64,000 nucleotides of DNA from an uncultured Elusimicrobia bacterium (GTDB taxonomy: Bacteria > Elusimicrobiota > Elusimicrobia > FEN-1173). Positions 1 through 64,000 of the stretch are shown in pieces. Position 1 is the stretch's first letter. Each line of letters opens with the position of its first letter. The stretch covers positions 16,251 to 80,250 of the forward strand of contig CAYZXT010000009.1 of NCBI GenBank assembly GCA_964482515.1, read 5' to 3'. A program made the position numbers and the translations under genes. The notes under the pieces were generated by a model, which did no database searches, had not been told where the DNA came from, and worked only from the letters and a program-made list of their open reading frames with translations.

Positions 1-842
1 TTCTCCGACGGCGTAAAGGGGACTTCCTTGCCGTTCAAGATGGTGGTGGAGACCTGGTCGCGCCGCACGGGCGTGCCGGGGATGGAGAGCACCGTCTTGA
101 TGTGCCTTTTGACGAGGTTGGCCGATTCCGCGGCGATGTCCGCGCGGTCCGCGAAGTCGTCGGCCGTCCGCATCGGGGTCAGCATGTCGTAGGAAAAGAA
201 AGTCTCCGTGGAGATGTTCACGGCGGAGTCGATGTTCAGCCGCTTGCTGGAGGCCCAGACGTATTCCCGGTAATTGTAGCGCCGCAGCTCTTTCTTGGTC
301 CTCTTGTCGCGGCAGACCATCTTGGTGTTGACTTTGTAAAGCTGGACGGTCCGGTTGTTGACCTGGACCAGGGGGCCCGGCCCGTTAATGTCGGTGCGCG
401 ACTGGCACTCGCTCCGCTTCGTGGATTTGGCGGCGCTCTTCGCGGGGACCACCTTCTTCAGCGCCTTCGGGATCGGGCGTTCCGTGAAGGTCTTGGTTTT
501 CGGGTCAAGCCGGAATATCGTTTGCAGGTCGTGGCGGTGGATCTCGATCTGGATCGAGCTGTTCTCCTCAAGTTCGGAAAGGGTCTCGATCCGCTTGTTG
601 CCGCCCTGGAGGCTCCGGGCGATGGTGGTCACGTCGAGCCCGTCCGCGTTGAAGGAGTGCACGCGCGTGATCAGGGAGACGGCCTTGGCCGTGTCCGTGG
701 AGGCGGGGATGTCCGAGAGGTGGACCTGGGCTTCGGCGTCCTGGACGTCGGGGCGTATCCGGGAATGGCAGCCGAGAGCGATAAGAAGCGGCAAAAGGAG
801 CGCGGATGTTCGCGTGAAGAACGGCATGGAACGTTTCTGCAT
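1..842 (-). CDS. Putative lipoprotein of unknown function (C-terminus lies beyond the window start)
   Basis: Manual minus-strand translation from ATG at 842-840 gives MQKRSMPFFTRTSALLLPLLIALGCHSRIRPD..., with a lipobox-like LIALGC. The frame stays open to position 1, so it is missing from the ORF track (no stop in the window). Track ORFs 102..1736(+) and 355..846(+) are antisense to it. Confidence 0.6.
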   Translation of the reverse strand, partial: MQKRSMPFFTRTSALLLPLLIALGCHSRIRPDVQDAEAQVHLSDIPASTDTAKAVSLITRVHSFNADGLDVTTIARSLQGGNKRIETLSELEENSSIQIEIHRHDLQTIFRLDPKTKTFTERPIPKALKKVVPAKSAAKSTKRSECQSRTDINGPGPLVQVNNRTVQLYKVNTKMVCRDKRTKKELRRYNYREYVWASSKRLNIDSAVNISTETFFSYDMLTPMRTADDFADRADIAAESANLVKRHIKTVLSIPGTPVRRDQVSTTILNGKEVPFTPSE

Positions 843-935
843 ATAGGCAGATTATACAACCTTTTCTTTTTCCGCAAGGCCCGGAGGTCCTTTGAAATGC
901 GTGAAATCTCGACTGAAAAAATAAACAAAAACGCG

Positions 936-1193
936 CTATTTCGTGGAGCTCAGCCATTCGCGCATCAGGCGTTTGATCTGCGTCTGGTAGGGCGTGTCCC
1001 GCAAGCGGCAGCGTTCCCGGAAGGTCCGGAGCAAATCCTCCTCCACCTTGAGGCTGATCAGGCGGGTCTTCGCTTTTCCCGGGGCCGCGTGCAACCGGCG
1101 GAACTCGTCGAGGAAAACGGCCACCTGGAACGGCGTCATCTTCCGGCATTGCTCCAGGTATTCCTTGGAAAAATATTGGACGGGCCGCGTCAT
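936..1193 (-). CDS. BrnA/CopG-like ribbon-helix-helix protein (antitoxin-like)
   Basis: This is the C-terminal 85 aa of track ORF 936..1667(-): MTRPVQYFSKEYLEQCRKMTPFQ...TRLISLKVEEDLLRTFRERCRLRDTPYQTQIKRLMREWLSSTK. The tail matches the RHH/BrnA pattern (beta strand, then helices, then YQT.I...L). Its ATG overlaps the upstream stop in an ATGA at 1190-1193. Confidence 0.6.
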   Translation of the reverse strand: MTRPVQYFSKEYLEQCRKMTPFQVAVFLDEFRRLHAAPGKAKTRLISLKVEEDLLRTFRERCRLRDTPYQTQIKRLMREWLSSTK

Positions 1194-1648
1194 AGGCTCT
1201 CCAGCGCCTTGACGTCTTCCAGGTCCTGCGGGCGTCCGGCGGCGCGTTTCATGCGGATCAGATCGGGGACCGACAGCACCGGCAGCGACGCGCCTCCCAA
1301 CGGGAGGCGCATGACGGCCATGGACTTCAGGTCGTGGGTGATGATGACGTCGACCAGCTGCGACGGGTCGCTTGGGTTCACGAAGGACCAGGCGACCATG
1401 TTCCGCCGTTTGACGTACTCCTCGCGGAAATTGAACACGTCGGCGGCGGTCACGGGCAGGCGCGGGCGCAGGTTCAGGGAAGCGAGGGCCTTCTCCGCCG
1501 CCAGGAAGTTGTTCTTCGTCACGAGCAGCACCAGGTCCACGTCCACCGTTCCGCGGACGGCCCCGTGTAGGGCCACGGCGCAGCCGCCGGCGACGGCGTA
1601 TTTGACGCCGAAGCTCTTCAGCGCTTTGTCCAGTTCCAGTAAGAGCAT
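1190..1648 (-). CDS. Nucleotidyltransferase-fold protein (DUF2204/DUF6036-like)
   Basis: MLLLELDKALKSFGVKYAVAGGCAVALHGAVRGTVDVDLVLLV... carries a GG...(x)n...DVDLVL Pol-beta-type NTase signature. The start is taken at ATG 1648-1646; the track starts at a TTG at 1684. Confidence 0.65.
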   Translation of the reverse strand: MLLLELDKALKSFGVKYAVAGGCAVALHGAVRGTVDVDLVLLVTKNNFLAAEKALASLNLRPRLPVTAADVFNFREEYVKRRNMVAWSFVNPSDPSQLVDVIITHDLKSMAVMRLPLGGASLPVLSVPDLIRMKRAAGRPQDLEDVKALESL

Positions 1649-1655
1649 ATATACC

Positions 1656-1684
1656 AGTATATACCACCGGGCCCGGCTTGGCAA
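1656..1684 (-). promoter_or_regulatory. Sigma70-like promoter of the NTase-RHH pair (TTGCCA-17 nt-TATACT)
   Basis: The minus strand reads TTGCCA (1684-1679), a 17-nt spacer, then TATACT (1661-1656). The -10 ends 7 nt before ATG 1648, which implies a leaderless mRNA. The region contains the tandem repeat TGGTATATA-C-TGGTATATA. Confidence 0.45.
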
Positions 1685-1722
1685 GGGGCTTTGGCCGTCG
1701 TCGGAAAATAGGCTTCTGGACC

Positions 1723-1748
1723 GGTGCCGGAGTTGACAGTCTGACCTT
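1723..1748 (+). repeat. Copy 1 of the GT(G/A)CCGGAGTTGACA-N2-3-TGAC motif
   Basis: GGTGCCGGAGTTGACAGTCTGACC. Near-identical strings occur at 22009-22035 and 23142-23167, always just downstream of one gene and upstream of the next + strand cassette. Confidence 0.7.
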
Positions 1749-1784
1749 CTGACATCACATCCGGGTTCTCGCTCCCCGCCCCCG

Positions 1785-1838
1785 AATTCTTCATCCTCCT
1801 TTCAGCGTTTCTTCAGACCCAAGATGTAGTCTCTTCGC
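1785..1838 (+). promoter_or_regulatory. Conserved ORF6N leader, copy L1
   Basis: AATTCTTCATCCTCCTTTCAGCGTTTCTTCAGACCCAAGATGTAGTCTCTTCGC abuts ATG 1839. It aligns with 24249-24303 and 26288-26344 over the shared blocks TCTTCATCC, TTCTTCAGA and A(A/G)A(A/T)GTA. Confidence 0.7.
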
Positions 1839-2375
1839 ATGACGATCCAATCGATCAACGATATCCACCGGATGATTTACCTGATCCGCGGGCGGAAGGT
1901 GATGCTCGACCGCGACTTGGCCGCGCTCTACGGCGTTCCCGTGAAACGGCTGAATGAGCAGGTCCGGCGGAATCGAAAGCGATTTCCGTCCGATTTCAAG
2001 TTTCAGCTCTCAAGGGAAGAGGCGGGTTTTCTAAGGTCGCAAATTGCGACCTTAGAGCCGGGGCGGGGCAAATACAGTAAATATGTGCCGGATGCATTCA
2101 CCGAACATGGGGCCGTCATGTTGGCCAGCGTTTTAAGCAGCCCGCGCGCCATTCAAATGAGTGTTGATGTTGTCCGGGCCTTCATTGAAATGAGGCGAAT
2201 CATTTCTGCAACCCAAGGGTTGGAGGAGAAAATGGCGGCACATGAGAAGAGCATAATTGGCTTAACGAATGACTGCGAAATTTGTTCGAACTTCTCAAGC
2301 CGTTGCTGGAGGCGCCGCCCAAAACACCGGGCACTGTCGGCTTCCGCTAGTTCGGTGCCGGCGTTGATTTATTAA
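1839..2375 (+). CDS. ORF6N (KilA-N-related) DNA-binding domain protein, copy 1; the C-terminal tail appears frameshifted
   Basis: MTIQSINDIHRMIYLIRGRKVMLDRDLAALYGVPVKRLNEQVRRNRKRFPSDFKFQLSREEAGFLRSQIATLEPGRGKYSKYVPDAFTEHGAVMLASVLSSPRAIQ is the classic ORF6N pattern. After about 2279 the +1 frame (NLFELLKPLLEAPPKTPGTVGFR*, stop 2348-2350) matches paralog 2 (MFDLLQPLLDGPTKKPGKIGFG), whereas the annotated frame does not. Confidence 0.8.
   Translation: MTIQSINDIHRMIYLIRGRKVMLDRDLAALYGVPVKRLNEQVRRNRKRFPSDFKFQLSREEAGFLRSQIATLEPGRGKYSKYVPDAFTEHGAVMLASVLSSPRAIQMSVDVVRAFIEMRRIISATQGLEEKMAAHEKSIIGLTNDCEICSNFSSRCWRRRPKHRALSASASSVPALIY
2031..2055. repeat. Perfect 25-nt palindrome inside ORF6N copy 1 (12-bp arms)
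   Basis: CTAAGGTCGCAA-A-TTGCGACCTTAG, checked base by base. It encodes LRSQIATL. Confidence 0.9.
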
Positions 2376-2448
2376 CGGGAATTTTCATGATCTAAGTCAT
2401 CCCCCTTTATTCCCTCAATAGTATGATCCGGCCAAATAGGGGGTTGCC

Positions 2449-3063
2449 ATGAAAAATCGCACGCGGCGGGGCGCTTTAATGGCTTTGTTCCTGTTGGGTT
2501 CCACCGGGTTCTTCCAGGCGGCGTGGGCGGGAGGGGCCGATCCGCGGGTCGCGCTCGCCCTCCTGCTGGGGAAGAAGGATCTAAGCACCGCCGACTGGGG
2601 CGTCGTGCTGGACGAGCATGCTTTAGCCGGTTTCGAGTCGGAGTTCTACCTGCGCCGTTATCCCTTCAACCTGGTGGCGGACTACCGGGTGAGCGACGAC
2701 TCCGCCGTCCTCGGCCTGGGGGTGGAAGCGGACACGCGGGAAATCAGCCTGGGCGTGCGGAAACGCTGGCCGCGGGAGGCGAGCTGGTGGGGCGCGCACC
2801 TTTCCGCGGGGCCGGCCTGGGTGGAGGGCCGCCTGCAAACGGCCCGGTTGAACTTCAGCGGGGCGACAATCAATTCGGTGACCGTGGAAGACAAGGACGC
2901 GGCCCCGGGGGTTTGGCTGGGGAGCGGGGCGGAAGTGTATATCGCCAAGACGGTCTTCCTGGGACTGGATCTGCGGTACAGCTACGCCAAGGTCAAACTG
3001 TTCGGCACGGCCGCGAAAGCCGGCGGAACGAGTTACGCCGTGAAGACGGGGGTCCGGTTCTGA
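2449..3063 (+). CDS. Outer-membrane beta-barrel protein (OmpW/porin-like)
   Basis: It has a signal peptide (MKNRTRRGALMALFLLGSTGFFQAAWA), alternating beta-strand pattern, and a terminal ...YAVKTGVRF with C-terminal Phe. Confidence 0.65.
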   Translation: MKNRTRRGALMALFLLGSTGFFQAAWAGGADPRVALALLLGKKDLSTADWGVVLDEHALAGFESEFYLRRYPFNLVADYRVSDDSAVLGLGVEADTREISLGVRKRWPREASWWGAHLSAGPAWVEGRLQTARLNFSGATINSVTVEDKDAAPGVWLGSGAEVYIAKTVFLGLDLRYSYAKVKLFGTAAKAGGTSYAVKTGVRF

Positions 3064-3077
3064 CGCGGTCCGGGAAA

Positions 3078-3115
3078 TAAAAAACGGCGGCCGACCGCTC
3101 CGCCGTCTTTTCTTT
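3078..3115. terminator. Bidirectional intrinsic terminator
   Basis: AATAAAAA-ACGGCGG-ccgaccgct-CCGCCGT-CTTTTCTTT lies between convergent genes 2449..3063(+) and 3133..4569(-). Confidence 0.7.
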
Positions 3116-3132
3116 GTGTGAGCGAGGGGATG

Positions 3133-4569
3133 TTATTTCGACGGGGGAGCCTCCGCCGGGACGCTTGTTCCCGACGGCGATGACCCCGTCTTCGGGGCCG
3201 TGGACAGCGCCGCCAATATCCGTTTCTGCGCCGCGGCCGCTTCCTGGGTGCTCACGCCTTCCAGCCCGACGCGGCATTCCCGCAGCGCCGTTTCGTAATC
3301 GCCCAGCCCCTCGTAGGACAGTCCCTTCTGGAAATGGAAATAGGCGATGTCCTTCCGCAGCTCCTCCACCCGCTTGGCCTTGTCCGCCGAAGATGCGTCT
3401 TTTTCCAGGGCGTCCTGGGCGGCGTTGAAGTCCGCGGTGACGATCTTGATCAGGGAATCGTAGCTGTCGATGGCGGACTGGAAATTCTTGTCGTGGAACT
3501 GCGCCAGCGCCAGTCCCTTCCGCACGTCGAACATGTTGGGGTTCCTCGTCAGGGCCTTCTCGAACTCCACGCTCGCTTCGGTGAAATGCCCGAGCATCAG
3601 GTGGGCATGCCCCAGCTTGGCCTGGAGGGCTTCCTTGTTCAGGAAAGTTTTGGAGATTTCGACCTGGAGGAGCTCGATCGCCTTCGTCGCGTCCTTCTTC
3701 GCCTCCTCGGTCTTTCCGAGGGCGGCGTAGATCTGGGCCTCCTTGAAAAGGATGTCGCTGTTGTTCGGGGCGAGGGCCACGGCCTGTTTGATGCTGTTGA
3801 GCGCCTCGGCGTTGTTCCCCTGCTGCTGATAGATCAGCGTGAGGTCCAGGTGAGCGTCCACGACGACGGGCGATCCGGTGTAGTTGGAGGCGACATCTTT
3901 GTATATAGGTACGGCTTTGTCCGACTGGCCGGAAAGCCGCAGTCCCTTCGCTTGGGCGTAGCGGCACCTGGCCGTGTCGGCGAGGCTCACGGACGCGGAC
4001 CAGGCGAAATCCAGCAGGCGCTGGGCCGCCTCGTATTTCCCCAGGGCGACGCCCTCTTCGCCCGCGGCCAGGAGGTCCGCCGAGAGTTTGGAAAGCATCT
4101 TGTCGATTTCCGCGCCGAGGGATTCGTTGCCCGCGAGAAGCTTCTTCATGTCCTTGGCCTGGGCGATGACATCGCCGTACTTTTTGGCTTCGATCAGGTC
4201 CTGGGACAGCTGCAGCTGGGCCGCCACCATCAGTTTGGCGGCGGGGCCGGCGGAGGGCGTGTCGTGGAATTCGTTCAGGACGGCCTGGGCTTTGTCCCTG
4301 GCGGCGGCGAAATCGCCCGCGTCCAGGGTCAGCTTGGCCTGGGACAGCGTAAGAGCGGCCATGCCTTCGCGCCCTTCCTTGACCAGGGCGGGCTCGCGGG
4401 CGGGGTCCTTCTCCATGAGCTCTTTATAGATTTGTTTGGCGTCCTCCACCTTGCCCGCGGCGGCGAGTTTCTCGGCTTTCTTGGCTTTGGAGCTGAGCTC
4501 CGCCCGGGCGGCGGGGACGATCAAGGCGAACAGCATGACGAGGGCGAGCGACTTTTTCAAACCGGGCAT
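3133..4569 (-). CDS. Exported TPR-repeat protein
   Basis: It has a signal peptide (MPGLKKSLALVMLFALIVPAARA). Repeated A/L/Y-rich TPR-like helices run throughout, e.g. GNNAEALNSIKQAVALAPNNSDILFKEAQIYAALGKTEEAKKD. Confidence 0.75.
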   Translation of the reverse strand: MPGLKKSLALVMLFALIVPAARAELSSKAKKAEKLAAAGKVEDAKQIYKELMEKDPAREPALVKEGREGMAALTLSQAKLTLDAGDFAAARDKAQAVLNEFHDTPSAGPAAKLMVAAQLQLSQDLIEAKKYGDVIAQAKDMKKLLAGNESLGAEIDKMLSKLSADLLAAGEEGVALGKYEAAQRLLDFAWSASVSLADTARCRYAQAKGLRLSGQSDKAVPIYKDVASNYTGSPVVVDAHLDLTLIYQQQGNNAEALNSIKQAVALAPNNSDILFKEAQIYAALGKTEEAKKDATKAIELLQVEISKTFLNKEALQAKLGHAHLMLGHFTEASVEFEKALTRNPNMFDVRKGLALAQFHDKNFQSAIDSYDSLIKIVTADFNAAQDALEKDASSADKAKRVEELRKDIAYFHFQKGLSYEGLGDYETALRECRVGLEGVSTQEAAAAQKRILAALSTAPKTGSSPSGTSVPAEAPPSK

Positions 4570-4772
4570 AGATCCTCCTGAAAATATGTGTGATTATGCC
4601 CAAGGATAACCGCCCATGGCCCAAGATGCAAGGCCAAAAAAGGGGGGTGGCGGGCCTCCACAATAATACCCTTTTTCCGTCTGAAAATGCTATCCTCCTG
4701 CTTCCCCGAAGAGCAACGAACTCAATCTAAAATCCAATTTTCGCAGCGGACTTTCTGAAGGATCGGTGAATT

Positions 4773-5738
4773 ATGAGCGCTTCAATTACGGTCATCATGC
4801 CGACGCACAACAACGCCCCCTATCTGGCCGAAGCCGTCGAATCGGCCGCCAGCCAGGGCGTGCCCGGACTGAAGATCATCATCGTCGACGACGGGTCGAC
4901 GGACGATACGCCCCGGGTCGCGGCCGAACTGGTCAAGAAACACGGGCCGGCGACGGTCCATTACCTCCGCAAGGAACAGGGGGGCGTGGCGGCCGCGCGA
5001 AACAGCGCGAGGGCCTTCTGCGACGGGAAATACGTGGCCTTCCTGGACGGGGACGATGTTTGGCTGCCGGGGTCCCTCCGGGTGCGGATCGATTTTTTGG
5101 AAAAAACCCCCGAGGCCGGGTTGGTTTGCGCGGACGCCGAGACGTTCAACGAGAGAGGGATAATCGACGCCTCTTTCTTTGAATCCCGGAAGAGGTTCCG
5201 GAGTTTCGCGGAAGCGGGATTCAAGATCCTCGACATCTTCAACCACATCGTCAGGGTCTGTTTCGTCCTGACCTCGACCGTCGTGGTCCGCCGGGAATGC
5301 CTGGACGCCGTCGGCTGGTTCGATGAATCGCTCAAGGTGGGGGAAGACAAGGAGATGTATTTCAGGATCGCGCGGAAGTTCCGCATCATGGGCCTGCCGG
5401 AGAAAGTCGTGCGGCGGCGCATCCACGGACATAACCTGACCGCCGACCAGGTGCTGTCGCGCACGACCTATGTCGGACTGGTGGAGATGATCCGGAAGAA
5501 GGACCCTGCTTTCTACGAAGAGAACCGGACAAGGTTCCGCCACTGGCTCGGGGCGTTGCACCACGAGTTGGGCTACCAGATGCTGGGAAAGCGCCGTTTC
5601 GCGGAAGCGGCGTCGCGGCAGATCCAGAGCCTTTATTTCCGCCCGTCGGGCCGCGCCGCCTATTATTTAGGCGTGAGCATGGTGGGCCTCCTCGCCGGCG
5701 GAAACATCCTGGAGCGGTTTAGAGTCAGGCCCAATTGA
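4773..5738 (+). CDS. Family 2 glycosyltransferase
   Basis: SITVIMPTHNNAPYLAEAVESAASQGVPGLKIIIVDDGSTDDT...AARNSARAFCDGKYVAFLDGDDVW carries the GT2 DxD and nucleotide-sugar-binding motifs. Confidence 0.85.
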   Translation: MSASITVIMPTHNNAPYLAEAVESAASQGVPGLKIIIVDDGSTDDTPRVAAELVKKHGPATVHYLRKEQGGVAAARNSARAFCDGKYVAFLDGDDVWLPGSLRVRIDFLEKTPEAGLVCADAETFNERGIIDASFFESRKRFRSFAEAGFKILDIFNHIVRVCFVLTSTVVVRRECLDAVGWFDESLKVGEDKEMYFRIARKFRIMGLPEKVVRRRIHGHNLTADQVLSRTTYVGLVEMIRKKDPAFYEENRTRFRHWLGALHHELGYQMLGKRRFAEAASRQIQSLYFRPSGRAAYYLGVSMVGLLAGGNILERFRVRPN

Positions 5739-5780
5739 TCCGCCCCGCCCGAGACGGCGGAAAACGGCGGCGATTTAAAT

Positions 5781-5817
5781 AAAAAGACGGCGGTCGCGCT
5801 GACCCGCCGTCTTTTTG
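5781..5817. terminator. Bidirectional intrinsic terminator
   Basis: AAAAA-GACGGCGG-tcgcgctgac-CCGCCGTC-TTTTTG lies between convergent 4773..5738(+) and 5835..6410(-). Confidence 0.75.
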
Positions 5818-5834
5818 TCCGCTCGGAGAATCTT

Positions 5835-6410
5835 TTATTCGAAGCTGACCTTGGGCGCGGCCTTGGCCGTTTCCTCCGCCTCGAAGTAGGCGTCGGATTT
5901 CTCAAAGCCGGCGATGCCGGCGATGACGTTGGTCGGGAAGCGCCGCACCGTCACGTTATAGTCGCGGATGACCTGGTTGTAGCGCCGGCGCTCCACGGCG
6001 ATGCGGTTCTCGGTGCCCGCCAGCTCGTCCTGCAGCCGGAGGAAGTTCTCGTTGGCCTTCAGGTCCGGGTAGCGCTCCACCACGATCATGAGGCGGGACA
6101 GCGCGCCTTCCAGTCCCTGGGCGGCCTGGATCTTCGCCTGGGGGGTCTTGGCTTCGCCCCACTGGCTGCGCAGCCGCGTGACTTCCGTCAGGACTTCCTG
6201 TTCATGCTTCGCGTAGCCCTTCACCGTGTTGACCAGGTTCGGGATCAGGTCGTAGCGCCGCTGCAGGACGTTCTCCATCTGCGCCCAGGACTCGGGCACC
6301 GCTTCGTTGAGCGTCACCAGCCGGTTGTATCCCGAAACGCCGCAGCCTCCCAGCAAAACCAGAACGAACAGAATCGATCCCAGGACGATCCAAGACTTCT
6401 TCATTTTCAT
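5835..6410 (-). CDS. lemA: LemA family protein
   Basis: It has an N-terminal anchor followed by GYNRLVTLNEAVPESWAQMENVLQRRYDLIPNLVNTVKGYAKHEQEVLTEVTRLRS...RYPDLKANENFLRLQDELAGTENRIAVERRRYN. Confidence 0.9.
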   Translation of the reverse strand: MKMKKSWIVLGSILFVLVLLGGCGVSGYNRLVTLNEAVPESWAQMENVLQRRYDLIPNLVNTVKGYAKHEQEVLTEVTRLRSQWGEAKTPQAKIQAAQGLEGALSRLMIVVERYPDLKANENFLRLQDELAGTENRIAVERRRYNQVIRDYNVTVRRFPTNVIAGIAGFEKSDAYFEAEETAKAAPKVSFE

Positions 6411-6422
6411 TTCCTCCGTAAT

Positions 6423-7139
6423 TTAGTTGGTCCGGCCCACCCAGGCGTCCACCGCGTCAACCACCGTTTCCACGGACTTCAGGTAGCGGGCGAACAGCCC
6501 GAGGGCGTCCAGCCCCTTGTCTTTCTTGCCTTGCCTCATTTCATCAATCAGGCGAAATACTTCGTCGTCGAATTCGACGCGCTTCCTCAGCTCCGCCAGC
6601 GCTTCCAGTTTCTTGGCCGGGGGCGTTCCGCCGTGCAGCCGCAGCGCGGCGCGGAACAGCACCAGGAACGTGGAGAGGGAATTCATCAAAAGTTCGCGGA
6701 CCTTGTCTTCCTTGCCCTCCGTCAGGAGGAAGCGCTCCCGCAGCTGCAGCAGCTTGCCCTTGAGCTCGTGCTCCAGCTCGGCACGGAGATGTGCCGGGTT
6801 GATCACGGTGTCGGCCAGCGGATCTTCGCCGAAGAGAATGCGCCGCGTGTCGCGGATGTCGGCCAGCTCGATGGGGAACACGTCCGCCGACGCCCTGAGC
6901 CGGTCCCGGGTGAAGAGCAGGGGCGGCGGGTTGCCGTCCTTGGCCCAGCGGGCCGCGACCTTGGTGATGGACGTCAGCTCCTCCATGCCGAGCTTGTTGA
7001 GCACCGCGAGGATGTTGAAGTTGGACTTCCCGGCCACGTGGTCGCCCGCGGCCGCCGATCCGTACAACACCACGGACCGCAGATTGTTTCCGGCGGCGGC
7101 CCGCAGTTGCTCTGAAAGTTCTTCCGGCGTAAGCGTCAT
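6423..7139 (-). CDS. Nucleotidyltransferase-domain protein with substituted catalytic acidic pair
   Basis: VVLYGSAAAGDHVAGKSNFNILAVL fits the G-S-x11 pattern, but it is followed by N-F-N where Pol-beta NTases have D-x-D. A helical C-terminal domain follows. Confidence 0.6.
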   Translation of the reverse strand: MTLTPEELSEQLRAAAGNNLRSVVLYGSAAAGDHVAGKSNFNILAVLNKLGMEELTSITKVAARWAKDGNPPPLLFTRDRLRASADVFPIELADIRDTRRILFGEDPLADTVINPAHLRAELEHELKGKLLQLRERFLLTEGKEDKVRELLMNSLSTFLVLFRAALRLHGGTPPAKKLEALAELRKRVEFDDEVFRLIDEMRQGKKDKGLDALGLFARYLKSVETVVDAVDAWVGRTN

Positions 7140-7163
7140 CGTCTATCCTCCATGAATAAAATC

Positions 7164-7910
7164 CTACCAGCCGCGGCCGGCGCCCCCGCCTCCGGAGCCG
7201 CCCCCGCCGAACCCGCCGAAGCCCCCGCCGAACCCGCCGTCGCCGAATCCACCGCGCCCGCCCCGTCCGCCGCTCAGGAGCAGCAACAGCAGGAACGGGT
7301 TGCGGATGATGACCGGCGCCAGCACCAGCAGCAGGGCGATGAACAAAAGGTTGGAGAGCCACCCGCCGCGCTTGGATTGCCGGCCCGCCGGCACGCCGCC
7401 GGTGAGCTCGACGCCCCTGTCCCGCGCCACGATCGACGCCACGGCCGACGCGCCCCGCAGGACGCCGCCGGTGTAATCGCCCTTTCTGAAAAAGGGCACC
7501 ATGTGCTTGTCCAGAATTTCGCCGGCGAGCCCGTCCGGCAGGACGCCCTCCAGGCCGTAGCCGGTTTCAATCCGGGCCCGGCGGTCGTCCACGGACACCA
7601 GGATCAAGGCGCCCCGGTCCGTGGCTTTATTGCCGATGCCCCATTTCTCGTAGAGCCCGGCGGCGTAGCTTTCGGGGTCGCTGCCGCCCAGGTCCTTCAC
7701 CGTGACCACGGCGACCTGCGCGTCCGCCTTGGCTTCCAGTTCGGATAAAAGCCCCGAGAGCGCGGCGGCGGCCCGGCCGTCCAGCACCCCGGCCGCGTCG
7801 GTGACGTAGCCCCGCGGGGCGGGATATTCGTCCGCGCGCGCGCCCTCCGCCGGAAAGAATCCGGCGAGGGCGAGCCCTAATAGCGCGGCCGTGAGTTTTT
7901 TGCGGGGCAG
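7164..7910 (-). CDS. TPM-domain (YgcG-like) membrane protein with a Gly-rich tail; probable CTG start
   Basis: The TPM core is YVTDAAGVLD...QVAVVTVKDLGGSDPESYAAGLYEKWGIGNKATDRGALILVSVDDRRARIETGYGLEGVLPD, followed by a TM segment and a GGFGG tail. The track starts at GTG 7787. The same frame upstream encodes a textbook signal peptide (M)PRKKLTAALLGLALAGFFPAEGARA if CTG 7910-7908 is the start. Confidence 0.75.
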   Translation of the reverse strand: MPRKKLTAALLGLALAGFFPAEGARADEYPAPRGYVTDAAGVLDGRAAAALSGLLSELEAKADAQVAVVTVKDLGGSDPESYAAGLYEKWGIGNKATDRGALILVSVDDRRARIETGYGLEGVLPDGLAGEILDKHMVPFFRKGDYTGGVLRGASAVASIVARDRGVELTGGVPAGRQSKRGGWLSNLLFIALLLVLAPVIIRNPFLLLLLLSGGRGGRGGFGDGGFGGGFGGFGGGGSGGGGAGRGW

Positions 7911-7931
7911 GTCGATTTTGCTACCGGCTTT

Positions 7932-8459
7932 CTATCGCGGTTTTCCGGGTTTGTCCGGATGCATGGGCCGTTCCACGTTGGACCGGACGGGTCGTTCCGT
8001 CTTCATCCGCTCGGGGCGCTCCATCTTTTCCATCCGCTCGCGCTTCTCGATCCTTTCGCGCTTCGGATGGTCGACGTTCTTCGCGTTCCGGTCCACGGCG
8101 CGTATTTCCTTGTTCAGCTCGCCGAGGCTGAGATCGTATTTCTTTGCGATCTCACCCCAGCCCATGCCGTCGTTACGCAGGGCCATGATCGTGTCCGTGG
8201 TCTGGCCGGACTTCTGGGAGATCGCCAGCAGGTGCGACGCCTCGCCCCAGCCCATTCCCGACGCGCGAAGGTCCTCCACCGTCTTTTTCTCCACGCCGAA
8301 GCGGGTGGACAGTTTCTCCACCTGCTTTTCGGTGATGGCGGGCTCTTGTTTCAGGGTTTCGTCTTTCACGGCGTCGTCGCTCCGGGCGGGCGCGGTCGAA
8401 AGCATGGTTCCCAACAGCAGGAACGAAAACATCACAGCCCGTTTGGTCTTTGAGATCAT
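7932..8459 (-). CDS. Exported protein with duplicated GMGWGE motif and a charged ER(M/I)EK repeat tail
   Basis: It has a signal peptide (MISKTKRAVMFSFLLLGTMLSTAPARS), two copies of (S/D)GMGWGE(A/I), and a C-terminal KRERIEKRERMEKMERPERMKTERP. I recognise no family. Confidence 0.55.
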   Translation of the reverse strand: MISKTKRAVMFSFLLLGTMLSTAPARSDDAVKDETLKQEPAITEKQVEKLSTRFGVEKKTVEDLRASGMGWGEASHLLAISQKSGQTTDTIMALRNDGMGWGEIAKKYDLSLGELNKEIRAVDRNAKNVDHPKRERIEKRERMEKMERPERMKTERPVRSNVERPMHPDKPGKPR

Positions 8460-8563
8460 AGGTCATTCTCCTTTGGTTCGGGCATTCCCGAGAATCTTTA
8501 TCCTAGCTATAAGACACCCGAGACCGCAATAAGGTAATTCATTTGATAGGATAGGAAGTCTCC

Positions 8564-9322
8564 ATGAATCGTAGAACAACCATTTCATCCTGTATTAACG
8601 GTCTTATTTTCGTTGCGGTTTTTTTTAGCCCGCTCCGTGGGGAAGAGATGAAGCTCACGCCCAGCCTGGGCTACGAATACGTCACCGGCCTGCACGGTTA
8701 CTACTCCCACGGCGCTACCGGCGGCCTGGCCTTCGCGCTGCCGAACCGCGACCGTTTCTCGGCCTACTTCTCCGTCCTGAAGGACCGGGACTACAGCCGG
8801 ATGCATTCCTTCAACTTCCAATATAAGAAGCGCATGGACCCGGACTGGAAGATCGGCGCTGGGCTGCTGCGCTCCAGCGGAAAAATAAAAGGGAGCGACG
8901 ACGACGGCGATTCGACCTCGCTCGATCTGAAATCCATCCACGCGCTGACGGACGCGATCGAGGGCACTTTGGGGTACCGCTACACGCGCGGTGTCCTGAC
9001 TGTTTTCCAGATGCGCGAAGTCGCGACCGGCGTGTCGGGGACGCGGATCGAGCCCTTCGAGGACCAAAACAAATTCAAGTCCCACACCTTCTCCGGCATT
9101 CTGGACCATTGGGCGCTTCTGGGGACCCGCAGCCTGTTCAGCGCCGTCACCCTGTCCGCCACCTATCACGGCTACGACGATTCCTGGACGCTGACCGAGG
9201 GGATTGAAGCTTCCTACGAATGGATGAAGGATTTGTTCGGAGGCGTCGCCTACACGCTGGCCCAGAACAAGGAGCGCGAAGAGGGCCGGTACGTCAGCTT
9301 CTCTCTCACGAAATACTTTTAG
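8564..9322 (+). CDS. Outer-membrane beta-barrel protein, unknown function
   Basis: It has an N-terminal hydrophobic signal, alternating aromatic/Gly strands, and ends ...RYVSFSLTKYF (C-terminal Phe). Confidence 0.55.
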   Translation: MNRRTTISSCINGLIFVAVFFSPLRGEEMKLTPSLGYEYVTGLHGYYSHGATGGLAFALPNRDRFSAYFSVLKDRDYSRMHSFNFQYKKRMDPDWKIGAGLLRSSGKIKGSDDDGDSTSLDLKSIHALTDAIEGTLGYRYTRGVLTVFQMREVATGVSGTRIEPFEDQNKFKSHTFSGILDHWALLGTRSLFSAVTLSATYHGYDDSWTLTEGIEASYEWMKDLFGGVAYTLAQNKEREEGRYVSFSLTKYF

Positions 9323-9491
9323 TTCCCGACGGGGTTTTTCCGCAAAAAGCCGATCCGTCTCTTTCGTCCATGAAACCTTCGCGCGTTCGGCCGGAAGACC
9401 GACCTTCTGGATTTGGATTAGGGGTAAGGCGGGCGCCCTACCTTTGAAGCTGCGTTTGAACGTCGCGGAACGGAACGTCCTGCGGCGTTTT

Positions 9492-11012
9492 TTATTTTTG
9501 GGGCTTCTTGAGGATGATGTAGGAAACGGCGCAGCGGTTGCGGCGGCGTCCGGCTTCCGTGTCGTTGCCGGCGAGAGGACGTTTTTCGCCGAAGCCCTTG
9601 GCCACCAGGCGCTTCGGGTCGATCTTGTAGTTGTTGATGAGATATTTCCGCACCACGTTGGCGCGGTGGCGCGAGAGCCTCATGTTGAAGCCGGCGGGAC
9701 CGTCGCTGCTGGCGTGGCCCTCGATGAAGGCCTTCGCCTCCGGGTGGGCCTTGAGGAAGGCTGCGATCTTCTTCAAATGGTCGTGCCACTCCGGCCGGAT
9801 CTTGAACTTGTTCTTTTCGAACTGCACGTAGAGGACGGCCTGCGTGCCGGCCGCCTTGACGGCGGTCCAGCCGGCGGGCGGCGAGAGCGTGGGCTTGGGC
9901 GCCGGTTTTGACGGCGCCGCTCCAGGCGGGGGCGTCGCGGGCGCGGGCGGGGCGAAGCCGGGGATGGTCCGCACGGGCGCGGTGGAAATGGCGGGTTCCT
10001 CTTCGTCTCCCATCGCTTCTTCCAGGGCGGCGGCGCTTGCCGTGGACGTTTCGATCATCTCCATGCCGTTCGCGGCGGCGGTGGATTCCGCGATTTCCTC
10101 CGGCTCGGGTTCCTCCTTGACCTGCTTCTTCCTGTAGCCGAAACGGTGGGCGACGAAAACGCTTGTGGCCAGGGCGTGCCATTCGCTCTTGCCCGCGCCC
10201 GCTTTCGCGAAATAGAAATAATCGCCGGACAGCCCGACGGAAAGGTGCCGCGTGACGAAGGACTCGATCCCCAGTCCGGCGCGCCCGGAAATGTTCTTGA
10301 GCGACTTCGAATCCGGGCCGCTCCCGGTCCCGAGCCCGAAGGACACCAGCGGCGTCCACTTCTCCCAGGGCTGCAGCACGCGCGTCGCCGCGAGGTGCAC
10401 GGCCTTGGCGCGGGCCGAACCTTTCATAGAAAGTTCGGCGTAGGAAACCCCGGCGCGCCAGCGCGGGGCCGTCGCGTAGGTGAACCCGCCCTGCCACTGG
10501 GTCTTGCCGTTGGTCGTGCGCTGGACCGCGCGGGGCCCGACGACGCTGACGGCGCCGCCCCCGATCCAGGTCCGCCACTTCGCGTTCGACGGCGGCTCCC
10601 ACTCCGGTTTTTCTTCCTTCCGCTTTTTCTTCTTCGCTTCCAGCGCGGCTTTCTTCTTGGCCTTCGCCGCGGCTTCCTCTTCCTTGCTGAGCGCGGGTTT
10701 CTCCGGCGCGACCGCTTCCTTCTTCACGGGAACCGCGGTTTGCTCCGGCGCGGGAGCATTGTTTTTCTGGAGATCTTTTTTCGCGGGGACCGGGGTCTTC
10801 TCTTGCACGGCGGGAGCGGCCTGGGCGGGCGCGGGCTCCTCGGGCTGTTCGACATCGTCCACCAGGGGCGCCGCGTCCCCGTCCGACGGGTCGAACCATT
10901 CCTCGCCGGTGATGGGCACGTCGAAGGAATCGGATTCGGCGGCGCGGAGCCCGGCGCAGGCGAAGACCGCCAGCAACATTAAGAGGACCGCGCGGCGGAG
11001 GAGGGCTACCAC
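9492..11012 (-). CDS. OmpA-like protein: signal peptide, Lys/Glu/Pro-rich spacer, small beta-barrel, Pro-rich linker, OmpA_C peptidoglycan-binding domain
   Basis: The C-terminus reads FEKNKFKIRPEWHDHLKKIAAFLKAHPEAKAFIEGHASSDGPAGFNMRLSRHRANVVRKYLINNYKIDPKRLVAKGFGEKRPLA. The start is reassigned to GTG 11012-11010 ((M)VALLRRAVLLMLLAVFACAGLRA), which overlaps the PorV-like stop. The track ORF start at 11294 lies inside the upstream gene. Confidence 0.8.
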   Translation of the reverse strand: MVALLRRAVLLMLLAVFACAGLRAAESDSFDVPITGEEWFDPSDGDAAPLVDDVEQPEEPAPAQAAPAVQEKTPVPAKKDLQKNNAPAPEQTAVPVKKEAVAPEKPALSKEEEAAAKAKKKAALEAKKKKRKEEKPEWEPPSNAKWRTWIGGGAVSVVGPRAVQRTTNGKTQWQGGFTYATAPRWRAGVSYAELSMKGSARAKAVHLAATRVLQPWEKWTPLVSFGLGTGSGPDSKSLKNISGRAGLGIESFVTRHLSVGLSGDYFYFAKAGAGKSEWHALATSVFVAHRFGYRKKQVKEEPEPEEIAESTAAANGMEMIETSTASAAALEEAMGDEEEPAISTAPVRTIPGFAPPAPATPPPGAAPSKPAPKPTLSPPAGWTAVKAAGTQAVLYVQFEKNKFKIRPEWHDHLKKIAAFLKAHPEAKAFIEGHASSDGPAGFNMRLSRHRANVVRKYLINNYKIDPKRLVAKGFGEKRPLAGNDTEAGRRRNRCAVSYIILKKPQK

Positions 11013-11932
11013 AGGCGCTGCCTCCCGAACCGGAGCGTGAGCGAAAGCCGGTGCGTTTGCCCCGCGTCGAAATCGCCCATGGGCACCCAGGCGTAATCCA
11101 TGTCGAAGGTTTCCCAGCGCCAGCCCCAGCCGGCGCTGATCCCCAAAGTGTTGGAGGTCTTCTCGGTGCGCGTGAGGTAGCCGGCGCGGAGGAAGAAGGC
11201 GCCGCGCACGCTGGAGAAGACCTTGTATTCCGAGCCGAGGCTGAAGGCGTTGCCCGCTTCCTGGGAGACGTCGGCGTCGAGGGCCACGATCCACGGCAGC
11301 TTGGGCCGCCAGGACGATCCGATCCGCAGGCTGCGGGGCAGCGGGCTGGCTTCGCGGTCGAACTGCAGCGCCTGGCCCACGTTGCGCACCGACAGCGCCG
11401 CGCCCCAGCGCAGCCGCTGATAGGAAATCCCCGCGTCCGCGGCCATGGCGGCGGCGGTGTCGACGATCTTGGACTGCACCATCTTCCCGGCCACGCCGAA
11501 GGCCAGCCTTCGCCCGAGCGTGTGGCTCCAGCCCACGGCGTAGGCCGTGTCGACGGGGGAGAAGCGCCCGAGCTCCCGGCCCGTGTCATCGGTCCGGCGG
11601 ATGGACGGATAAATCAGGGTCTGGGCGGAGAGCCCGAAGGTCCCGAGGCCCGTGGGGGCCGCGATGGAAAGGGATTGCTGCTGCAGCGAGGCGACGTATG
11701 CGCCGTACATGAAGGAGGCGGAGGGGCTCTTCATGCGGGCCAGCCCCGCCGGGTTCCAGAACATGGCGTTGGAATCATCGACGACGGCGGCCGCGGTCTG
11801 GCCCATGGCCACGTAGCGCGCGCCGACCCCCATGGTCAGGAATTCGAGGGAGGTGGACCCGGCCCCGCCCGCCGCCCGGACGGAGTCCGCCGCGAAGAGC
11901 AGGACGGCGAGGGCGAGGGAAAGGCGGCGCAT
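11006..11932 (-). CDS. PorV/PorQ-family outer-membrane beta-barrel
   Basis: Signal peptide MRRLSLALAVLLFAADSVRA, then LEFLTMGVGARYVAMGQTAAAVVDDSNAMFWNPAGLA (characteristic N-terminal motif of the family), ending ...LSLTLRFGRQRLW. Confidence 0.7.
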   Translation of the reverse strand: MRRLSLALAVLLFAADSVRAAGGAGSTSLEFLTMGVGARYVAMGQTAAAVVDDSNAMFWNPAGLARMKSPSASFMYGAYVASLQQQSLSIAAPTGLGTFGLSAQTLIYPSIRRTDDTGRELGRFSPVDTAYAVGWSHTLGRRLAFGVAGKMVQSKIVDTAAAMAADAGISYQRLRWGAALSVRNVGQALQFDREASPLPRSLRIGSSWRPKLPWIVALDADVSQEAGNAFSLGSEYKVFSSVRGAFFLRAGYLTRTEKTSNTLGISAGWGWRWETFDMDYAWVPMGDFDAGQTHRLSLTLRFGRQRLW

Positions 11933-11935
11933 CGG

Positions 11936-12868
11936 TTACCTTTGCACGGCGAGCTGCGTCGTGTGCTTCTCGCCGCCGCTGCGCAGGATCGCCAGGTAGA
12001 TGCCGCTGGCGACGAGGGTGCCTTCGTCGTTCCGCGTGTCCCACACCGCGAGCCCGGACGAGTCCGCGGTGAGCTCGCGCACCGCCCGGCCCGTGATCGT
12101 GTAGATTTCAATCTTGGCGCCGGCCGGGATGTTCGTGATCCGCATGATCGTGTCGCCGTTCTTCGGCATGAAGGGGTTGGGGTAGACGAAGGGATCGCCC
12201 ACGCCCGCGCCCGGCAAAACTTCCAGCGCGCGCAGGATCCCGACGGCGGGGGTCTTGACGGTGATCGTATCCGCCGCGGCGTCCCGCGTCGCGTTGTCGA
12301 AGGCGAGCCAGCGCGTTTCCTCCGGCAGGTAGCGCTGCAGGGACAGCCGCGACTCGTCCGTCACGCCGCCCAGCGCGGAGGCGTTGTAGAAGAACTCGTA
12401 GGTGATGGCGCGGCCCGGCGTGGCGACCGGCACGGTCCGGGTGCGGACGCCGATGGGCGTGCCGATGATCTGGTTCGTCCGTGAGACCGCGTCGGGGTAC
12501 GTCGCGGGGATGTCGGCGAGGAAGGTGACGCTCTGGGAGTAGGTCCCCGCCGGGACCGTGATGCAGACGCGGCCGAAGGTACGCTCCAGGCAGAAATAGT
12601 TGTCGACCGTGTTGTCCAGGTCGATGATGTCCGTCGAAATGGATTCGAAGCCGAGCAGCGCCTGCATGAACCCGACGCCGAGGACGTAGTTCCCGGTGGA
12701 GAGTAGGTTGGCGGAAGCGGGCTGGCTGACGCTCGCCGTCAGGCGGTAGGACGCCGACGCCGCCGCTCCGCCGCCGGCTCCCGCGTTCAGGGCGGGCTTG
12801 TTGTCGGCCGCGAAGGCGGGCCCGAACATCAGGGCCGGGAGAATCAGGATCAGAAATAATTTCTTCAT
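11936..12868 (-). CDS. Secreted protein with a T9SS-type (FlgD-Ig-like) C-terminal sorting domain
   Basis: It has a signal peptide (MKKLFLILILPALMFGPAFA). The C-terminus reads FVYPNPFMPKNGDTIMRITNIPAGAKIEIYTITGRAVRELTADSSGLAVWDTRNDEGTLVASGIYLAILRSGGEKHTTQLAVQR. Confidence 0.7.
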   Translation of the reverse strand: MKKLFLILILPALMFGPAFAADNKPALNAGAGGGAAASASYRLTASVSQPASANLLSTGNYVLGVGFMQALLGFESISTDIIDLDNTVDNYFCLERTFGRVCITVPAGTYSQSVTFLADIPATYPDAVSRTNQIIGTPIGVRTRTVPVATPGRAITYEFFYNASALGGVTDESRLSLQRYLPEETRWLAFDNATRDAAADTITVKTPAVGILRALEVLPGAGVGDPFVYPNPFMPKNGDTIMRITNIPAGAKIEIYTITGRAVRELTADSSGLAVWDTRNDEGTLVASGIYLAILRSGGEKHTTQLAVQR

Positions 12869-12890
12869 GAAGATCCTATGAAGCGGTCGT

Positions 12891-14150
12891 TTACTTTCCC
12901 GCCGCTTTTTCCAGTTCCGCGACCCGCGCGGAAAGTGCGTCGTGCTCCGCGCTCAGTTCCTTGATCGCGTTCAGCATGCTCCACAAAATCGGATCGCTCC
13001 CGAGGGTCAGGTAGCCGTTGGACGTGGTGCGCACCGCTTCCGGGATCACCTTCTGCACGTCCTGGGCGATGAACCCCACGTTTTCCGCGTCGCTCGGGAT
13101 GCGCAGGGGGTTGTCCGCCTTGTAGCGGTAGCGGACCGGGTTCAGCTGGAGGACTTCCCGCAGGCCGTAGGTGAAGGGCCCGGTGACGTCTTTCAGCCGC
13201 GCGTCGGAAAAGGTCTGCCAGGTCCCGCCGCCCGCCTTGCTGGCGTCGCCGTTGACGCTCAGCGCGAAGTCGGGCGAGACCGTGCCGATGCCGACCCGCC
13301 GGTTGGTGATGACGAAGGTGTCGTCGCCGATGGTCACGTAGGGGTCCGCGCCGTCGATGATGAACCCGCCGGAGCTGATGTGCAGCTTGGCGGCGGGCGT
13401 TGGCGTGCCGATCCCCACCATGCCGCCGGTCACCACGAAGGTGCTGAGCCCGACGCTCATGGCGCTGCCCTGCACCGTGAGGGTGGAAGCGCCCACGAGC
13501 GTCAATTGGGTCGCGTCCACGGGAGGCAGCAGGACGCCCGGCAAAAGCCGGACGAGCTGGTCGGGGCCGTTGAAGGTGTTGCCCTGCATGGTGAAGGTGT
13601 CCGTGTCGATGTCCACGTCCACGCCGTCGGGGTCCGCGCTGACCACGACCTTGAAGCGGTTGGTGAAGTTGATGAAGCTGACGTCCGGGTGGACGTTGCC
13701 GCCGTTCAGCCGGATCCCCAGGGGGTTCAGGAGCCCGGGCAGCGTGGTGACGGAGGAGGGGATGTCGGCGATCTTGTCCCACCGCACCGACAGGGCGCTG
13801 GGGGCCGACGACAACGGGTAGCGCGGTGAGATCACCTGGCCCTCGATGGCCACCTGCAGCCACTTGTCGTCGGAGAAATCGATGGTGCCGAGGGCCTGGT
13901 TGACGGAGCCGAGGAGCACGCTGTAGACGCCGTTCTCGTCCGGCGTCACGGTCTGGGTCTCGGTGAAAAGGGCCGTTCCGCCCGTGGCCGCGCCCCAGAG
14001 GGTGAAGACCACGGACGTGGGCGCCGTGATCGGAATGCCGTCGCCGTCGACCAGCCGGCCCTGGAAGTTGAAGGTCTCCAGCAGCGCGTGGGCGGGCAGC
14101 GCCGCGGCGAAGAGCAGGGAAAAGAAAAGCAGGGATTTGGATAGTCTCAC
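12891..14150 (-). CDS. Tail-fibre-domain protein with an intramolecular chaperone (peptidase S74-like) C-terminus, paralog 2
   Basis: Signal peptide MRLSKSLLFFSLLFAAALPAHA, then an N-terminal FNFQGRLVDGDGIPI...NGVYSVLLG module. The C-terminus reads WQTFSDARLKDVTGPF...NPVRYRYK...VGFIAQDVQKVIPEAV...ILWSMLNAIKELSAE followed by a coiled coil. Confidence 0.8.
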   Translation of the reverse strand: MRLSKSLLFFSLLFAAALPAHALLETFNFQGRLVDGDGIPITAPTSVVFTLWGAATGGTALFTETQTVTPDENGVYSVLLGSVNQALGTIDFSDDKWLQVAIEGQVISPRYPLSSAPSALSVRWDKIADIPSSVTTLPGLLNPLGIRLNGGNVHPDVSFINFTNRFKVVVSADPDGVDVDIDTDTFTMQGNTFNGPDQLVRLLPGVLLPPVDATQLTLVGASTLTVQGSAMSVGLSTFVVTGGMVGIGTPTPAAKLHISSGGFIIDGADPYVTIGDDTFVITNRRVGIGTVSPDFALSVNGDASKAGGGTWQTFSDARLKDVTGPFTYGLREVLQLNPVRYRYKADNPLRIPSDAENVGFIAQDVQKVIPEAVRTTSNGYLTLGSDPILWSMLNAIKELSAEHDALSARVAELEKAAGK

Positions 14151-14164
14151 GAAACGGCCTCCGT

Positions 14165-15451
14165 CTAACGATTTCTCAAAAGTTCAAGTTGCGCGATCCG
14201 GGCCTTCAGAGCCTCGTTGCGCGCGCTCATCTCTTTGATCGCGTTCAGCATGCTCCACAAAATGGGGTCGCTCCCGAGGGAGAGATAACCGTTCGGGGCG
14301 TCGCGCACCGCCTCGGGGACCACGTCCCGCACGTCCTGGGCGATGAACCCGATGTTGTCTTTGTCGGACGGCAGGTTCAGGGGGTTCCCCGCCTTGTAGC
14401 GGTAGCGGACGGGGTTCAATCGGAGGACGTCGTCCAGGGAATGGGAAAATGGCCCCGTGACGTCTTTCAGCCGCGCGTCGGAAAAAGTCTGCCAGGTCCC
14501 GCCGCCCGTCTTGCTCGCGTCCCCGTTGACGGCGAGGGTGACGTCCGGCGACGCGGTGCCCATGCCGACGCGCCGGTTGGTGACCACGAAGGTCTGGTCG
14601 TTGATGTTCACGAAGGGATCGGCGCCGTCCAGGATGAACCCGCCGGAGCTGATGTGCAGTTTCGCCAAGGGCGCGGTTCTCCCGACCCCCACCATGCCGC
14701 CGCGCACCGTGAAGTCGTCCCCCGCCACGCTCATGGCGGCGCCCCGCACCGTGAGGGTGGACGCCAGCAGCGTCAGCGACTGCGCGTTCAGGGAAGGCAG
14801 GGCGCCGGCGCCGTTCAGTTGCAGGAGTTGGTTGGACCCGTTGAACGTGTTTCCCTGCAGGGTCGCCGAGGACGAGTTCATCTCAATGTCGATGGTCCAG
14901 TAGGGCGGCCCGAGCGGAGAGGTCTGCGGCGAGAAGATGGTGGAGAAGTTGAGGAACCCAGGGTCCAGGTGGACGGTGGCGCCGTTCAGCTGGACGTAGA
15001 CGTCCCGCTGCAGTCCCGATCCGTAAAGGTGTTGAGGGGGAACGCCCGAGACGGCCTGCCATTCGGCGGAGAGGGCGTTGGGGACCGACGACAGGGACAG
15101 CCGCGGGGCGAGGACCTCTCCCTCCACGTTCACCTCGAGCCAGGTGTCCGATCCGAAGTAGACGCCCGTCAGCGTTTGGTTGAGGGACCCGATGAGGGCG
15201 GTGTAGACCCCGTTGGCGTCGGGGGCGACGGTGTGGGTCTCCGTGTAGACGGCGAACTCCTCCTTTTGCAGCGAAACCTCCGCCGTCGACGACTTCCAGA
15301 GGCTGAAGATCACGGTCCGCGGGGTCGAGACCGGGTCGCCGGCGCTGTCGGTCAGGCGGCCCTGGAAATTGAAATGGGGCGTAAAGGCGGCGGAGGCGGG
15401 GACGGCGAGGGCGAAAAGCGCGAAGAACAACAGCGATTTGGAAATTTTCAA
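14165..15451 (-). CDS. Tail-fibre-domain protein with an S74-like C-terminus, paralog 1
   Basis: It has the same architecture as 12891..14150: FNFQGRLTDSAGDPV...; WQTFSDARLKDVTGPF...IGFIAQDVRDVVPEAV...ILWSMLNAIKEMSAR. The start is placed at TTG 15451 ((M)KISKSLLFFALFALAVPASA) by analogy with the paralog; the track uses TTG 15475. Confidence 0.8.
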   Translation of the reverse strand: MKISKSLLFFALFALAVPASAAFTPHFNFQGRLTDSAGDPVSTPRTVIFSLWKSSTAEVSLQKEEFAVYTETHTVAPDANGVYTALIGSLNQTLTGVYFGSDTWLEVNVEGEVLAPRLSLSSVPNALSAEWQAVSGVPPQHLYGSGLQRDVYVQLNGATVHLDPGFLNFSTIFSPQTSPLGPPYWTIDIEMNSSSATLQGNTFNGSNQLLQLNGAGALPSLNAQSLTLLASTLTVRGAAMSVAGDDFTVRGGMVGVGRTAPLAKLHISSGGFILDGADPFVNINDQTFVVTNRRVGMGTASPDVTLAVNGDASKTGGGTWQTFSDARLKDVTGPFSHSLDDVLRLNPVRYRYKAGNPLNLPSDKDNIGFIAQDVRDVVPEAVRDAPNGYLSLGSDPILWSMLNAIKEMSARNEALKARIAQLELLRNR

Positions 15452-15622
15452 GACGGTATCTCCGGTGTCGCGCAAAGTGTGGTCCCCCGGGAAAGCGCCG
15501 GACGGGCGGTTGCGGGGCGAGCTGTATAAATATGTGCCTAGAAATGAATAAATTCAACGATTTGTTGATTTTGTTTGGGGGAGGGGGGCGGCGGGTTCGT
15601 GAATTCGGGAACGAACGGCGGA

Positions 15623-16669
15623 TTACTTTTTTATGTAGACCTGGATTCCTTCGGAGAGGGCGGAGAAGAGGATTTGGAGGGCGTAGCTGAGCAGGGCGAT
15701 CACCACGATCACGATCAGCGTCATCAACTGTTCCATGCCGGCGTAGTTCGACACGAAGATCAACAGGGAAACGAACCCGGCGATCAGGCCCGTGGCCGCC
15801 GACAGCCGGCTGAGGAACCGCAGCATCTCGCTGACCTGCTGCAGGGTGCCGAAGGGGGAGAGGTTCAGCTTCTCGGGCGGGGCGGATTCCTGCAAAACGC
15901 TGCCGCAGGACGTGCAATACCAGGACGCCAGCCCGTTGTTGGCGTGGCAGCGGTCGCAGGTCTTGTGGTCGAGCTTGCCCACGAAGCGGCGCCGGAAGAT
16001 GAAGAAGCGCTCCGCCGTCGCGATGGCCGACCAGAGCGACAGTCCGATGATCCCGCCCAGCACGGCCTCGCTCAGCCGCCGCAGGACCCAGGAATCCATG
16101 GCCACGGTCTGGATCAAATAAACGTGGAACGAGGACCCGAGGTAGGCGCCGATGCCCCCGCCCAGAAACCCGCTGGCCACGCCCCAGAAGATTTTGTCCG
16201 CCCGCTTCTCCCACCAGGCGCTCACGGTGCCGATGGCCGCGCCCGCGATGGCCCAGTAAAGGAAGATCAGCCAGGGGATGAAGTCCGGCCCCAGGCGCGT
16301 CTGCAACAGTTGGAAGATCAGCCCGCCGGCGAGCCCGCCCAGTCCGCCTACCAGCGCGCCCCGGACGGTCTTCGGCGTGGACTCCTCCACCATGCCGTCC
16401 ACCGAACCCAGGAACGCCCCGCCCATGAGCCCCGTCAACCCGTAGATCGAATAGCCCGAGCCCGTCTGCGACAGGATGCGGGCCACCATGGGGATGAAGA
16501 ACCAGGCGATGACGCCGGCGGTCGAGCCCGCGCAGGCGCGGCGCAGGATCCAGTGCAGGTGGCCGCGGAACTTGGCGGCGGCGAAGGAGACGGGGTTGAA
16601 GGCCATGCGGCAGCGGCCGCAGTAGTTCAGCTGGATCGGGTTTTCATGGTCGCAGGAGGGGCATTTCAT
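15623..16669 (-). CDS. Polytopic membrane protein with two zinc-ribbon motifs
   Basis: MKCPSCDHENPIQLNYCGRCRM (CxxC-x11-CxxC) at the N-terminus; several Gly-zipper-like TM segments (GALVGGLGGLAGGLIF); a second ribbon HKTCDRCHANNGLASWYCTSCG; and further C-terminal TM helices. Confidence 0.65.
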   Translation of the reverse strand: MKCPSCDHENPIQLNYCGRCRMAFNPVSFAAAKFRGHLHWILRRACAGSTAGVIAWFFIPMVARILSQTGSGYSIYGLTGLMGGAFLGSVDGMVEESTPKTVRGALVGGLGGLAGGLIFQLLQTRLGPDFIPWLIFLYWAIAGAAIGTVSAWWEKRADKIFWGVASGFLGGGIGAYLGSSFHVYLIQTVAMDSWVLRRLSEAVLGGIIGLSLWSAIATAERFFIFRRRFVGKLDHKTCDRCHANNGLASWYCTSCGSVLQESAPPEKLNLSPFGTLQQVSEMLRFLSRLSAATGLIAGFVSLLIFVSNYAGMEQLMTLIVIVVIALLSYALQILFSALSEGIQVYIKK

Positions 16670-16716
16670 CTCGAAGGATTTTTATCATATGCGTTGCCGC
16701 CAGGCAACGTGCCGGT

Positions 16717-16785
16717 CCTTGTCCGCTAGGCATGGTCCCGGTCTGTCGGATGGGATTGTCGGATGGCACAGGCCACGGGACAATT
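16717..16785 (+). repeat. Dispersed island repeat, copy A
   Basis: Core CCTTGTCCGCTAGGCATGGTCCCGGTCTGTCGGATGGG plus a second block TGGCACAGGCCACGGGACAATT. Homologous copies lie at 19005-19088 (same orientation), 22131-22201 and 23809-23845 (inverted). Confidence 0.75.
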
Positions 16786-16789
16786 GGTA

Positions 16790-16818
16790 AAATTGTGCAG
16801 CAAGTTGCTGCACAATTT
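16790..16818. promoter_or_regulatory. Perfect 29-nt palindrome upstream of the YhcG-like gene
   Basis: AAATTGTGCAGCAA-G-TTGCTGCACAATTT (14-bp arms, checked base by base) ends 38 nt before ATG 16857. A second, imperfect palindrome TGCCACAGCTTGCGGCA follows. Confidence 0.6.
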
Positions 16819-16856
16819 AAAACTGCCACAGCTTGCGGCAGAATTAGGTGAACATT

Positions 16857-17942
16857 ATGCCGCGTCAGAAAAAATCCCATCCAATAGTGAAACAAGCTGC
16901 TTCATCATTTCCGATGCCCGTTGATTTGTTGTCGGACATTCGAGGGTTTATTGAGACAACCCGTTCCCGGACGGCGCAGGCCGTCAATGCCGCATTGGTC
17001 ATGCTCTATTGGCGCATCGGGCGGCGTATCCAAGACGATGTTCTTAAAAACAAGCGGGCCGGTTATGGGGAAGAGATTGTGCAGACACTGTCGACACAAT
17101 TGGTCCCTGAATTCGGGGAGGGATTTGGCAAGCGGGTTCTTTTTCGGATGATTCGGTTCGCCGAGGCTTTCCCGGACGAACAGATTGTGTCGACGCTGTC
17201 GACACAATTGGGATGGTCTCATTTTGTGGAAATCATTCCCTTGGACGATCCGCTCAAGCGGAATTTCTACGCCGAGATGTGTCGGCTGGAGGGCTGGAGC
17301 GTGCGGAAGTTGCGGGAGAAAATCAGCGGGATGCTTTTTGAGCGGACGGCCCTTTCTAAGAAACCCGCCAAACTCGCTGAGTTGGAGCTGAAGAAGCTTC
17401 GCGAAGAGGACAAGCTCACGCCGGACCTGGTTTTCCGGGACCCTTATTTCCTGGATTTTCTCGGTCTTAAAGGTGTGTATCTGGAAAAGGATTTGGAAGC
17501 CGCGATCTTGCGGGAGATGGAGACGTTCATCCTGGAGTTGGGGGCCGGTTTTTCCTTCGTCTCTCGGCAAAAACGCATCCAGATCGGCGGAGAGGATTTT
17601 TATTTGGACCTTTTGTTCTATCACCGTAAACTGCGCCGCCTCGTCGCCGTGGAATTGAAATTGGGGAAGTTTAAACCCCAGTTCAAAGGCCAGATGGAGC
17701 TTTACCTTCGCTGGCTGGACAAGCACGAACGGCAGTCCGGCGAAGAAGCGCCGCTCGGACTCATCCTTTGCGCGGACAAGTCCGACGAACAGGTGGAGTT
17801 GTTGCAACTTGAAAAGAGCGGCATTCGCGTTGCTCAATATATGACTGCCTTGCCGTCTCGAAAGGTATTGGAAAATAAACTCCACCAAGCCATCCGCCAT
17901 GCGCGGGAACGCTTGGAAACCATAAAAGAATCCGGCGATTAG
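16857..17942 (+). CDS. YhcG/DUF1016 family PD-(D/E)xK nuclease
   Basis: The DUF1016_N region has the duplicated IV(Q/S)TLSTQL and WSHFVEIIPL motifs. The C-terminal nuclease core is GEDFYLDLLFYHRKLRRLVAVELKLGKFKPQFKGQMELYLRWLD. ATG 16857 is preceded by AGGTG; the track starts at GTG 16848. Confidence 0.85.
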   Translation: MPRQKKSHPIVKQAASSFPMPVDLLSDIRGFIETTRSRTAQAVNAALVMLYWRIGRRIQDDVLKNKRAGYGEEIVQTLSTQLVPEFGEGFGKRVLFRMIRFAEAFPDEQIVSTLSTQLGWSHFVEIIPLDDPLKRNFYAEMCRLEGWSVRKLREKISGMLFERTALSKKPAKLAELELKKLREEDKLTPDLVFRDPYFLDFLGLKGVYLEKDLEAAILREMETFILELGAGFSFVSRQKRIQIGGEDFYLDLLFYHRKLRRLVAVELKLGKFKPQFKGQMELYLRWLDKHERQSGEEAPLGLILCADKSDEQVELLQLEKSGIRVAQYMTALPSRKVLENKLHQAIRHARERLETIKESGD

Positions 17943-18011
17943 TGACCCCGTTGGCCCGTTTCTTTGGTTACTTTCTTTCGGGCACGCGAAAGAAAGTGAC
18001 ATAATGTCCGC

Positions 18012-18983
18012 ATGCCACCCCCGTGGAAACCGATATTACTTGTCGGGCTATGCCTGATATCCACCGGCGCGGCGCATCCCTGGTCCCGCGCCGGGCATGA
18101 AGCCTCCGCCCTCATCGCCGAAGGCCGCCTCGACCCCGCCACCCAAGCCAAAATCCGCGCGCTCCTCGGGCCCGGCGTCGGGCTGGACGACATCGCCCTC
18201 TGTTCCGACGCCATCAAGCGCCGCTCCGTGAACTGCGCCGGCGCCTTCTTCGTCAAGCGCGCGCCCCACACCAAGGCCTGGCATTACATCGACATCCCCA
18301 TTTCCGACGAACCCGCCGCCGGCGGCCTGCAGCAGTATTGCCCCAACGACGATTGCGTGACGGACCGCATCGCCGACCAAACCAAGGTCCTCAAAGACCC
18401 CGCCGCCCCGCGGCTGGAGAAGCAGGTCGCGCTCATGCACCTGGTCCATTTCGTGGGCGACCTGCACCAGCCGCTGCACTGCGCCGACGACAGGGACGCC
18501 GGCGGCAACGGCAAGAAGGTCTGGTTCATGGCGGGTCCCCGCGCCCGGAAGCCCGCCACCCTCCACCAGCTCTGGGACAACATGGTGGAGAAGGATTCCG
18601 TGCACGACAGGCTGGACGTCCGCGGCCTGGCCCGGTCCCTGGACGGCGCGATCACGGAGGAGGAAGCCGCGGCCTGGGCCAGGGGCTCCACCCACCAATG
18701 GACGATCGAAAGCCACCGCATCGCCCGGAACACGATCTATCCGCAGTACGCGCGGGACAAGGGGAAGGATTTGGGCAAGGACTACCAGGACGCCATGCGC
18801 CCCATCGCCCATGAACAGGTTCAAAAGGCCGGCGTCCGGCTGGCGGTGCTGCTGGACAAGACCCTGGCCGGCGTCACGGTGGAAGACCTCACCCGCGAAG
18901 CCCCGAAGCGGAAGGCGACGCCCGTTCCCACCGGACAAAAACCGCCCAAAGGCGGCGGCCCCATCCCCCTGCCGGGAAGATAG
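18012..18983 (+). CDS. Exported S1/P1-family nuclease
   Basis: Signal peptide then ...HPWSRAGHEASALIAE, WHYIDIPI, ALMHLVHFVGDLHQPLHC and LHQLWD (zinc ligand motifs of the S1-P1 family), with a Pro/Lys-rich tail. Confidence 0.8.
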   Translation: MPPPWKPILLVGLCLISTGAAHPWSRAGHEASALIAEGRLDPATQAKIRALLGPGVGLDDIALCSDAIKRRSVNCAGAFFVKRAPHTKAWHYIDIPISDEPAAGGLQQYCPNDDCVTDRIADQTKVLKDPAAPRLEKQVALMHLVHFVGDLHQPLHCADDRDAGGNGKKVWFMAGPRARKPATLHQLWDNMVEKDSVHDRLDVRGLARSLDGAITEEEAAAWARGSTHQWTIESHRIARNTIYPQYARDKGKDLGKDYQDAMRPIAHEQVQKAGVRLAVLLDKTLAGVTVEDLTREAPKRKATPVPTGQKPPKGGGPIPLPGR

Positions 18984-19004
18984 GTTTTTGATGTCATTCC
19001 GGCG

Positions 19005-19088
19005 CCTTGCCGCTAGGCATGGTCCCTCTTTGTAAGAAGGGGGGTAGGGTGAGGGTGGGCATTTATCGTGGCACAGCCCGGCCAAATT
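19005..19088 (+). repeat. Dispersed island repeat, copy B
   Basis: CCTTGCCGCTAGGCATGGTCCCTCTTTGTAAGAAGGGG ... TGGCACAGCCCGGCCAAATT. It starts 22 nt after the S1/P1 stop. Confidence 0.75.
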
Positions 19089-19190
19089 TCCTAATATGGC
19101 GAAGTGGTTTTCAGACGGAAACAGCGAGGGCGTCTTGAGGGAATCATGGGGCGCGTGAGGTTTGTTTTGGGAAATGATTAGGAGGATTGT

Positions 19191-21977
19191 TTGCCTTTAA
19201 GTTGGAATGAGATTCGTCATCGAGCTATTGGATTTTCACGCGAATGGGCAACGGCTGTGCGTGAAAGATCGGAATCCCAAACTTTTTGGAATGAATTTTT
19301 CCTGGTCTTTGGCTTCCCGCGGAAGAAAGTCGCCCTCTTTGAGGAACCAGTAAAGAAGTTGTCTGGGGAATATGGGTATATCGATCTCATCTGGCCGGGA
19401 ACGTTGTTGGTTGAACATAAGAGTTTCGGTCAAGACTTAAGCAAGGCTGAGTCTCAAGCTTTCCGCTATGCCAGGAGTTTGAACCAAGAGGATTCTCCCC
19501 GCTACATCATCGTTTCGGATTTCGCCCGCATCTCTCTCCACGATTTGGAAGAGGACAAAAGTATTACCTTTCCACTGACTGACTTTCATAAACACATCCA
19601 CGACTTCGCATTTATGTCCGGGTATCAGCAGCATACCTTTCAAGATCAAGATCCTATCAATATCGAAGCCGTCGAAATCATGGGTAAACTCCATGATGTT
19701 CTTGGGGACGGTGGCTACAGCGGCCATAAACTGGAGCGGTTTCTAGTCCGCATTCTTTTTTGCCTCTTCGCAGAGGATACGGGTATTTTCGAACGTGAGG
19801 AATTTCACTTCTTTATACGGAACAGCACCTCCGAGGATGGCTCAGATTTAGGGAACCATCTTGCCCGACTGTTTGACGTCCTAAACACACCAAAAGAAAA
19901 ACGCCAAAAGAACCTCGATGAATCCCTTGCAGATTTACCTTATGTAAATGGGGAACTGTTCGCGGAGAACCTTGGTTTCGCGGACTTCAATAGCGATATG
20001 CGCAATGCGCTTTTGGCCTGCACGCGGTTTGATTGGTCCAAGATATCTCCAGCCATCTTCGGCTCTCTATTCCAAGCGGTAATGGAACCGAAAGAGCGCC
20101 GCCAAATCGGAGCACACTATACCAGCGAGAGGGATATATTGAAAGTTGTTCGGAGTCTATTTCTTGATGATCTCCGCGTAGAATTTGAGGGTATCAAGAG
20201 ATCCACTGGTCAAAGTCGTAAATCTGGATTGAAACGCTTCCATGAAAAAATCTGCGCTTTACGTTTTCTTGATCCGGCCTGTGGTTGCGGTAATTTTCTT
20301 GTTATTACCTACCGTGAACTCCGTGAATTGGAATTGGAAACATTACGGGAGTTGCATCTTACAGGCACCGGTGAGGCAAAAGGATTCCAGCAGGAATTAA
20401 CGCTTGAGGAAGTAAACAGACTATCACTTGTTGATGTGGACCAACTATACGGCATTGAATTGAAGGAATGGCCCGTAAGAATCGCCGAAGTGGCTCTTTG
20501 GTTAATGGATCATCAAATGAACATCAAGGTTTCCGAGACCTTCGGCCAATTGTATCAAAGGCTTCCTCTGAAGAAACGTCCCAACATCGTGCAAGGTAAC
20601 GCTTTACGAATGGATTGGAAAGAAGTCATTCCCCCAGAGAAATGCAGTTACATCCTTGGGAACCCGCCATTTGTGGGGGCCATGTATATGGAGCCAGAGC
20701 AACGGCACGATATGCTGCTTGCAGCGAATAATTTAAATGGTGTTGGTGTTTTGGATTATGTTTCGGCATGGTATTTTGTCGCTTCGGGCTATGTAACGGG
20801 GACAAAAATAAGAGTTGGTTTTGTTTCAACCAACTCGATTACACAAGGCGAGCAGGCGGGAATTTTATGGTCTGAACTGTTTAATCGGGGAGTGAAGATT
20901 CATTTTGCACATCGGCCATTCGCCTGGGATAGTGAGGCCAGAGGAAAGGCTCATGTTCACGTTGTGATAATAGGATTTGGTGTTTTCGACATCCCGGCAA
21001 AAATAATATTTGATTATGATGCTAATCCCGGGAAACCAATCTTGTCGCAGGTTCGTAATATTAATCCTTATTTAGTTGAGGGCATGGACATTTGCATTCG
21101 TAATCGAAGTGAGCCGATTTGTAATGTTCCCAAAATGGCTTGGGGAAGCCAGCCTCGGGATGGGGGAAATTTCCTGATGAGTTCCGAGGGAAAAAAGGAT
21201 CTATTACGTAAGGAACCTGCTGCAATAAAATGGATTAGACCATTCATGGGGGCTGAAGAGTTTTTAAATGGCGTAGAACGATGGTGCCTTTGGTTGGTGG
21301 GTATTCAGCCGCAAGAACTTAACAGCCTTGTTGAAGTCAAAAATAGAGTTGAAGGTGTAAAGCAAATGCGTCTTTCTAGTAAAGCGGAAGCGACCCGAAA
21401 AAAAGCGAGCACACCAACATTATTTGCCCAAATTGCACAGCCAAACTCTGATTATCTTCTGGTCCCATTGGTAAGTTCTGAACGCCGTTCAATTATTCCA
21501 TTTGGCTTCATGTCCAAAGAGGTTATTGCCAGCAATCTTTGTTGCATAGTTTCGGATGCTACGCCATATCATTTCGGAATACTCTCATCGTCTATGCATA
21601 TGGCCTGGGTTCGTCAGATTTGTGGTAGGCTCGAATCTCGTTACAGGTATTCAAAGGATATCGTCTACAACAATTACCCTTGGCCGCAAAATCCGACGGA
21701 CAAACAGAAAGTCGCGGTGGAAGAGGCGGCGCAAAACGTCTTGGACGTCCGAAAGGAATATTCAAAATCCACGTTGGCCGATCTTTACGATCCACTGTCC
21801 ATGCCGCCGAAGCTTGTCAAGGCTCACGCGAACTTAGACCGGGTTGTTGACCTTTGCTATCGCAAGGAATCGTTCACCAGCGAACGCCAGCGCGTGGAAT
21901 ATCTTTTCAATTTATATGAGCGATTGACCGAACCGTTGGTTGCTATGTCTAGTCGGAAAAAGCGAACCAAGACTTAG
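19191..21977 (+). CDS. MmeI-family type IIL restriction-modification enzyme (single-chain endonuclease plus N6-adenine methyltransferase)
   Basis: The N-terminus reads SWNEIRHRAIGFSREW...ESQTFWNEFFLVFG...YGYIDLIWPGTLLVEHKS (D...ExK). The SAM motif is RFLDPACGCGNFLV and the catalytic motif is LGNPPFVG. It is 928 aa with a TTG start preceded by AGGAGG, and is clearly AT-richer than the flanks. Confidence 0.85.
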   Translation: MPLSWNEIRHRAIGFSREWATAVRERSESQTFWNEFFLVFGFPRKKVALFEEPVKKLSGEYGYIDLIWPGTLLVEHKSFGQDLSKAESQAFRYARSLNQEDSPRYIIVSDFARISLHDLEEDKSITFPLTDFHKHIHDFAFMSGYQQHTFQDQDPINIEAVEIMGKLHDVLGDGGYSGHKLERFLVRILFCLFAEDTGIFEREEFHFFIRNSTSEDGSDLGNHLARLFDVLNTPKEKRQKNLDESLADLPYVNGELFAENLGFADFNSDMRNALLACTRFDWSKISPAIFGSLFQAVMEPKERRQIGAHYTSERDILKVVRSLFLDDLRVEFEGIKRSTGQSRKSGLKRFHEKICALRFLDPACGCGNFLVITYRELRELELETLRELHLTGTGEAKGFQQELTLEEVNRLSLVDVDQLYGIELKEWPVRIAEVALWLMDHQMNIKVSETFGQLYQRLPLKKRPNIVQGNALRMDWKEVIPPEKCSYILGNPPFVGAMYMEPEQRHDMLLAANNLNGVGVLDYVSAWYFVASGYVTGTKIRVGFVSTNSITQGEQAGILWSELFNRGVKIHFAHRPFAWDSEARGKAHVHVVIIGFGVFDIPAKIIFDYDANPGKPILSQVRNINPYLVEGMDICIRNRSEPICNVPKMAWGSQPRDGGNFLMSSEGKKDLLRKEPAAIKWIRPFMGAEEFLNGVERWCLWLVGIQPQELNSLVEVKNRVEGVKQMRLSSKAEATRKKASTPTLFAQIAQPNSDYLLVPLVSSERRSIIPFGFMSKEVIASNLCCIVSDATPYHFGILSSSMHMAWVRQICGRLESRYRYSKDIVYNNYPWPQNPTDKQKVAVEEAAQNVLDVRKEYSKSTLADLYDPLSMPPKLVKAHANLDRVVDLCYRKESFTSERQRVEYLFNLYERLTEPLVAMSSRKKRTKT

Positions 21978-22008
21978 ATCAAAAAGGTGTTTTTATGAAA
22001 AAGAAACC

Positions 22009-22035
22009 GGTACCGGAGTTGACAGATTGACAATC
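22009..22035 (+). repeat. Copy 2 of the GT(G/A)CCGGAGTTGACA motif
   Basis: GGTACCGGAGTTGACAGATTGACAATC, 32 nt after the MmeI-like stop. Confidence 0.7.
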
Positions 22036-22076
22036 AGGTTCAGTACTAGATTTGATTTGTTGAAGGAGCCCCCGCA

Positions 22077-22223
22077 ATGAAAACCAAAAAGCCCCTCTGC
22101 CAAGCCATCAACACGAAAGGGAAGAAGTGCATTGTCCCTGCCGTGCCCGGCAGCAAATTCTCACCTTCCTACAGACAGGTGCCACGGCTAGCGCCGACGG
22201 GTTTCCGACATAAGAAGAAATAA
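22077..22223 (+). CDS. 48-aa basic protein with a short Cys motif (possibly degenerate)
   Basis: GAAGGAG lies 9 nt upstream of the ATG. The product is MKTKKPLCQAINTKGKKCIVPAVPGSKFSPSYRQVPRLAPTGFRHKKK. It is too short for the ORF track, and its 3' half is made of island repeat copy C. Confidence 0.4.
   Translation: MKTKKPLCQAINTKGKKCIVPAVPGSKFSPSYRQVPRLAPTGFRHKKK
22131..22201 (-). repeat. Dispersed island repeat, copy C (inverted)
   Basis: The reverse complement reads CCCGTCGGCGCTAGCCGTGGCACCTGTCTGTAGGAAGGTG ... GGCACGGCAGGGACAAT. Confidence 0.7.
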
Positions 22224-22369
22224 CTGTCCTTTTCTCCCGTTATTCCCAGCCCGTTTCCCTAAAACTTCAGATTAAATCCCGCTAAGCTCCAGATTCTTCC
22301 TCTATGATGAGGTGAGATATGGTTCTTGATGGTCGTTCACATATATGTTAACCTTGAGGAGATGGCGGC

Positions 22370-22792
22370 GTGAGCACTCATTCTGAGAAGCGGAATTGCG
22401 TGCTTTATTCCGGCCGGTTCTATTCGGCCGAATGGTATTACAGGGAGGACGGCGGGATGCCGGCTCTCGAATATTATCGGGAACTCCCTATCCATGATCG
22501 AGTGCGGCTATTACAGATCATTAAGCACCTGTGCGACGCTCCCTACGGGACAATCCTTCCCGTGACGCTTTACAGGATCGAAGATCGGGAAAACAAGATT
22601 TACGCGTTTAAGCCGAGGGACGAGCGATTCTTCAGTTTTACGATGGAGGGCGCAAGGGTCATCGTTACGAACGCTTACCGCAAGCATTCACAACAGATGA
22701 CCAAGGCGGATCTGGAGTCCTTGAAAACAGCTGTTCGCTATCGGAACGATTATTTGAGGCGCCTGAAAGAGGGGACATATTATGAAGGCTAA
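22370..22792 (+). CDS. RelE/ParE-superfamily toxin (Gp49/DUF891-like)
   Basis: ...KIYAFKPRDERFFSFTMEGARVIVTNAYRKHSQQMTKADLE. The GTG start is preceded by GAGGAG, and the gene overlaps the downstream HTH gene by 11 nt. Confidence 0.65.
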   Translation: MSTHSEKRNCVLYSGRFYSAEWYYREDGGMPALEYYRELPIHDRVRLLQIIKHLCDAPYGTILPVTLYRIEDRENKIYAFKPRDERFFSFTMEGARVIVTNAYRKHSQQMTKADLESLKTAVRYRNDYLRRLKEGTYYEG

Positions 22793-23132
22793 AAAGAAAA
22801 TCAAAAAGGCAAAGAGCACCTTTGATCGGGAAATGGAAAACCCGGAATTCAGGAATCTTTTCGAGGAATCTTGGCCCGCCTTCCAAGTGGAAGTCCAGCT
22901 GCTGAAAGCCTTGGAAGGCAAGCAATGGTCCTATTCCGACCTCGCGAAGGTATTGCACACGCAGAAGAGCGCCATTTCGCGCGACCTGAAAGGCGGCGGC
23001 ATTCGGTCTGCTTCCATCACGCGGATCGCGAAGATGGCGGAAGCCCTGGGAATGAGATTTATCCCGTTCTGCGTCTCCGAGAAGAAGGCGAGGGAAATTC
23101 TTCCCGCTATCAAGAAACTCCTGGCCGCGTAA
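22782..23132 (+). CDS. HTH (XRE-like) antitoxin
   Basis: WSYSDLAKVLHTQKSAISRDLKGGGIRSASITRIAKMAEALGMRF is a helix-turn-helix pattern. The gene is small and translationally coupled to the toxin gene. Confidence 0.65.
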   Translation: MKAKKKIKKAKSTFDREMENPEFRNLFEESWPAFQVEVQLLKALEGKQWSYSDLAKVLHTQKSAISRDLKGGGIRSASITRIAKMAEALGMRFIPFCVSEKKAREILPAIKKLLAA

Positions 23133-23141
23133 TAGGGATTC

Positions 23142-23167
23142 GTGCCGGAGTTGACACGTTGACAATC
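23142..23167 (+). repeat. Copy 3 of the GT(G/A)CCGGAGTTGACA motif
   Basis: GTGCCGGAGTTGACACGTTGACAATC, 10 nt after the antitoxin stop and 32 nt before ATG 23199. Confidence 0.7.
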
Positions 23168-23198
23168 GACCAGCCTATTCTTTAAGTACAATACCTCC

Positions 23199-24242
23199 AT
23201 GCCGAAAGAATCCATCCCCTCGGTCGCCCATCCCGCCTACGCCAAGCTCCGTTCCGCCGTCCACAAAACCCTCCTCCTCGGTCAGAAACAAATCGAACAA
23301 GCCAAAGTCCGTACCTACTACGAAACCGGAAAACACATCCAAGAACATATCGCCCGCTACGGTTCGCGCTCCGAGCATTACGGCGCTCAAGTGGTGGAGA
23401 AGCTTTCGGTTGATTTGGGGATTAGCACCCGGGTCTTGCGGCAGTGTGTGCAGTTCGCCCGGAACTTCAAGATTGTGAACGCGCGTTCACAATCTTTGCC
23501 GGCCCAATTGCCTTGGACGCATTACCGTCAACTGATGACCATTCCGGATGAGGACGCGCGGATTTCCCTGATGAAAAGGGCCGAGAAGTCCGAATGGAGC
23601 GAACGCCAGCTGGCGGAGAAGATCCGCCTTGAGGTGCGAGAAGCAAAGTCCCCGTCAACCAACGGCGGGCATAGTTCAATGGTAGAAAAGAAGTATCCCA
23701 AGCTCATTCCCAAGCGCGGCGAGCTTTACACGTACCGCCTCATTGCGCCGGAAGCGGTTGATGGCGAAGCGGGTCTGTGGATTGATTTGGGTTTCCAGGT
23801 GCGGCGCACCTTTCCACAAACAGGTGCCATGGCTAGCGCCAAGGGCGGACAGATCGTGGAATCCAAAAAGACGGGGGAAATCTATTCCGCGGTCCCGTCC
23901 AAGCGGACGGAGGCGGACTTGTTCACCTTCCAGGCGCCGGTGGAGCGGGTGGTGGACGGCGACACGCTGATCGTGAACGTCGACCTGGGGTTCGACACGG
24001 GCGTGCGGCAATACCTGCGGTTGCGCGGCATCAATTGCCCGGAGCTGGACACGCCGGAGGGCAAGCGGGCCAAGGCCTTCGTGGAAAAGGAATTGGGGAA
24101 AGCGCGGCGGATCATCCTGACGAGCTCCCGGTCCGACAAGTACGACCGCTACCTGGCGGACGTGTTTATTGAGTCCACCAACGGCGAACGATATCTGAAC
24201 CAGGCGCTGCTGGACGAAGGCCTCGCGGTCCGGATGGAATAG
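23199..24242 (+). CDS. DUF1016_N domain fused to a staphylococcal-nuclease (SNase)-like domain
   Basis: The N-terminal 150 aa parallels the YhcG N-domain (…WTHYRQLMTIPDEDARISLMKRAEKSEWSERQLAEKI). The C-terminus reads VVDGDTLIVNVDLGF...YLRLRGINCPELDTPEGKRAKAFVEKEL...DKYDRYLADVFI...YLNQALLDEGLAV. Confidence 0.75.
   Translation: MPKESIPSVAHPAYAKLRSAVHKTLLLGQKQIEQAKVRTYYETGKHIQEHIARYGSRSEHYGAQVVEKLSVDLGISTRVLRQCVQFARNFKIVNARSQSLPAQLPWTHYRQLMTIPDEDARISLMKRAEKSEWSERQLAEKIRLEVREAKSPSTNGGHSSMVEKKYPKLIPKRGELYTYRLIAPEAVDGEAGLWIDLGFQVRRTFPQTGAMASAKGGQIVESKKTGEIYSAVPSKRTEADLFTFQAPVERVVDGDTLIVNVDLGFDTGVRQYLRLRGINCPELDTPEGKRAKAFVEKELGKARRIILTSSRSDKYDRYLADVFIESTNGERYLNQALLDEGLAVRME
23809..23845 (-). repeat. 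Dispersed island repeat, copy D (inverted, inside a CDS)
   Basis: The reverse complement reads CCCTTGGCGCTAGCCATGGCACCTGTTTGTGGAAAGG. On the + strand it encodes TFPQTGAMASAKG in the linker of the DUF1016_N-SNase protein. Confidence 0.65.
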
Positions 24243-24248
24243 CCCTCC

Positions 24249-24303
24249 CAATCTTCATCCCTCCTTCAGTCGTTCTTCAGACTTAAAAAGTAATCTCTCC
24301 TCC
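24249..24303 (+). promoter_or_regulatory. Conserved ORF6N leader, copy L2
   Basis: CAATCTTCATCCCTCCTTCAGTCGTTCTTCAGACTTAAAAAGTAATCTCTCCTCC, followed by an ATG (24304) that hits a stop after 4 codons. Confidence 0.7.
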
Positions 24304-24334
24304 ATGAATTGTGCATGATGAATGGGAGGACTAG

Positions 24335-24359
24335 AGGTGGTCGCAAATTGCGACCGCCT
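24335..24359. repeat. Near-perfect palindrome in the ORF6N-2 5' region, sharing a 17-nt core with the copy-1 in-gene palindrome
   Basis: AGGTGGTCGCAA-A-TTGCGACCGCCT has one T:G mismatch. The core GGTCGCAAATTGCGACC (24339-24355) is identical to 2035-2051. Confidence 0.8.
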
Positions 24360-24386
24360 TCGACCACTCAAATTCTTGGAGGTTTT

Positions 24387-24914
24387 ATGCGAGCTGTAAT
24401 GAAAACCGAACACATTCAATCGATGATATTCCTGATTCGCGGGCGCAAGGTCATGTTGGACCGTGATTTGGCGGCGCTTTATGGCATTGCCACAAAGGTC
24501 CTTAAGCAGGCTGTTAAGCGGAATCATTTGCGATTCCCGGAGGATTTCATGTTTGAACTGTCTGCGGAAGAGCAGTCAAATTGGAGGTCACAATTTGTGA
24601 CCTCCAATTCTTCCCTGAATAAGGGACTCCGGTGGCGTTCAATGGCATTCACTGAGTATGGTGTGGCCATGCTTTCCGGCGTTCTGAAAAGTGAAAGGGC
24701 CGTTCAGGTTAATATCGCCATCGTTCGGGCATTTATCGACATGCGGCGGATGATTTCGGAAACACGAGGGTTGGCGGAGAAATTGGCGGAGCATGAGAAA
24801 AAGATCGGGGGACTGGCGAACGATGTCCGGCATATGTTCGACCTGCTACAGCCGTTGCTGGATGGACCCACTAAAAAACCCGGGAAGATCGGGTTCGGAA
24901 TGCGACAGATTTAG
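24387..24914 (+). CDS. ORF6N domain protein, copy 2 (apparently intact)
   Basis: MRAVMKTEHIQSMIFLIRGRKVMLDRDLAALYGIATKVLKQAVKRNHLRFPEDFMFELSAEEQSNWRSQFVTSN...[35 protein letters not shown] lies 4 nt before ATG 24387; the frame is open from 24309. Confidence 0.85.
   Translation: MRAVMKTEHIQSMIFLIRGRKVMLDRDLAALYGIATKVLKQAVKRNHLRFPEDFMFELSAEEQSNWRSQFVTSNSSLNKGLRWRSMAFTEYGVAMLSGVLKSERAVQVNIAIVRAFIDMRRMISETRGLAEKLAEHEKKIGGLANDVRHMFDLLQPLLDGPTKKPGKIGFGMRQI
24579..24609. repeat. Perfect 31-nt palindrome inside ORF6N copy 2 (15-bp arms)
   Basis: AATTGGAGGTCACAA-T-TTGTGACCTCCAATT, checked base by base. It encodes NWRSQFVTSN. Confidence 0.9.
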
Positions 24915-25570
24915 CGGGCGATGAGGGCGTTGTACGCCCGGATGGCGGCGTAGGCGTCGTTGGCGGCGTAGAGGAGTTGCAGTTCGCTGAGGATCGGGAG
25001 CCCCCAGTTGGACGTGCCCTGCTTTTTGGATTTGAGGAAGCGTTGTTTGAAGAGCAGCGCGATGCCCACCTTGGAGCCCACGCCGCGGCCGAAGCCCTTT
25101 TCGGCGAAGAGCGTTTCGAGGTCCACCACGCCGTGGGGCTCGACGCGCAGTTTCTTGCGGATGCGCGACAGGTCGTCCCCCAGGCCGAAACCCACTTTTT
25201 TGAGGCTCTTAAAAGAGATGAGTTCGGCGGCGGCCTGGCGGCATTCCGGCTGGTTCAGCATGAACACGTAGCCGCGCGTGGCGGTGGCGAACTGGACGAC
25301 GTGGGGGCCGGTGGAGACCTGTCCTTTATGGAAGGTGGGTTTGGATTCGGTGTCGAAGCCCACCACGCTTTCGGCCGCGAGCTCCTTGAACGCCCGCTGC
25401 GCGAGGGCCGGCGTGTTCACCGCGAGGATGTCCCCGCGGCGCAGGGCGTGGAACGGCGGAAGGGCCGCCATTTCCTCGCGCGTGGGCCAGTGGGCCGGGC
25501 GCTGGCGGTTCGGGACGCGCGGCGGCGCGGAGGGTTTGAACAGTTTTTTGAGCCAGCGGCGGATGACCAA
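24911..25570 (-). CDS. 3'-5' exonuclease, DEDDy (RNase D / WRN-exo-like) family
   Basis: VVGFDTESKP (DxE), KKVGFGLGDDLSRI and LLYAANDAYAAIRAY (Yx3D). Confidence 0.75.
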   Translation of the reverse strand: MVIRRWLKKLFKPSAPPRVPNRQRPAHWPTREEMAALPPFHALRRGDILAVNTPALAQRAFKELAAESVVGFDTESKPTFHKGQVSTGPHVVQFATATRGYVFMLNQPECRQAAAELISFKSLKKVGFGLGDDLSRIRKKLRVEPHGVVDLETLFAEKGFGRGVGSKVGIALLFKQRFLKSKKQGTSNWGLPILSELQLLYAANDAYAAIRAYNALIAR

Positions 25571-25576
25571 GGGGGA

Positions 25577-26212
25577 TTACGGTTTCCGGAACAGCGAGGC
25601 GTCCACCGGGCCGGGGGTGAACTCGACGGCTTCCTCGGTCCGCCGGAAGACGGTGGTGTTGGCCTGGGAGGAGTGCAAAACGATTTCGGCCTTCAGGACC
25701 GCGCCCGTCTCGGCGTCCACCCAGGCGTCGACGCTGCGCACGGAGTCCGGCAATTTCACCTTGGCGTGGTAGCGCCGGGCCTTGCGGCCCGCCACTGTTT
25801 CGGTCTCGCCCGCCTCGCCGGTGTAGGCCTTCCGCCAGAAGCGGATCTCGTGGAGCTCCGCCTCCGTGGGTTTGTGGGAATACTCGGAGGGCTCCGTGGC
25901 GTGCGCGCCGTCGGGCGAAGGGGCGTAGACGATCTTTTCGAACAGGGTCTCGCCGTCGAAGAACCGCGTCACCTTGTATTCGGCGGGGGGCGCCATGAAG
26001 CGGTCCTCCCGCGCGTCGGCCTCGGTGCGGAAGCGCTTCCCGTCGGTGTGGATCCTGACGCGCTCCGCGGTTTTCGTGCCGGCCGTTTCGTTCTCCCGGA
26101 TGACCGTCCAGGTGCCGCTGAAGGGCGAGTCCTGGACGCGGCTGGGCGAGCATTTCTTGAGCAGGAAAGCGAAGGCGGCGACGGCGAGGACGGCCAGGAG
26201 CAGGTTCTTCAT
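25577..26212 (-). CDS. Exported or anchored protein of unknown function
   Basis: It begins MKNLLLAVLAVAAFAFLLKKCSPS and is soluble and beta-rich afterwards. There is a 6-nt gap to the downstream exonuclease gene. Confidence 0.5.
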   Translation of the reverse strand: MKNLLLAVLAVAAFAFLLKKCSPSRVQDSPFSGTWTVIRENETAGTKTAERVRIHTDGKRFRTEADAREDRFMAPPAEYKVTRFFDGETLFEKIVYAPSPDGAHATEPSEYSHKPTEAELHEIRFWRKAYTGEAGETETVAGRKARRYHAKVKLPDSVRSVDAWVDAETGAVLKAEIVLHSSQANTTVFRRTEEAVEFTPGPVDASLFRKP

Positions 26213-26287
26213 GGCCTGATTGTAAGAAACAACCGCCGCCGGTTCAAGGGCGGAGATTCACCCGACCCGCTTCCGAGGCCTTCCTCC

Positions 26288-26344
26288 CAATCTTCATCCT
26301 CCCTCCCGCGGTTCTTCAGAATCAAAAAGTAACCTTTCCTGCGG
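26288..26344 (+). promoter_or_regulatory. Conserved ORF6N leader, copy L3
   Basis: CAATCTTCATCCTCCCTCCCGCGGTTCTTCAGAATCAAAAAGTAACCTTTCCTGCGG is fused directly to mid-gene ORF6N sequence. Confidence 0.7.
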
Positions 26345-26551
26345 TTCCCGGAAGATTTCGCATTTCGCCTGAATAAAGAGGAATATGAGTCTTTAAGATT
26401 CCAAACTGGAATCTTAAAGAGAGGACAGCACGCCAAGTATCTGCCATTGGTATTCACTGAGCAAGGCGTTGCCATGCTCTCGAGCGTTCTCCGGAGCAAA
26501 CAGGCGGTTCAAGTGAACATCGCCATCATGCGAGTTCCCCTACTCCCTTGA
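26333..26551 (+). pseudogene. ORF6N relic (copy 3), lacking both the N-terminal and C-terminal parts
   Basis: A frame without a start codon reads ...[64 protein letters not shown], then PLLP*. The IRG.KVMLD.DLA..YGV N-terminal segment is missing. Confidence 0.8.
26390..26420. repeat. Perfect 14-bp-arm palindrome inside the ORF6N relic
   Basis: TCTTTAAGATTCCA-AAC-TGGAATCTTAAAGA, checked base by base. It encodes [11 protein letters not shown]. Confidence 0.9.
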
Positions 26552-26577
26552 TAGTAAGTAGCTTATAAACTACACTT

Positions 26578-26925
26578 ATGGAGGCCGGGTTGGAAATCAA
26601 ACCCCTGAAGATTGAATATTATTACGCGAGGGATGGCCGGGTTCCCTATAGGGAATGGTTTTATTCCTTGAAAGATATGAAAACCCGGCAGATTATCATT
26701 GCACGCTTAACGCGGGTGGAGCGGGGATTGTTGGGAGATTCTAAGTCCATTGGTTCGGGCGTTCATGAACTCCGGATTGATAAAGGACCAGGATATCGTA
26801 TTTATTTTGGACGACAGGGCGATCACGTCATCCTGCTTTTATTAGGCGGCACTAAGAGCAGCCAAAGGAAAGACATTGAAAAAGCCCATGATTATTGGGT
26901 GGATTATTTAAGGAGACAAGGATGA
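26578..26925 (+). CDS. Addiction-module killer protein (RelE/HigB-like, COG3657-type)
   Basis: ...DGRVPYREWFYSLKDMKTRQIIIARLTRVERGLLGDSKSIGSGVHELRIDKGPGYRIYFGRQGDHVILLLLGGTKSSQRKDIEKA. Confidence 0.8.
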   Translation: MEAGLEIKPLKIEYYYARDGRVPYREWFYSLKDMKTRQIIIARLTRVERGLLGDSKSIGSGVHELRIDKGPGYRIYFGRQGDHVILLLLGGTKSSQRKDIEKAHDYWVDYLRRQG

Positions 26926-27236
26926 AGAAGCCCACGTACCATGAAGATCTCATTGAAAGCTTGAAGGACCCTAAATACGCCTTGGGGTATCTGAACGCCT
27001 GTTTGGAAGATGAGGACGAAGGGGTGTTCCTCCTGGCATTGAAGCATGTGGCCGAAGCCCATGGCGGGTTGAGCGGACTGGCGAAGAAAACGGGATTGAA
27101 CCGGGAACATCTTTTTCGAATGTTGTCCAAGAACGGGAATCCGCGCCTGGAAAACCTGCGGCAGGTGGCCGGCGCGTTCGGGTGGAAGATCCGCTTCGTG
27201 GAGATGAAATCCCCGAAACTGCGCCGCGCCGCTTAA
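26922..27236 (+). CDS. Addiction-module antidote protein (HigA-family HTH)
   Basis: MKKPTYHEDLIESLKDPKYALGYLNACLEDEDEGVFLLALKHVAEAHGGLSGLAKKTGLNREHLFRMLSKNGNPRLENL. It has an ATGA start/stop overlap with the toxin gene. Confidence 0.8.
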   Translation: MKKPTYHEDLIESLKDPKYALGYLNACLEDEDEGVFLLALKHVAEAHGGLSGLAKKTGLNREHLFRMLSKNGNPRLENLRQVAGAFGWKIRFVEMKSPKLRRAA

Positions 27237-27253
27237 GCCCCGCCCGGTTTCCG

Positions 27254-27451
27254 TCAGATTTCGAACTTGTGCCGTCCCACCAGCACGCTCTCCGCGTGCT
27301 CGATCCGGTAGGCCCCCGGGTCCCGCAGGAATTCCGCCTTGCACTCCGGGCTGCAGAAATAAACCGTCCAGCCGCCGGAGAGCGTTTGTTCCGTGTGCAG
27401 CGCGAAATCGAGCTGTCGTCCGCAAACAGGGTCTTTGACCATGGCGATCAC
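27254..27451 (-). CDS. YHS/TRASH-type small metal-binding domain protein
   Basis: VKDPVCGRQLD...YFCSPECKAEFLRDPGAY. Confidence 0.55.
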   Translation of the reverse strand: MIAMVKDPVCGRQLDFALHTEQTLSGGWTVYFCSPECKAEFLRDPGAYRIEHAESVLVGRHKFEI

Positions 27452-27604
27452 CTCTGGAAAAAAATCGAAGGGGGGTCCTGTTGATTGGTGGGAAAGCGTG
27501 GGGGCGTCTCTACTTCTAGTTTAGCAAACCCGCCGGGGGATTGGTCGCCTGGACATAAGTTGTTTTCCGGGCAAGACTTATCCGCGAGTTCTATAATACT
27601 CCCC

Positions 27605-28528
27605 ATGCCCTCGAGCCGCACGTTTCAAAGGATGGTTTTGCTGGCCGCTTTCTTCGCGTCCGCGCCCGGATTTGTCTTCGCGGCGCCGGAGGAAGCGTCG
27701 ACCGCCGAACGGCAGCGGCACCACCAGCTGGGCGTCGACGTGGGGTCCGACGTCGATCCCGACATCCTGTCGCCCTCCGCGCCCCAGGGCCTCGACCGCC
27801 GCTTCGAGTGGGACTACCGCTTCGTGATCAGGGAAGATCGGGCGGGCGTCAACGCCCAATACCACAATCCCAAACGCCTTCAAAAACTCAGCTTCAGCTA
27901 CCGCCAACGCATGGACTTCCCCAGTCGCGCGGGGCTGGGCCCGACGCGAAACCGCCTGTACAAATCCCTCGGCCAGAAGACGCGCTCGCGGGACGTGAGC
28001 GGCTACGTGGCGGGATCCGCCTTGGTGTTGAACCCCTATTGGGGGATCAGCCTGGTGCACGACGAATATGTGAAAGACAACGCCAACGAGCTTTTCAACC
28101 AGCACGCCACGACCCTTGGGCTGGGCTACAGTCCCCTGGGCGACAACCGGGGCCGGCCCTGGAGCTACACCATTGATCCTTCCGTGACCTACGCGCGGTT
28201 CCACGGGCTCAAACCGGTGCCCAACCAGCATTGGGAAAGCTTCGGCTATTCCCTCGGATCAAGCTTCTATTACGGCCTCGACTGGGTCCGCGTTCCCCTC
28301 GGGCGGTCGTTCAAATTGGACCGCCTGAAGCTGAGCGTGTCCGTGTCCGACGCCGAGGTTTCGGACTTCGCGATCAACGGGGGCGTCGACCTGACGGCCT
28401 ACGCCACCCGCCACATCAAGCTGAAGCTGGGCGTCGAAAACAGCTACACGCCCGAAACGGGGAAGCATTCCTTCCGCCTGCGCGCGGGGCTGAGCCTGCG
28501 GCTGACCTGGTCCGACCTGAACTTCTGA
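27605..28528 (+). CDS. Outer-membrane beta-barrel protein, unknown function
   Basis: Taken from the internal ATG: MPSSRTFQRMVLLAAFFASAPGFVFAAPEE (signal peptide). It ends ...LSLRLTWSDLNF. Confidence 0.55.
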   Translation: MPSSRTFQRMVLLAAFFASAPGFVFAAPEEASTAERQRHHQLGVDVGSDVDPDILSPSAPQGLDRRFEWDYRFVIREDRAGVNAQYHNPKRLQKLSFSYRQRMDFPSRAGLGPTRNRLYKSLGQKTRSRDVSGYVAGSALVLNPYWGISLVHDEYVKDNANELFNQHATTLGLGYSPLGDNRGRPWSYTIDPSVTYARFHGLKPVPNQHWESFGYSLGSSFYYGLDWVRVPLGRSFKLDRLKLSVSVSDAEVSDFAINGGVDLTAYATRHIKLKLGVENSYTPETGKHSFRLRAGLSLRLTWSDLNF

Positions 28529-28542
28529 CGATAAACACTGTT

Positions 28543-28562
28543 GCCGCATCGTGCGGCTTTTG
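28543..28562 (+). terminator. Intrinsic terminator
   Basis: GCCGCA-tcg-TGCGGC-TTTTGG, 15 nt after the stop at 28528. Confidence 0.55.
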
Positions 28563-28634
28563 GTATCTTTCCTCCGTGCCGTCCATCCCCGGCCCGACTC
28601 TCCCCACTCAAAAGAAAATGGAACCCATCTAAAC

Positions 28635-29531
28635 ATGCAAAACCGACACCAAGACGATAACGAACGCCGGTTCTACGCCGGACAAGCCGTCGATCCCTCG
28701 CCCCGCATCCGCCTCGAAGACGGCAGCTCGGAGCTGACCATGCGCGCCATGGACCTGGTGAGCCCCATCGGCATGGGGCAGCGCGGCTACATCGTCGCGC
28801 CGCCGGGTTCCGGCAAGACCACTTTCCTCAAGCACATCTGCAACGCCGTGGCGAAGTCCCACCCGGAGATCAAGCTTTACTGCCTGCTGATCAACGAGCG
28901 GCCGGAGGAAGTGACGGACTTCAAGCGGAGCGTGACGGCCGAAGTGCGGGCGTCGTCCTCCGACGAGAGCTACGAGCACCACGCGCAGATGGCGGACGCG
29001 CTGATGCGGCAGGCCATCCGCGAGGCGGGCGAGGGGAAAAACGTGATGATCGTGATCGATTCGCTGACGCGGCTGGCGCGGGTGCACAACGCGCAGCGGC
29101 ATTCCAGCGGGCGCACCATGTCCGGCGGCCTGGACTCCGGGGCGCTGGAAATCCCGCGGCGGATCTTCGGCGCGGCGCGGAAGATCGAGAACGGCGGTTC
29201 CCTGACGATCCTGGCGACGGTGCTCGTGGAGACCGGCAGCCGAATGGACGACGTGATCTTCGAGGAGTTCAAGGGCACGGGCAACATGGAAATATTTCTG
29301 TCGCGGGAGATGTCCAGCCTGCGGATCTTCCCGGCGGTGGACATCGCCAAGAGCGGCACCCGCAAGGAAGAGCTGCTGTTCGACGCCGACGAGCTCGACG
29401 CGGTGCGGAAACTGCGCCGGGCGCTGTCCCAGATGAAGCCCGTGGACGCGGCGCGGGAGCTCGTCGACCAGTTGAAAAGCTATCCCACCAACAAGGCGTT
29501 CCTCGCCGCGGTCAAAAGCTCCGGGATTTAA
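28635..29531 (+). CDS. Rho-like RecA-type ATPase lacking the N-terminal primary RNA-binding domain
   Basis: MQNRHQDDNERRFYAGQAVDPSPRIRLEDGSSELTMRAMDLVSPIGMGQRGYIVAPPGSGKTT (Walker A), VMIVIDSLTRLARVHN (Walker B), a Q-loop-like RHSSGRTMSGGLDSGAL, an R-loop-like TGSRMDDVIFEEFKGTGN, and FPAVDIAKSGTRKEELL. It is only about 298 aa. The sequence upstream in frame is not NTD-like. Confidence 0.8.
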   Translation: MQNRHQDDNERRFYAGQAVDPSPRIRLEDGSSELTMRAMDLVSPIGMGQRGYIVAPPGSGKTTFLKHICNAVAKSHPEIKLYCLLINERPEEVTDFKRSVTAEVRASSSDESYEHHAQMADALMRQAIREAGEGKNVMIVIDSLTRLARVHNAQRHSSGRTMSGGLDSGALEIPRRIFGAARKIENGGSLTILATVLVETGSRMDDVIFEEFKGTGNMEIFLSREMSSLRIFPAVDIAKSGTRKEELLFDADELDAVRKLRRALSQMKPVDAARELVDQLKSYPTNKAFLAAVKSSGI

Positions 29532-29554
29532 CCCTCCGAAACGGCAAACCTGCC

Positions 29555-30085
29555 ATGGAACTCAAAAGCGTCGCGGCAACCCTGAAGCGATGGGGGATGA
29601 TCGTCCTCGGCGCGTCGGTCATATTTTCATTTTGCGCGGGCATCGTGACGATGCTCGGCGCGGTCAACGAATTGCGCCTGATGAAGGCGGCCCGCTCCTG
29701 GGAAGGGCGTCCCGGGATCATCCGGGTGTCCTACGCGCGCGAACTCCGGGGCCCCGCCGTCAAGAAACCCCGTTGGAAGGTGGAAGCGGCGGGGGATTAC
29801 GCCGACGGATCGGGGTCCTTCGCCGTCATGCGTTTGGCGTACGGGTTCGGCAACGGCGGCGGCACGCGGAGGCGCGGCGCGGAAGCGGCGGCGAAGCGTT
29901 ATCCTCCGGGGACGGAACTGACGGTCTATCCCGCGCCCGGACGTCCGAAATGGGTTGTCCTGGACAACGACCCGCCCGCGCGGCTCACGTACGCCGGGCT
30001 GTTGGCGGGGTTCGCGGGGGCGCTGCTGCCTTTTATTTTGTTCTTCCTGGGAACTTTCCGGCGCCGGGCCCGTTCTCAGGGATGA
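29555..30085 (+). CDS. Two-TM membrane protein (DUF3592-like)
   Basis: It has an N-terminal TM (MIVLGASVIFSFCAGIVTMLGAV), a beta-rich middle, and a C-terminal TM (YAGLLAGFAGALLPFILFFLGTF). Confidence 0.45.
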   Translation: MELKSVAATLKRWGMIVLGASVIFSFCAGIVTMLGAVNELRLMKAARSWEGRPGIIRVSYARELRGPAVKKPRWKVEAAGDYADGSGSFAVMRLAYGFGNGGGTRRRGAEAAAKRYPPGTELTVYPAPGRPKWVVLDNDPPARLTYAGLLAGFAGALLPFILFFLGTFRRRARSQG

Positions 30086-30115
30086 TATACCTCACATTCT
30101 AATTTAGGTATTCTC

Positions 30116-30144
30116 TTGACAAGAATAATGTTTCCTGGTATAAA
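30116..30144 (+). promoter_or_regulatory. Sigma70-type promoter (TTGACA-17 nt-TATAAA)
   Basis: TTGACA 30116-30121, a 17-nt spacer, TATAAA 30139-30144, and AGGAGG before ATG 30169. Confidence 0.65.
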
Positions 30145-30168
30145 ATAACCGTCGCCAGGAGGCGGGCC

Positions 30169-30501
30169 ATGGGCAGGGTCGCGGTCTATTCGGTTTCGGT
30201 GGTCAAGCGGGAGAGGAACACTCCGGTCTACAACATCGGCGTGATGTCGCGGCTGACCGGGCTTCCCGTGCACACGCTGCGGTGGATCGAGCAGCAGGGG
30301 CTGATCTCCCCGTTCCGGACCGACGGAAACCAAAGGCTCTTTTCGGAGGAGGATGCGGACTTGATCCAGCGGATCCGCGAGTTGATGGACCAGCACGTCA
30401 ACCTGCCGGGGATTCGGATCATCCTCCAGCTGAAGACGGGAAAAGCCGGGGCTTCCCGGCCGGCGCAGAAAACAAAACGGCCAGCCCGACCGCCCAAGTA
30501 G
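30169..30501 (+). CDS. MerR-family transcriptional regulator (heat-shock HspR-like context)
   Basis: YNIGVMSRLTGLPVHTLRWIEQQGLISPFRTDGNQRLFSEEDADLIQRIRELM. It lies directly upstream of two hsp20 genes. Confidence 0.8.
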   Translation: MGRVAVYSVSVVKRERNTPVYNIGVMSRLTGLPVHTLRWIEQQGLISPFRTDGNQRLFSEEDADLIQRIRELMDQHVNLPGIRIILQLKTGKAGASRPAQKTKRPARPPK

Positions 30502-30526
30502 GGTCTATATTTTTTTACCGCATAAA

Positions 30527-30551
30527 TGGCACTCGCGTCGCGTGAGTGCCA
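30527..30551. promoter_or_regulatory. Inverted repeat between the merR-like gene and hsp20 (operator or RNA hairpin candidate)
   Basis: TGGCACTCGCG-tcg-CGTGAGTGCCA (11-bp arms, one G:T position), 7 nt upstream of the AAAGGAGG SD of hsp20. Confidence 0.45.
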
Positions 30552-30573
30552 GAACAAAAAGGAGGTAACCGCC

Positions 30574-31005
30574 ATGCTGTTAGCAGAACTCACCAACAAA
30601 ATCTGGGATCCGCTTGAGGCCGTCAGCCAGATCCGCAACGAGATGAACCGGATGTTCCGGGAGAGGACCGGGTTCCCGGCCTTCCCCGCCTTGAACATTT
30701 GGGCGGGCGAAAACCAGGCCGTCGTCACGGCCGAGATGCCGGGCGTCGATCCCCAGGACATCGACATATCCGTGGAGGAGAACGTCCTCTATTTGTCGGG
30801 CTCCCGGAAATGGGACGAGCCGAAGGCGGAAGACGTCGTCCATCGGGTCGAATGTCCCAACGGTTCTTTCAGCCGCACGCTGAAGCTGCCGTTCCGCGTG
30901 GACGCGGATCGCATCCAGGCGACCTGTTCCAAGGGCGTCCTCACCGTCGTCTTGCCGCGCGCGGAGCAGGACAAGCCGAAAAAAATCCAAGTGAAAGCGG
31001 CCTAA
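30574..31005 (+). CDS. Hsp20/alpha-crystallin small heat-shock protein
   Basis: ...PALNIWAGENQAVVTAEMPGVDPQDIDISVEENVLYLSGSRK...FSRTLKLPFRVDADRIQATCSKGVLTVVLPR. ATG 30574 is preceded by AAAGGAGG. Confidence 0.9.
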   Translation: MLLAELTNKIWDPLEAVSQIRNEMNRMFRERTGFPAFPALNIWAGENQAVVTAEMPGVDPQDIDISVEENVLYLSGSRKWDEPKAEDVVHRVECPNGSFSRTLKLPFRVDADRIQATCSKGVLTVVLPRAEQDKPKKIQVKAA

Positions 31006-31028
31006 AAGCCGGAAGGAGGAGATGAGTT

Positions 31029-31421
31029 ATGTCCAACAATATGACCGTGCAGCAAAGCCAGGAAACCCAGCCCGTCCGGGCGGAGCGGAAGGTGTTCGTG
31101 CCCGCCGTGAACATCTACGAGACGAAGGAAAACATCGTGCTCATGGCGGACATGCCGGGCGTGGATGAAAACAGTGTCGACATCACGCTGGAGAACGACG
31201 TGCTGACCGTGCAGGGACGGTCGTCGGTGGAGGCGCCCCGGGGGCTTGAGCCGGCCTACGCCGAGTATTCCTCGGGCGACTACCGCCGCTCCTTCACGCT
31301 CTCGGCGAACCAGATCAACCGGGACGGCATCGAGGCCGCGCTGAAGAACGGCGTGCTGAAGGTGACGCTGCCCAAGACCGAGGCCGTGAAGCCGAAGAAG
31401 ATCGCGGTGAGGGTGGAATAG
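31029..31421 (+). CDS. Hsp20/alpha-crystallin small heat-shock protein
   Basis: ...PAVNIYETKENIVLMADMPGVDENSVDITLENDVLTVQGR...YRRSFTLSANQINRDGIEAALKNGVLKVTLPK. Confidence 0.9.
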   Translation: MSNNMTVQQSQETQPVRAERKVFVPAVNIYETKENIVLMADMPGVDENSVDITLENDVLTVQGRSSVEAPRGLEPAYAEYSSGDYRRSFTLSANQINRDGIEAALKNGVLKVTLPKTEAVKPKKIAVRVE

Positions 31422-31448
31422 GGCCCGCGCGCCGGCGCCAAAAGAAAA

Positions 31449-31480
31449 GACCCCGCTGCCGAGGCACGGGGTCTTTTTTT
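31449..31480. terminator. Intrinsic terminator (bidirectional context)
   Basis: AAAAGAAAA-GACCCCG-ctgccgaggca-CGGGGTC-TTTTTTT lies between hsp20(+) and 31528..31935(-). Confidence 0.8.
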
Positions 31481-31527
31481 ATAAGCGGCGCTTCAACGAA
31501 TCTTTATGGCGACGGGCGGTTTGACGC

Positions 31528-31935
31528 TCAGGGGCCGTAGACGGTCCTGATCCGGCAGCGGAGCTCGAAGCCGCAGGGTTCCTTGGAGCCGTCGAACAGG
31601 GTCTCCATGCAAGTGCCCCGGCTTTCCGAAGAGGTCTCTCCGCCCTCGATGACGGACTTGATCTTGCCGGCGAGGTCGAAGGACCCGTGCCCGCAGCGTC
31701 CGGGGCAGGGGACGGTGAAATCGCACTGGTCCCCGGGAGTGTAGACGCGCGTCTGGTTGTCCATCAAATGTTGCTGCGGCGTGCGGAACTCCAGGTCCAC
31801 GGTCAATTTCTGGACGGAGGGATACCGCTCGCGGAGCGGTCCGATGGAGCGCGCCATCTTCTCGCGCATCACCTTCTGCTCGTTCTTGTTGGGGCCGGCG
31901 GGGGCCCGGCGTTTCTTTTTAAACGGTTGCGCCAT
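31528..31935 (-). CDS. Cys-rich hypothetical protein with a basic N-terminus
   Basis: MAQPFKKKRRAPAGPNKNEQK...DQCDFTVPCPGRCGHGSF...GTCMETLFDGSKEPCGFELRC. It starts 27 nt after the DEAD-box gene stop on the same strand. I recognise no family. Confidence 0.5.
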   Translation of the reverse strand: MAQPFKKKRRAPAGPNKNEQKVMREKMARSIGPLRERYPSVQKLTVDLEFRTPQQHLMDNQTRVYTPGDQCDFTVPCPGRCGHGSFDLAGKIKSVIEGGETSSESRGTCMETLFDGSKEPCGFELRCRIRTVYGP

Positions 31936-31962
31936 GTCTCGTGTCTTCCTATCTCTTGAGTT

Positions 31963-33207
31963 TTACTTCCACCGTCGCCGGTGTTGTTGTGGTTTCTGGT
32001 GCTGATGGTGTCCGTGGGAAGAATGCCGGTTGTGGTGCTGCCCCGGGCGGCTGGAGGACGCGTTCACGGGCAGCCTGGGCGGGTTGTTGTACCGGAAGTC
32101 CGGCACCACGGCCCGCGGGAAGACGACCCGGATGAACCGCTCGATGGCCTTCAGGAAACTTTCCTCCGACGGATCGTAGAGCGTGATGGCGTCGCCCACG
32201 CCGTAGGCCCGGGCGGTGCGTCCGACCCGGTGGACGTAGTCCTCGGGGTGGCGGGGCACGTCGAAGTTCACCACGTGGCTGATGTGGCGCACGTCGATGC
32301 CGCGCGCCGCGATGTCGGTGGCCACCAGGATCTGCGTGCGGCCGTGGCGGAAATCCTCCATGGCGGTGACGCGCTGGTTCTGGGACCTGTTGGAGTGCAG
32401 CGTGCCGACGCGGTAGCCCTTTTGCTGGAGCCGCTTCGCCACCTTGTCCGCGCCGTGCTTGGTCCGCATGAACACCAGGACCGATTTCATTTCCGTGGAA
32501 GACAGCAGCGTTTCCAAGAGCTCGAACTTCTGCGATTGGATCACGGGGTAGGCGATCTGGGCGATGCCCTCGGCCACCGTGGTCGGCTTGGAGATCTGGA
32601 TGCGCAGCGGGTTGTGCATGGCGAAGGCCGCGATGCGCTCGATCTCGTCGTGGAGCGTGGCGGAGAAAAGCTGCGTCTGCCGCTGTTTCGGGACGCGGCC
32701 CAGGATGGCCTTGATGTCCGGCAGGAAACCCATGTCGAGCATGCGGTCCGCTTCGTCGAGGATCAGGTGTTCCACGCGGTCCAGGTTGAAACTGCCGCGC
32801 TTCAGGTGATCGAGGAGGCGTCCGGGCGTGGCGACCAGAATGCCGGCGCCGTGCCGAACCGCCGAGACCTGGGGCCCGTATCCCACGCCGCCGATGACCA
32901 CGGCGACTTTCATGTGGGTGAACTTGGCGCATTCCCTCACCGTCTGCTCGACTTGCGCCGCGAGCTCCCGCGTGGGGACCAGGATCAGCGCCCGGAGCCC
33001 GGGCTTCGGGTTCTTGAGGAGATGGTTCAGGAGGGGGAGCGTGAAGGCCGCGGTCTTTCCGCCGCCGGTCTGGGCGCAGCCGAGGATGTCGCGGCCTTCC
33101 AGCGCCGACGGGATCGCCTGCGTTTGGATGGGGGTCGGTTCCTTGAACCCCATGGCGCCGACGGCGCGCACGAGGTCGTGATGAAGTCCTAGTTTTTGAA
33201 ATGGCAT
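31963..33207 (-). CDS. DEAD-box ATP-dependent RNA helicase (RhlE-like)
   Basis: Q-motif GFKEPTPIQ, AQTGGGKT, PTRELA, DEAD (ILDEADRMLDMGF), SAT, ARGIDV and HRVGRTAR, with a His/Gln/Arg-rich tail. Confidence 0.95.
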   Translation of the reverse strand: MPFQKLGLHHDLVRAVGAMGFKEPTPIQTQAIPSALEGRDILGCAQTGGGKTAAFTLPLLNHLLKNPKPGLRALILVPTRELAAQVEQTVRECAKFTHMKVAVVIGGVGYGPQVSAVRHGAGILVATPGRLLDHLKRGSFNLDRVEHLILDEADRMLDMGFLPDIKAILGRVPKQRQTQLFSATLHDEIERIAAFAMHNPLRIQISKPTTVAEGIAQIAYPVIQSQKFELLETLLSSTEMKSVLVFMRTKHGADKVAKRLQQKGYRVGTLHSNRSQNQRVTAMEDFRHGRTQILVATDIAARGIDVRHISHVVNFDVPRHPEDYVHRVGRTARAYGVGDAITLYDPSEESFLKAIERFIRVVFPRAVVPDFRYNNPPRLPVNASSSRPGQHHNRHSSHGHHQHQKPQQHRRRWK

Positions 33208-33231
33208 AGTGTCTGTGTGTTGGACCGGGGC

Positions 33232-33723
33232 CTACCAGCGCTCGGATCCACCTCCGTCGTTGCCGCCGCGTCGTCCGCCGTCCCGCCGCCCGCCGCGTCC
33301 GCCTCCGCGTCCACCGCGACCGCCTCCGCGTTCGCCGCCGCCGAACCCGCCGAAGCCACCGCCGCCCTGGCCGCCGCGATCGCCGAAGTCGCCGCCTTGT
33401 CCGCCGCGCCCTCCGCCGAAACCGCCGCCACCACCGCGTCCGCCGCCGAACCCGCCCCCGCCGCCGAAGCTGCGCTTCTCCATGGGACGGGCCTCATTGA
33501 CCACCAGGGTCCGCGATCCCATGGGGCTGCCGTGCATTTTTTGGATGGCCGTCGCCGCGTTTTCGTCCGACGTGATTTCCACGAACCCGAAGCCCTTGGA
33601 GCGCCCGGTCTCACGGTCCATGATCAGCTGTACTTTTCCCAACGGGCCAAATGGTTTAAACATCTCGAGCAGCTGGTCTTCGGTCACGTCGTAGGGCAGG
33701 CTGCCGACAAATAATTTTTTCAT
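33232..33723 (-). CDS. RRM-type RNA-binding protein with a Gly/Arg-rich tail
   Basis: RNP2 KLFVGSLPY, RNP1 KGFGFVEI, then GGGGFGGGRGG repeats. Confidence 0.9.
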   Translation of the reverse strand: MKKLFVGSLPYDVTEDQLLEMFKPFGPLGKVQLIMDRETGRSKGFGFVEITSDENAATAIQKMHGSPMGSRTLVVNEARPMEKRSFGGGGGFGGGRGGGGGFGGGRGGQGGDFGDRGGQGGGGFGGFGGGERGGGRGGRGGGRGGRRDGGRRGGNDGGGSERW

Positions 33724-33869
33724 TTAATTCTCCTTTAAAAACGAAAACCGCAAAGGCCAAGGCCGTCGCGGTTGGTCCAATCCTATTTTTTAATGTGAGC
33801 GGCCAAGGCCGCCTTGTCTTTCACGGGGACATTCTAGCTTTTAAGTCGGAGGTCCGATAGGGGAGCGGA

Positions 33870-35024
33870 TTAATAGGCGAAGGCGATGCCGGCGCCGAGG
33901 TAGCGCACGTCGAGCTGGTAAAACTGTCCGTGTGGGTAATGGCCTTCGTAATATTCCAGCAGCACCTGGAAGGAGCGGGTTTCCTTGTAGGGACTGGTGA
34001 ACATCATCCCGGCCTTGACGCTGAAGTCCTGGTCCCAGCCCGTCTCTTCCCAGGATTGGACGCCGGCGCCGGCGATGAAACGGGCCCGCCGCCAGCCGGC
34101 CGGCGCTCCGCGGTATTCGATCCCGTATTGGTAGCGGTCTCGCCCGAGCGGCGTCTGCGACGAAACGATGCGCGACGGACCGCCGTAGGCGCGCAGGCCT
34201 TTCCAGTCGTAGGAGAGCAGGGTCTCCAGCTCCTCGTAGCTGATGTTGATCCGGGGCCCGACGGAGATGGGCTGGGGCAGGAGGAGGAATTCGTCCCCGA
34301 GGTGTGACGACTGGTGGAAGATCCGCGCGCGGGCGGACCATCCCCGGCGGCGGACGCTGAGCGGGAAGCCGACGATGTAGTCCGCGTTGAGCAGGTCCTT
34401 CGAGTAGGTGTGCATGTTGAAGATCGCGAAGACCGCGGCGCTGACGCCGAACTGCACGCCGTCCCCTTCGTGGCGGCGGCTGCGGAGACGGACCAGGCCG
34501 AAATTCTCGCCGAACCCCACCGCCGCGAAATTGAAGGAGCCGAAACCGGTGCGCAGCCGCTGCATCGTGGTGTGGAAGCGCGGCTGCTTCGGGTCGGCCA
34601 GGGGCGCGAGGAAAACGTCTCCGCGGGGAAAACCGATCCAGCGCTTTCCGGGACGCGCCTCGTTCCAGTCGGCCCAGGAGCTCCATCGGGAATATTTTTT
34701 CGGGTTGACGACAAGGAGGTCGACCACGTCTTCGACGCCGTCGAAGGATTCGATCTCCTTGGCGATCGCGCGGCCGACCTGCTCGGACTCCACGGTGCCC
34801 GTGAGAGTGACCGTGCCGTCGTCCGCCTTCACTTCGATCTGGCCCGGGGCGACGGCGCGGGAATGCCGCAGCCACGATTCGACGTACCCGCGGATGTAGC
34901 CGTCGGAATAATCGACGGATTTATTTTTTTGCGCGGCCGAAGATATGGACGGGAATGTCCCGCAGAGGAGCAAAGACAAAACGATGCTCGCCGAAACGAA
35001 AAGGATTGCTTTGATCCTGTTCAT
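33870..35024 (-). CDS. Exported BON-domain plus DUF1207-like protein
   Basis: Signal peptide, then a BON-like IEVKADDGTVTLTGTVESEQVGRAIAKEIESFDGVEDVVDLL, then FPRGDVFLAPLADPKQPRFH... (DUF1207-like), ending GAGIAFAY. Confidence 0.6.
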   Translation of the reverse strand: MNRIKAILFVSASIVLSLLLCGTFPSISSAAQKNKSVDYSDGYIRGYVESWLRHSRAVAPGQIEVKADDGTVTLTGTVESEQVGRAIAKEIESFDGVEDVVDLLVVNPKKYSRWSSWADWNEARPGKRWIGFPRGDVFLAPLADPKQPRFHTTMQRLRTGFGSFNFAAVGFGENFGLVRLRSRRHEGDGVQFGVSAAVFAIFNMHTYSKDLLNADYIVGFPLSVRRRGWSARARIFHQSSHLGDEFLLLPQPISVGPRINISYEELETLLSYDWKGLRAYGGPSRIVSSQTPLGRDRYQYGIEYRGAPAGWRRARFIAGAGVQSWEETGWDQDFSVKAGMMFTSPYKETRSFQVLLEYYEGHYPHGQFYQLDVRYLGAGIAFAY

Positions 35025-35198
35025 GCGGATCCTCCGATGGAAATCCTAGCTTAATAAAAACCGCTTGGTCGAGGCGTTTTTAATTCCGCAAAATATTTCG
35101 CGCAAAAAATGATTGATGTGGAGTAAAATGTTTTTTTAATGATAAGATCATGTGAGAAGCGAATATTCTCAATGCCGAAAACCAAGGAGGCTCAGTTC

Positions 35199-35258
35199 AT
35201 GGCAAAAAAGAAAGCAAAATCGAAAAAGAAAAAGAAATCCGGAAAAAAACGTAAATAG
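35199..35258 (+). CDS. 19-aa poly-lysine micro-ORF (candidate small protein or leader peptide)
   Basis: AAGGAGG lies 8 nt upstream of the ATG. The product is MAKKKAKSKKKKKSGKKRK*, encoded by A-runs (A6, A5, A5, A7). It is too short for the ORF track. Confidence 0.35.
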   Translation: MAKKKAKSKKKKKSGKKRK

Positions 35259-35270
35259 CTATTTTCTTCT

Positions 35271-35325
35271 CCGTCGGGGACGGGCCGGAGCGGCGGCGTT
35301 CGTCGCTCCGCCCGTCCTTGGACGG
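35271..35325 (+). other. Long GC-rich hairpin immediately after the micro-ORF
   Basis: CCGTC-GG-GGACGGGC(C)GGAGCG-loop-CGCTCCGCCCGTCC-TTG-GACGG forms about 14 + 5 bp with one bulge, by manual pairing. There is no clean U-tract. Confidence 0.5.
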
Positions 35326-35680
35326 AAGTTTTGATCCCGCCCCGTTCATTCTTCGCTCGATATAGTCCCGAACCGATTTCCATGAAATGATTTCCCCTTT
35401 CGCCTTTATGCCGGCGCGCCCGTCCCATTTTATCGGCGATGAGCCCGGTCGCGAATGACACCGAGGGGCGCCGTGAACCGGGACATCACTCAGGGTCGCT
35501 GGAAACGGCGGATGCGAGATGGGGAAAACCGCCGATCATGAAAGCCGTTCCGCCTCGGCGCGGAGTGGTTTTTTGACTTGGAACCAATCCGCTCCTCTCG
35601 CTGTTACCTATATAAGGACCACTTCAGATGGGGGAATTCAGCGGCCCTTTCCTGATATCTCAAAATAGAAGGAGAACACA

Positions 35681-36334
35681 ATGTCCCAAGCCTTGCAGAA
35701 TGCCTACGCCTCCTATAAAGTCCGGCAGGACCTTAAGCCGAAAGGGTTGGATGGATTGTCGGAAAAACTGATCGACCAGCATTGGAAACTCTATGAGGGG
35801 TACGTGACCAACACGAACCTTCTCAATAAATTGATATGGGATGCGGCGGACGCGAACGAGGAATTGAACAACGCGAAGCACGCCGAGATCCAAAGGCGCC
35901 TCGGGTTCGAATACAACGGGATGGTCCTGCATGAATATTATTTCGGCGCGCTGAAGAAAGGCGCCGGGGAGAGGCCCTCCTCTTCCGCGGCGTCGAAGTT
36001 CGCGGAGGATTTCGGCGGGTTCGACCGCTGGAAGAAGCAGTTCACCGAGATCGGCAAAATGAGGGGCGTGGGTTGGGCCGTCTTGAATTACGACCCGTCC
36101 CTGGGCCGGCTGAACAATTTCTGGATAACGGACCATGAGGTGGGAAACATCGCAGGGTTCGTTCCCATCCTGGTCATGGACGTGTGGGAACACGCCTACG
36201 TGCTGGATTACGGAGCGTCCGCCGCGCCGGGAGCGGGAAGGGCGGCGTATTTGGAGGCGTACTTCAGGAACATAGACTGGGAGACGGTCGCGGCCCGGCT
36301 CGAGGCCGCTCGCGCGCAAAAGCCGTCGCGATAG
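35681..36334 (+). CDS. Fe/Mn-family superoxide dismutase
   Basis: ...LSEKLIDQHWKLYEGYV...EYNGMVLHEYYF...GWAVL...LVMDVWEHAYVLDYG... carries the DxWEHAY signature. The ATG is preceded by AAGGAG. Confidence 0.85.
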   Translation: MSQALQNAYASYKVRQDLKPKGLDGLSEKLIDQHWKLYEGYVTNTNLLNKLIWDAADANEELNNAKHAEIQRRLGFEYNGMVLHEYYFGALKKGAGERPSSSAASKFAEDFGGFDRWKKQFTEIGKMRGVGWAVLNYDPSLGRLNNFWITDHEVGNIAGFVPILVMDVWEHAYVLDYGASAAPGAGRAAYLEAYFRNIDWETVAARLEAARAQKPSR

Positions 36335-36480
36335 AGATAGGGCCCCGCGCCGGCGGAAAGTTTCATCCAGGCCGTGGAATCCCTGGACCCCGCGAAGGAT
36401 TCGGCGATCGCCAGATGAAGGTTCTCCCGCCCGGCGCGTCGTTCCGCGAGGGATGTCCGCCAATAAGTTAAAATAACCGC

Positions 36481-37581
36481 ATGGATCCCAATCCCGCCGG
36501 ATCGAAGTGGAAAATCATCCAGCTGCTGCGCCGCTATCACAACGTCGCGCTGTTCCTCGGCGGGTTCATCTTCGACGCCGTGACGATCGTGCGCATCGAC
36601 TCCTGGCTGGACATCATGCTGCAGTTCGTGTATCTGCTGGCCTTGACGATAATCCTCGTCCTTCAATACCGTGAAAGCAAAGACGCCTGGCGTCCCAAGC
36701 GCTTCTTCTCGCGGATCTGGCGGTACAACGTCGAGGTACTGCATTTTCTGTACGGCGGTTTGCTGAGCGCCTACACGATCCTCTACTTCAAGAGCAGTTC
36801 CGGCTCTCGCCCCATCGTCTTCTTCCTGCTGATCGTCATCCTGCTCATCGTCAACGAAATGCCCCAGATCCGGAAATACGGCCACCGGCTGCGGCTGGGG
36901 CTTTACGCCTTTTGCCTGGCCTCTTACATGATCTACCTGGTGCCGATCCTGGTCGGCAGCATGGGCCCCTTCGTTTTTGTTTTGTCCCTGGCCCTGGCGG
37001 GGATCATGGTCTGGATCGTGGCCGGGATCCTGGCGCGGGGAACGGAAGACGCCCATCAAACGCGGGGACGGCTCTTCGCGCCCGCCGGCGCGGTCCTGGT
37101 CCTCATCGCCTTGTTTTACATGTTCCGGTTGATTCCGCCCGTGCCCCTCTCCGTCCAGTTCGCCGGGATTTACCACGCGGTGGAAAAGTCGCCGGAAGGA
37201 TACGTGCTTAAGACGCCCCGTCCGCCCTGGTACCGGTTCTGGCGGAAGCAGTCGCGGCCGTTCCTGGCGAGGCCGGGGGATTCGATCATGTACTTCGTGA
37301 GGATCTACGCGCCCTCGCGCTTCCGCCACAACGTGCGGATCCGCTGGCTGTACCGGCAGAACGGGAAGTACGTCACGAGCGACGTCATGCCGCTGTCCGT
37401 CATCGGAGGGCGGATGGCGGGCTTTCGCGGCTACGCGGGCAAGGCGAATTACAGTCCGGGGAAATGGCGCGTGGTGGCCGAAACCGACGACGGCCGCGCC
37501 ATCGGTTCGGTGTCGTTCCTGGTGGAGCCGGACGGGAGCGTCCACGAGAGGGAGTGGCTCGTCCTTCGGGACAGGAGCTGA
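36481..37581 (+). CDS. Polytopic membrane protein with a C-terminal DUF2914-like domain
   Basis: It has about 8 TM helices, then ...GDSIMYFVRIYAPSRFRHNVRIRWLYRQNGKYVTSDVMPLSVIGGRMAGFRGYAGKANYSPGKWRVVAETDDGRAIGSVSFLV. Confidence 0.55.
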   Translation: MDPNPAGSKWKIIQLLRRYHNVALFLGGFIFDAVTIVRIDSWLDIMLQFVYLLALTIILVLQYRESKDAWRPKRFFSRIWRYNVEVLHFLYGGLLSAYTILYFKSSSGSRPIVFFLLIVILLIVNEMPQIRKYGHRLRLGLYAFCLASYMIYLVPILVGSMGPFVFVLSLALAGIMVWIVAGILARGTEDAHQTRGRLFAPAGAVLVLIALFYMFRLIPPVPLSVQFAGIYHAVEKSPEGYVLKTPRPPWYRFWRKQSRPFLARPGDSIMYFVRIYAPSRFRHNVRIRWLYRQNGKYVTSDVMPLSVIGGRMAGFRGYAGKANYSPGKWRVVAETDDGRAIGSVSFLVEPDGSVHEREWLVLRDRS

Positions 37582-37791
37582 TTATTTTATTTCGAAGGTG
37601 ACGTAGGCCCAGCGAAAGGCGAGGACGGCGAGGCCGAGCATGAAGGCCGCCAGTAGGACCGAGAGGAAAGACATCCAGGCGCGGCAGCGGGAGCAGTAGG
37701 GCAGGGACAATTCCTGCCAGAGCCACATCCCCGCGTGGAACGGCCCCAGCGCCATGGCGCCGGGAAGTTTAATAAAAACAGGGACCCTGCG

Positions 37792-37818
37792 ATCCTCGCC
37801 TGCGGCGAGGATTTTTTT
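37792..37818 (+). terminator. Intrinsic terminator-like hairpin
   Basis: ATCCTCGCC-tgc-GGCGAGGAT-TTTTTTT. It lies about 210 nt after the stop at 37581 and 42 nt below the 3' end of the minus-strand gene 37860..38219. Confidence 0.5.
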
Positions 37819-37859
37819 ACAGCGTCCGCATATGTTTATGGCATGGGCCTCGGTCGTTG

Positions 37860-38219
37860 TCAGGCCTCGACGATGGTGGAAAATCCGCCGTAGGTCATGC
37901 GGTTCACGTCGAAGGGCATTTCCTTCATGTCCCCCATTTTCTCCATCTCCTTCATCACTTTGGCGTTGACGCGGTCGCGGTGTGCCCGCGATTTGTAAAC
38001 GATGTAGGCGAAGATCACGGTTTCACCGGGCTTGGCCTTCGCCAGGCGGGGGAACGGAAGACCGCACCCCGGCTGCACCCTAAAGTCTTCGCCGACGCAC
38101 TCCTTGTAATCCAGCGCGCCGTGTTTCATCCACGCTTTTTTACCAAACTCTGCCATGCGCTTGTAGGCTTTCAGGTTTTTCCTGGGAATGGGAATGACGA
38201 ATCCATCGACGTATGACAT
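37860..38219 (-). CDS. DUF1428 family protein
   Basis: MSYVDGFVIPIPRKNLKAYKRMAEFGKKAWMKHGALDYKECVGEDF... is the typical family N-terminus. Confidence 0.75.
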   Translation of the reverse strand: MSYVDGFVIPIPRKNLKAYKRMAEFGKKAWMKHGALDYKECVGEDFRVQPGCGLPFPRLAKAKPGETVIFAYIVYKSRAHRDRVNAKVMKEMEKMGDMKEMPFDVNRMTYGGFSTIVEA

Positions 38220-38255
38220 GGGAATCCCTCCGATCAGTTAATTGAGGCCAATTCT

Positions 38256-38663
38256 CTAATTGGTTGCTTTCTTCCGCCGCATCAACGCGTCGAGGCTCCA
38301 GGCGCCGCCGCCGTGGGCCGCGTAGAGGAGGAATATGAAGCAGAACAGGACCGCCGGTTCGCCCTGGTTCTGGATCGGCCAGAAGCCGCTGGGCTGGTGG
38401 AACTGGAAATAGGCGACGGCCATTTCGCCGGAGATGATGAAGGCGACGGGCCGCGTGAAGAGCCCGAGAAGCAACATTGCGCCGCCGACCAGCTCCAACA
38501 GTCCGCCGATCCCCATCTGGGACATCAGCGCGGGCTTTCCCCCGAACTGCGCGGGGACGCCGCCGAACCAGTTGAGGACCTTCATGCCGCCCGCCTGCAT
38601 GAACAAAAGCCCGGAAACGAAGCGCAGCAGGAAGAACGTGATTTTATTCGCTTTTTCCATCAT
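38256..38663 (-). CDS. DoxX family membrane protein
   Basis: FLLRFVSGLLFMQAGGMKV...GGLLELVGGAMLLLGLFTRPVAFIISGEMAVAY...GGGAWSLD. Confidence 0.7.
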   Translation of the reverse strand: MMEKANKITFFLLRFVSGLLFMQAGGMKVLNWFGGVPAQFGGKPALMSQMGIGGLLELVGGAMLLLGLFTRPVAFIISGEMAVAYFQFHQPSGFWPIQNQGEPAVLFCFIFLLYAAHGGGAWSLDALMRRKKATN

Positions 38664-38719
38664 GATTGACTTCTCCTTGTGGGGATGGTATTTACCGCCG
38701 TTCGTGGGAACGCTGCGGC

Positions 38720-39262
38720 TTACGACCGCTCTGCGCCGGATTCCACCAGCGTTTTCATCTGGGCCAGGCCCTTATCGAAATCGCCGCCGACCATCTTGTC
38801 CATGTCCATGACCAGGTGGACGGCCTTCGCCATGAAGTTGTTTTTTCCGGACATGGCCCAGGTCACGACGGTTTGGTTGCCCTCGGGGACGAAGGTGAAT
38901 TCCGTTTCGTTGCTGGCGGAGAAGGGCTTCAGAAATACGAGCCGGATGCGGACGAGCTCGGGCGCGCGGCTTTCCGTGATCGTCATGCTCCCTTCTCCGA
39001 CCTTTTTGTTGCCGGCCCAGGCGTAGGACGCGCCCACGCCGGACTCCGGGCCGGTGAAGGTTTTCTTCATGCCCGGGTCCAGCTTCTCCCAGGGCGACCA
39101 GCCGGCCCAATTCCGAAAATCGTTCACTTGTTCGAACACCGCTTCCGGCGGGGCGGATATCGTCGTGGCGCGCGCGACCCGGAACTCGTCGGGCTGCAGC
39201 CTTACGATTATGGTGATGATGGCGGCGATCACCAGGAGGGCGATCACTATTTTTTTAAACAT
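38720..39262 (-). CDS. SRPBCC (START/polyketide-cyclase-like) protein with an N-terminal anchor
   Basis: It is taken from the internal ATG 39262 (GGAGG upstream): MFKKIVIALLVIAAIITIIV...ISAPPEAVFEQVNDFRNWAGWSPWEKLDPGMK.... The upstream part of track ORF 38720..39733 is R/P/A-rich and non-coding-like. Confidence 0.6.
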   Translation of the reverse strand: MFKKIVIALLVIAAIITIIVRLQPDEFRVARATTISAPPEAVFEQVNDFRNWAGWSPWEKLDPGMKKTFTGPESGVGASYAWAGNKKVGEGSMTITESRAPELVRIRLVFLKPFSASNETEFTFVPEGNQTVVTWAMSGKNNFMAKAVHLVMDMDKMVGGDFDKGLAQMKTLVESGAERS

Positions 39263-39392
39263 GGAGCCTCCATATTTTATGGATGAGATTTTTGCGCAAA
39301 TTATCAGCCCGGACCCATTGACGTGGCCAACCTCGACTATGATACTCAAGAATTGCGGGGGGCCGAAAGAGGGAATTAGGTAGAATGCTGCC

Positions 39393-40253
39393 ATGCCTTC
39401 GTTTCCGGGAATGAGATATGTTTTTCGATGGACGCTTTTAGGCGCATTGGTCGTTTTTGCGGCGGCCGGTTTGGCCGGAGGCGGAGAGCTGAGCGTGGCG
39501 TTCATCGATTGCGGCCGCGGCGACGCGATCCTCATCCGGACGCCGGCGGGGGAGAATGTTTTGCTGGATGCCGGCCCGTCTCCCCAACAGGCCCGCCGCG
39601 AGGGCCGTCCCGGGGCGGTGCGGAAGTATCTCCGCAAAGCGGGCGTCAGGCGTTTGGACGCGGCCATCCTTTCGCACGGACACCCCGACCACGCCGGCGG
39701 ATTTTCCTCCGTCATCCGGTCCTTTCCCGTCAAAAACTTCTACGAGTCCGGGCGCGCGGACGTTTCTCCCGAGTATCGAGGCCTTCAGCGTACTCTGCGG
39801 CGAAAAGAGATCCGGCGCGTCCTGGTCAAAGCGGGCGACGTCGTCAATTTGGACACATCCGTCGACATCCAGGTGCTTTGGCCGGACGAGACGCCTCCGG
39901 GCGGCGACCTGAACGACAATTCCCTCGTGATCAGGCTGACCTACGGGGAGACGTCCGTCCTTTTTCCGGGGGACGTGGGCGCTGGAGCGGAGGAAGCGTT
40001 GGTCCGGCGGTACGGCGAATCTTTGGAAAGCGGGGTCCTGAAAGTCCCCCATCACGGGCTGGGTTCCTCCGCCTCGGCCGGTTTCCTCCTGAGCGTCAAA
40101 CCGGAAATCGCGGTCATCTGCATCGGCGGCGGAGTCCAGCCGGACGCGGCGATTCTGGAACGTTTGAGTGAATCCGGCGCGCGGGTTTATCGGACGGACC
40201 AGGCAGGGACGGTCCGGGTCGTCTCCGACGGAAAAACTTGGGAGGTCCGGTGA
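39393..40253 (+). CDS. MBL-fold metallo-hydrolase (ComEC C-terminal-domain-like)
   Basis: FIDCGRGDAILIRTP...LDAAILSHGHPDHAGGF...NDNSLVIRLTYGETSVLFPGDVG...LKVPHHG. Confidence 0.8.
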   Translation: MPSFPGMRYVFRWTLLGALVVFAAAGLAGGGELSVAFIDCGRGDAILIRTPAGENVLLDAGPSPQQARREGRPGAVRKYLRKAGVRRLDAAILSHGHPDHAGGFSSVIRSFPVKNFYESGRADVSPEYRGLQRTLRRKEIRRVLVKAGDVVNLDTSVDIQVLWPDETPPGGDLNDNSLVIRLTYGETSVLFPGDVGAGAEEALVRRYGESLESGVLKVPHHGLGSSASAGFLLSVKPEIAVICIGGGVQPDAAILERLSESGARVYRTDQAGTVRVVSDGKTWEVR

Positions 40254-40777
40254 CGCCGGAGCGCCGTTCGCTTTTTTTCGCCTGGGCGGCGGCCGGTTAC
40301 CTCGCCCTGATTTATTCGACGCTGGGCGCGATGCGGGATATTCAGCTGGTTTTTCAGAAAACGGCCGGCGCGCTGGCGTCTTCGATCATCAACGCCGCGA
40401 TCCTTTTGTGCGGAGGGATCCTGTTGTGGGGGCGGCGCGTGGTTCTCCGGTCTCAACGGCGGTGGATCTGGGCGCTGCTGGTGGGGGCGGGTTATATCGC
40501 CGCGTCGCGATGGCTCCCCGTTTCGGAGGAGAAGTTTCACTTGGTCCAGTACGGTTTTTTGTCGTTCCTCGTCACGGAGTCCCTTCGGGGACGCGCCGCG
40601 CCCTGGGCCCGGCACGCGATGTCCTTTGCGATCGTATGCCTCGCCGGGACCCTGGACGAAGCTATCCAGTATTTCCTTCCGAACCGCGTCGGCGACGTCC
40701 GCGATGTGATCATTAATTTCGTGTCCGCCGGGCTGGCCCAGGGGGCCCTGGCGATTTTGGATTCCGATAAAAAATAA
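40250..40777 (+). CDS. VanZ-like membrane protein
   Basis: ...EKFHLVQYGFLSFLV...LDEAIQYFLPNRVGDVRDVIINFVSAGLAQG. GTG 40250 forms a GTGA overlap with the upstream stop; the track starts at TTG 40238. Confidence 0.6.
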   Translation: MTPERRSLFFAWAAAGYLALIYSTLGAMRDIQLVFQKTAGALASSIINAAILLCGGILLWGRRVVLRSQRRWIWALLVGAGYIAASRWLPVSEEKFHLVQYGFLSFLVTESLRGRAAPWARHAMSFAIVCLAGTLDEAIQYFLPNRVGDVRDVIINFVSAGLAQGALAILDSDKK

Positions 40778-40872
40778 TTTAGCGACACGGTTTTACCGAC
40801 GGAAAACAGGGTATAATACCTGTTCTTTGTGCAGAATAAATCCGATGTAACGGGAATCCTCAAAGAGGCGTC

Positions 40873-41940
40873 ATGCTAATGAAGGCGGATCAAACCAATC
40901 CTTCCGTTGACCTTGAGTGGGAACAGGCCATAGAAAACTGTTCCTACGCGACATTTTTCCATACCCGCGCCTGGGCGCGCATTTTGGTGGCTGGTTTCGG
41001 CCGGTTGTTCCACCCCTCGCCGAAAATCATTCCGCTGGGGCAGGGGAAGCGCGGCATTCTTCCGTTGATGGAGACCGAGTATCAAGGGAAAGGTTTTTTC
41101 CGGGCTCTTCACGCCGGCGCCCTGGGTGTGTATGGCGGACCCCTTTTGCCTGACGGCGGTGCTCCGAGGGTCGTAAAAGAAATACTCTCCGGGTTACATT
41201 CCGCACAAACGTCAAACGTGTTTATTTTTGGAAACCCATACGCGCCCAGTGAATTTCAAAATCTCTGGGAAGATCCGCGCCGAGTTGTCCAATTCACGCA
41301 GATTGTCGATTTTCAAGGCATGCGAGACGAAAATGACCTCTTTTCCATCTATTCCAAGAGCGTGAGGAAGAGGATCCGGGCGGTTCCTGAGACCCGCTAC
41401 GTGGTGCGCCCGGCGGCGTCAATCGAAGACGTGCGCTCCGTGGAACGAATATATCGAGAGAGGTTGGCTCAATGGGGCGATCGCGCCACGAATTCTCATC
41501 CACTCAGCCTATTCGAAGCTATTTATAATTTGGGCGGGGAAGCCGCCAGGATTTGGATCGTTGAGAGCGGCGGTGAAATCGTGGCCGGCAATGTCAATTT
41601 TTATTTCCGAAACACCTGCGTCGATTGGCTTCATATTTGCAATAAAGATCACCTCCCGATGGGCTTAAGTCATTATTTTACCCATTGGTTGGTCCGGGAC
41701 GCCTGGTCCCGCGGTTATTCTGTTTATGATTTCAATCCCAGCGGTGGCCATGAGGGCGTGGTTGCTTTCAAGCGCAGCTTCGGTGCTGTTGAAAAACCGT
41801 TCAGCGGATATTCGTGGGGGGGAAGTTACTTGTACCAAATGTTTAATAAGATGTCGTTTCTGCGGACTCGCTACCTGGCCTCGGCGATTCCCTACGTCGG
41901 TGAAGATTTAGGGGTCTTTCAGTTGCTCACAATGGGATAA
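40873..41940 (+). CDS. FemAB/GNAT-like acyl- or aminoacyl-transferase
   Basis: It is about 355 aa. ...SYATFFHTRAWARIL...; a C-terminal GNAT-like block reads WIVESGGEIVAGNVNFYFRNTCVDWLHICNKDH...FNPSGGHEGVVAFKRSFGA. Confidence 0.5.
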   Translation: MLMKADQTNPSVDLEWEQAIENCSYATFFHTRAWARILVAGFGRLFHPSPKIIPLGQGKRGILPLMETEYQGKGFFRALHAGALGVYGGPLLPDGGAPRVVKEILSGLHSAQTSNVFIFGNPYAPSEFQNLWEDPRRVVQFTQIVDFQGMRDENDLFSIYSKSVRKRIRAVPETRYVVRPAASIEDVRSVERIYRERLAQWGDRATNSHPLSLFEAIYNLGGEAARIWIVESGGEIVAGNVNFYFRNTCVDWLHICNKDHLPMGLSHYFTHWLVRDAWSRGYSVYDFNPSGGHEGVVAFKRSFGAVEKPFSGYSWGGSYLYQMFNKMSFLRTRYLASAIPYVGEDLGVFQLLTMG

Positions 41941-41960
41941 AAGATTCAAGCGACCGTAAA

Positions 41961-42000
41961 ACAAAAGGCGTCCCCCGCGAGGAGGACGCCTTTTGTTTTA
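41961..42000. terminator. Bidirectional intrinsic terminator
   Basis: AAAACAAAA-GGCGTCC-cccgcgagga-GGACGCC-TTTTGTTTT lies between convergent 40873..41940(+) and tpx(-). Confidence 0.8.
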
Positions 42001-42011
42001 ATACGCTTGTG

Positions 42012-42521
42012 TTAAGCCGGCTGTTTGAGCGCGTTCAGTGCGGCGTCGTAGTTGGGCTCCTGGGTGATTTCCGGGACCTGTTCGGTGTAGACGACTTTGC
42101 CGCTCTCGTTGAGTATGACCACGGCACGGGACAGGAGCCCCGCCATGGGGCCGTCGGCGATGCGCGCGCCGTAGGCCGTTCCAAAGGAAGAATCGCGCAG
42201 CTCGGACGTCGTGATCACGTTGTTAATGCCTTCGGCGCCGCAGAACCGCTTCAGCGCGAAGGGAAGGTCGCGGGAGACCCCGAGGATGACGGTGTTGTTC
42301 AGCTTCGCGGCCTCCTGGTTGAACTTGCGCACGGACGCGGCGCAGACGCCGGTGTCGATGCTGGGGAATATGTTCAGGATGACCTTCTTGCCGGCGAAGT
42401 CCTTCAAGCTGACGTCGGACAGGTCGGCCTTGGTGAGTCTAAAGTCGGGCGCCGCGGATCCGGTCGCGGGAAGGTTCCCGGCGGTGTTGATCATGTTTCC
42501 TTTGAGTTTGATCTGGGCCAT
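42012..42521 (-). CDS. tpx: Thiol peroxidase (atypical 2-Cys peroxiredoxin)
   Basis: ...[45 protein letters not shown]...[14 protein letters not shown].... Confidence 0.9.
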
Positions 42522-42565
42522 ATTTTCTCCTTGGGGATGAGGTAACTTTACCTGAATTATATACT

Positions 42566-43171
42566 TTGCGGACCGGCGGCGTAAGCGGCTTTGGAAAGTG
42601 TTTTTTTATATATGATATGCCCATGGACGTACTAATATTTTCTTCGGAAAGCGGCATGCGGACGCTGGGCGTCTTGCCGCTGCTTTTTTTTGCGGCCATG
42701 GTATGGACCCATTGGCGAAAGGGAAAGATCTCGGAGTGTCTGTGGATGTGCCACGTCTCGAACCTCCTCCTGGCCGCGGGGATGCTGTTCGATCAGCCGG
42801 TTTTGATCCAGGCGGCCACGCCGTGGCTCATCCTGGGCGTCCCTCTCTGGATTTTGGACATGCTCTTTTCCCGCTCCCTGATCCCCGCTTCGGTCGTGTC
42901 CCACGCCGGCGGGACGGCGGTGGGCCTGTTCGCCCTCAGCCACGCCGGCGCCCGTCCTTCCATGTGGCTGTCCTCTTTTGTTTTTTATCTCGCCATGCAG
43001 CTTGTTTCCCGCTGGCTGACCCCGCACCACCTCAACGTCAATCTCTCGCAGCGGACCTATGATGAAGTCCGGGGATATTTCCCGAATTACGGCGTTTTTT
43101 GGGTTTCCGCCACCGGCCTGACGGCGGTCGTCCTTTGGGGCCTTTCCTATGTATTGAACCGTTGTTTCTGA
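42566..43171 (+). CDS. Hypothetical polytopic membrane protein
   Basis: There are five or six hydrophobic helices ([33 protein letters not shown], ...). The start is uncertain and I recognise no family. Confidence 0.45.
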
Positions 43172-43184
43172 TGGGGAAAGTTCG

Positions 43185-43640
43185 GTGACCCGGAACCCCT
43201 ATAAACGCGACCCCGGCGAGACGCCCTATACCCCGCCGGGCGGGCTCCCCTCCGTGACCCCGCCTTCCGCCGACATCTACGCGGCCATGGGGGAGGACAA
43301 CATCTTCCGCTTGTGCGAGGATTTCTATTCCGCCCTCGAAAAGACCGAGATCCGCCCCATGTTCCCGGAGGACATGAAGGAAGCGTCGAAGAGGCTGGCG
43401 GCGTTCCTGGTTTTCCGTTTGGGCGGGCCGCCCCTCTACCAACAACGCCACGGCCAGCCCATGCTCCGGGGGCGGCACATGCCCTTCCGGATAGATGAAA
43501 AATCCCGCCTGATCTGGCTGACGGCTTTTCGGGAGATATTGGTCGTCGCACAGGAAAAATATAAATTCCCCAAGGAACACCTGCCCGGATTCCTGGATTT
43601 CCTGGAGAAATTTTCCTTCTGGATGGTGAACGCCGCCTAG
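43185..43640 (+). CDS. Truncated (2-on-2, group II/YjbI-like) globin
   Basis: IYAAMGEDNIFRLCEDFYSALEKTEIRPMFPEDMKEASKRLAAFLVFRLGGPPLYQQRHGQPMLRGRHMPFRIDEKSRLIWL. Confidence 0.7.
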   Translation: MTRNPYKRDPGETPYTPPGGLPSVTPPSADIYAAMGEDNIFRLCEDFYSALEKTEIRPMFPEDMKEASKRLAAFLVFRLGGPPLYQQRHGQPMLRGRHMPFRIDEKSRLIWLTAFREILVVAQEKYKFPKEHLPGFLDFLEKFSFWMVNAA

Positions 43641-43728
43641 CTGAAAACGGTGTAGGATTTCTCGAATAAAAAAAGGCTGTGCCGCCCGAAGCGACACAGC
43701 CTTTTATATTGAACGGCGGCTTGTTGAA

Positions 43729-45651
43729 TTAGAAGGACGCCCTGACGCCGAGGGTGACGGTGCGGCCCGCGGTTCCGTAGCTGAACACCTGCTGATATTC
43801 TTTGTCGGCCAGGTTTTCGACGCGCCCGAACAGCCGGAGATAGGGAAGGACTTGATAGGACGTCCCCAGGTTTATGAGGGTGTAGGAACCGAGCACGACC
43901 CTTTGGGACGGGAAGCCGGTGAAGTCCGTATCGAAACGGCGTCCCACGAAGACGCCATCGAGGTGGACGTTCCCTTTGGTGGAAAAATCATAATCCACGG
44001 AAGCGCCGGACTGGTTCCGCGGGCGGCGGATCAGCCGGTCGCCCGTGGAGACGTCCTCCGCGTGGGTGATGGTGTGGTTGGCCCGCAGCGTGAGCCCGTC
44101 CATGGGGCGGCAGCGTGCCGTGAACTCCCATCCGCGGGTCATGGCCCTGTCCCGGTTCGCGTATTGGCCCAAACCGCCCAGAGCCGCGGCGTCGAAGTCG
44201 ATGAGGTCTTCGAAGTCATTGCGGAAGAACGTCGCGCCGATGGAGCTACGCCCGCCGTAGAATTCCTGCTCTACGCCGGCGTCCCATCCTTTGCTTCTCT
44301 CCGGATCCAGGTTTGCGTTCCCGTAGAGAGAAAACAACTGGTAGAGGGACGGCGCTTTGAAGCCCGTTCCGTAGGTGCCCTTCACTTTCGTGTATTGAAG
44401 GGGCCAGTAAGCCGCGGTGGCGCGATAGGTCCCGACGGAACCGAAGCGGCTGTGTTTGTCCACGCGGCCCCCCACCGTGCCGAAGAAGGAATCGCCCACT
44501 TTGAGCTGGTCCTGTGCGTAGAAGCCGTTGGTGTACGCCGTTTCCCGGTCGAAGCTGCTGACGAAGGGGCCGAAGAAACTGGTGGAGACGGAATCGAACC
44601 GGCCGATCTCCTGTTCGAGGTCCGCGCCCAGGGTCAGCGTGTTGAACTTCACGAAGCGGAAGTCGTGCTGCCAATCCTGCTTGATGATGCTGCTTTTGTA
44701 GGCGGCGTGGAGCGAGTCCAGCGGGTGCGCCGCGTCGGTGAAGTCGTCATAGTTCCGGTCGTGGTGCGTGATGGAAAACCCGATCTTCTGGTCCCAGATG
44801 TCATCGAACAGAGACAGTTGTCCCTGGCCGCGGGCAAAGATCTCGCGCACGTCGGCGACATAGTTGGGATCGTCCTGCCCGGAGCTGTCGTCAAGATTAT
44901 TGTGAGACGCGTTGTAGCGCGACGTGAAGTCGATGGATGAGTTTTTCGTAGGGACGAAGCCGAGCCGCGCTGAGGCCGACGTGTTGCCGTAGCGGTCCGT
45001 CTCGCTGTTGCCGCGGGAGTCGTCGGCTTGGGAAAAACCGGCGGTATCGAAGCGGGACGCCTGCACGGCGTAGTTCACTTTCTCGGTGCCGCCTCTGATG
45101 CCTGCCTGCTCGCGGGAGGTCTGGTAGGTCCCGCCCTCATACTGGACGAACCCCTGCGGAGCGCCCACGCCTTTCTTGGTGATGATGTTGATCACGCCGC
45201 CCATGGCGTCGGAGCCGTACAGGGTGCTCTGGGGGCCGCGAATGATTTCGATCCTCTCGATGTTGTCCACGCTCAGGTGCGCGAGGTCGAAGAAGCGGCT
45301 GGTGGTGCTGGGGTCGCCGGTTTCGATGCCGTCGATCATGATCAGTGTGTGGCCCGAGTCGGCGCCGCGGATGAAGACGGAAGAGGGGCTGCCCACTCCG
45401 CCTGACTGGACCGTGTTGAGGGCGGGTTGAATGCGGAGCAGGTCGAGGACGTGGGTCTTCTGGCTGTTCTGGATGTCTTTTTGGTCGATGACGCTTACGG
45501 CGCTGGCGATATCCCGTTCCGAGGTCTCCAGCCGCGTGGCGGAGACGAGCAGGGCCGCGCTGACGATCGTGGGATCGAAGGCGTGGCTGGGAGCGGATAG
45601 GGCGAGAGTGATGGCTACGGATAGGATGGCGGAAAGTCTTTGACGGCGCAT
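43729..45651 (-). CDS. TonB-dependent receptor (BtuB-like, riboswitch-controlled)
   Basis: It is taken from the internal ATG 45651: MRRQRLSAILSVAITLALSAPSHA. The plug reads DIQNSQKTHVLDLLRIQPALNTVQSGGVGSPSSVFIRGADSGHTLIMIDG. The terminal strand is VTLGVRASF. Confidence 0.9.
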   Translation of the reverse strand: MRRQRLSAILSVAITLALSAPSHAFDPTIVSAALLVSATRLETSERDIASAVSVIDQKDIQNSQKTHVLDLLRIQPALNTVQSGGVGSPSSVFIRGADSGHTLIMIDGIETGDPSTTSRFFDLAHLSVDNIERIEIIRGPQSTLYGSDAMGGVINIITKKGVGAPQGFVQYEGGTYQTSREQAGIRGGTEKVNYAVQASRFDTAGFSQADDSRGNSETDRYGNTSASARLGFVPTKNSSIDFTSRYNASHNNLDDSSGQDDPNYVADVREIFARGQGQLSLFDDIWDQKIGFSITHHDRNYDDFTDAAHPLDSLHAAYKSSIIKQDWQHDFRFVKFNTLTLGADLEQEIGRFDSVSTSFFGPFVSSFDRETAYTNGFYAQDQLKVGDSFFGTVGGRVDKHSRFGSVGTYRATAAYWPLQYTKVKGTYGTGFKAPSLYQLFSLYGNANLDPERSKGWDAGVEQEFYGGRSSIGATFFRNDFEDLIDFDAAALGGLGQYANRDRAMTRGWEFTARCRPMDGLTLRANHTITHAEDVSTGDRLIRRPRNQSGASVDYDFSTKGNVHLDGVFVGRRFDTDFTGFPSQRVVLGSYTLINLGTSYQVLPYLRLFGRVENLADKEYQQVFSYGTAGRTVTLGVRASF

Positions 45652-45685
45652 TGGAATTCTCCTTGTTCCCCCCGAGGGGATATGA

Positions 45686-45925
45686 AATAAAAAACCCACT
45701 TCCAACGCGGAAATGGGTAACGGAGAATCAAACGCCGTAGATGCCGGCGGCCTCCCTATAAATAGGAACAACGCTACCGGCGAGCCCTTCCCGCGAAGGA
45801 AAATCTACCTTTTAGTCGACCGGACTTAGACGCGTTTGCGCGCGCCCATTACCGTTGCGGGGCAGTCCCGGAATCACACCGGGTTCCTCTAAAAGGGAGT
45901 GAGCGAAAGAACTGGCCTGAGTATG
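45686..45925 (-). ncRNA. Cobalamin riboswitch with a terminator expression platform
   Basis: The minus strand reads ...AGAGGAACCCGGTGTGATTCCGGGACTGCCCCGCAACGGTAATGGG...AAGTCCGGTCGAC...GCGGGAAGGG... (the conserved AGGGAA/GGTG.GA.TCC/CCCGC.AC.GTAA core plus a B12-box-like segment). It is followed by CCCATTTCC-gcgt-TGGAAGTGGG-TTTTTTA, and then the receptor gene. Confidence 0.75.
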
Positions 45926-45948
45926 AGAAATTAATCGGCGGGTGTAAA
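45920..45948 (-). promoter_or_regulatory. Candidate promoter for the riboswitch-receptor transcript (TTTACA-17 nt-CATACT)
   Basis: Minus strand: TTTACA (45948-45943), a 17-nt spacer, CATACT (45925-45920). Confidence 0.45.
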
Positions 45949-46001
45949 GTAAAAATAATTGGAACTGTTTTGTGGATAGGGGCGTTCCCTTAATTTCAAG
46001 C

Positions 46002-46031
46002 TTGACAGGTGGCGCGGCTGACTTCTATAGT
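46002..46031 (+). promoter_or_regulatory. Sigma70-type promoter of the TolC-RND operon (TTGACA-18 nt-TATAGT)
   Basis: TTGACA 46002-46007, an 18-nt spacer, TATAGT 46026-46031. It is divergent from the riboswitch promoter. Confidence 0.6.
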
Positions 46032-46088
46032 AGTGTTTCGTTTCTTCCACTGAATGAGACGCTAAAACCCGTTCACTCATAACAACAC

Positions 46089-47408
46089 ATGAAGCAATCC
46101 CCCATGGCGCACGCGCGTACAATATATGGATTCGTCATTTTACTTGCCCTTTTGGGAGCGGCGTCCTTTGGGTTCGGGGCTGCTCCGGCGGGTCCGTCCC
46201 CGGTCACGCTCCGCCAATGTTACGAATGGGCGAAGGCGCGGAACGAGGACCTCAAGATCCGGCAGGAAGACATCGTCCAGTCCAAGGCCCGCGCCCGCGC
46301 GGCCCTGGGCGGCGCCTATCCCAGCGTGGACTGGAAATGGACGGACACCTGGCAGGACCCCAAGGGCGTGGACAAGCTCGAGTCCCGGGGGTTCAGCGGG
46401 TTCGTGGAAAAGAGCCAAATCGATTCCCGGTTTTCCGTCAACCAGCCGATTTTCTCCGGGTTGAGGGAATTTTCCGCCTACAAGGGGTTCAAGCGGGAAA
46501 GCGCCAAGAACGCGCTGCTGCTGGAAAGGGCCGACAAAGAACTTTTCGCCAGGACGGCCGACGTTTTCTACACGGTGGTGCTGCATGAGACCGACCGGGA
46601 AAACACCGAGGCCTCGCTCCGCCTGGCCCAGGACCGCGTCAAGGACCTGGGCCGGTTCAAGCGCCTGGGCAAGGCCCGGGACAGCGAAGTGTTCACGGCC
46701 GAGGCCCACGCCGCCGCGCTCAAGGCCCGCCTGCAGCAGATCCAGTCCCGCCTCGGCTCCGCCCGCGAGGAGCTTTCCTATTTAACCGGCCAGGACCTCT
46801 CCACCCTTCCGATTTTGGACGAAATCCCCAACCCGCCGGACGTCAGCGACCTGGACGCATTCCTGGTCCAGGGGAAGAACCGCACGGACCTGCAGGCCCA
46901 GCGGGAAGACGTCGCCGCGCGCCGGCTCCGGATCCGGTACGAGAAGGGGTCCTATTGGCCGAGCGTGGACGTGACCGGGAATTATTACACGCAGCGGGCC
47001 ACCTTCCTCGAAGACATTCAGTGGGACGTGATCCTGGCGCTGGAGGTCCCGCTTTTCCAGGGGGGAGCGGTTTCGGCCCGCGTGAAGGAAGCCACCGCCG
47101 CCTATCGCCAGTCGATCCTCACGCTGCAGGCCATGGAGCGCGAAGTCTATCACTCCATCCGGCAGACCCACGGCGAACTCCTTGCCGCCATGCGGGAAAC
47201 CCAATCCTTGGAAGAGGCCTCCGCGGCCGCGCAAAAAAGTTATGACGCGCTGCTGGACGAATACAAGCTGGGCCTGGTCACGAACCTGGACGTCCTGCAG
47301 GCCCTCGACCTGTTGCAGGCCCAGAACAGCGCCCGCGACGCGGCCCGCGTCAACATGAAGATGTTGTTCATCCGGCTCAACGTCACCGTGGAGAAAATGG
47401 CGTCATGA
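46089..47408 (+). CDS. TolC-family outer-membrane efflux protein
   Basis: Signal peptide, LRQCYEWAKARNEDLKI, two repeated halves with ...QPIFSGL... / ...VPLFQGGAVSARV..., and YKLGLVTNLDVLQA. Confidence 0.85.
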   Translation: MKQSPMAHARTIYGFVILLALLGAASFGFGAAPAGPSPVTLRQCYEWAKARNEDLKIRQEDIVQSKARARAALGGAYPSVDWKWTDTWQDPKGVDKLESRGFSGFVEKSQIDSRFSVNQPIFSGLREFSAYKGFKRESAKNALLLERADKELFARTADVFYTVVLHETDRENTEASLRLAQDRVKDLGRFKRLGKARDSEVFTAEAHAAALKARLQQIQSRLGSAREELSYLTGQDLSTLPILDEIPNPPDVSDLDAFLVQGKNRTDLQAQREDVAARRLRIRYEKGSYWPSVDVTGNYYTQRATFLEDIQWDVILALEVPLFQGGAVSARVKEATAAYRQSILTLQAMEREVYHSIRQTHGELLAAMRETQSLEEASAAAQKSYDALLDEYKLGLVTNLDVLQALDLLQAQNSARDAARVNMKMLFIRLNVTVEKMAS

Positions 47409-50400
47409 GACTTTCCGACATATCCATCAAGAACCCCGTCTTCGCCTGGATGCTGATGATCGGCATGATCCTGTTCGGGATCATCGGCTTCACGCAGATC
47501 GGCAAGAGCATGCTGCCGGACGTGGATTTCCCGGTGCTCACCATCTCCACGAAATGGGAAGGCGCCTCGCCCGAGGTGATGGAGACGGAAGTGGTGGACA
47601 CGATCGAAGACTCCATGACGTCGGTGAAGGGCGTCAAGAAGATTTCGTCCGTCACCCGCCAGGGCCAGGCCATGATCACCATCGAGTTCGAGCTCAAGAC
47701 CGACGTGGACGTGGCGCTCCAGGAAGTGCAGAGCAAGATCTCCCAGACCCAGTACGAGCTTCCCAAGGACATGGACCCGCCGATCATCAGCAAGATCAAC
47801 CCCGACGACCAGCCGTTCATGTGGATCTCCCTCTCCGGCGACCGCCCGGTGCGGGACATGATGGAGTACGTCAACGACGACCTGAAGGACAAGTTCACCA
47901 CCATCCCGGGCGTGGGCGACATCTTCCTGGGCGGGTTCATCGAACCGTCCGTCCGCGTCTGGCTCGATCCGGAAAAGATGCGCCAGCGCGAGATCACCGT
48001 GGACGACGTCCTCGCCGCTCTGCGCAACGAGCACACCGAGCTTCCGGCGGGATATCTGGCCACCCAGGAAAAAGAATGGAACCTGCGGGTCATGGGCGAA
48101 GCCCAGAGCCTCGAAGATTTGGAGAACCTCATCATTTCGGACCGGAGCGGCCGGCCCATCTACACGCCGTTCCGCTTGAAGGACGTCGCGGAGATCGAGG
48201 ACGGGCTGTCCGATCCCCGCGGCATGTCGCGTGTCAACGCGCGCCCGGCGGTCGGGCTCGGGATCCTGAAACAGCGCAACGCGAACATGGTGGACGTGGG
48301 CACGCGGGTCAAGGCGCGGGTCGAGGAACTGCAAAGCACCCTGCCCAAGGGGATGATCCTGGCCGTCAACTACGACGGGACCAAGTTCGTCGAAGACTCG
48401 ACCGAGGAACTGAACTTCAACCTCATCCTGGCCGCGGTCCTCACGTCCCTCATCTGCTGGCTGTTCCTCGGGTCCTGGAGCTCGGCGGTCAACATCATCC
48501 TGGCGATCCCCACGTCGATCCTGGCGACCTTCATCGTCCTCTATTTCCTCGGCTACACGCAGAACACCTTCACGCTGCTCGGGCTGACGCTCGTCATCGG
48601 CATCGTGGTGGACGACGCCATCATGGTGCTGGAGAACATCGTGCGCCACCGCGAGGAGGGGGAGTCCCAGGTCCACGCCGCCCTCCTGGGCGCGCGGGAG
48701 ATCTATTTCCCGGCCATGGCCGCGTCCGTGGCCATCCTGGCGATCTTCGTGCCGGTGCTGTTCGTCAAAGGCGTGATCGGCAAATACTTCATGCAGTTCG
48801 GCGTCACGATCTCGGCGGCCGTCATGTTCTCGCTGCTGGAGGCGCTGACGCTGGCGCCCATGCGCTGCGCGCAGTTCCTGAAGGTCGGCGAGCACCGCGG
48901 GCCGTCGAAATGGGTGGACAACGCCGTGGAGTGGATGACCGTGAAGTACAAGCAGGTCCTGTCCTGGATATTCGATCCGGCCGCCGCCGGCCACGGGCCC
49001 CGGAACGTCCCGACGAAGACGTATTCGTTCTTCATGACGCTCGTCCTGGCCGCCATCGCCCTCGGCGCCGGTCTGGCGTTGAACGCCGGGATCTTCATGG
49101 CCGGGCTGAAACTTTTCCACGTCGAAAAACCGATGCCGTGGGCCGTGGGCCTGGCCGTGGCACACATGATGTTCTGGCCGGTCTTCGTTTCCTGGAGGCA
49201 CCATCGCTTCAGCCTCTGGAAGCCCTACTGGGGTTTCTTCACCGCGATCTATCGCCACATGACGGACCGCCCAGTCGTGATCGTGACCGCGGCATCGTTC
49301 ATCTTCCTCGCGTCGCTGTCGCTCTTCGGGGTCATTAAAAAGGAACTGATGCCGTCCCAGGACCAGAGCATGCTCCTGGTCTCGCTCGAAACGCCCGTGG
49401 GGTCGTCCCTCCAATTCACCGACGATACCTTCAAGAAAGCCGAGGACTACATCCTGAAGCGCGGCGAGGTGGAGCGCTACTACACGGCGGTGGGCGGTTT
49501 TGAGGGCGGAGAGATCAACTCCGGCATGATCTTCGTCACTTTGAAGCAGCCGAAGGAACGCCCGGTCCCGCAGGGGCGCAAGAAGCCGTTTTCCCAGTCG
49601 GAACTGATGGCCGAGTTCCGGCGCGACCTGGGCGCGATCCAGGGCGTTTCGAAGGCGTTGTTGATCGACCTTTCGCAGGGCGGCAATGACGCGGGCAGCG
49701 GTTTCCCCGTCGAGTTCACCCTTCAGGGGCGCGACTGGGGCCAGCTGGCCGACCTCAGCGAAAAGTTGCAGGAAAAGATGAAGGCGTCGGGCATGATGGT
49801 GGACGTGAACTCGAACTACAAGCTCGGCATGCCGGAGGTGCAGATCTGGCCCGACCGGCAGGAAGCCGCGCTCCGCGGCGTGAGCGTCGCCTCCATCGGC
49901 AACGCGGTGAACGCGACCCTGGGCGGCGTCCGCGCCGGAAAGTTTTCCAAGGGCGGCCACCGCAACGACATCCGCGTGCGCTTCAAGCCCGTCGACCGGA
50001 CGAAGAAGGAAGACATCGGCAAGATTTTGGTCCGGAACAACCGCGGCCAGGTCGTGCCGCTGCCTCAGGTCGTGAACGTGACCGAGAAGCAGAGCCTGCT
50101 CAGCATCACGCGGCAGAACCGTTCCCGCGCCATCACGCTCTACGCCAACGTCGCCCCGGGGAAATCCCAGGCCGAGGCACTGGCGGCGGTGAAGCAGATG
50201 GGGAAGGAGCTTCCCGAGGGCGTCCGGCTCGTCCCGTCGGGCGCGGCCGAGACGTTCCAGGAGGCCTTCGTGGGCCTCGTGTTCGCGCTGGTCCTGGGGG
50301 TCATCGTGGCCTACATGGTCCTGGGCGCGCAGTTCAACAGTTTCATCCACCCCGTTTTGGTTTTGATCGCCCTGCCCTTCAGCGTCACGGGCGCGGTTCT

Positions 50401-50821
50401 GGCCCTGGTGATCGGGAACCAGTCCCTCAACATGTTCAGCATGATCGGCCTCGTGCTTTTGATGGGCATCGTGAAGAAGAACTCCATTTTGCTGGTGGAC
50501 TTCACCAACGAGCGGCGGAAGAAAGGCCTTTCCGTCACGGACGCTTTGGTCGACGCCTGCCCGATCCGGCTGCGGCCCATCGTCATGACCTCCGTCGCGA
50601 CGATCTCCGCCGCCATACCGCCCGCCCTGGCGCTCGGCCCCGGCGCCGAGACCCGCGTGCCCATGGCGCTGGTGATCATCGGGGGCGTGGCCGTCTCCGC
50701 GTTCCTCACTCTCTTCGTCGTCCCCTGCGCCTACAGCCTCATGGCCCACCTGGAATCGCACAAACACGACAAGCAGCTGAAGGAAGCCCTACGCGAACTG
50801 GGCGAGCTCCCGCCCGCCTAG
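47405..50821 (+). CDS. RND-superfamily efflux transporter (AcrB/HAE1-like) with an extra hydrophobic insert in the central cytoplasmic linker
   Basis: MRLSDISIKNPVFAWMLMIGMILFG...; it has the typical RND TM and porter pattern, and an ATGA overlap with the TolC-like stop. At 1138 aa it includes an extra segment of roughly 90 aa (about 48970-49265) with two hydrophobic stretches. Confidence 0.9.
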   Translation: MRLSDISIKNPVFAWMLMIGMILFGIIGFTQIGKSMLPDVDFPVLTISTKWEGASPEVMETEVVDTIEDSMTSVKGVKKISSVTRQGQAMITIEFELKTDVDVALQEVQSKISQTQYELPKDMDPPIISKINPDDQPFMWISLSGDRPVRDMMEYVNDDLKDKFTTIPGVGDIFLGGFIEPSVRVWLDPEKMRQREITVDDVLAALRNEHTELPAGYLATQEKEWNLRVMGEAQSLEDLENLIISDRSGRPIYTPFRLKDVAEIEDGLSDPRGMSRVNARPAVGLGILKQRNANMVDVGTRVKARVEELQSTLPKGMILAVNYDGTKFVEDSTEELNFNLILAAVLTSLICWLFLGSWSSAVNIILAIPTSILATFIVLYFLGYTQNTFTLLGLTLVIGIVVDDAIMVLENIVRHREEGESQVHAALLGAREIYFPAMAASVAILAIFVPVLFVKGVIGKYFMQFGVTISAAVMFSLLEALTLAPMRCAQFLKVGEHRGPSKWVDNAVEWMTVKYKQVLSWIFDPAAAGHGPRNVPTKTYSFFMTLVLAAIALGAGLALNAGIFMAGLKLFHVEKPMPWAVGLAVAHMMFWPVFVSWRHHRFSLWKPYWGFFTAIYRHMTDRPVVIVTAASFIFLASLSLFGVIKKELMPSQDQSMLLVSLETPVGSSLQFTDDTFKKAEDYILKRGEVERYYTAVGGFEGGEINSGMIFVTLKQPKERPVPQGRKKPFSQSELMAEFRRDLGAIQGVSKALLIDLSQGGNDAGSGFPVEFTLQGRDWGQLADLSEKLQEKMKASGMMVDVNSNYKLGMPEVQIWPDRQEAALRGVSVASIGNAVNATLGGVRAGKFSKGGHRNDIRVRFKPVDRTKKEDIGKILVRNNRGQVVPLPQVVNVTEKQSLLSITRQNRSRAITLYANVAPGKSQAEALAAVKQMGKELPEGVRLVPSGAAETFQEAFVGLVFALVLGVIVAYMVLGAQFNSFIHPVLVLIALPFSVTGAVLALVIGNQSLNMFSMIGLVLLMGIVKKNSILLVDFTNERRKKGLSVTDALVDACPIRLRPIVMTSVATISAAIPPALALGPGAETRVPMALVIIGGVAVSAFLTLFVVPCAYSLMAHLESHKHDKQLKEALRELGELPPA

Positions 50822-50935
50822 CCGGCTTCCCATCCATTACGGGCCGCGACGCCTTTCCGACGGAGGTTTGACATCGTCGACGGAAAGCTGTCTAATGTAC
50901 TGGACAAAGGTTCGACCTATTCGCCGACAAGAACG

Positions 50936-50972
50936 CCCAGGGAGGTGGTTTGTCCTGGGTTTGTTTTATTTT
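50936..50972 (+). terminator. Intrinsic terminator after the RND gene, or attenuator ahead of the pelD-like gene
   Basis: CCCAGGG-loop-(T)CCTGGG followed by TTTGTTTTATTTT. Confidence 0.55.
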
Positions 50973-51005
50973 CAGGCGGCGGAACAATTTGATGCGGAGG
51001 AATGA

Positions 51006-52400
51006 ATGCGTCCCTTTCGGATGAGAAGTCTGCTCGACAGCCTGTTGTTTCTGGGGATCGCCACCGCCCTCAATTACGCCTGGCTGATCAACAACCCCGC
51101 TTTCCGCGATTGGCCCTGGCACCCGTACCTGATGATCATCGCCCTCATCGGTTTGTTCTACGGCTTCTGGGAAAGCCTCGCCTGTCTCTGCCTCTGCGCC
51201 CTGTTCTATACCACGCAGTTGACGGTCCTGGGCATGCCTCTGGAGGCGATCTTCGCCGGCCAGGACGCCCGGAACCTTTTCGCTTTCCTTCTGGCTTCTC
51301 TTTTCTTCGGCGAAACGGGCGAGCTTTACAGACGGAACATCGAAATGTCCCGCGAACGCGCCCTCGCGGCCGAGGCCGCGAAGAACAAAACCGCCGACGA
51401 GAACCAAAGCCTTTGGGAAGTCAACCGCGAGCTGCAGGAGCGCGTGCGTTTCATGGAGTCCCACCTGACCACGCTGCGGGAGACGTCGGACCGGCTTCAG
51501 TCGCTTGACGAGCGGAATGTCCTGGACGGCGCGCTGGAATTCCTGATGAAGATGACCGGGGCCGAGGGCGTGTCCCTGTATCTGCTGGACGGGAAGAACA
51601 ACGCTTTCTGGCGGCAGGCATCTATCGGCAAATCCCCTGAGCCGGCGAACCCGGTTTCCGTCCCCGCCGATGCGTTCCCGTTCAACCGGCTCATGCAGAA
51701 GCCGGCCGTCTATTCCGTGCGCGAAAAACCGGACCGCGCGGGCGGCGGGTCCGCATTGAGGTGGATGGCCGCCATGCCGCTGCTGCGGCGGGGCATGCCG
51801 GAAGGCGTCTTCTTCGTGGAGACCATGCCGCTCCTCCGTTTGACCGAGCAGCTTTTACAGGACATGGAAGCCGTTTCCGAGGTCGTCAACCGCTGCGTGG
51901 CCAACGCGCAGGTCTTCCAGGCTAAGACCGAGTCCGCCCCGGCGGGCGGCGTGCTTGTGTCCGGGGACCTGTTCCGCGATCTCGTCGATAAGGAACTGAT
52001 GCGGACCCGCCGCCATAAATCCGCGGCCAGCCTTTTGAGTTTCCGGATCAACGGTTACGAAGGCCTGCGCGAAAGGATGGGCGAGGACGTGGCGCGCTTC
52101 ATCCTCGACCGCGTCATTCAGATCGCCGGCAGGAACAAACGACAGACCGATGTGCTTTGCCACCTCGGCGCGGGACAATTTTCCATGCTCATGCCACACA
52201 CATCGCCGGACCAGATCCATCCCTTCATTTACCGGACGCGGGAAGAAACGGCCCAGCTCCCCCTGGACGGTTCATCCGAAGAGCGCGTCGGCCTTTCCTT
52301 CGGCGTCTACGGCCTGGACGAAAAAACCAGCGACGCCGTGGACGTCATCCAGGGCGCGGAGCGCATGCTGAAGGAATCCTTCGAAGGCGGGAACAACTAG
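51006..52400 (+). CDS. pelD: PelD-like c-di-GMP receptor: TM segments, coiled coil, GAF-like domain, degenerate GGDEF domain with intact I-site
   Basis: There are four N-terminal TM helices. The GGDEF-fold C-terminus has GAGQF in place of GG(D/E)EF, and RQTD lies exactly 5 residues upstream (RQTD-VLCHL-GAGQF), i.e. RxxD I-site geometry. It sits at the head of a Pel-like gene set. Confidence 0.65.
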   Translation: MRPFRMRSLLDSLLFLGIATALNYAWLINNPAFRDWPWHPYLMIIALIGLFYGFWESLACLCLCALFYTTQLTVLGMPLEAIFAGQDARNLFAFLLASLFFGETGELYRRNIEMSRERALAAEAAKNKTADENQSLWEVNRELQERVRFMESHLTTLRETSDRLQSLDERNVLDGALEFLMKMTGAEGVSLYLLDGKNNAFWRQASIGKSPEPANPVSVPADAFPFNRLMQKPAVYSVREKPDRAGGGSALRWMAAMPLLRRGMPEGVFFVETMPLLRLTEQLLQDMEAVSEVVNRCVANAQVFQAKTESAPAGGVLVSGDLFRDLVDKELMRTRRHKSAASLLSFRINGYEGLRERMGEDVARFILDRVIQIAGRNKRQTDVLCHLGAGQFSMLMPHTSPDQIHPFIYRTREETAQLPLDGSSEERVGLSFGVYGLDEKTSDAVDVIQGAERMLKESFEGGNN

Positions 52401-52415
52401 AAGGCCAATTCATCC

Positions 52416-53081
52416 ATGACGGCCCAAACCCCCACCCTTAAAACCCATAAAAAGATGGGATTGGACATCCTGCCCTACCGGATCCTCGTGCGGCACTGGA
52501 GCCCGAAAGAGCGCATGCGTTTGAACCAGGCGCTTTACGACAGCGGCCACGCCGAGGCGAGTCGGATCCTGCACGAATCCCTGGGCGCGCGGGAAGAGCC
52601 GGTCCGTCTGTTCGCGGCCCAGGCCCTGGAGTTCATCTCGACGCGGCGCTTCGCGGCCATCGAGTCCCTGCGCGCGGCGCTGCGCAAGACGCCGAACGAC
52701 GCGTCCCTTCGCCTGGAGATCGCCGACCGGTTGAAAGAGTACGCGGAGGAAGGCGTTTTCGTGGATTCGATCCGCCACCATTTTTTCCGCGAAGCCGCGG
52801 AGCATTTGTCTTTGGCCCTGGCGAAATCGCCGGAGGCGCCGGCTTTCCTGTTCCGGCTCGGAGAGCTCCATTTCCTTTTGGGCGAGAACGCGGCGGCCGC
52901 GGAACCGCTGGAAAAAATCCTCCCCGACGCCGATGAATATCCCCGGGCCCGCTGGCTGTTGGCGGAGATCGCGTTTAAAGAGGGTCGGATCGATGCTGTC
53001 CGGGCCGAATGCGCGCGGCTGTCCGGTTTCGCGATGCCGCCGGAGATCCATCGGGCGGTTCAGCATTGGAAGGCCCAATGA
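52416..53081 (+). CDS. TPR-like helical-repeat protein (PelE- or PelB-TPR-like)
   Basis: All-helical repeats: ...FLFRLGELHFLLGENAAAAEPLEKILPDADEYPRARWLLAEIAFKEGRIDAV.... The stop overlaps the next start (ATGA). Confidence 0.5.
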   Translation: MTAQTPTLKTHKKMGLDILPYRILVRHWSPKERMRLNQALYDSGHAEASRILHESLGAREEPVRLFAAQALEFISTRRFAAIESLRAALRKTPNDASLRLEIADRLKEYAEEGVFVDSIRHHFFREAAEHLSLALAKSPEAPAFLFRLGELHFLLGENAAAAEPLEKILPDADEYPRARWLLAEIAFKEGRIDAVRAECARLSGFAMPPEIHRAVQHWKAQ

Positions 53082-54298
53082 GCGGCTCCTTCGCCCGCCA
53101 ACGCCGCTGGATCGGTTTTTCCGCGTTCTTCGCCGCGAGCCTGCTGCTTCCCTGGTCCCTGCGCACGCTTTTCTCCCAGCCGTCCGGTCCGCTCGCGGAG
53201 CGGCGGGAATTCCCGCCCGAGCAACCCGTCTGGGGCGATCCTTCCGGCGACGCCGAATCCGTCCGCGCGCGAAATTTCGAAAACAATCTGGCCTGGGTCC
53301 GCGGCGGCACGACCGAGGTCCCGTACGATGGGATCATCGGTCCGCCGGGCGATGGGGCGGAGGATGGATCCGCCGATGCGTCCGGGGCGGCGGACCCCGC
53401 CGTCGCGGAAGTCCTCTCCCCGGGGATATACGCCGCCTACATGCGATCCTGGGACAGCCTGGACATCGTCCGCCGGCGCGACGAGCTGGGGATCTATATT
53501 TATCCGTCTCCCCGGACGCGCCTGGAAGCTTACGTCAGCCGCCACCGTTTCACCGACGACGCCGACGCGATCGAAGGGCACGGCGGCGGGCTGCGGGCGG
53601 CGCAGATCGTCGGCGACCGCGTCTTCCTGGAAGAGGGGATCGGCGTCAACGGCTACGACGGGATCCGCCGGTCGGTCGAAGGGTACGCGCGGGCCGGCTA
53701 TTCGCCGCGGGAAAACCTTTTCCTCAGTTTGGACGCGCGGGTGGAGGACGTGTGGGAGCGCCTGCCCAATATCCGCGACGGGCTCCGTTTGTGGAGCGTC
53801 TCTCCCTATCTGTATTTCTCCTTCCTGACGAACTATTGGGTTTCCGGCTATTGGTCCCTGGGGTATTTCAGCGACCACAACTTCCGCCAGGTGCTCGAGG
53901 GCGAGCTGGGGCGTTTCCTTTCGCGCAAGATCGGGCTCAGCGTTTCGGGCGGCGTGCAGACCTACCAGTTCCGCGAGCCGCGCGGCACCTATTGGACGCC
54001 GTCCTATTACCAATATCTTTTCGGCCGCGTGCGCCTGTCGAAGAATTTCGAAAGCGACATCTGGGAACGCCGCGCGCGGGAGAACTTCCCTCGCCGGATC
54101 GGCTACCTGGCCGAGTACACCGCGGGCACGACCGAAAACCGCGACTTCGACCAGACCCTCCGCGGCGGCCTCTCCTTCCGCCTGTTCGACCGTTGGATCC
54201 TGCGGGCCGAGGCCTACCATCTGAACGCCAACGCGCGGTTCACGTCGGACAACTATTATGAGAACCGCATCGACGGGAGGATCGATTTTGAGTTTTAG
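53078..54298 (+). CDS. Outer-membrane beta-barrel (candidate Pel export porin, PelB-C-terminal analogue)
   Basis: It is taken from ATG 53078: MSGSFARQRRWIGFSAFFAASLLLPWSL.... The second half has alternating aromatic strands, ending ...NRIDGRIDFEF. Confidence 0.5.
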   Translation: MSGSFARQRRWIGFSAFFAASLLLPWSLRTLFSQPSGPLAERREFPPEQPVWGDPSGDAESVRARNFENNLAWVRGGTTEVPYDGIIGPPGDGAEDGSADASGAADPAVAEVLSPGIYAAYMRSWDSLDIVRRRDELGIYIYPSPRTRLEAYVSRHRFTDDADAIEGHGGGLRAAQIVGDRVFLEEGIGVNGYDGIRRSVEGYARAGYSPRENLFLSLDARVEDVWERLPNIRDGLRLWSVSPYLYFSFLTNYWVSGYWSLGYFSDHNFRQVLEGELGRFLSRKIGLSVSGGVQTYQFREPRGTYWTPSYYQYLFGRVRLSKNFESDIWERRARENFPRRIGYLAEYTAGTTENRDFDQTLRGGLSFRLFDRWILRAEAYHLNANARFTSDNYYENRIDGRIDFEF

Positions 54299-54334
54299 AA
54301 ATCAGGGACTAAGAGAATTTTATCCGCTCCTGCT

Positions 54335-54357
54335 CCCTCTCCCTGGAGGGGAGAGGG
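54335..54357. repeat. GC-rich hairpin of the CCCTCTCCC...GGGAGAGGG type
   Basis: CCCTCTCCC-tggag-GGGAGAGGG followed by TCGGGGTGAGGGG. It would translate as PLPGGERVGVRG if read in the track ORF that starts at 54258. Confidence 0.6.
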
Positions 54358-54362
54358 TCGGG

Positions 54363-56531
54363 GTGAGGGGAGTCTTACGGGCGGTCCTTGGTATCGTATT
54401 GCTTGTCTCATTCTTAACCGCACGTGTCGACGCTTTTCCCTCCTCCCCCGACGGATGGCAGGAGATCAAGCGCCGCGTGCTCGTCCTCTACAAAAGCTCC
54501 GAAGGCGATCGTCCGGACTTCAACCGCGCCGCCGGATTGCTGGAGCAGCCCCTCGACAGCCTGGGCCTCGTGGCGGATTATTACGATATCGACGCCGGGT
54601 TCCCGTCGGAGGAAGCGATGTCGCCCTACCGCGGCGTGGTGACCTTCTTCAACGGTCCGTCGATGAAAAATCCGGAAGCCTACGCGGACTGGTTCGCCGG
54701 GCAGGTCCGCGCCGGCCGGCGCATGGTCGTCTTCGGCGATTACGGCGCGTTCACGGACCGCGGGACGGACCGCTTCATCGCGCACAAGGACGTCAACCGG
54801 GCCTTCGGCGCCCTCGGGCTGGAGTATGACGGCTTCTGGGAAGAGCGGACGGGGAACCTCGTGCTGCGGAGCGTCGACAACGAATTCATGGCCTTCGAAG
54901 AGCCCGTCCACGAGAAGGAGCTGAACGAATACATCCTGGTCCGTTCCCGGAACCCGGCCAACCGCGTTTTTCTCTCGGTCGCCCGCGCCGACATGGACGA
55001 CAGCGACAGCGCCTTGGCCGTGGCCACGCCCTGGGGCGGTTATGCCTTTTCGCCGCTCATGCTTTATGACTACCGTCAGGGCGACGTCGCCAAGCAGCGC
55101 TGGCATCTGGACCCCTACAAATTCCTCGCGGAAGCGCTCGGCCTCGGGGACGAGCCGCGGATGGACGCGGCGAGCCTGAACGGCCGCCGGCTGTGGATGG
55201 CGCAGGCGGACGGGGACGGGTTCACGACCTCCGCGCCGGCCAACCGGTTGGCGTCGGAGAACATTCTGGCGGTCCTGAAAAAATATTCGCTGCCCGTCAC
55301 GGCTTCCGTCATCACGGGCGAGCTGGAGGACAATCCCAGGGCCAGGGACGTGGCCCGCGCCGTGTTCGCGCTGCCGAACGCGGAACCGGCGAGCCATTCC
55401 GAGACGCACCCCGTGGATTGGCTGGCCGAGGGCGTCGATCTGAAAAAGGAAATCACGGGTTCCGTCGAAAAGATCGAGACGGACCTTTTGCCAGAGGAGA
55501 AAGAAGTCCGCGTCTTCGCTTGGACCGGCTGGTGTAATCCGGGGATTGAAGCCATGAAAACGGCCCAGGCCGCGGGTCTGGTCACCATGAACGGCCTGCA
55601 AACCACCAACGGGTTCGTGAACCGCTTCGACGCGCTTTATCCGTCCCGCACCTACCTTTCCCCGCTCGTCCGCCGGGTGGGGGATTTCATTCAGTTGAAC
55701 CACCGCGCCGTGAATGATTACGACCTTGCACGGGAATGGAAGAGCCCGGGCGAATACCGGCACATCATCGAGACTTTCCAGGGGACCGTCCGCAACCCGG
55801 AGATCCCCGTCCACGTTTATTTCCACTGGTACAGCGGGGCCGACGTCGCGTCGCTCGCCGCCTTGGACCGGGTATTCCGCTGGAGCGCTTCCCAGGAGAT
55901 CAGCCCCGTCTTCGTCTCGGACTATGCCGACATCGTGACGGACTTCCGTGGCGCGCGGATTTGGCGTTCCGGCCCGGGGCGGTTCATCGTCCGCAACAAC
56001 GGCCATTGCCGCACCGTGGTGTTTTCATCCACGACCTCCGCTGTCGACATGGAACGGTCCAGAGGCGTCCTGGGTTATGCGCCGCGCTTCGGCCAGCTGT
56101 ATGTTTTCCTGGACGAAGGCCGCGAGCATGAGATCGTTCTGACGGAAGAGGAAACGTCCGCTCCGCGCGTGGTATCGGCCTCGGGCTGGCTGGAGAATTG
56201 GAAAGTCGACGGCAGCCGTTATTCTTTCGACATGAGGGCCTACGGTCCGGCGACCGTGACGCTTGCAGGCTTGAACGGTTATTATACGGTGAGCGTCCGT
56301 CCCGAAAAGCGGGCCAAGTCCGTTTCCTATCAAAGGTTCACGCGTAAGACGGAGGACGGCCTTCTCGTTTTGGAATTTTCCGCCGCCGGGCTTTCGCACA
56401 TGACGGTGGAACCGACGGGCGCCGTTTATGCCATGGCGCAGGTGGCGAGCGTCCCCCTGGTGGCGGGGTTCACGTCGATCTACGCGTTTTGGTTTTTATG
56501 GCTGGCGAAGAAACGGCGGAGGGGCCTGTGA
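54363..56531 (+). CDS. Exported polysaccharide deacetylase-like protein (CE4-type motifs) with a C-terminal TM anchor; PelA-deacetylase analogue
   Basis: GTG 54363 gives (M)RGVLRAVLGIVLLVSFLTARVDA (signal peptide). The mid-protein has QADGDGF and ASHSETHP (the D-D and H-S-x-x-H CE4-like motifs). The tail TM is VPLVAGFTSIYAFWFLWLAKKRRRGL. Confidence 0.55.
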   Translation: MRGVLRAVLGIVLLVSFLTARVDAFPSSPDGWQEIKRRVLVLYKSSEGDRPDFNRAAGLLEQPLDSLGLVADYYDIDAGFPSEEAMSPYRGVVTFFNGPSMKNPEAYADWFAGQVRAGRRMVVFGDYGAFTDRGTDRFIAHKDVNRAFGALGLEYDGFWEERTGNLVLRSVDNEFMAFEEPVHEKELNEYILVRSRNPANRVFLSVARADMDDSDSALAVATPWGGYAFSPLMLYDYRQGDVAKQRWHLDPYKFLAEALGLGDEPRMDAASLNGRRLWMAQADGDGFTTSAPANRLASENILAVLKKYSLPVTASVITGELEDNPRARDVARAVFALPNAEPASHSETHPVDWLAEGVDLKKEITGSVEKIETDLLPEEKEVRVFAWTGWCNPGIEAMKTAQAAGLVTMNGLQTTNGFVNRFDALYPSRTYLSPLVRRVGDFIQLNHRAVNDYDLAREWKSPGEYRHIIETFQGTVRNPEIPVHVYFHWYSGADVASLAALDRVFRWSASQEISPVFVSDYADIVTDFRGARIWRSGPGRFIVRNNGHCRTVVFSSTTSAVDMERSRGVLGYAPRFGQLYVFLDEGREHEIVLTEEETSAPRVVSASGWLENWKVDGSRYSFDMRAYGPATVTLAGLNGYYTVSVRPEKRAKSVSYQRFTRKTEDGLLVLEFSAAGLSHMTVEPTGAVYAMAQVASVPLVAGFTSIYAFWFLWLAKKRRRGL

Positions 56532-57943
56532 GGAAAAAGATTTGCTTGATCCTGGAGGGGACCTATCCCTACGTGCGCGGCGGCGTGGGCATGTGGGCCC
56601 ACGACCTGATCCGCCGCTCGCCGCAGCATGACTTCACGGTCGTGGCCGTGACGGATTCGCCCAAGGGTCCGCGGGATGTCCTCTACGAGCTTCCGCCCTA
56701 CGTGCTTGACGTCGTCACAGTGAACCTGAACAAAAAGCTGCCTTCGACCTTGACGGCGACGGCCGCCCCGCGCACTTCCGACAGCGGGCGCTTGGCCCTC
56801 GGCATCGTGGAGACGCTCAAGGAAATGGAAGCGGGCGATTTCAGCGGGCTGGAACGCCTCGTCCAGGAGTGCGACCGGACGACCTTCGCGTTCGCGGACC
56901 TCCTTTTCAACGAAGCGCTCTGGAAGCAATTCGTCGGATACGCTTCACGGCTGGACGGGGAAAACCCCTTCGCGGGATTGTTCTGGACCTGGCAGGTCCT
57001 CTTCGAGACCACGGCGCGGCTGCTGCGCGCGCCCATTCCGGAGGCGGACGTCTACCACAGTGCGTCGACGGGCTACGCGGGGCTGCTCGCCTGCCTGGCG
57101 AAGGTCCGGACCGGCAAGCCCTTCGTCCTTTCCGAGCACGGGCTCTATCTCCAGGAGCGCCAGATGGAACTGGCTTTCCACGGCGTCCTGCGCGGCGCCC
57201 AACGGGAGTTCGTCGAAGGATTTTTCTCCGGCGTGAGCCGCTGGTGCTACGGGCTGGCGGACGAGATCACCTCGCTCTGCGGACCGATCCGCGAGCACCA
57301 GATTTCCCTCGGCGCGGCCCCCGCGAAGACGTTCATCGTCCCCAACGGGATCAACGTGCAGCGCTTCGCTTCCCTGCCGCGCGTCGCGCACGAAGGTTTC
57401 CACATCGGCTTGGTGGGCCGGGTGGCGCCGGTGAAGGACGTGAAGCTGCTCATCTTCGCGGCCAAGGAGCTTTTGTCGCGGATCCCGGAGCTGCGCGTTT
57501 CCATCGCGGGCCCCTCCGCGGACCCCGGCTATTTCCGCGAATGCCAGGAACTGGTTGCGCGGCTCGGCTTGGAGCGCGTGGTGCGCTTCCTGGGTTTCGT
57601 CGACGCGGCGCGGCTCTATCCGGAGCTGGACATGCTGGTGCTCTGCAGCCTGAAGGAAGTGCAGCCCCTGGCCGTTTTGGAAGCCATGGCCGCGCGCATC
57701 CCGGTGGTGGCGACCCAGAGCGGCGGCATTCCGGAGATCCTGGGCGGCATCGGCGCGCTCGTGCCGCCCCGGAACCTGGACGCGCTGGTGAAAACCATCC
57801 GGCGCGTGTACGAGGACAAGGCGATGCGCGAGGTGATGGTGCGCCTGGGCTTCGAGCGGGTCTCCTCGACCTACGCGCACGAAAAAAGTTTGGACCAGTT
57901 CCACCGTTTCTACGCGGCGACGGAACCCGTGGTCCGGGGATAA
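56528..57943 (+). CDS. pelF: PelF-like GT4 glycosyltransferase (DUF3492 N-domain)
   Basis: GTGA overlap start. (M)RKKICLILEGTYPYVRGGVGMWAHDLI is the characteristic PelF N-terminus. The C-terminal GT4 EX7E region is ...SLKEVQPLAVLEAMAARIPVVATQSGGIPEIL. Confidence 0.8.
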   Translation: MRKKICLILEGTYPYVRGGVGMWAHDLIRRSPQHDFTVVAVTDSPKGPRDVLYELPPYVLDVVTVNLNKKLPSTLTATAAPRTSDSGRLALGIVETLKEMEAGDFSGLERLVQECDRTTFAFADLLFNEALWKQFVGYASRLDGENPFAGLFWTWQVLFETTARLLRAPIPEADVYHSASTGYAGLLACLAKVRTGKPFVLSEHGLYLQERQMELAFHGVLRGAQREFVEGFFSGVSRWCYGLADEITSLCGPIREHQISLGAAPAKTFIVPNGINVQRFASLPRVAHEGFHIGLVGRVAPVKDVKLLIFAAKELLSRIPELRVSIAGPSADPGYFRECQELVARLGLERVVRFLGFVDAARLYPELDMLVLCSLKEVQPLAVLEAMAARIPVVATQSGGIPEILGGIGALVPPRNLDALVKTIRRVYEDKAMREVMVRLGFERVSSTYAHEKSLDQFHRFYAATEPVVRG

Positions 57944-57952
57944 GGGGACACC

Positions 57953-59383
57953 ATGGCGGGCGTCGGCATCGAACTGCAGGCATCGTTCCTGAAGCGGCGG
58001 AGTTATCTCCGACTCCTGAAAATTTTCGGCTACGCCACCTCTCTGGCCGGCGGGCCGTGGCTGGTGGCCAGCATCACGGTGGCGCTGCTCTGCGTCTTCG
58101 GGATCAAGCAATATTCCTGGCATGAGATGACGCTCTTCGCCGTGGTCGTGATGTACGCCTTCGCGGGCTCGGTCCTCTTCGTCAGTCCCTTCGCCCTTTC
58201 CTTCGGGCGCTACCTGGCGGACCAGACCTTCGTCGGGCGGCTGAACCAGCGGCGGATGTTCCTGCTGCTCGAGGCCGTGATCGTGCCGCTCGCGGCGGTG
58301 ACGGGGTACTTCGCGGCGCGGCATTTCCTGCCGGACAGCGTGGTCCACGCCAGCGCTTACCGCCTCCTGGCCGCGGCGCTCTTCACGTTTCTCGCGGGGC
58401 TTTGGCCGGTGATGACCTACCTTGATTTCCGGCGTCGGCTGTCGCATCCGATGATCGCCTTCGTGGCCGGATCGCTTGCCGCCCTGGCGAGCTCCTGGTG
58501 GTTCCGGCGATACCTCGACTCCACCGGCTACATGGCCGGGTTCACGTTGGGCATGGGCCTGATCTACGCCGCGCTTTTCTTTTCCGCGCTTCACCGCCCG
58601 GTGGGAGCCGCCCGCGATCTGAAAGCCGAAAAACCTTATCTCGAGGCGGCGCGGCCCAAGTTCGCGGCCCTGATCCTCATCGGCGTCTTCTACAACCTCG
58701 GCATCTGGATGGATAAGTTCGTGATCTGGTCCACGCGCGGGACCGTCGTGTGGCCCGAGAGCCCGCTGCGCGTCCTGCACGTCTACGACATCGCCACCTT
58801 CATGGCCTACCTGCTCCTGATCCCGGGCATCGCCTATTTCCTCCTGGTGGTGGAATCTTCCTTCTACGAAAAATTCCGCGAATACCTCGCCGGCCTGGAG
58901 AGCGATCCCTATCATGAGGTCGAGGAAAAGCGGGCCGGCCTGGTGCGCGGCTTGTTCCGCCAGGCGGCGTACCTCGCCGAACTGCAGGCCATCCTAACGG
59001 TGATCGCGTTTTTCATCGGGCCCGCGCTCTTCCGCACGCTCGGATTACCCGCGGAGGGCGTCCCGATCTACCGCGTGCTCATCTGGGCCGCGTCGTTCCA
59101 GGTGATGTTGTGGATGGGGATCCTCCTGTTGCTTTATTTCGAGTTCCGGCGCGAGGCGTTGCTCGCGGCGGTCGGTTTTTGTTTCGCCAACACCGTTTTG
59201 ACATATGCCAGTCTGAATTCTCCCGGCTGGGTTTTAGGCTGGGGGTACGCGTTGTCTGCGCTGGCCGCCGGCGTCTTCAGCCTATGGGCGCTGCACGTAC
59301 GTCTTAAGGACCTCCACCGGCATATTTTCCGGCTGCACTTCGTGGAGCCCCCGCCGGTCCTCGATGAGAGCGCGCAAGGCTAA
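57953..59383 (+). CDS. pelG: PelG-like polysaccharide export membrane protein
   Basis: MAGVGIELQASFLKRRSYLRLLKIFGYATSLAGGPWLV..., about 12 TM helices, 476 aa. Confidence 0.75.
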   Translation: MAGVGIELQASFLKRRSYLRLLKIFGYATSLAGGPWLVASITVALLCVFGIKQYSWHEMTLFAVVVMYAFAGSVLFVSPFALSFGRYLADQTFVGRLNQRRMFLLLEAVIVPLAAVTGYFAARHFLPDSVVHASAYRLLAAALFTFLAGLWPVMTYLDFRRRLSHPMIAFVAGSLAALASSWWFRRYLDSTGYMAGFTLGMGLIYAALFFSALHRPVGAARDLKAEKPYLEAARPKFAALILIGVFYNLGIWMDKFVIWSTRGTVVWPESPLRVLHVYDIATFMAYLLLIPGIAYFLLVVESSFYEKFREYLAGLESDPYHEVEEKRAGLVRGLFRQAAYLAELQAILTVIAFFIGPALFRTLGLPAEGVPIYRVLIWAASFQVMLWMGILLLLYFEFRREALLAAVGFCFANTVLTYASLNSPGWVLGWGYALSALAAGVFSLWALHVRLKDLHRHIFRLHFVEPPPVLDESAQG

Positions 59384-60314
59384 ACTCGCCGCGGCGTTCC
59401 TGTTTTGCGCTTCGCACCTCGCGGCGGCGCATCCGGCCGCCTCAACTCCTACCCAAAACGCCCCGTCCGACAAACCGGGACCACGACTAGCGTCGACGGC
59501 CTTCGCCTGTTATTACGGCTACGGCCGCCTCGAGGAACTGAAAAATTACCGCCTCGTCGTCCTCCAGCCCTCCGCCTATAATCCGTCCGATATCGCCGCG
59601 CTCAAAGAAGCGGGCGTCACCGTGCTCGCGTACATTTCCCTCGGCGAGGACGAGGAGCTGCGCCGCGGCAACGGGCGCGGCCCCGGCGGCTGGGCGGATT
59701 GGTATCTGGACGAGTTCAAGGGGGCCGGGTTCGCGTACCCGGGCCCGGACGGACAGCCGGACAAGCACGCCGCCTGGGGCTCCTACTACGTGGACCCATC
59801 CCGTTCCGGTTGGAGGAAGCGCGCGCTTCAATCGGCCGAACGATTTAAATCCGTATTTGGGTTCGACGGTCTTTTCTTGGACACGATGCTTCTCCCGCGG
59901 GACGCCTTCCGCGAAAAGACCGAGCGGCGGATGGACAAGGGAATGAAGCGCCTGCTGGCGGAGCTGCGGCGGGATTGGCCCGGCGGATACTTTTTGGGGA
60001 ACAATGCCTGGGAGTTTTTAGAACAGGAGAAGTTGCTCAACGGCGTCATGCTGGAGAGCGCCCTGGGGGAAGACCCCTCCGGCTTCCAAAAGATCGGCCG
60101 TCTGGTCAAAGAGGTTCAGCAATTGAGGCCCTTGGACGCGTTCCTCCTGGAAACAATTTCTCCCGGAGCGGGGGCGAAGGCGGACGCCGTCTGCGCGACT
60201 GCCGATCTCCTGGGTTTTTCGGCCGCCCTCTACTCAGACGACGAGGCAGGCCGGTCGCTGACTGTTTTTCCGTGGAAGACGTGCGGCCCGGGTCCATCCG
60301 CGTTAAAGCGGTGA
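59364..60314 (+). CDS. Exported TIM-barrel glycoside hydrolase (GH114 / PelA-hydrolase-like)
   Basis: Signal peptide MRARKAKLAAAFLFCASHLAAAHP. ...YRLVVLQPSAYNPSDIAALKEAGVTVLAYISLGE...YYVDPSRSGWRKRALQSAERFKSVFGFDGLFLDTM.... It overlaps the pelG-like 3' end by 20 nt. Confidence 0.55.
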   Translation: MRARKAKLAAAFLFCASHLAAAHPAASTPTQNAPSDKPGPRLASTAFACYYGYGRLEELKNYRLVVLQPSAYNPSDIAALKEAGVTVLAYISLGEDEELRRGNGRGPGGWADWYLDEFKGAGFAYPGPDGQPDKHAAWGSYYVDPSRSGWRKRALQSAERFKSVFGFDGLFLDTMLLPRDAFREKTERRMDKGMKRLLAELRRDWPGGYFLGNNAWEFLEQEKLLNGVMLESALGEDPSGFQKIGRLVKEVQQLRPLDAFLLETISPGAGAKADAVCATADLLGFSAALYSDDEAGRSLTVFPWKTCGPGPSALKR

Positions 60315-60434
60315 CGCTATCTCATTCACTGTAACCGGTCGGCTTTACGAGGGTCATATCACTGTATAATAAAAGGATCGAGAAAGTTTTTTTCGAACAC
60401 TAAACCTTGTGCGGTTCACCCGTTCAAGCGTTTT

Positions 60435-61088
60435 GTGTTGTTTCCTATGAGAGGAATTGTGGACATTTCTGACATAAAAGACGTCTCCGATAAGCAGTTA
60501 GTGGCCGAGGCTCAAAACGGCCAAGAGAGAGCTTTTAGCCGTTTGCAGCAAAGATATCAGGCATCGCTCTTCATTATGGTTTTTCGCCATCTCGGACATC
60601 GGGAAGAGGCGGAAGACGTCGTACAACAGTCCTTCTTGAAAGCCTATCAGCACATCAACGATTTCCGCGGCGAATCTAAATTTTATACATGGCTGTACAC
60701 CATCGCGTTGAACCTTAGCCGCAACCACATACGCCAGCGCCACAGCCGCCGGACGGTTTCTTTGGACGATATGAGTTCCCAGTATGACGGTCCTCCGCCT
60801 CAGTGGATCGAAAAAGGGCCTACTCCGGAAGAGGAAGCCGACCGCCATGCCGACCTTGAAGCCATCCGGGATTCCTTGGAGTGTTTGGGGGAGGAGCAAA
60901 GGACGATCTTCGTTTGGCATTATTTCCAGCAGCTTTCGTTGGATGAGGTCGCCCGGCGCCTCGGCCGTCCCGTGGGGACCGTCAAGGTCTATCTCCATCG
61001 GGCCCGTAAGACAATTTATAAGGCCTTGACCGGCAATGGAGGGAACAAGAAATTTAAAAGCATTCTGTTTGTTGAAAGGACATCTTAG
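60435..61088 (+). CDS. ECF-type sigma-70 family factor
   Basis: Region 2: AEDVVQQSFLKAYQHINDFRGESKFYTWLYTIALNLSRNHIRQ. Region 4: LSLDEVARRLGRPVGTVKVYLHRARKTI. The exact start is uncertain (GTG 60435 or ATG 60447). Confidence 0.85.
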   Translation: MLFPMRGIVDISDIKDVSDKQLVAEAQNGQERAFSRLQQRYQASLFIMVFRHLGHREEAEDVVQQSFLKAYQHINDFRGESKFYTWLYTIALNLSRNHIRQRHSRRTVSLDDMSSQYDGPPPQWIEKGPTPEEEADRHADLEAIRDSLECLGEEQRTIFVWHYFQQLSLDEVARRLGRPVGTVKVYLHRARKTIYKALTGNGGNKKFKSILFVERTS

Positions 61089-61153
61089 TCCCATAGATGT
61101 AATTTTATCGTCGCAGGCGTGTCGAATAAACGGGTTTCAAGGAGCGTATTCGG

Positions 61154-61306
61154 ATGAGTCGAGTCTGGATCATAAGTTTCCTCGCCCTGATCGCCGTCTT
61201 TTTGCCGGTATGGTCGTACAGCCAGAATTGGGGTTATCAGGCCAGCGCCGGTATCGGAGCAATTTTTCTTATCTTCCTGCTCTTGAACAAGTTTCACGTT
61301 ATATGA
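61154..61306 (+). CDS. 50-aa two-TM membrane protein (possible anti-sigma or accessory peptide)
   Basis: AAGGAG lies 8 nt upstream of the ATG. The product is MSRVWIISFLALIAVFLPVWSYSQNWGYQASAGIGAIFLIFLLLNKFHVI*. It is too short for the ORF track. Confidence 0.45.
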   Translation: MSRVWIISFLALIAVFLPVWSYSQNWGYQASAGIGAIFLIFLLLNKFHVI

Positions 61307-61326
61307 CGCTATTTTAGGACGATATC

Positions 61327-63306
61327 ATGAATGGACTTTCTCCCCTAACCGAACGGCCAAGCAACCCGATCTCCTCCCCGCTGCTTCAAAAAAGCCTTTC
61401 CGGGTTTTTATTGAAGCCCATCCTGCGATCCGCGGCGCTGTCGAACCGTTTGACCACGACCGGAAGCTCTCTGGCCGTGGGCGTGAGCGTCGCTGTTCTG
61501 ATCGGGCATGCTTTGCCGACGTATTGGCAAACGTTCATCTGGTGGATAGGCCGGCCGACGGTTTTGTCCTCGATAGCTTTCATCCTTCTTGGCTTAACGC
61601 TTATTCTTGAGAATAAGCGGTTGGTTCGGCGTGATTTTTTGCTCGTCGGCGTGGGGACCTTCGTCAGCGGTTTTGTTTTTCTGCATCCATGGCTCAGGAC
61701 GTTGGCTCAAAACGGGTCGCTGCCGGGCTGGGAAAAATATTTTTACCCTGGAGCGTTGACCTACAAACTCGCTGAAAGCTATTTTTCCGTCGCGGCCCTT
61801 TTCCTGTTCGGCCTTTGTCTGGCGCTTTGCCGCATGGTCACGCGTCGCCATACCCGGTTGGGGGACTACATGGGCGCGGTGCTTGTGTGCCTCGGCATGA
61901 TCCATACCCTTTTCTTCCTTGGGTATTTATACGGAAAGCCGTCCTTCATCGGGGGGAATTTAGTGGCGCCGCCTTTTCCAAGCGTGTTATCGACGGGCTT
62001 CTTGACTTTGGCCCTCTTGGGGCGGCTCGGCCCGGGCTATTTCCCCATGCGGCCTATGGTGGGCCCCACCATCCCCGCCGTTCTTCTCCGTAAGTTTCTT
62101 CCCGTCACGCTGGCCGCGGTCCTCATATACTCGTTTTCCCGGGAAAGCCTTTTGGTGTTTCTGTCTCCCGCTGTCGCCACGTTCATCACTCTGCTTCTTT
62201 CCCTGATGATCGTTGTTTTCCTCGTGATGAAGTCTTCCGCCGTTCTAAGCGCCGAGCTTGGGGACGCGTTGAAGGAAACGGAGCAAAGGTTCAGGCATTT
62301 GGTCAGCAGCCTGAAAGATCACGGCATGTCGTTGACGGACCAGTACGGGCAGATCCTTTTGTGGAACGTCGGAGCGGAGCGATTGACGGGATACGACGCT
62401 TCCGAAGTCGTGGGGGAACAGCTTACCCGCCTGTTGCGGAGCCCGGGCCACGCGCTGGAAAGCGCGCTGGCGCGCGCCCGGGAAAATAAAAGCTCGATGA
62501 TCCAAAGCTGGATCGAACGGAACGACGGAACGTTGTTTTGGGCGGAAATCATGATCAGCGCCTTGCCAGACGAGGAGGGGCAAACGCAGGCGTACTCCGT
62601 GGTGATCCGTGATTTTACGGAGCGGAAAAAAGCGGACGAGAAGCTTCAGGCGTCGTTGCGCGAGAAAGAAGCCATGCTCAAGGAAATACACCACCGCGTC
62701 AAAAACAACCTGCAGGTGATCTCCAGCCTGCTGCGCCTGCAGTCGGAAAAAGCCCACGATAAGGAAACATTGGCGCTTTTCCAGGACAGCCAGGAGCGCG
62801 TCCGGTCCATGGCCATGGTCCACGAATATCTCTATCAGTCCAACGATCTGGCCAGGATCGATTTTCGGGGATATGTCACCAGTTTGGTCCGAAATCTGTG
62901 CCGCTCCTACGGGTATACAACGGTCGATGATAGGTTTCAGATCCATGTCGATGAGGCGCTATTGAATTTGGACATCGCGGTTCCCTGCGGACTCATTTTG
63001 ACTGAATTGGTTTCCAACGCTTTGAAGTATGCGTATTCAAGCGATAAGCAAGGCCCGATCCGTGTGAGCTTCCGCAACATATCGGACAACGCCTATGAGT
63101 TGACGGTGGCGGACGAAGGCGTTGGTTTGCCGAAAGAATTCGACATGGAAAACGCTTCATCCCTGGGCTTGCGGTTGGTCCACATCCTGACGGAGCAGTT
63201 GCATGGCCAGATACGGCTGGGAACCGGCAATGGGACGAAATTTATCATCTCGTTCAAGAGACCTGAGGAAAACATTGAGAGTCTTGGAGGAAATAAAAAT
63301 GCCTGA
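61327..63306 (+). CDS. Sensor histidine kinase, HisKA_2/HWE-type, with a polytopic N-terminal sensor and a PAS domain
   Basis: It has about 8 TM helices and a PAS domain (...GMSLTDQYGQILLWNVGAERLTGYDASEVVG...). The H-box is KEIHHRVKNNLQVISSLLRLQ, and the ATPase motifs include NALKYA and DEGVGLP. Confidence 0.85.
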   Translation: MNGLSPLTERPSNPISSPLLQKSLSGFLLKPILRSAALSNRLTTTGSSLAVGVSVAVLIGHALPTYWQTFIWWIGRPTVLSSIAFILLGLTLILENKRLVRRDFLLVGVGTFVSGFVFLHPWLRTLAQNGSLPGWEKYFYPGALTYKLAESYFSVAALFLFGLCLALCRMVTRRHTRLGDYMGAVLVCLGMIHTLFFLGYLYGKPSFIGGNLVAPPFPSVLSTGFLTLALLGRLGPGYFPMRPMVGPTIPAVLLRKFLPVTLAAVLIYSFSRESLLVFLSPAVATFITLLLSLMIVVFLVMKSSAVLSAELGDALKETEQRFRHLVSSLKDHGMSLTDQYGQILLWNVGAERLTGYDASEVVGEQLTRLLRSPGHALESALARARENKSSMIQSWIERNDGTLFWAEIMISALPDEEGQTQAYSVVIRDFTERKKADEKLQASLREKEAMLKEIHHRVKNNLQVISSLLRLQSEKAHDKETLALFQDSQERVRSMAMVHEYLYQSNDLARIDFRGYVTSLVRNLCRSYGYTTVDDRFQIHVDEALLNLDIAVPCGLILTELVSNALKYAYSSDKQGPIRVSFRNISDNAYELTVADEGVGLPKEFDMENASSLGLRLVHILTEQLHGQIRLGTGNGTKFIISFKRPEENIESLGGNKNA

Positions 63307-64000
63307 TGAAAAAATATTTATCGTGGAAGATGAAAGGATAGTCGCGGAGGATTTAAAAAGAATGCTCGAGCGGCTCGGGTATAAAGTGGTCGGCAGCGCG
63401 GTCAATGGGGCGGACGCCATTCGTCAGGTTGAAGCGAGCAGGCCGGATCTGGTCCTCATGGATATCCGGATCCAGGGCGCCATGGACGGTATTGAAGTGG
63501 CCGAACACATCTACACGCATTTCGATATCCCCGTAAGCTATCTAACCGCTTACGCTGACGAAACGACGCTGGAGCGCGCCAAAGCCACCATGCCCTTTGG
63601 ATATATATTAAAGCCGTTCGAAGAGCGGAATCTAAAAACAACCATCGAGCTGGCCCTGTATAGGCACCAGATGGACTCGATGTTGAAAGGGCTGGAGAAT
63701 TGGCACGCGGCCGCCTTGCAGGACTTGAGTGAAGCCGTTGTTGCGGCGGATACTCAGGGGCGAATAATGTTTATAAACAGGGAGGCGGAAACCTTGATGG
63801 GGCGTTCGCTGGATCAGGTGTACGGAAAATTTTTAGACCAGTTCGTGACATTCCGCGGGACCGGCGGGGCAGAATCGGAAGCTTTGGTTGAGCGGTCGGG
63901 CCGGAAGATCGTTTTGCGGGCCACTTGCACAACGATCAAAGCCGCCAACGGGCGCGCGACAGGTTCTGCCTGGGTTATTAAGGAAGCGGCCCCGTCCGTT
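63299..64000 (+). CDS. Response regulator (REC domain) fused to a PAS domain; 3' end lies beyond the window
   Basis: Manual translation: MPDEKIFIVEDERIVAEDLKRMLERLGYKVVGSAVNGADAIRQVEASRPDLVLMDIRIQGAMDG...YILKPF..., then a PAS-like AVVAADTQGRIMFINREAETLMG. It overlaps the kinase stop by 8 nt and the frame is open to 64000 (absent from the track). Confidence 0.8.
   Translation, partial: MPDEKIFIVEDERIVAEDLKRMLERLGYKVVGSAVNGADAIRQVEASRPDLVLMDIRIQGAMDGIEVAEHIYTHFDIPVSYLTAYADETTLERAKATMPFGYILKPFEERNLKTTIELALYRHQMDSMLKGLENWHAAALQDLSEAVVAADTQGRIMFINREAETLMGRSLDQVYGKFLDQFVTFRGTGGAESEALVERSGRKIVLRATCTTIKAANGRATGSAWVIKEAAPSV

Follow-up and report, generated by a model that had tools for sequence, protein, structure and literature searches.

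A variable interval in an uncultured Elusimicrobia genome is likely a mosaic of resident genes and separately acquired defence blocks

Genomic interval and data

The genome of an uncultured Elusimicrobia bacterium (Elusimicrobiota; Elusimicrobia; FEN-1173) contains a run of nuclease, R-M, toxin–antitoxin (TA) and ORF6N genes, and the question is whether these genes form one accessory island or arrived separately. The window, i.e., the whole stretch of DNA that was analysed, covers 64,000 nt of contig CAYZXT010000009.1 (GCA_964482515.1; positions 16,251 to 80,250, forward strand). The original prediction described a single 10.7-kb defence or addiction island; its accessory nature, foreign composition in blocks and richness in defence genes were upheld, but the region does not behave as one unit. 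We consider it likely that this is a real but ordinary defence island, a variable interval in which resident genes are mixed with three independently acquired foreign blocks, and that its short repeats belong to elements and are not the joints of cassettes.

Gene content and composition

Profile searches and translations located all of the predicted genes at their expected places, and GC3 calculated per gene confirmed that the region is AT-richer in blocks. The baseline was 0.834 ± 0.059 across 42 genes of the window; native genes had z-scores of +0.6 to +1.4 and foreign genes of -1.5 to -6.3.

Block A would consist of YhcG only (16848..17942, + strand), a DUF1016_N domain with a PD-(D/E)xK nuclease (PF17761 and PF06250, E 1e-46 to 1e-48), in which the D...ELK motif is present. 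The protein matches the PADLOC candidate PDC-S02 (E 4e-130), and the GC3 of its gene is 0.64 (z -3.3).

Block B would begin with a single-chain type IIL/IIG R-M enzyme of the MmeI family (19191..21977, +; GC3 0.46, z -6.3), which carries all five MmeI Pfam domains, matches PADLOC REase_MTase_IIG with 1197 bits and aligns end to end with the MmeI structure 5HR4 (E 1e-302). As D-x9-E-x-K (GYIDLIWPGTLLVEHK), FLDPACGCGNFL and GNPPF are all kept in this alignment, the enzyme appears intact. Next in the block would come a 48-aa ORF (22077..22223, +), a small Cys-x8-Cys-x10-Cys-x2-His gene, and a probable TA pair whose genes overlap by 11 nt: a Gp49/HigB-like toxin (22370..22792, +; GC3 0.62), whose Gp49 match is weak (E 0.0026, 18.2 bits against a cut-off of 23.9), and an Xre-type HTH antitoxin (22782..23132, +; GC3 0.69; HTH_3 23.4 bits, cut-off 23; HTH_37 E 7.5e-6). 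The last two members would be DUF1016_N-SNase (23199..24242, +; GC3 0.75), which according to Pfam joins a YhcG-family N-domain to a staphylococcal-nuclease domain, and an ORF6N gene (24309..24914, +; PF10543 E 9e-29; GC3 0.57), whose product matches the PADLOC candidate PDC-S05 (E 7e-52) and phage anti-repressor PHROGs. DUF1016_N-SNase retains the SNase motifs DGDT, RLRG and DKYxRYL; an Asn (GINCPE) stands where SNase Asp40 aligns by eye, and most homologues read GIDxPE there.

Block C would comprise a truncated ORF6N relic with its leader (approximately 26283..26540, +), recognised by its similarity to the intact copy (83% identity in the leader, 74% in the body), and a second TA pair (26578..27236, +). 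This pair consists of a RelE/ParE-type toxin (upstrm_HI1419; TIGR02683, 114.5 bits, cut-off 62.85; GC3 0.47) and its antidote (dnstrm_HI1420; PF21716, 55.9 bits, cut-off 27; GC3 0.69). A third ORF6N paralogue is located outside the island (1839..2375). In the PADLOC and HMM searches, the defence and addiction genes thus amount to one R-M enzyme of type IIG/IIL, two DUF1016 proteins of the PDC-S02 type, one ORF6N protein of the PDC-S05 type and two TA pairs.

The remaining genes look resident. The exported S1/P1 nuclease (18012..18983, +; PF02265 E 7e-54, with a signal peptide) has a native GC3 of 0.87 and no PADLOC match; it is probably a resident gene outside the foreign cargo, with a probable role in nucleic-acid scavenging. 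On composition alone, the DEDDy 3'-5' exonuclease (24911..25570, -; PF01612 E 7e-14; GC3 0.87, z +0.7) and the adjacent exported 211-aa protein (25577..26212, -; GC3 0.92, z +1.4) are probably resident as well, and neither gave a PADLOC or PHROG match. The same assignment is probable for the YHS-domain protein (27254..27451, -; PF04945 E 5e-8; GC3 0.79, z -0.8), with near-native composition as its sole basis. The proposed cluster of five nuclease-type proteins was therefore an overcount, since the S1/P1 gene is in place in a close relative (see below) and the exonuclease has native composition.

Comparison with related genomes

The informative relatives were one close genome (L007, a 3.9-kb contig) and one at mid-distance only. 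The left anchor of the comparison is the gene for a zinc-ribbon membrane protein (15623..16669, -; GC3 0.93), which is resident and conserved in Elusimicrobiota: 53 homologues were found, several of them named as Elusimicrobiota, and synteny links the gene to S1/P1 in L007 and to the ATPase gene in L003/L004. The right anchor, a Rho-like (ATP-synt_ab) ATPase (28551..29531, +), is 84% identical to a gene that in L003/L004 is separated from the zinc-ribbon gene by 3 kb. Gene 27485-28528, which lies between the island and this ATPase and had been called an OMP gene, has no Pfam match and was not found in the loci of the relatives.

Homology with L007, whose zinc-ribbon protein is 88% identical to that of the window, spans positions 15633-16817 and 18011-18959. 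In L007 the S1/P1 orthologue (65% protein and 76% nucleotide identity) lies directly beside the zinc-ribbon gene and YhcG is absent; the 1.2-kb YhcG block (16818-18010) is replaced by 315 nt, through either an insertion in the window genome or a deletion in L007. After S1/P1, L007 carries low-GC (0.41) Mrr_N-like and unknown genes instead of the MmeI-like enzyme. In the more distant L003/L004 both anchors are kept, and the 3 kb that separate them carry msrA, an HI0933-like gene and a gene for a 132-aa product, but none of the island genes. As the content differs in both comparisons, the interval is variable, yet it is not one island; and because S1/P1 is in place in L007 and the exonuclease and exported protein are native in composition, the foreign genes fall into three separate blocks. 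The variable interval of this Elusimicrobiota lineage would thus extend from the zinc-ribbon gene to the Rho-like ATPase gene.

These comparisons contradict the view that the region is core and owes its low GC to local constraints or to an assembly chimera. The gene order is identical in overlapping contigs of three other sequencing runs (Logan assemblies), which excludes an artefact or chimera. The same order was present in all recovered contigs encoding the exact proteins, and none of them represents a population variant without one of the blocks; this uniformity would suit a core region. However, relatives with conserved anchors are without these genes, GC3 departs from the baseline by up to 6 standard deviations, and the families represented here are classic ones of mobile defence (homologues of YhcG occur in 527 plasmid records), so that a core region is scarcely credible.

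It is also quite unlikely that the interval is the decayed remnant of one mobile element (an ICE, prophage or integrative island) that lost its integrase, the resident-looking genes having been captured or ameliorated. Plasmid-borne YhcG and ORF6N homologues often adjoin integrases or transposases, a protein with Peptidase_S74, a tail-fibre chaperone domain, is encoded immediately left of the zinc-ribbon gene, and the PHROG matches of ORF6N point in the same direction. Against this, domain searches detected no integrase or transposase in the ORFs of the island or its flanks and no tRNA was found in the window, as had been predicted; an att-like long direct repeat was likewise missing within the interval and at its edges. 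Moreover, the GC3 of the foreign blocks is strongly unequal (0.46 to 0.75), in keeping with separate origins, and S1/P1 is in place in L007, which is without the neighbouring cargo.

Repeat families and palindromes

All three short repeat families that had been proposed as sites of recombination exist, and each has a further copy outside the island. Copies of the 38-nt element were found at 16718..16755 (+; nhmmer E 1.8e-8; left arm degenerate), upstream of the zinc-ribbon gene, with an orthologously placed copy in L007; at 19005..19042 (+; E 7e-10), in a window-specific segment of ~125 nt (18960-19084) missing there in L007; at 22162..22199 (-; E 2.5e-10), in the 48-aa ORF; at 23807..23844, in the variable linker of DUF1016_N-SNase; and outside the island at 59461..59498. 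Compared with the homologue in L005 (...LCGAINTKGKKCVMPAVLGTDFCFRHQKK), the in-frame insertion of the element removed the third Cys of the 48-aa ORF (...GSKF[SPSYRQVPRLAPTG]FRHKKK), disrupting this small zinc-finger gene. Among 185,579 species genomes searched, 12 of 12 exact pattern matches came from two MAGs of Elusimicrobia, and most of these lie at the ends of contigs and next to ordinary genes. In the alignment of the element 93% of cells were paired, versus 31-52% in slid controls, and 7 of 12 pairs showed double-sided changes. It is a structured, REP/MITE-like double hairpin whose pairs covary strongly, and it is dispersed in Elusimicrobia genomes.

The second family, GT(A/G)CCGGAGTTGACA-N2-TTGACAATC, contains TTGACA and precedes three genes. 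Its copies lie before the 48-aa ORF (22010..22035, +), before DUF1016_N-SNase (23142..23167, +; GTGCCGGAGTTGACA-CG-TTGACAATC) and outside the island (1724..1738). The -35-like TTGACA occurs twice; no promoter was called at 22010..22035 by a simple sigma-70 scan, which gives no support to a promoter role of the motif. The third family is a 58-nt conserved leader of ORF6N, present at the intact gene (24244..24301, +), at the relic (26283..26340, +) and outside the island (1788..1834). Both the motif GTGCCGGAGTTGACA and the leader recur 20 kb outside the island before the ORF6N gene 1839-2375, and on this pattern they are best read as upstream sequences travelling with their genes. The three families would then be a dispersed element, a TTGACA upstream motif and a leader shared by the three ORF6N paralogues.

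The breakpoints relative to L007 (16817/16818, ~18010, 18959/19085 and ~19135) do not lie on any repeat family. The YhcG indel has its left breakpoint within a 33-nt palindrome, TAAAATTGTGCAGCAA-G-TTGCTGCACAATTTAA (16788..16820), inside which homology with L007 stops at 16817; its half-site ATTGTGCAG is shared with a palindrome within YhcG. Further palindromes are intragenic in DUF1016_N-SNase (23469..23496) and ORF6N (24579..24609), upstream in ORF6N (24335..24359) and kept in the relic (26390..26420). Separately, a near-perfect palindrome of 25-33 nt was observed at fixed codons in DUF1016_N and ORF6N genes across phyla, E. coli K-12 yhcG included, with compensatory changes.

A single defence or addiction island, with cassettes swapped at the three families and several nucleases cooperating as an uncharacterised system, is accordingly improbable. 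Each family does have copies between genes (16718/19005, 22010/23142 and 24244/26283), and DUF1016-family genes stand on both sides of the type IIL enzyme; DUF1016 genes are enriched beside the target genes of programmed inversions, mostly R-M and BREX, with examples within or beside R-M loci (PMC9881135). The subtypes GGCATGGTCCC and GCCRTGGCACC of the 38-nt element are distributed as though copies exchanged sequence, and the ORF6N copies stand as direct repeats on either side of the exonuclease block, which looks resident, so some recombination between repeats is possible. Turnover at the repeats is nevertheless disfavoured by the position of the breakpoints, by the copies outside the island and by the occurrence of the 38-nt element beside ordinary genes and within ORFs, and a single island is hard to square with the S1/P1 orthologue in L007 and with the native composition that S1/P1 shares with the exonuclease/exported protein pair. 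Cooperation of the nucleases is disfavoured by the homologues of DUF1016_N-SNase (>100 of the same architecture; 1053 matches at E <= 1e-3), two of which neighbour Vsr/Dcm/Eco29kI in one genome and AbiE/GmrSD in a second, in both cases without ORF6N. DUF1016_N-SNase is a widespread family, present in defence islands elsewhere with varying partners.

Predicted roles of the cargo

Under the preferred reading, a mosaic with three foreign blocks, the cargo genes would be stand-alone modules, as judged from their families. DUF1016 and ORF6N families would typically lie beside R-M systems and integrases. One representative of PDC-S05 gave ~1000-fold protection against T7 and T5, and PDC-S02, tested in the same work, was outside the four protecting systems (bioRxiv 10.1101/2024.09.26.614923). 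In this bacterium, the MmeI-type enzyme would methylate its own site and cut unmodified incoming DNA ~20 nt away, the TA pairs would serve as addiction or abortive modules, and the DUF1016-family and ORF6N proteins may be candidate single-gene defences or hitch-hiker genes.

Gene content of the interval

Between the zinc-ribbon gene (15623-16669) and the Rho-like ATPase gene (28551-29531) lies a variable interval, a mosaic built up by separate acquisitions whose genes are of known kinds. The ORF list and profile searches recovered every gene named in the original prediction, and its annotation was accurate. In order, these genes encode YhcG with the canonical DUF1016_N + PD-(D/E)xK architecture (16848-17942), an S1/P1 nuclease (18012-18983), a 928-aa MmeI-family enzyme (19191-21977), a 48-aa Cys ORF (22077-22223), a Gp49-like/HTH pair (22370-23132), a DUF1016_N-SNase fusion (23199-24242), ORF6N (24309-24914), a DEDDy exonuclease with an exported protein on the opposite strand (24911-26212), a truncated ORF6N copy (~26283-26540), a RelE/ParE-type toxin with an HI1420-type antidote (26578-27236) and a YHS protein (27254-27451). 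The 64-kb window contains no tRNA and, as had also been predicted, domain searches detected no integrase or transposase in or beside the interval. The classical marks of a genomic island were thus missing, with no recombinase domain among the island and flanking ORFs and no long flanking direct repeat.

Assembly error does not account for the gene order, which recurred unchanged in overlapping contigs from three further sequencing runs. The contigs retrieved by exact-protein look-ups all belonged to this population, kept the order and showed no presence/absence polymorphism; the protein at 27485-28528 had no record.

Strong PADLOC matches were obtained for four of the 13 scanned proteins, a set in which the ORF6N relic was not included; the HTH antitoxin gave weak matches to PDC-M64B. 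Two toxin-antitoxin (TA) pairs, the first of them a candidate, found support in NCBIfam and Pfam. The second pair, of the RelE/ParE-HigB type with an HTH antidote, is a predicted type II toxin-antitoxin system (TIGR02683, 114.5 bits against a cut-off of 62.85; PF21716, 55.9 against 27), and its genes overlap by 31 nt. In the first, candidate pair, Gp49 scored 18.2 bits, below the cut-off of 23.9, and HTH_3 scored 23.4 against 23; the arrangement is typical, with an 11-nt overlap.

Two further features of the window were recorded. At 14165-15475, just left of the zinc-ribbon gene, DNA of native composition encodes a 436-aa protein whose C-terminal domain is Peptidase_S74 (tail-fibre/endosialidase chaperone), and a cobalamin riboswitch lies on the minus strand at 45762-45922 (32.7 bits, barely over the gathering score).

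Base composition and comparison with relatives

The original prediction treated the accessory genes as a single 10.7-kb island. Against a GC3 baseline of 0.834 ± 0.059 across 42 window genes, the lowest values were those of the MmeI-like (0.46), HigB-like (0.47), ORF6N (0.57) and Gp49-like (0.62) genes, followed by YhcG (0.64), the 48-aa ORF (0.65), the two HTH antitoxins (0.69 each) and the SNase fusion (0.75). Genes from the MmeI-like to the SNase fusion in this ranking had z values of -1.5 to -6.3. The YHS (0.79), S1/P1 (0.87), DEDDy exonuclease (0.87) and exported protein (0.92) genes were native in composition. According to the GC3 pattern, the interval consists of three foreign blocks parted by resident-looking genes, and not of one island: block A with YhcG (~16818-18010), block B from the MmeI-like enzyme through ORF6N (~19136-24914) and block C with the ORF6N relic and the RelE/ParE-type pair (~26213-27236). 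Lower-GC patches (0.51-0.56) also occur elsewhere in the window, at 35000-36000, 40873-41940 and 60000-64000, at or near genes for a superoxide dismutase, a GNAT acetyltransferase, and an ECF sigma factor with a PAS histidine kinase, so the island is not the only place of patchy composition.

Comparison loci were retrieved through homologues of the zinc-ribbon protein, and two comparisons were informative. Homologues with taxonomic names assign the organism to the Elusimicrobiota. In the closest relative, the 3.9-kb contig L007, the zinc-ribbon protein is 88% identical and the S1/P1 gene (65% amino acid identity) directly adjoins the zinc-ribbon gene. Nucleotide homology covers window positions 15633-16817 and 18011-18959, with 315 nt in place of the 1.2-kb YhcG block of the window. 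Past S1/P1, the two genomes share one more short segment (window 19085-19135), after which L007 departs from the window with genes of low GC (0.41) that encode one Mrr_N-like protein of 87 aa and one unknown protein. In a more distant MAG (L003/L004), the anchors are 74% and 84% identical and the zinc-ribbon and ATPase genes are just 3 kb apart, separated by msrA, a HI0933-like flavoprotein gene and a 132-aa gene, with none of the island genes. The predicted variability of the interval between relatives was hence borne out in both comparisons. The site after S1/P1 carries different cargo in two close genomes; the alignments show S1/P1 to be a resident gene and YhcG an indel. By synteny, the variable interval extends from 16670 to ~28550, slightly past the right edge first proposed.

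No relatives emerged when genome contigs were scanned with the S1/P1 protein or metagenomes with the exported one; scanning metagenomes with the 19-mer downstream of S1/P1 yielded a single match (L025), unrelated and due to chance. In two other relatives, L005 and L006 (zinc-ribbon proteins 70-75% identical), synteny is lost, and the sole use of these loci was the L005 homologue of the small Cys ORF.

The conserved segment after S1/P1 is ~50 nt long (TTTCCTAATATGG...TTTCAGACGGAAAC...) and is duplicated in L007 (1100-1160 and 1245-1300). In each of the two genomes, a copy lies ~30-60 nt upstream of the first, differing, cargo gene, and the segment may be a shared promoter or an entry point for variable cargo.

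MmeI-family enzyme

MmeI-family type IIL/IIG enzymes cut ~20/18 nt from an asymmetric site and methylate one strand only. The protein in block B matched all five Pfam MmeI domains far over their cut-offs, and aligned end to end with PDB 5HR4 (residues 1-920, E 1e-302). Its single-chain layout comprises MmeI_N (nuclease), a helicase-like spacer, a gamma-class N6A methyltransferase, the target-recognition domain and a C-terminal domain. The endonuclease D-x9-E-x-K, SAM motif I and NPPF motifs are conserved in alignment with MmeI (GYIDLIWPGTLLVEHK, FLDPACGCGNFL and GNPPFVG), which together with the full-length alignment suggests an intact protein, and the ESRYRYS segment near the C-terminus is identical to that of MmeI. 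The target-recognition region differs in part (NLCCIVSDATP in the window, NATYHIPSAEP in MmeI), and the enzyme may therefore recognise another sequence. From its sequence, the enzyme is probably active and may have a new specificity.

The 38-nt double-hairpin element

The original prediction suggested that cassettes turn over by recombination at short repeats, one of which is a 38-nt element with copies at 16718-16755 (+), 19005-19042 (+), 22162-22199 (-), 23807-23844 (-) and, assigned to the same family by nhmmer (E 4e-9), 59461-59498 (-). A further copy, in L007 (2656-2693), lies upstream of the zinc-ribbon gene in the orthologous position. A degenerate 23-nt pattern was searched in one genome per species across 185,579 species, and its matches were confined to two Elusimicrobia MAGs, in 12 loci (L008-L019) with at least 17 element copies. 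Most matches lay at contig ends, beside ordinary genes, some within longer multi-copy repeats and one inside a giant ORF.

The element folds into two adjacent hairpins, one with a 7-bp stem and the loop GCTA, the other with a 5-bp stem and the loop GTTTGTCGGA. Across 15 distinct copies, pairing was retained in 93% of cells, against 31-52% when the partners were slid; seven of the 12 pairs showed two-sided changes, and the covariation score was reached by none of 500 shuffles. It is thus a short, multi-copy, lineage-restricted hairpin element with compensatory changes.

Individual copies lie in different contexts. The copy at 19005 is within a ~125-nt window-specific segment between the S1/P1 stop and the segment common to L007, and that at 23807 within the SNase fusion, in its variable linker. 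In the 48-aa ORF, a small Cys-x8-Cys-x10-Cys-x2-His gene, comparison of the L005 homologue (...GTDFCFRHQKK) with the window reading (...GSKF[SPSYRQVPRLAPTG]FRHKKK) shows the 38-nt element to be an in-frame insertion that removed a Cys. The homologue lies at L005 11111-11215, immediately downstream of the zinc-ribbon gene of this 75% relative, which shows that the 48-aa ORF derives from a real small gene of the lineage; no Pfam family matched it.

Several identities were considered for the element. A sigma-54 promoter (TGGCAC-N5-T..) was rejected, as the GG-N10-GC spacing was not seen by eye and half of the copies lack TGGCAC, and an integron attC site was rejected owing to the missing integrase domain, the wrong architecture and the mixed orientations. 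A role as the junction of the SNase fusion was discarded because the fusion is ancient and widespread. Neither the element nor its longer versions matched an Rfam family, and the scanned proteins of the island and its flanks included none of RAYT/TnpA-like type. We conclude that it is a dispersed REP/MITE-like element and not a cassette junction. It resembles REP/BIME and Rickettsia palindromic elements in being short, hairpin-forming, dispersed, multi-copy and lineage-restricted, in breaking assemblies and in being able to sit in frame in coding genes. It differs from these elements in its two adjacent hairpins with the conserved loops GCTA and GTTTGTCGGA, and is much shorter than the Rickettsia palindromic elements. 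In this lineage it breaks assemblies and merits masking or annotation.

Other repeats and breakpoints

The GTGCCGGAGTTGACA motif extends to ...TTGACA-N2-TTGAC and precedes the 48-aa ORF (22010), the SNase fusion (23142) and, as an exact copy far outside the island (1724-1738), a third ORF6N gene. Its position and -35-like hexamers suggest a promoter or operator; a simple sigma-70 consensus scan called no promoter, and it stays a -35-like upstream motif. The 58-nt ORF6N leader belongs to a three-copy paralogue family (24244-24914, the relic at 26283-26540, and 1788-2375). The third gene (1839-2375; PF10543, E 3.5e-30; PDC-S05) carries both the leader (1788-1834) and the exact GTGCCGGAGTTGACA, which indicates that ORF6N and its upstream sequences form a multi-copy module in the genome.

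The breakpoints with L007 coincide with none of the three repeat families, and the 38-nt element is dispersed and also occurs outside the island; repeat-mediated cassette turnover is accordingly not supported. The left YhcG breakpoint abuts a 33-nt palindrome (16788-16820). The interval resembles integron cassette arrays and CALINs in its co-oriented small cassettes, including TA pairs, parted by hairpin-forming repeats. Unlike these, it showed no integron integrase domain in the scanned proteins of the island and its flanks and, by eye, no attC R''-L''/L'-R' architecture; the repeats occur in both orientations, some inside ORFs, and genes have their own upstream motifs. The repeats of the interval are 38 nt long with tetraloop-type hairpins and, by eye, lack the R''/R' core sites of integrons.

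YhcG, DUF1016_N-SNase and ORF6N genes

It had also been proposed that some of the nucleases act together. In PADLOC, YhcG matched PDC-S02 (E 4e-130), the SNase fusion matched through its N-domain only (E 2e-21) and ORF6N matched PDC-S05 (E 7e-52). YhcG is like known DUF1016 proteins in its canonical domains and its closeness to an R-M gene. In one study (PMC9881135), DUF1016 genes were enriched beside the targets of programmed inversions, which were mainly R-M and BREX genes, and in its examples the DUF1016 genes lay inside or beside R-M loci; the position of YhcG agrees with this enrichment at inversion-targeted R-M loci, and the neighbourhood of DUF1016 and R-M genes is an already known association. 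The second DUF1016 copy has a staphylococcal-nuclease domain instead of PD-(D/E)xK and represents a widespread, unstudied sub-family, with more than 100 homologues of the same architecture in Elusimicrobiota, Omnitrophota and other groups. One homologue adjoins Vsr, a C5-methylase and an Eco29kI-type endonuclease (GCA_052388135.1), another AbiEii, an EcoRI-type methylase and a GmrSD-like gene (GCA_030688425.1), and ORF6N is absent from both loci.

YhcG homologues were found in 527 plasmid records, often adjoining integrases, and plasmid homologues of YhcG or ORF6N were frequently directly beside tyrosine recombinase/integrase genes (L026, L027, L030, L033, L035, L037 and L039). On plasmids, ORF6N neighbours integrases or a Tn3 transposase, or lies between hsdM and hsdS, as in the type I R-M operon of Treponema pTS1. 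The ORF6N gene of the window is like ORF6N/RhuM-type (phage anti-repressor-like) genes in its strong ORF6N domain, its PDC-S05 match and its behaviour as a multi-copy hitch-hiker; it differs in being short (175-201 aa), in that a RhuM C-terminal domain was not detected, and in having three paralogues with a shared leader within 64 kb. In the single such test found, one PDC-S05 representative protected E. coli; four of eight candidate systems gave protection, and the PDC-S02 representative tested was not one of them (bioRxiv 10.1101/2024.09.26.614923).

The S1/P1 nuclease is resident, exported (signal peptide read by eye) and without a PADLOC match, all of which fits a scavenging nuclease, and the DEDDy exonuclease, native in composition, is paired with an exported protein. 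Given the resident S1/P1, the native exonuclease and the varying, ORF6N-free neighbours of DUF1016_N-SNase, a joint nuclease system found no support, and the best reading is that the nucleases and other cargo are independent stand-alone modules.

Palindromes in DUF1016_N and ORF6N genes

At a minimum of 10 matched arm positions, 15 palindromes were counted in the window, of which eight fall within the island and another within the third ORF6N gene. Seven of these nine lie in DUF1016_N or ORF6N genes or their upstream regions, the intragenic ones at fixed codons; the ninth (17970-17997) is a hairpin just past the YhcG stop. Intragenic palindromes were found in the window at 17076-17100, 17184-17208, 23469-23496, 24579-24609, 26390-26420 and 2030-2056, and at other loci at L020 6263-6288, L021 6262-6289 and, in E. 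coli K-12 yhcG (L034), 6205-6237, which corresponds to NC_000913.3 3368204-3368236. They are near-perfect and 25-33 nt long, and their arms vary between homologues yet remain complementary.

Among 13 DUF1016_N genes sampled from eight phyla, 11 have their best palindrome at one and the same domain position, encoding the peptide I-V-x-T-L-S-x-Q-L or similar, and these codons are shared by E. coli K-12 yhcG, Elusimicrobia and Omnitrophota. The arms are AAGATTGTGAACGC/GCGTTCACAATCTT in the SNase fusion of the window, AGATTCTGTCCAC/GTGGACAGAATCT in L020, AAGATTCTCGCCGC/GCGGCGAGAATCTT in L021, CAATTGTCGCGACA-C-TGTCGCGACAATTG in a Klebsiella plasmid and AAAGATTTGGCAGAC-GCT-GTCTGCCAAATCTTT in E. coli K-12 yhcG. 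For ORF6N, a palindrome occupies the L-R-S-Q-x-V-T-S codons in six of eight genes (CTTGAGGTCGAAA-A-TTTCGACCTCAAG in Treponema). Best scores were 9-15 in palindrome-carrying DUF1016_N genes against 5-8 in 41 neighbouring control genes, and codon shuffles averaged ~6.5. No description of such fixed-codon palindromes was found in the searchable literature.

Related palindromes also occur upstream. The one preceding YhcG (16788-16820) has ATTGTGCAG in common with the internal site at 17076-17100. Another, at 24335-24359 (AGGTGGTCGCAAATTGCGACCGCCT), follows the ORF6N leader and precedes ATG 24387, the likely true start; it has GGTCGCAAATTGCGACC in common with the palindrome inside the third ORF6N copy, an arrangement that would fit an operator. 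In L007, nine palindromes lie within 480 nt between the zinc-ribbon and S1/P1 genes (~2330-2725). About seven of these occupy the spacer in which YhcG is lacking, and many of the seven have ends of the AATTC...GAATT type. Some of the spacer palindromes resemble the intragenic ones of DUF1016_N, with AATTGTCGCGACACTGT identical to the Klebsiella yhcG site, and the window retains one unit of this type at the YhcG breakpoint (16788-16820).

We consider it possible, at somewhat under an even chance, that the intragenic palindromes are functional cis-elements of the DUF1016_N and ORF6N hitch-hiker families. They may serve as an operator, cruciform, RNA hairpin or recombination site, or may be a product of quasi-palindrome correction.

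Significance

Defence islands and chromosomal integration hotspots reportedly lie between conserved core genes, as described by Makarova et al. in 2011 and in later hotspot surveys. The interval is like them in holding R-M, TA and candidate defence genes within a few kb, in its foreign composition, and in content that differs among relatives with the same flanking genes (two comparison genomes). It is unlike typical defence islands in being small, interleaved with resident genes and without a mobility gene. The island is thus a routine example of defence-gene clustering, from the poorly sampled phylum Elusimicrobiota, and the by-products of its analysis, the 38-nt element and the conserved intragenic palindromes, are more useful than the island itself. 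DUF1016/YhcG and ORF6N are two very common families that ride in R-M operons and beside integrases. If the tentative reading of the palindromes is true, they could explain the regulation of these genes or their movement into R-M operons and defence islands and, if functional, they would provide a concrete experimental handle on the DUF1016/YhcG and ORF6N families that is workable in E. coli.

What the first reader, a model, noticed from the sequence alone, without database searches (positions are those of the whole stretch)
16717..16785. Dispersed roughly 40-85-nt island repeat in four copies, two direct and two inverted, one inside a gene
Aligned in one orientation, the four cores are:
- A (16717-16754): CCTTGTCCGCTAGGCATGGTCCCGGTCTGTCGGATGGG
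- B (19005-19042): CCTTG-CCGCTAGGCATGGTCCCTCTTTGTAAGAAGGGG
- C (rc of 22162-22201): CCCGTCGGCGCTAGCCGTGGCACCTGTCTGTAGGAAGGTG
- D (rc of 23809-23845): CCCTTG-GCGCTAGCCATGGCACCTGTTTGTGGAAAGG

Copies A, B and C also share a second block, TGGCACAG(G/C)CC..GG.ACAAT(T), 10-30 nt further on. A and B are direct repeats that bracket the YhcG plus S1/P1 nuclease pair. B and C are inverted and bracket the MmeI-like cassette. D lies in the inter-domain linker of the DUF1016_N-SNase fusion.

The two orientations form two sequence subtypes (GGCATGGTCCC versus GCC(A/G)TGGCACC). One reading frame of the core gives a related peptide in all four: RQTGTMPSGQG, LQRGTMPSGKA, LQTGATASADG and PQTGAMASAKG. In C this requires a frame different from that of the local ORF. 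I therefore cannot tell whether this is a nucleotide element (a recombination site, MITE-like element or regulator site) or the scar of a recurrent coding segment.
Basis: seen in the sequence. Interest (0 to 1): 0.6.

Follow-up and report, generated by a model that had tools for sequence, protein, structure and literature searches.

The report
Dispersed double-hairpin repeat in Elusimicrobia
The repeat is real: it is a 38-base DNA element that folds into two small hairpins, is scattered through this genome and two related Elusimicrobia genomes, and sometimes sits in frame inside genes, so it resembles the REP-type repeats of other bacteria and is not a leftover piece of a gene.

Summary
There is also a fifth copy in the window (59461-59498, minus strand), inside a GH114/PelA-like gene. 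At least one more lies just past the right end of the window on the same contig. Only a 38-39 nt core is shared; the "second block" and the 85-nt extent are not statistically supported.

The core is two adjacent hairpins:
- H1 has a 7-bp stem and an invariant GCTA loop.
- H2 has a 5-bp stem and a conserved 10-nt loop, GTYTGTNGGA.

Across 17 distinct copies, 94.6% of stem positions pair and 7 of 12 pairs show compensatory changes.

In a scan of 185,579 species genomes, an exact pattern hit only two Elusimicrobia MAGs. There the core lies next to housekeeping genes, as inverted or tandem pairs, inside a giant ORF, and inside longer repeat units including a 260-nt MITE-like unit.

Homologues of the two window proteins that carry a copy do not conserve the segment, so the coding-scar reading is rejected.

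Best reading: a clade-specific, REP-like, non-autonomous hairpin element, probably recognised as single-stranded DNA by an enzyme encoded elsewhere. It does not fit the formal REP definition, and no partner enzyme was found. Interest is moderate.

The parts
16717..16755 (+). Copy A of the double-hairpin core. It lies in the divergent intergenic region, 93 nt upstream of the yhcG start. H1 carries a 1-nt bulge.
   Evidence: 52.9 bits; the minimum-energy fold gives two hairpins.
19005..19042 (+). Copy B. It starts 22 nt after the S1/P1 nuclease stop codon and ends about 150 nt before the MmeI-like start.
   Evidence: 58.4 bits; fold z = -2.3.
22162..22199 (-). Copy C, downstream of the MmeI-like gene and antisense to its neighbours. 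It overlaps a 48-codon ORF (22076-22222 +) that the Logan gene caller predicts.
   Evidence: (56.8 bits).
23807..23844 (-). Copy D, inside the DUF1016_N-SNase gene. It encodes residues about 203-216 (TFPQTGAMASAKG), a loop between two beta strands.
   Evidence: (60.5 bits).
59461..59498 (-). It lies inside the GH114/PelA-like gene just after the signal peptide (residues 33-46, APSDKPGPRLASTA) and is read in a different frame from D.
   Evidence: (59.6 bits).
16848..17942 (+). YhcG-type gene (DUF1016_N plus PDDEXK nuclease domain). With the next gene it is bracketed by the direct copies A and B. Context only.
18012..18983 (+). S1/P1 nuclease gene. Context only.
19191..21977 (+). MmeI-like restriction-modification gene with low third-codon-position G+C (GC3 0.46), bracketed by the inverted copies B and C. 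Context only.
23199..24242 (+). DUF1016_N-SNase gene that hosts copy D.
59364..60314 (+). GH114/PelA-like gene that hosts copy E. It follows pelG.

Best explanation
The repeat is a small structured DNA element of 38-39 nt, specific to a clade of Elusimicrobia. It consists of two adjacent hairpins: H1, CCATGCC-GCTA-GGCATGG, and H2, TCCCT-GTYTGTNGGA-AGGGA.

It behaves like the REP/BIME class of short palindromic repeats:
- It is dispersed as single units, tandem pairs and inverted pairs, mostly between genes.
- It is occasionally tolerated in frame inside genes at permissive loops or linkers.
- It is also carried as a module inside longer repeat units.

Proposed mechanism (inferred, not shown): one strand, the one written as A and B on the plus strand, folds into the two hairpins when single-stranded. 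A trans-acting protein reads the invariant loops and copies or moves the element, by analogy with a RAYT/HUH tyrosine transposase or an Ssn-like ssDNA nuclease. The covarying stems only have to pair.

The cluster of four copies in the nuclease and restriction island most likely reflects tolerance of insertions plus local duplication or gene conversion in dispensable DNA. The copies also provide 38-nt homologies that could help shuffle cassettes.
For: Shown:
- Five non-chance copies in the window, plus one clear copy and one degenerate neighbour 12 kb further along the same contig.
- Two-hairpin structure. On 17 distinct copies, 94.6% of cells pair, 7 of 12 pairs have compensatory changes, 0 of 500 shuffles reach any measure, and slid controls pair at 31-50%. 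Every copy folded adopts this structure as its minimum-energy structure.
- Strand asymmetry: 8 G.T wobbles against 1 C.A.
- Narrow distribution. In GTDB species genomes the exact 19-base pattern hits only two Elusimicrobia MAGs (12 hits). It gives 3 hits in metagenomes, one of them a chance hit in sucD, and none in viral contigs.
- Most hits in PL23a_bin.39 lie within about 150 nt of contig ends, as expected of multi-copy repeats.
- Neighbouring genes are ordinary housekeeping genes: ndk-tRNA-Ala, the parA|parB spacer, ppk and the pel operon.
- An inverted pair lies 105 nt apart (L004), and tandem pairs occur in L001 and L019.
- Lineage-specific gain. Syntenic pelG-GH114 loci in relatives have no copy, and their proteins lack about 16 residues at E.
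- Genome-specific subfamilies. Every window-genome copy except the degenerate tandem neighbour, which has a different H1 arm, has a T.T mismatch in H1 where most copies from other genomes have A-T.
- Orientation relative to flanking genes is mixed.
Against: - No transposase, RAYT, GIY-YIG or recombinase gene was found in the window or in the 141 kb of related loci, apart from one unrelated IS256-type hit. The whole genomes could not be searched.
- The core fails the formal REP definition. Most copies have ATGG, not GT(A/G)G, 5' of the palindrome, and the invariant bases lie in the loops.
- No target-site duplication or conserved flanking sequence was seen.
- No empty-site polymorphism was found. 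All other assemblies of this strain are 100% identical.
- D adds only about 2 residues relative to its closest homologue, so a simple 38-nt insertion does not explain it.
- The near-identical core in genomes of 45% and 62% G+C could also mean a host function under selection rather than selfish spread.
Confidence: 0.55

Rival explanations
1. The element is a functional structured RNA module. A protein would bind or process it in transcripts, for example as an mRNA stabiliser, an RNase site or an antitermination site. It would have spread because it is useful.
For: - Covarying stems with invariant loops are the classic signature of an RNA motif.
- The G.T wobble bias points to one functional strand.
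- The GCTA loop closed by a C-G pair fits a GNNA-type tetraloop (my own knowledge).
- The 260-nt unit that carries the core in PL23a_bin.39 is extremely structured as RNA (z = -6.6) and includes a UUCG loop.
- The sequence is conserved across genomes of very different G+C content.
Against: - No Rfam family matches, even at permissive thresholds.
- Orientation relative to neighbouring genes is mixed. All three copies that lie inside confirmed genes are antisense to the mRNA.
- Neighbouring genes are functionally unrelated.
- Some copies lie in promoter-side divergent spacers and others after stop codons.
Confidence: 0.2
2. The element is a site-specific recombination or cassette-boundary signal for the nuclease and restriction island. 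It would be recognised as a folded single strand, like an integron attC site, or it would protect or limit exchange of the flanked genes, like the Neisseria NTS/Ssn system.
For: - Four of the five window copies fall in 7.2 kb, which is 11% of the window (p about 7e-4 if placement were uniform; my calculation).
- A, B and C lie at junctions between genes of very different third-codon-position G+C (GC3): 0.93 | 0.64, and 0.87 | 0.46 | 0.62.
- A and B are direct repeats around two nuclease genes, and B and C are inverted repeats around the MmeI-like gene.
- In the Ssn system, hairpin repeats cluster around particular genes and are cut as ssDNA (PMC11893778).
Against: - No integrase, recombinase or GIY-YIG gene was found in the window ORFs that were scanned.
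- The attC end motifs RYYYAAC and GTTRRRY are absent on reading the sequence.
- The core does not match the published SRM search pattern.
- Copies E and L019, and most copies in the other MAGs, lie next to housekeeping genes and not in islands.
- The closest homologue of the D-carrying gene lies in another island that has no copy.
Confidence: 0.12
3. The repeat is a scar of a recurrent coding segment, or a conserved peptide motif (xQTGxxxSxxG).
For: - One frame gives similar peptides in all copies, and D and L007 are read in that frame.
- A sucD gene (L016) encodes KQTGATASA and matches the DNA pattern.
Against: - Homologues of both host proteins do not conserve the segment.
- E is read in another frame.
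- Most copies are non-coding.
- Changes between copies preserve base pairing, not amino acids.
- The sucD match is the universally conserved SucD motif. It is best explained as a chance hit of a 19-base pattern in a very large database.
Confidence: 0.02

Closest known systems
REP / BIME / REPIN elements with their RAYT transposases (Enterobacteria, Pseudomonas, Stenotrophomonas)
   Same: - Short (about 20-40 nt) palindromic units, mostly between genes.
- Occur singly, in tandem and as close inverted doublets.
- Form lineage-specific sequence classes.
- Combine with other motifs into mosaic units.
- Thought to be recognised as a folded single strand (PMC3686654; PMC3337134).
   Different: - Two different adjacent hairpins instead of one.
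- The invariant bases are in the loops (CGCTAG and GTYTGT..GA), not in a 5' GT(A/G)G tetranucleotide.
- The second loop is 10 nt long.
- About 3 of roughly 20 copies lie inside genes.
- No RAYT gene was seen, though the whole genomes were not available.
Neisseria dRS3/NTS hairpin repeats and the SsnA ssDNA nuclease; the wider Ssn-related motifs (SRM)
   Same: - Hairpin repeats of 20-30 nt, present in many copies.
- They cluster around and bracket particular genes.
- They have an oriented, non-palindromic part.
- They are recognised as ssDNA.
- H2 (TCCCT-N10-AGGGA) resembles dRS3 (ATTCCC-N8-GGGAAT) in layout (PMC11893778).
   Different: - The sequence does not match the published SRM pattern.
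- No GIY-YIG gene was found in the window.
- The host phylum is different.
Rickettsia palindromic elements (RPE)
   Same: Palindromic repeats that sit in frame inside unrelated protein-coding genes at structurally permissive places and are translated (PMC10969869). Here this applies to D and E, where homologues and a structure model show a permissive place, and to L007, which lies inside a long ORF.
   Different: RPEs are about 100-150 bp and are restricted to Rickettsia, and nearly half of them lie in genes. This element is 38 nt and is mostly intergenic.
MITEs and IS200/IS605-derived palindrome-associated elements
   Same: Non-autonomous, structured and dispersed. In PL23a_bin.39 the core rides inside a 260-nt unit with terminal inverted repeats of about 21 nt.
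   Different: The 38-nt core itself has no terminal inverted repeats, no target-site duplication and no conserved flanking target sequence.

Membership tests
REP (as refined by Nunvar et al.; PMC3686654) | A conserved 5'-terminal tetranucleotide GT(A/G)G directly upstream of the palindrome. | tested here: not met
   The 4 nt before H2 are ATGG in most copies and GTGG only in C and E. Nothing is conserved before H1. The invariant bases are CGCTAG in the H1 loop.
REP | A short palindromic (hairpin-forming) region whose base composition varies. | tested here: met
   Two hairpins, 94.6% paired, with 7 of 12 pairs showing compensatory change.
REP | Highly numerous and almost exclusively intergenic. 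| tested here: inconclusive
   - 7 copies in about 74 kb of this genome.
- 14 copies in 55 kb of selected PL23a_bin.39 loci.
- Whole-genome counts were not obtainable.
- Three copies lie inside genes.
REP/REPIN-RAYT | A single-copy RAYT (Y1/HUH transposase) gene flanked by inverted copies. | not testable with these tools
   None was found in the window or the fetched loci.
REPIN | Predominantly close inverted doublets. | tested here: inconclusive
   One close inverted pair (L004, 105 nt apart), two tandem pairs (L001, L019), and the rest singletons.
Ssn-related motif (SRM/NTS) | A match to HGTCWYN(0-2)YYVSBRHN(0-5)WNVSBRGN(0-2)RNCYNB, with an adjacent GIY-YIG (cd10448) gene. | tested here: not met
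   The regex finds one unrelated hit in the window (48993-49021) and none at any copy. No GIY-YIG domain appears in the scanned ORFs.
MITE | Terminal inverted repeats and target-site duplications. | tested here: not met
   The flanks of independent copies share nothing. Only the 260-nt carrier unit in PL23a_bin.39 has terminal inverted repeats.
Integron attC | R''/R' ends (RYYYAAC ... GTTRRRY), a single long imperfect hairpin, an adjacent intI gene, and cassettes in one orientation. | tested here: not met
   The end motifs are absent on reading the sequence. No integrase lies nearby. Orientations are mixed.
Any Rfam 15 RNA family | A covariance-model match. | tested here: not met
   No match at any copy at gathering thresholds or up to E = 5.
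Rickettsia palindromic element | An element of about 100-150 bp from one of the RPE families, inserted in frame in genes. | tested here: not met
   In-frame copies exist, but the length is 38 nt and the host is Elusimicrobia. The resemblance is in behaviour only.

The most novel reading that the evidence does not exclude
The double hairpin could be the cognate DNA signal of a so-far unrecognised hairpin-reading enzyme system in Elusimicrobia. It would be functionally parallel to REP/RAYT or NTS/Ssn but would have its own two-loop recognition code.

One candidate partner is a nuclease gene that the copies bracket or invade: the YhcG/DUF1016 or S1/P1 pair between A and B, or the DUF1016_N-SNase gene that carries D. 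A system of this kind could mark or shuffle defence-gene cassettes and seed new loops in proteins.
Probability: 0.15. Interest if true: 0.7.

Novelty: new variant of a known kind. Interest (0 to 1): 0.42.

Why it matters
Short hairpin repeats such as REP, NTS and RPE are among the few repeat classes that persist in compact bacterial genomes. Each well-studied case has led to a dedicated enzyme (RAYT, SsnA).

This family comes from an uncultivated phylum. It has an unusually clear recognition signature: two fixed loops on covarying stems. It also shows in-frame residence in proteins.

It is therefore a good handle for three things:
- finding the partner enzyme;
- dating and tracking genome rearrangements in these MAGs;
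- explaining contig breaks in their assemblies.

If the clustering around nuclease and restriction genes is functional, it would bear on how defence islands are assembled.

Tried and rejected
- Sigma-54 promoter. C and D contain TGGCAC, but the -12 element is one base out of register and lacks GC. Rejected on reading the sequence.
- tRNA or tmRNA fragment, or an att site. The window has no tRNA genes.
- Known RNA families. None match.
- The 'second block' as part of the element. It is not significant.
- Weaker copies in the window. None were found with filters off.
- Viral origin. There were no hits in IMG/VR.
- Strain polymorphism or empty sites. All Logan contigs are 100% identical to the window.
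- Copies in more distant relatives. None in L018, L022 or L023.
- Homologues of the L007 giant ORF, to test for insertion. The search returned nothing and Pfam found no domain.
- A recurring neighbouring gene family across loci. None recurs; the neighbours are housekeeping genes.
- tblastn of the window's island proteins (YhcG, S1/P1, DUF1016_N-SNase, MmeI-like, zinc-ribbon) against the loci. The only hits were the known L018 homologue and one SNase-domain gene in L017.
- Hairpin repeats around the L018 homologue. None were found.
- A literature search for the sequence. No papers.
- The metagenome hit L016. It is the conserved SucD motif and was dropped as a chance hit.

Full report
**1. The observation**

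A repeat scan and a degenerate pattern search add a fifth copy, E, at 59461-59498 on the minus strand. The pattern CGCTAGNCRTGGNNCCNNTYTGT gives 5 exact hits against 0.22 expected, and none of 100 shuffles reached 5.

A covariance model built from the copies was run over the window with all filters off. It finds exactly these five, at 52.9-60.5 bits, and the next hit scores 12 bits.

The same contig continues beyond the window in locus L019, which is 100% identical over the overlap. It holds one further clear copy (32.6 bits) with a degenerate tandem neighbour, between ppk and a divergent gene.

Only about 38 nt are shared. Pairwise local alignments of 100-nt flanks are no better than shuffled sequence. 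The best pairs among A, B and C reach only p = 0.03-0.10 without correction. The 'second block' and the 85-nt extent are therefore not supported.

E carries the TCCC-type second hairpin while lying in minus orientation.

**2. Anatomy**

Aligned in one orientation, every copy reads as follows:
- a 7-nt arm, GCTA, then the complementary arm (H1; consensus CCATGCC-GCTA-GGCATGG);
- immediately afterwards a 5-nt arm, a 10-nt loop GTYTGTNGGA, then the complementary arm (H2; TCCCT...AGGGA, or CACCT...AGGTG in C and D).

| Measure (17 distinct copies) | Result |
|---|---|
| Stem cells that pair | 94.6% |
| Pairs with compensatory double changes | 7 of 12 |
| Shuffles (of 500) reaching any of the five measures | 0 |
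| Pairing when partners are slid by 1-3 columns | 31-50% |

An independent MAFFT alignment gave the same picture. Thermodynamic folding of each of eight copies as ssDNA returns the two hairpins as the minimum-energy structure. The z-scores are modest for the window copies (+0.4 to -2.3) and stronger elsewhere (-2.3 to -3.6).

CGCTAG, the TGG junction and most of the H2 loop are invariant, while the stems drift. This is the signature of a nucleic acid read in folded, single-stranded form. It is not the signature of a double-stranded operator, where both half-sites would stay constant.

Wobble pairs are 8 G.T against 1 C.A. The strand written as A and B on the plus strand is therefore the better hairpin.

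Five of the six window-genome copies outside A, including the clear L019 copy, share a T.T mismatch in H1; the degenerate tandem neighbour has a different H1 arm. A shows it too if its extra T is treated as a bulge. Most copies from other genomes have A-T at that position. C and E share one H1 subtype, while C and D share one H2 subtype. The two hairpins therefore assort independently.

**3. Where else it occurs**

An exact 19-base pattern was scanned over one genome for each of 185,579 species. It hit only two Elusimicrobia MAGs: PL23a_bin.39 (10 hits) and NC_groundwater_1300 (2 hits). In metagenomes it hit 3 contigs. One of those (L016) is the universally conserved SucD motif and was discarded as a chance hit. 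There were no hits in viral contigs.

The covariance model found four more divergent copies in the fetched loci.

The contexts are ordinary:
- between ndk and tRNA-Ala, as a tandem pair;
- in the parA|parB spacer;
- immediately after an intrinsic terminator (L010);
- as an inverted pair 105 nt apart (L004);
- inside a giant ORF of more than 2039 codons (L007).

Most PL23a_bin.39 hits lie within about 150 nt of contig ends. In that MAG the core is embedded in at least two longer repeat units:
- a 260-nt unit with terminal inverted repeats of about 21 nt, which is highly structured (RNA fold z = -6.6);
- a second, unrelated unit (L003, L004, L011).

A third unit occurs in two metagenome contigs (L015, L017).

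PL23a_bin.39 has about 45% G+C and the window about 62%. The cores are nevertheless nearly identical.

No copy was found in three loci from more distant relatives. These include two with the syntenic pelF-pelG-GH114 arrangement.

**4. Copies inside genes**

*Copy E.* It encodes APSDKPGPRLASTA just after the signal peptide of a GH114/PelA-like protein. Six homologues (42-51% identity) lack about 16 residues at exactly this place.

*Copy D.* It encodes TFPQTGAMASAKG in the DUF1016_N-SNase protein. This architecture is a large family (1053 hits), so the element did not create the fusion.
- In 27 aligned homologues the segment is a variable loop with consensus P-xxA-KG-FKxG. One member has a 12-residue insertion there.
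- The window protein is only about 2 residues longer than its closest relative. D is therefore a replacement or a trimmed insertion, not a clean 38-nt addition.
- An AlphaFold model (mean pLDDT 86.9) places residues 203-216 between two beta strands.

*Frames.* D and L007 use one open frame, and E uses the other. So does C, if the 48-codon ORF 22076-22222 is real. The third frame contains TAG.

**5. What it is not**

- It matches no Rfam family, at gathering thresholds or up to E = 5.
- There is no tRNA in the window.
- No integrase, transposase or GIY-YIG gene was found among the island genes or the other window ORFs that were scanned.
- No gene family recurs beside copies in other genomes.
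- It does not fit the published search pattern for Ssn-related hairpin motifs.
- It does not fit the refined REP definition, which requires GT(A/G)G 5' of the palindrome.
- Its orientation relative to flanking genes is mixed, roughly half co-directional and half antisense. This argues against a sense-strand RNA regulator.

**6. Interpretation**

*Firmly supported:* this is a dispersed, structured, nucleotide-level repeat family, specific to a clade of Elusimicrobia. It has genome-specific subfamilies and was gained in a lineage-specific way inside at least one gene.

*Most likely mechanism (inferred):* a REP-like non-autonomous element whose two hairpins are recognised as single-stranded DNA by an enzyme encoded elsewhere in the genome. 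The known precedents are REP/RAYT and NTS/SsnA. In the NTS/SsnA case, hairpin repeats also bracket particular genes. The in-frame copies parallel the Rickettsia palindromic elements.

*Clustering in the island.* Four of five window copies fall within 7.2 kb of the nuclease and restriction island. This is non-random (about 7e-4 under uniform placement). A, B and C lie at junctions between genes of very different GC3.
- This fits tolerance of insertions in dispensable DNA plus local duplication: C and D are 85% identical and 1.6 kb apart.
- A role in cassette exchange cannot be excluded.

*Rivals:* a functional RNA module (0.2), a recombination or boundary signal (0.12) and a coding scar (0.02, effectively refuted).

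**7. Limits**

- Whole genomes could not be scanned, so copy number, replication-strand bias and the presence of a partner enzyme remain unknown.
- No polymorphic empty site was available.
- The last homologue search, on the L007 ORF, returned nothing.

**8. Verdict**

The feature is real. The element is a new variant of the small palindromic repeat class. Interest is moderate (0.42).

Noticed in passing
window 1780-1837, 24244-24301, 26283-26340 (with genes 1839-2375 and 24309-24914, and a remnant near 26340-26580): Three ORF6N-domain genes or remnants are each preceded by the same 58-nt upstream repeat (71-83% identity). The coding regions are also related (24640-24727 vs 26445-26532; 2280-2344 vs 24832-24896). 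Two of them lie beside the nuclease island.
   Followed up: partly
window 16790-16818: A perfect 29-nt palindrome, AAATTGTGCAGCAAGTTGCTGCACAATTT, lies between copy A and the yhcG start codon. It looks like an operator or a bidirectional hairpin.
   Followed up: no
window 12891-14150 (-) and 14165-15475 (-): Tandem paralogous genes, 78% identical over 300 nt and with further shared blocks. One carries a Peptidase_S74 (endosialidase chaperone) domain.
   Followed up: no
window 45762-45922 (-): A cobalamin riboswitch scores just above the Rfam gathering threshold (32.7 vs 31.5 bits).
   Followed up: no
H2 loop of copies A and E (window 16741-16750, 59466-59475) and most non-window copies: The reverse complement of the H2 loop reads TCCGAC. 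From my own knowledge this is the MmeI recognition sequence TCCRAC, and copies B and C flank an MmeI-like gene. B, C and D themselves lack the site. This may be coincidence.
   Followed up: no
L001 6576-6842, L008 3168-3470, and L002, L005, L006, L009 (PL23a_bin.39): A 260-263-nt MITE-like unit has terminal inverted repeats of about 21 nt (TAACCCGAATTTTTCA...TGAAAATTTTGGGTTAA). It carries the core, a UUCG-capped hairpin and a 15-bp hairpin. A 39-nt deletion variant also exists. The RNA fold z-score is -6.6.
   Followed up: partly
L001 1500-1700 (-): A 29-nt direct duplication of the tRNA-Ala leader plus the first bases of the tRNA flanks an AT-rich hairpin. It looks like a separate small insertion with a long target duplication.
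   Followed up: no
window 16848-24242: The island is compositionally mosaic. Third-codon-position G+C (GC3) is 0.64 for yhcG, 0.87 for S1/P1, 0.46 for the MmeI-like gene, 0.62-0.69 for the Gp49/HTH toxin-antitoxin-like pair and 0.75 for DUF1016_N-SNase, against 0.8-0.93 for flanking genes.
   Followed up: partly
L017 978-1466 (-): An SNase-domain gene (36% identical to the C-terminal part of the D-carrying protein) lies about 850 nt from a core copy in an unrelated metagenome contig. This is a single case.
   Followed up: no
window 7150-7264 and 33257-33482: Long runs of CCGCCGAA-type 9/12-nt periodic repeats. They are probably Gly/Phe-rich low-complexity coding sequence on the minus strand.
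   Followed up: no
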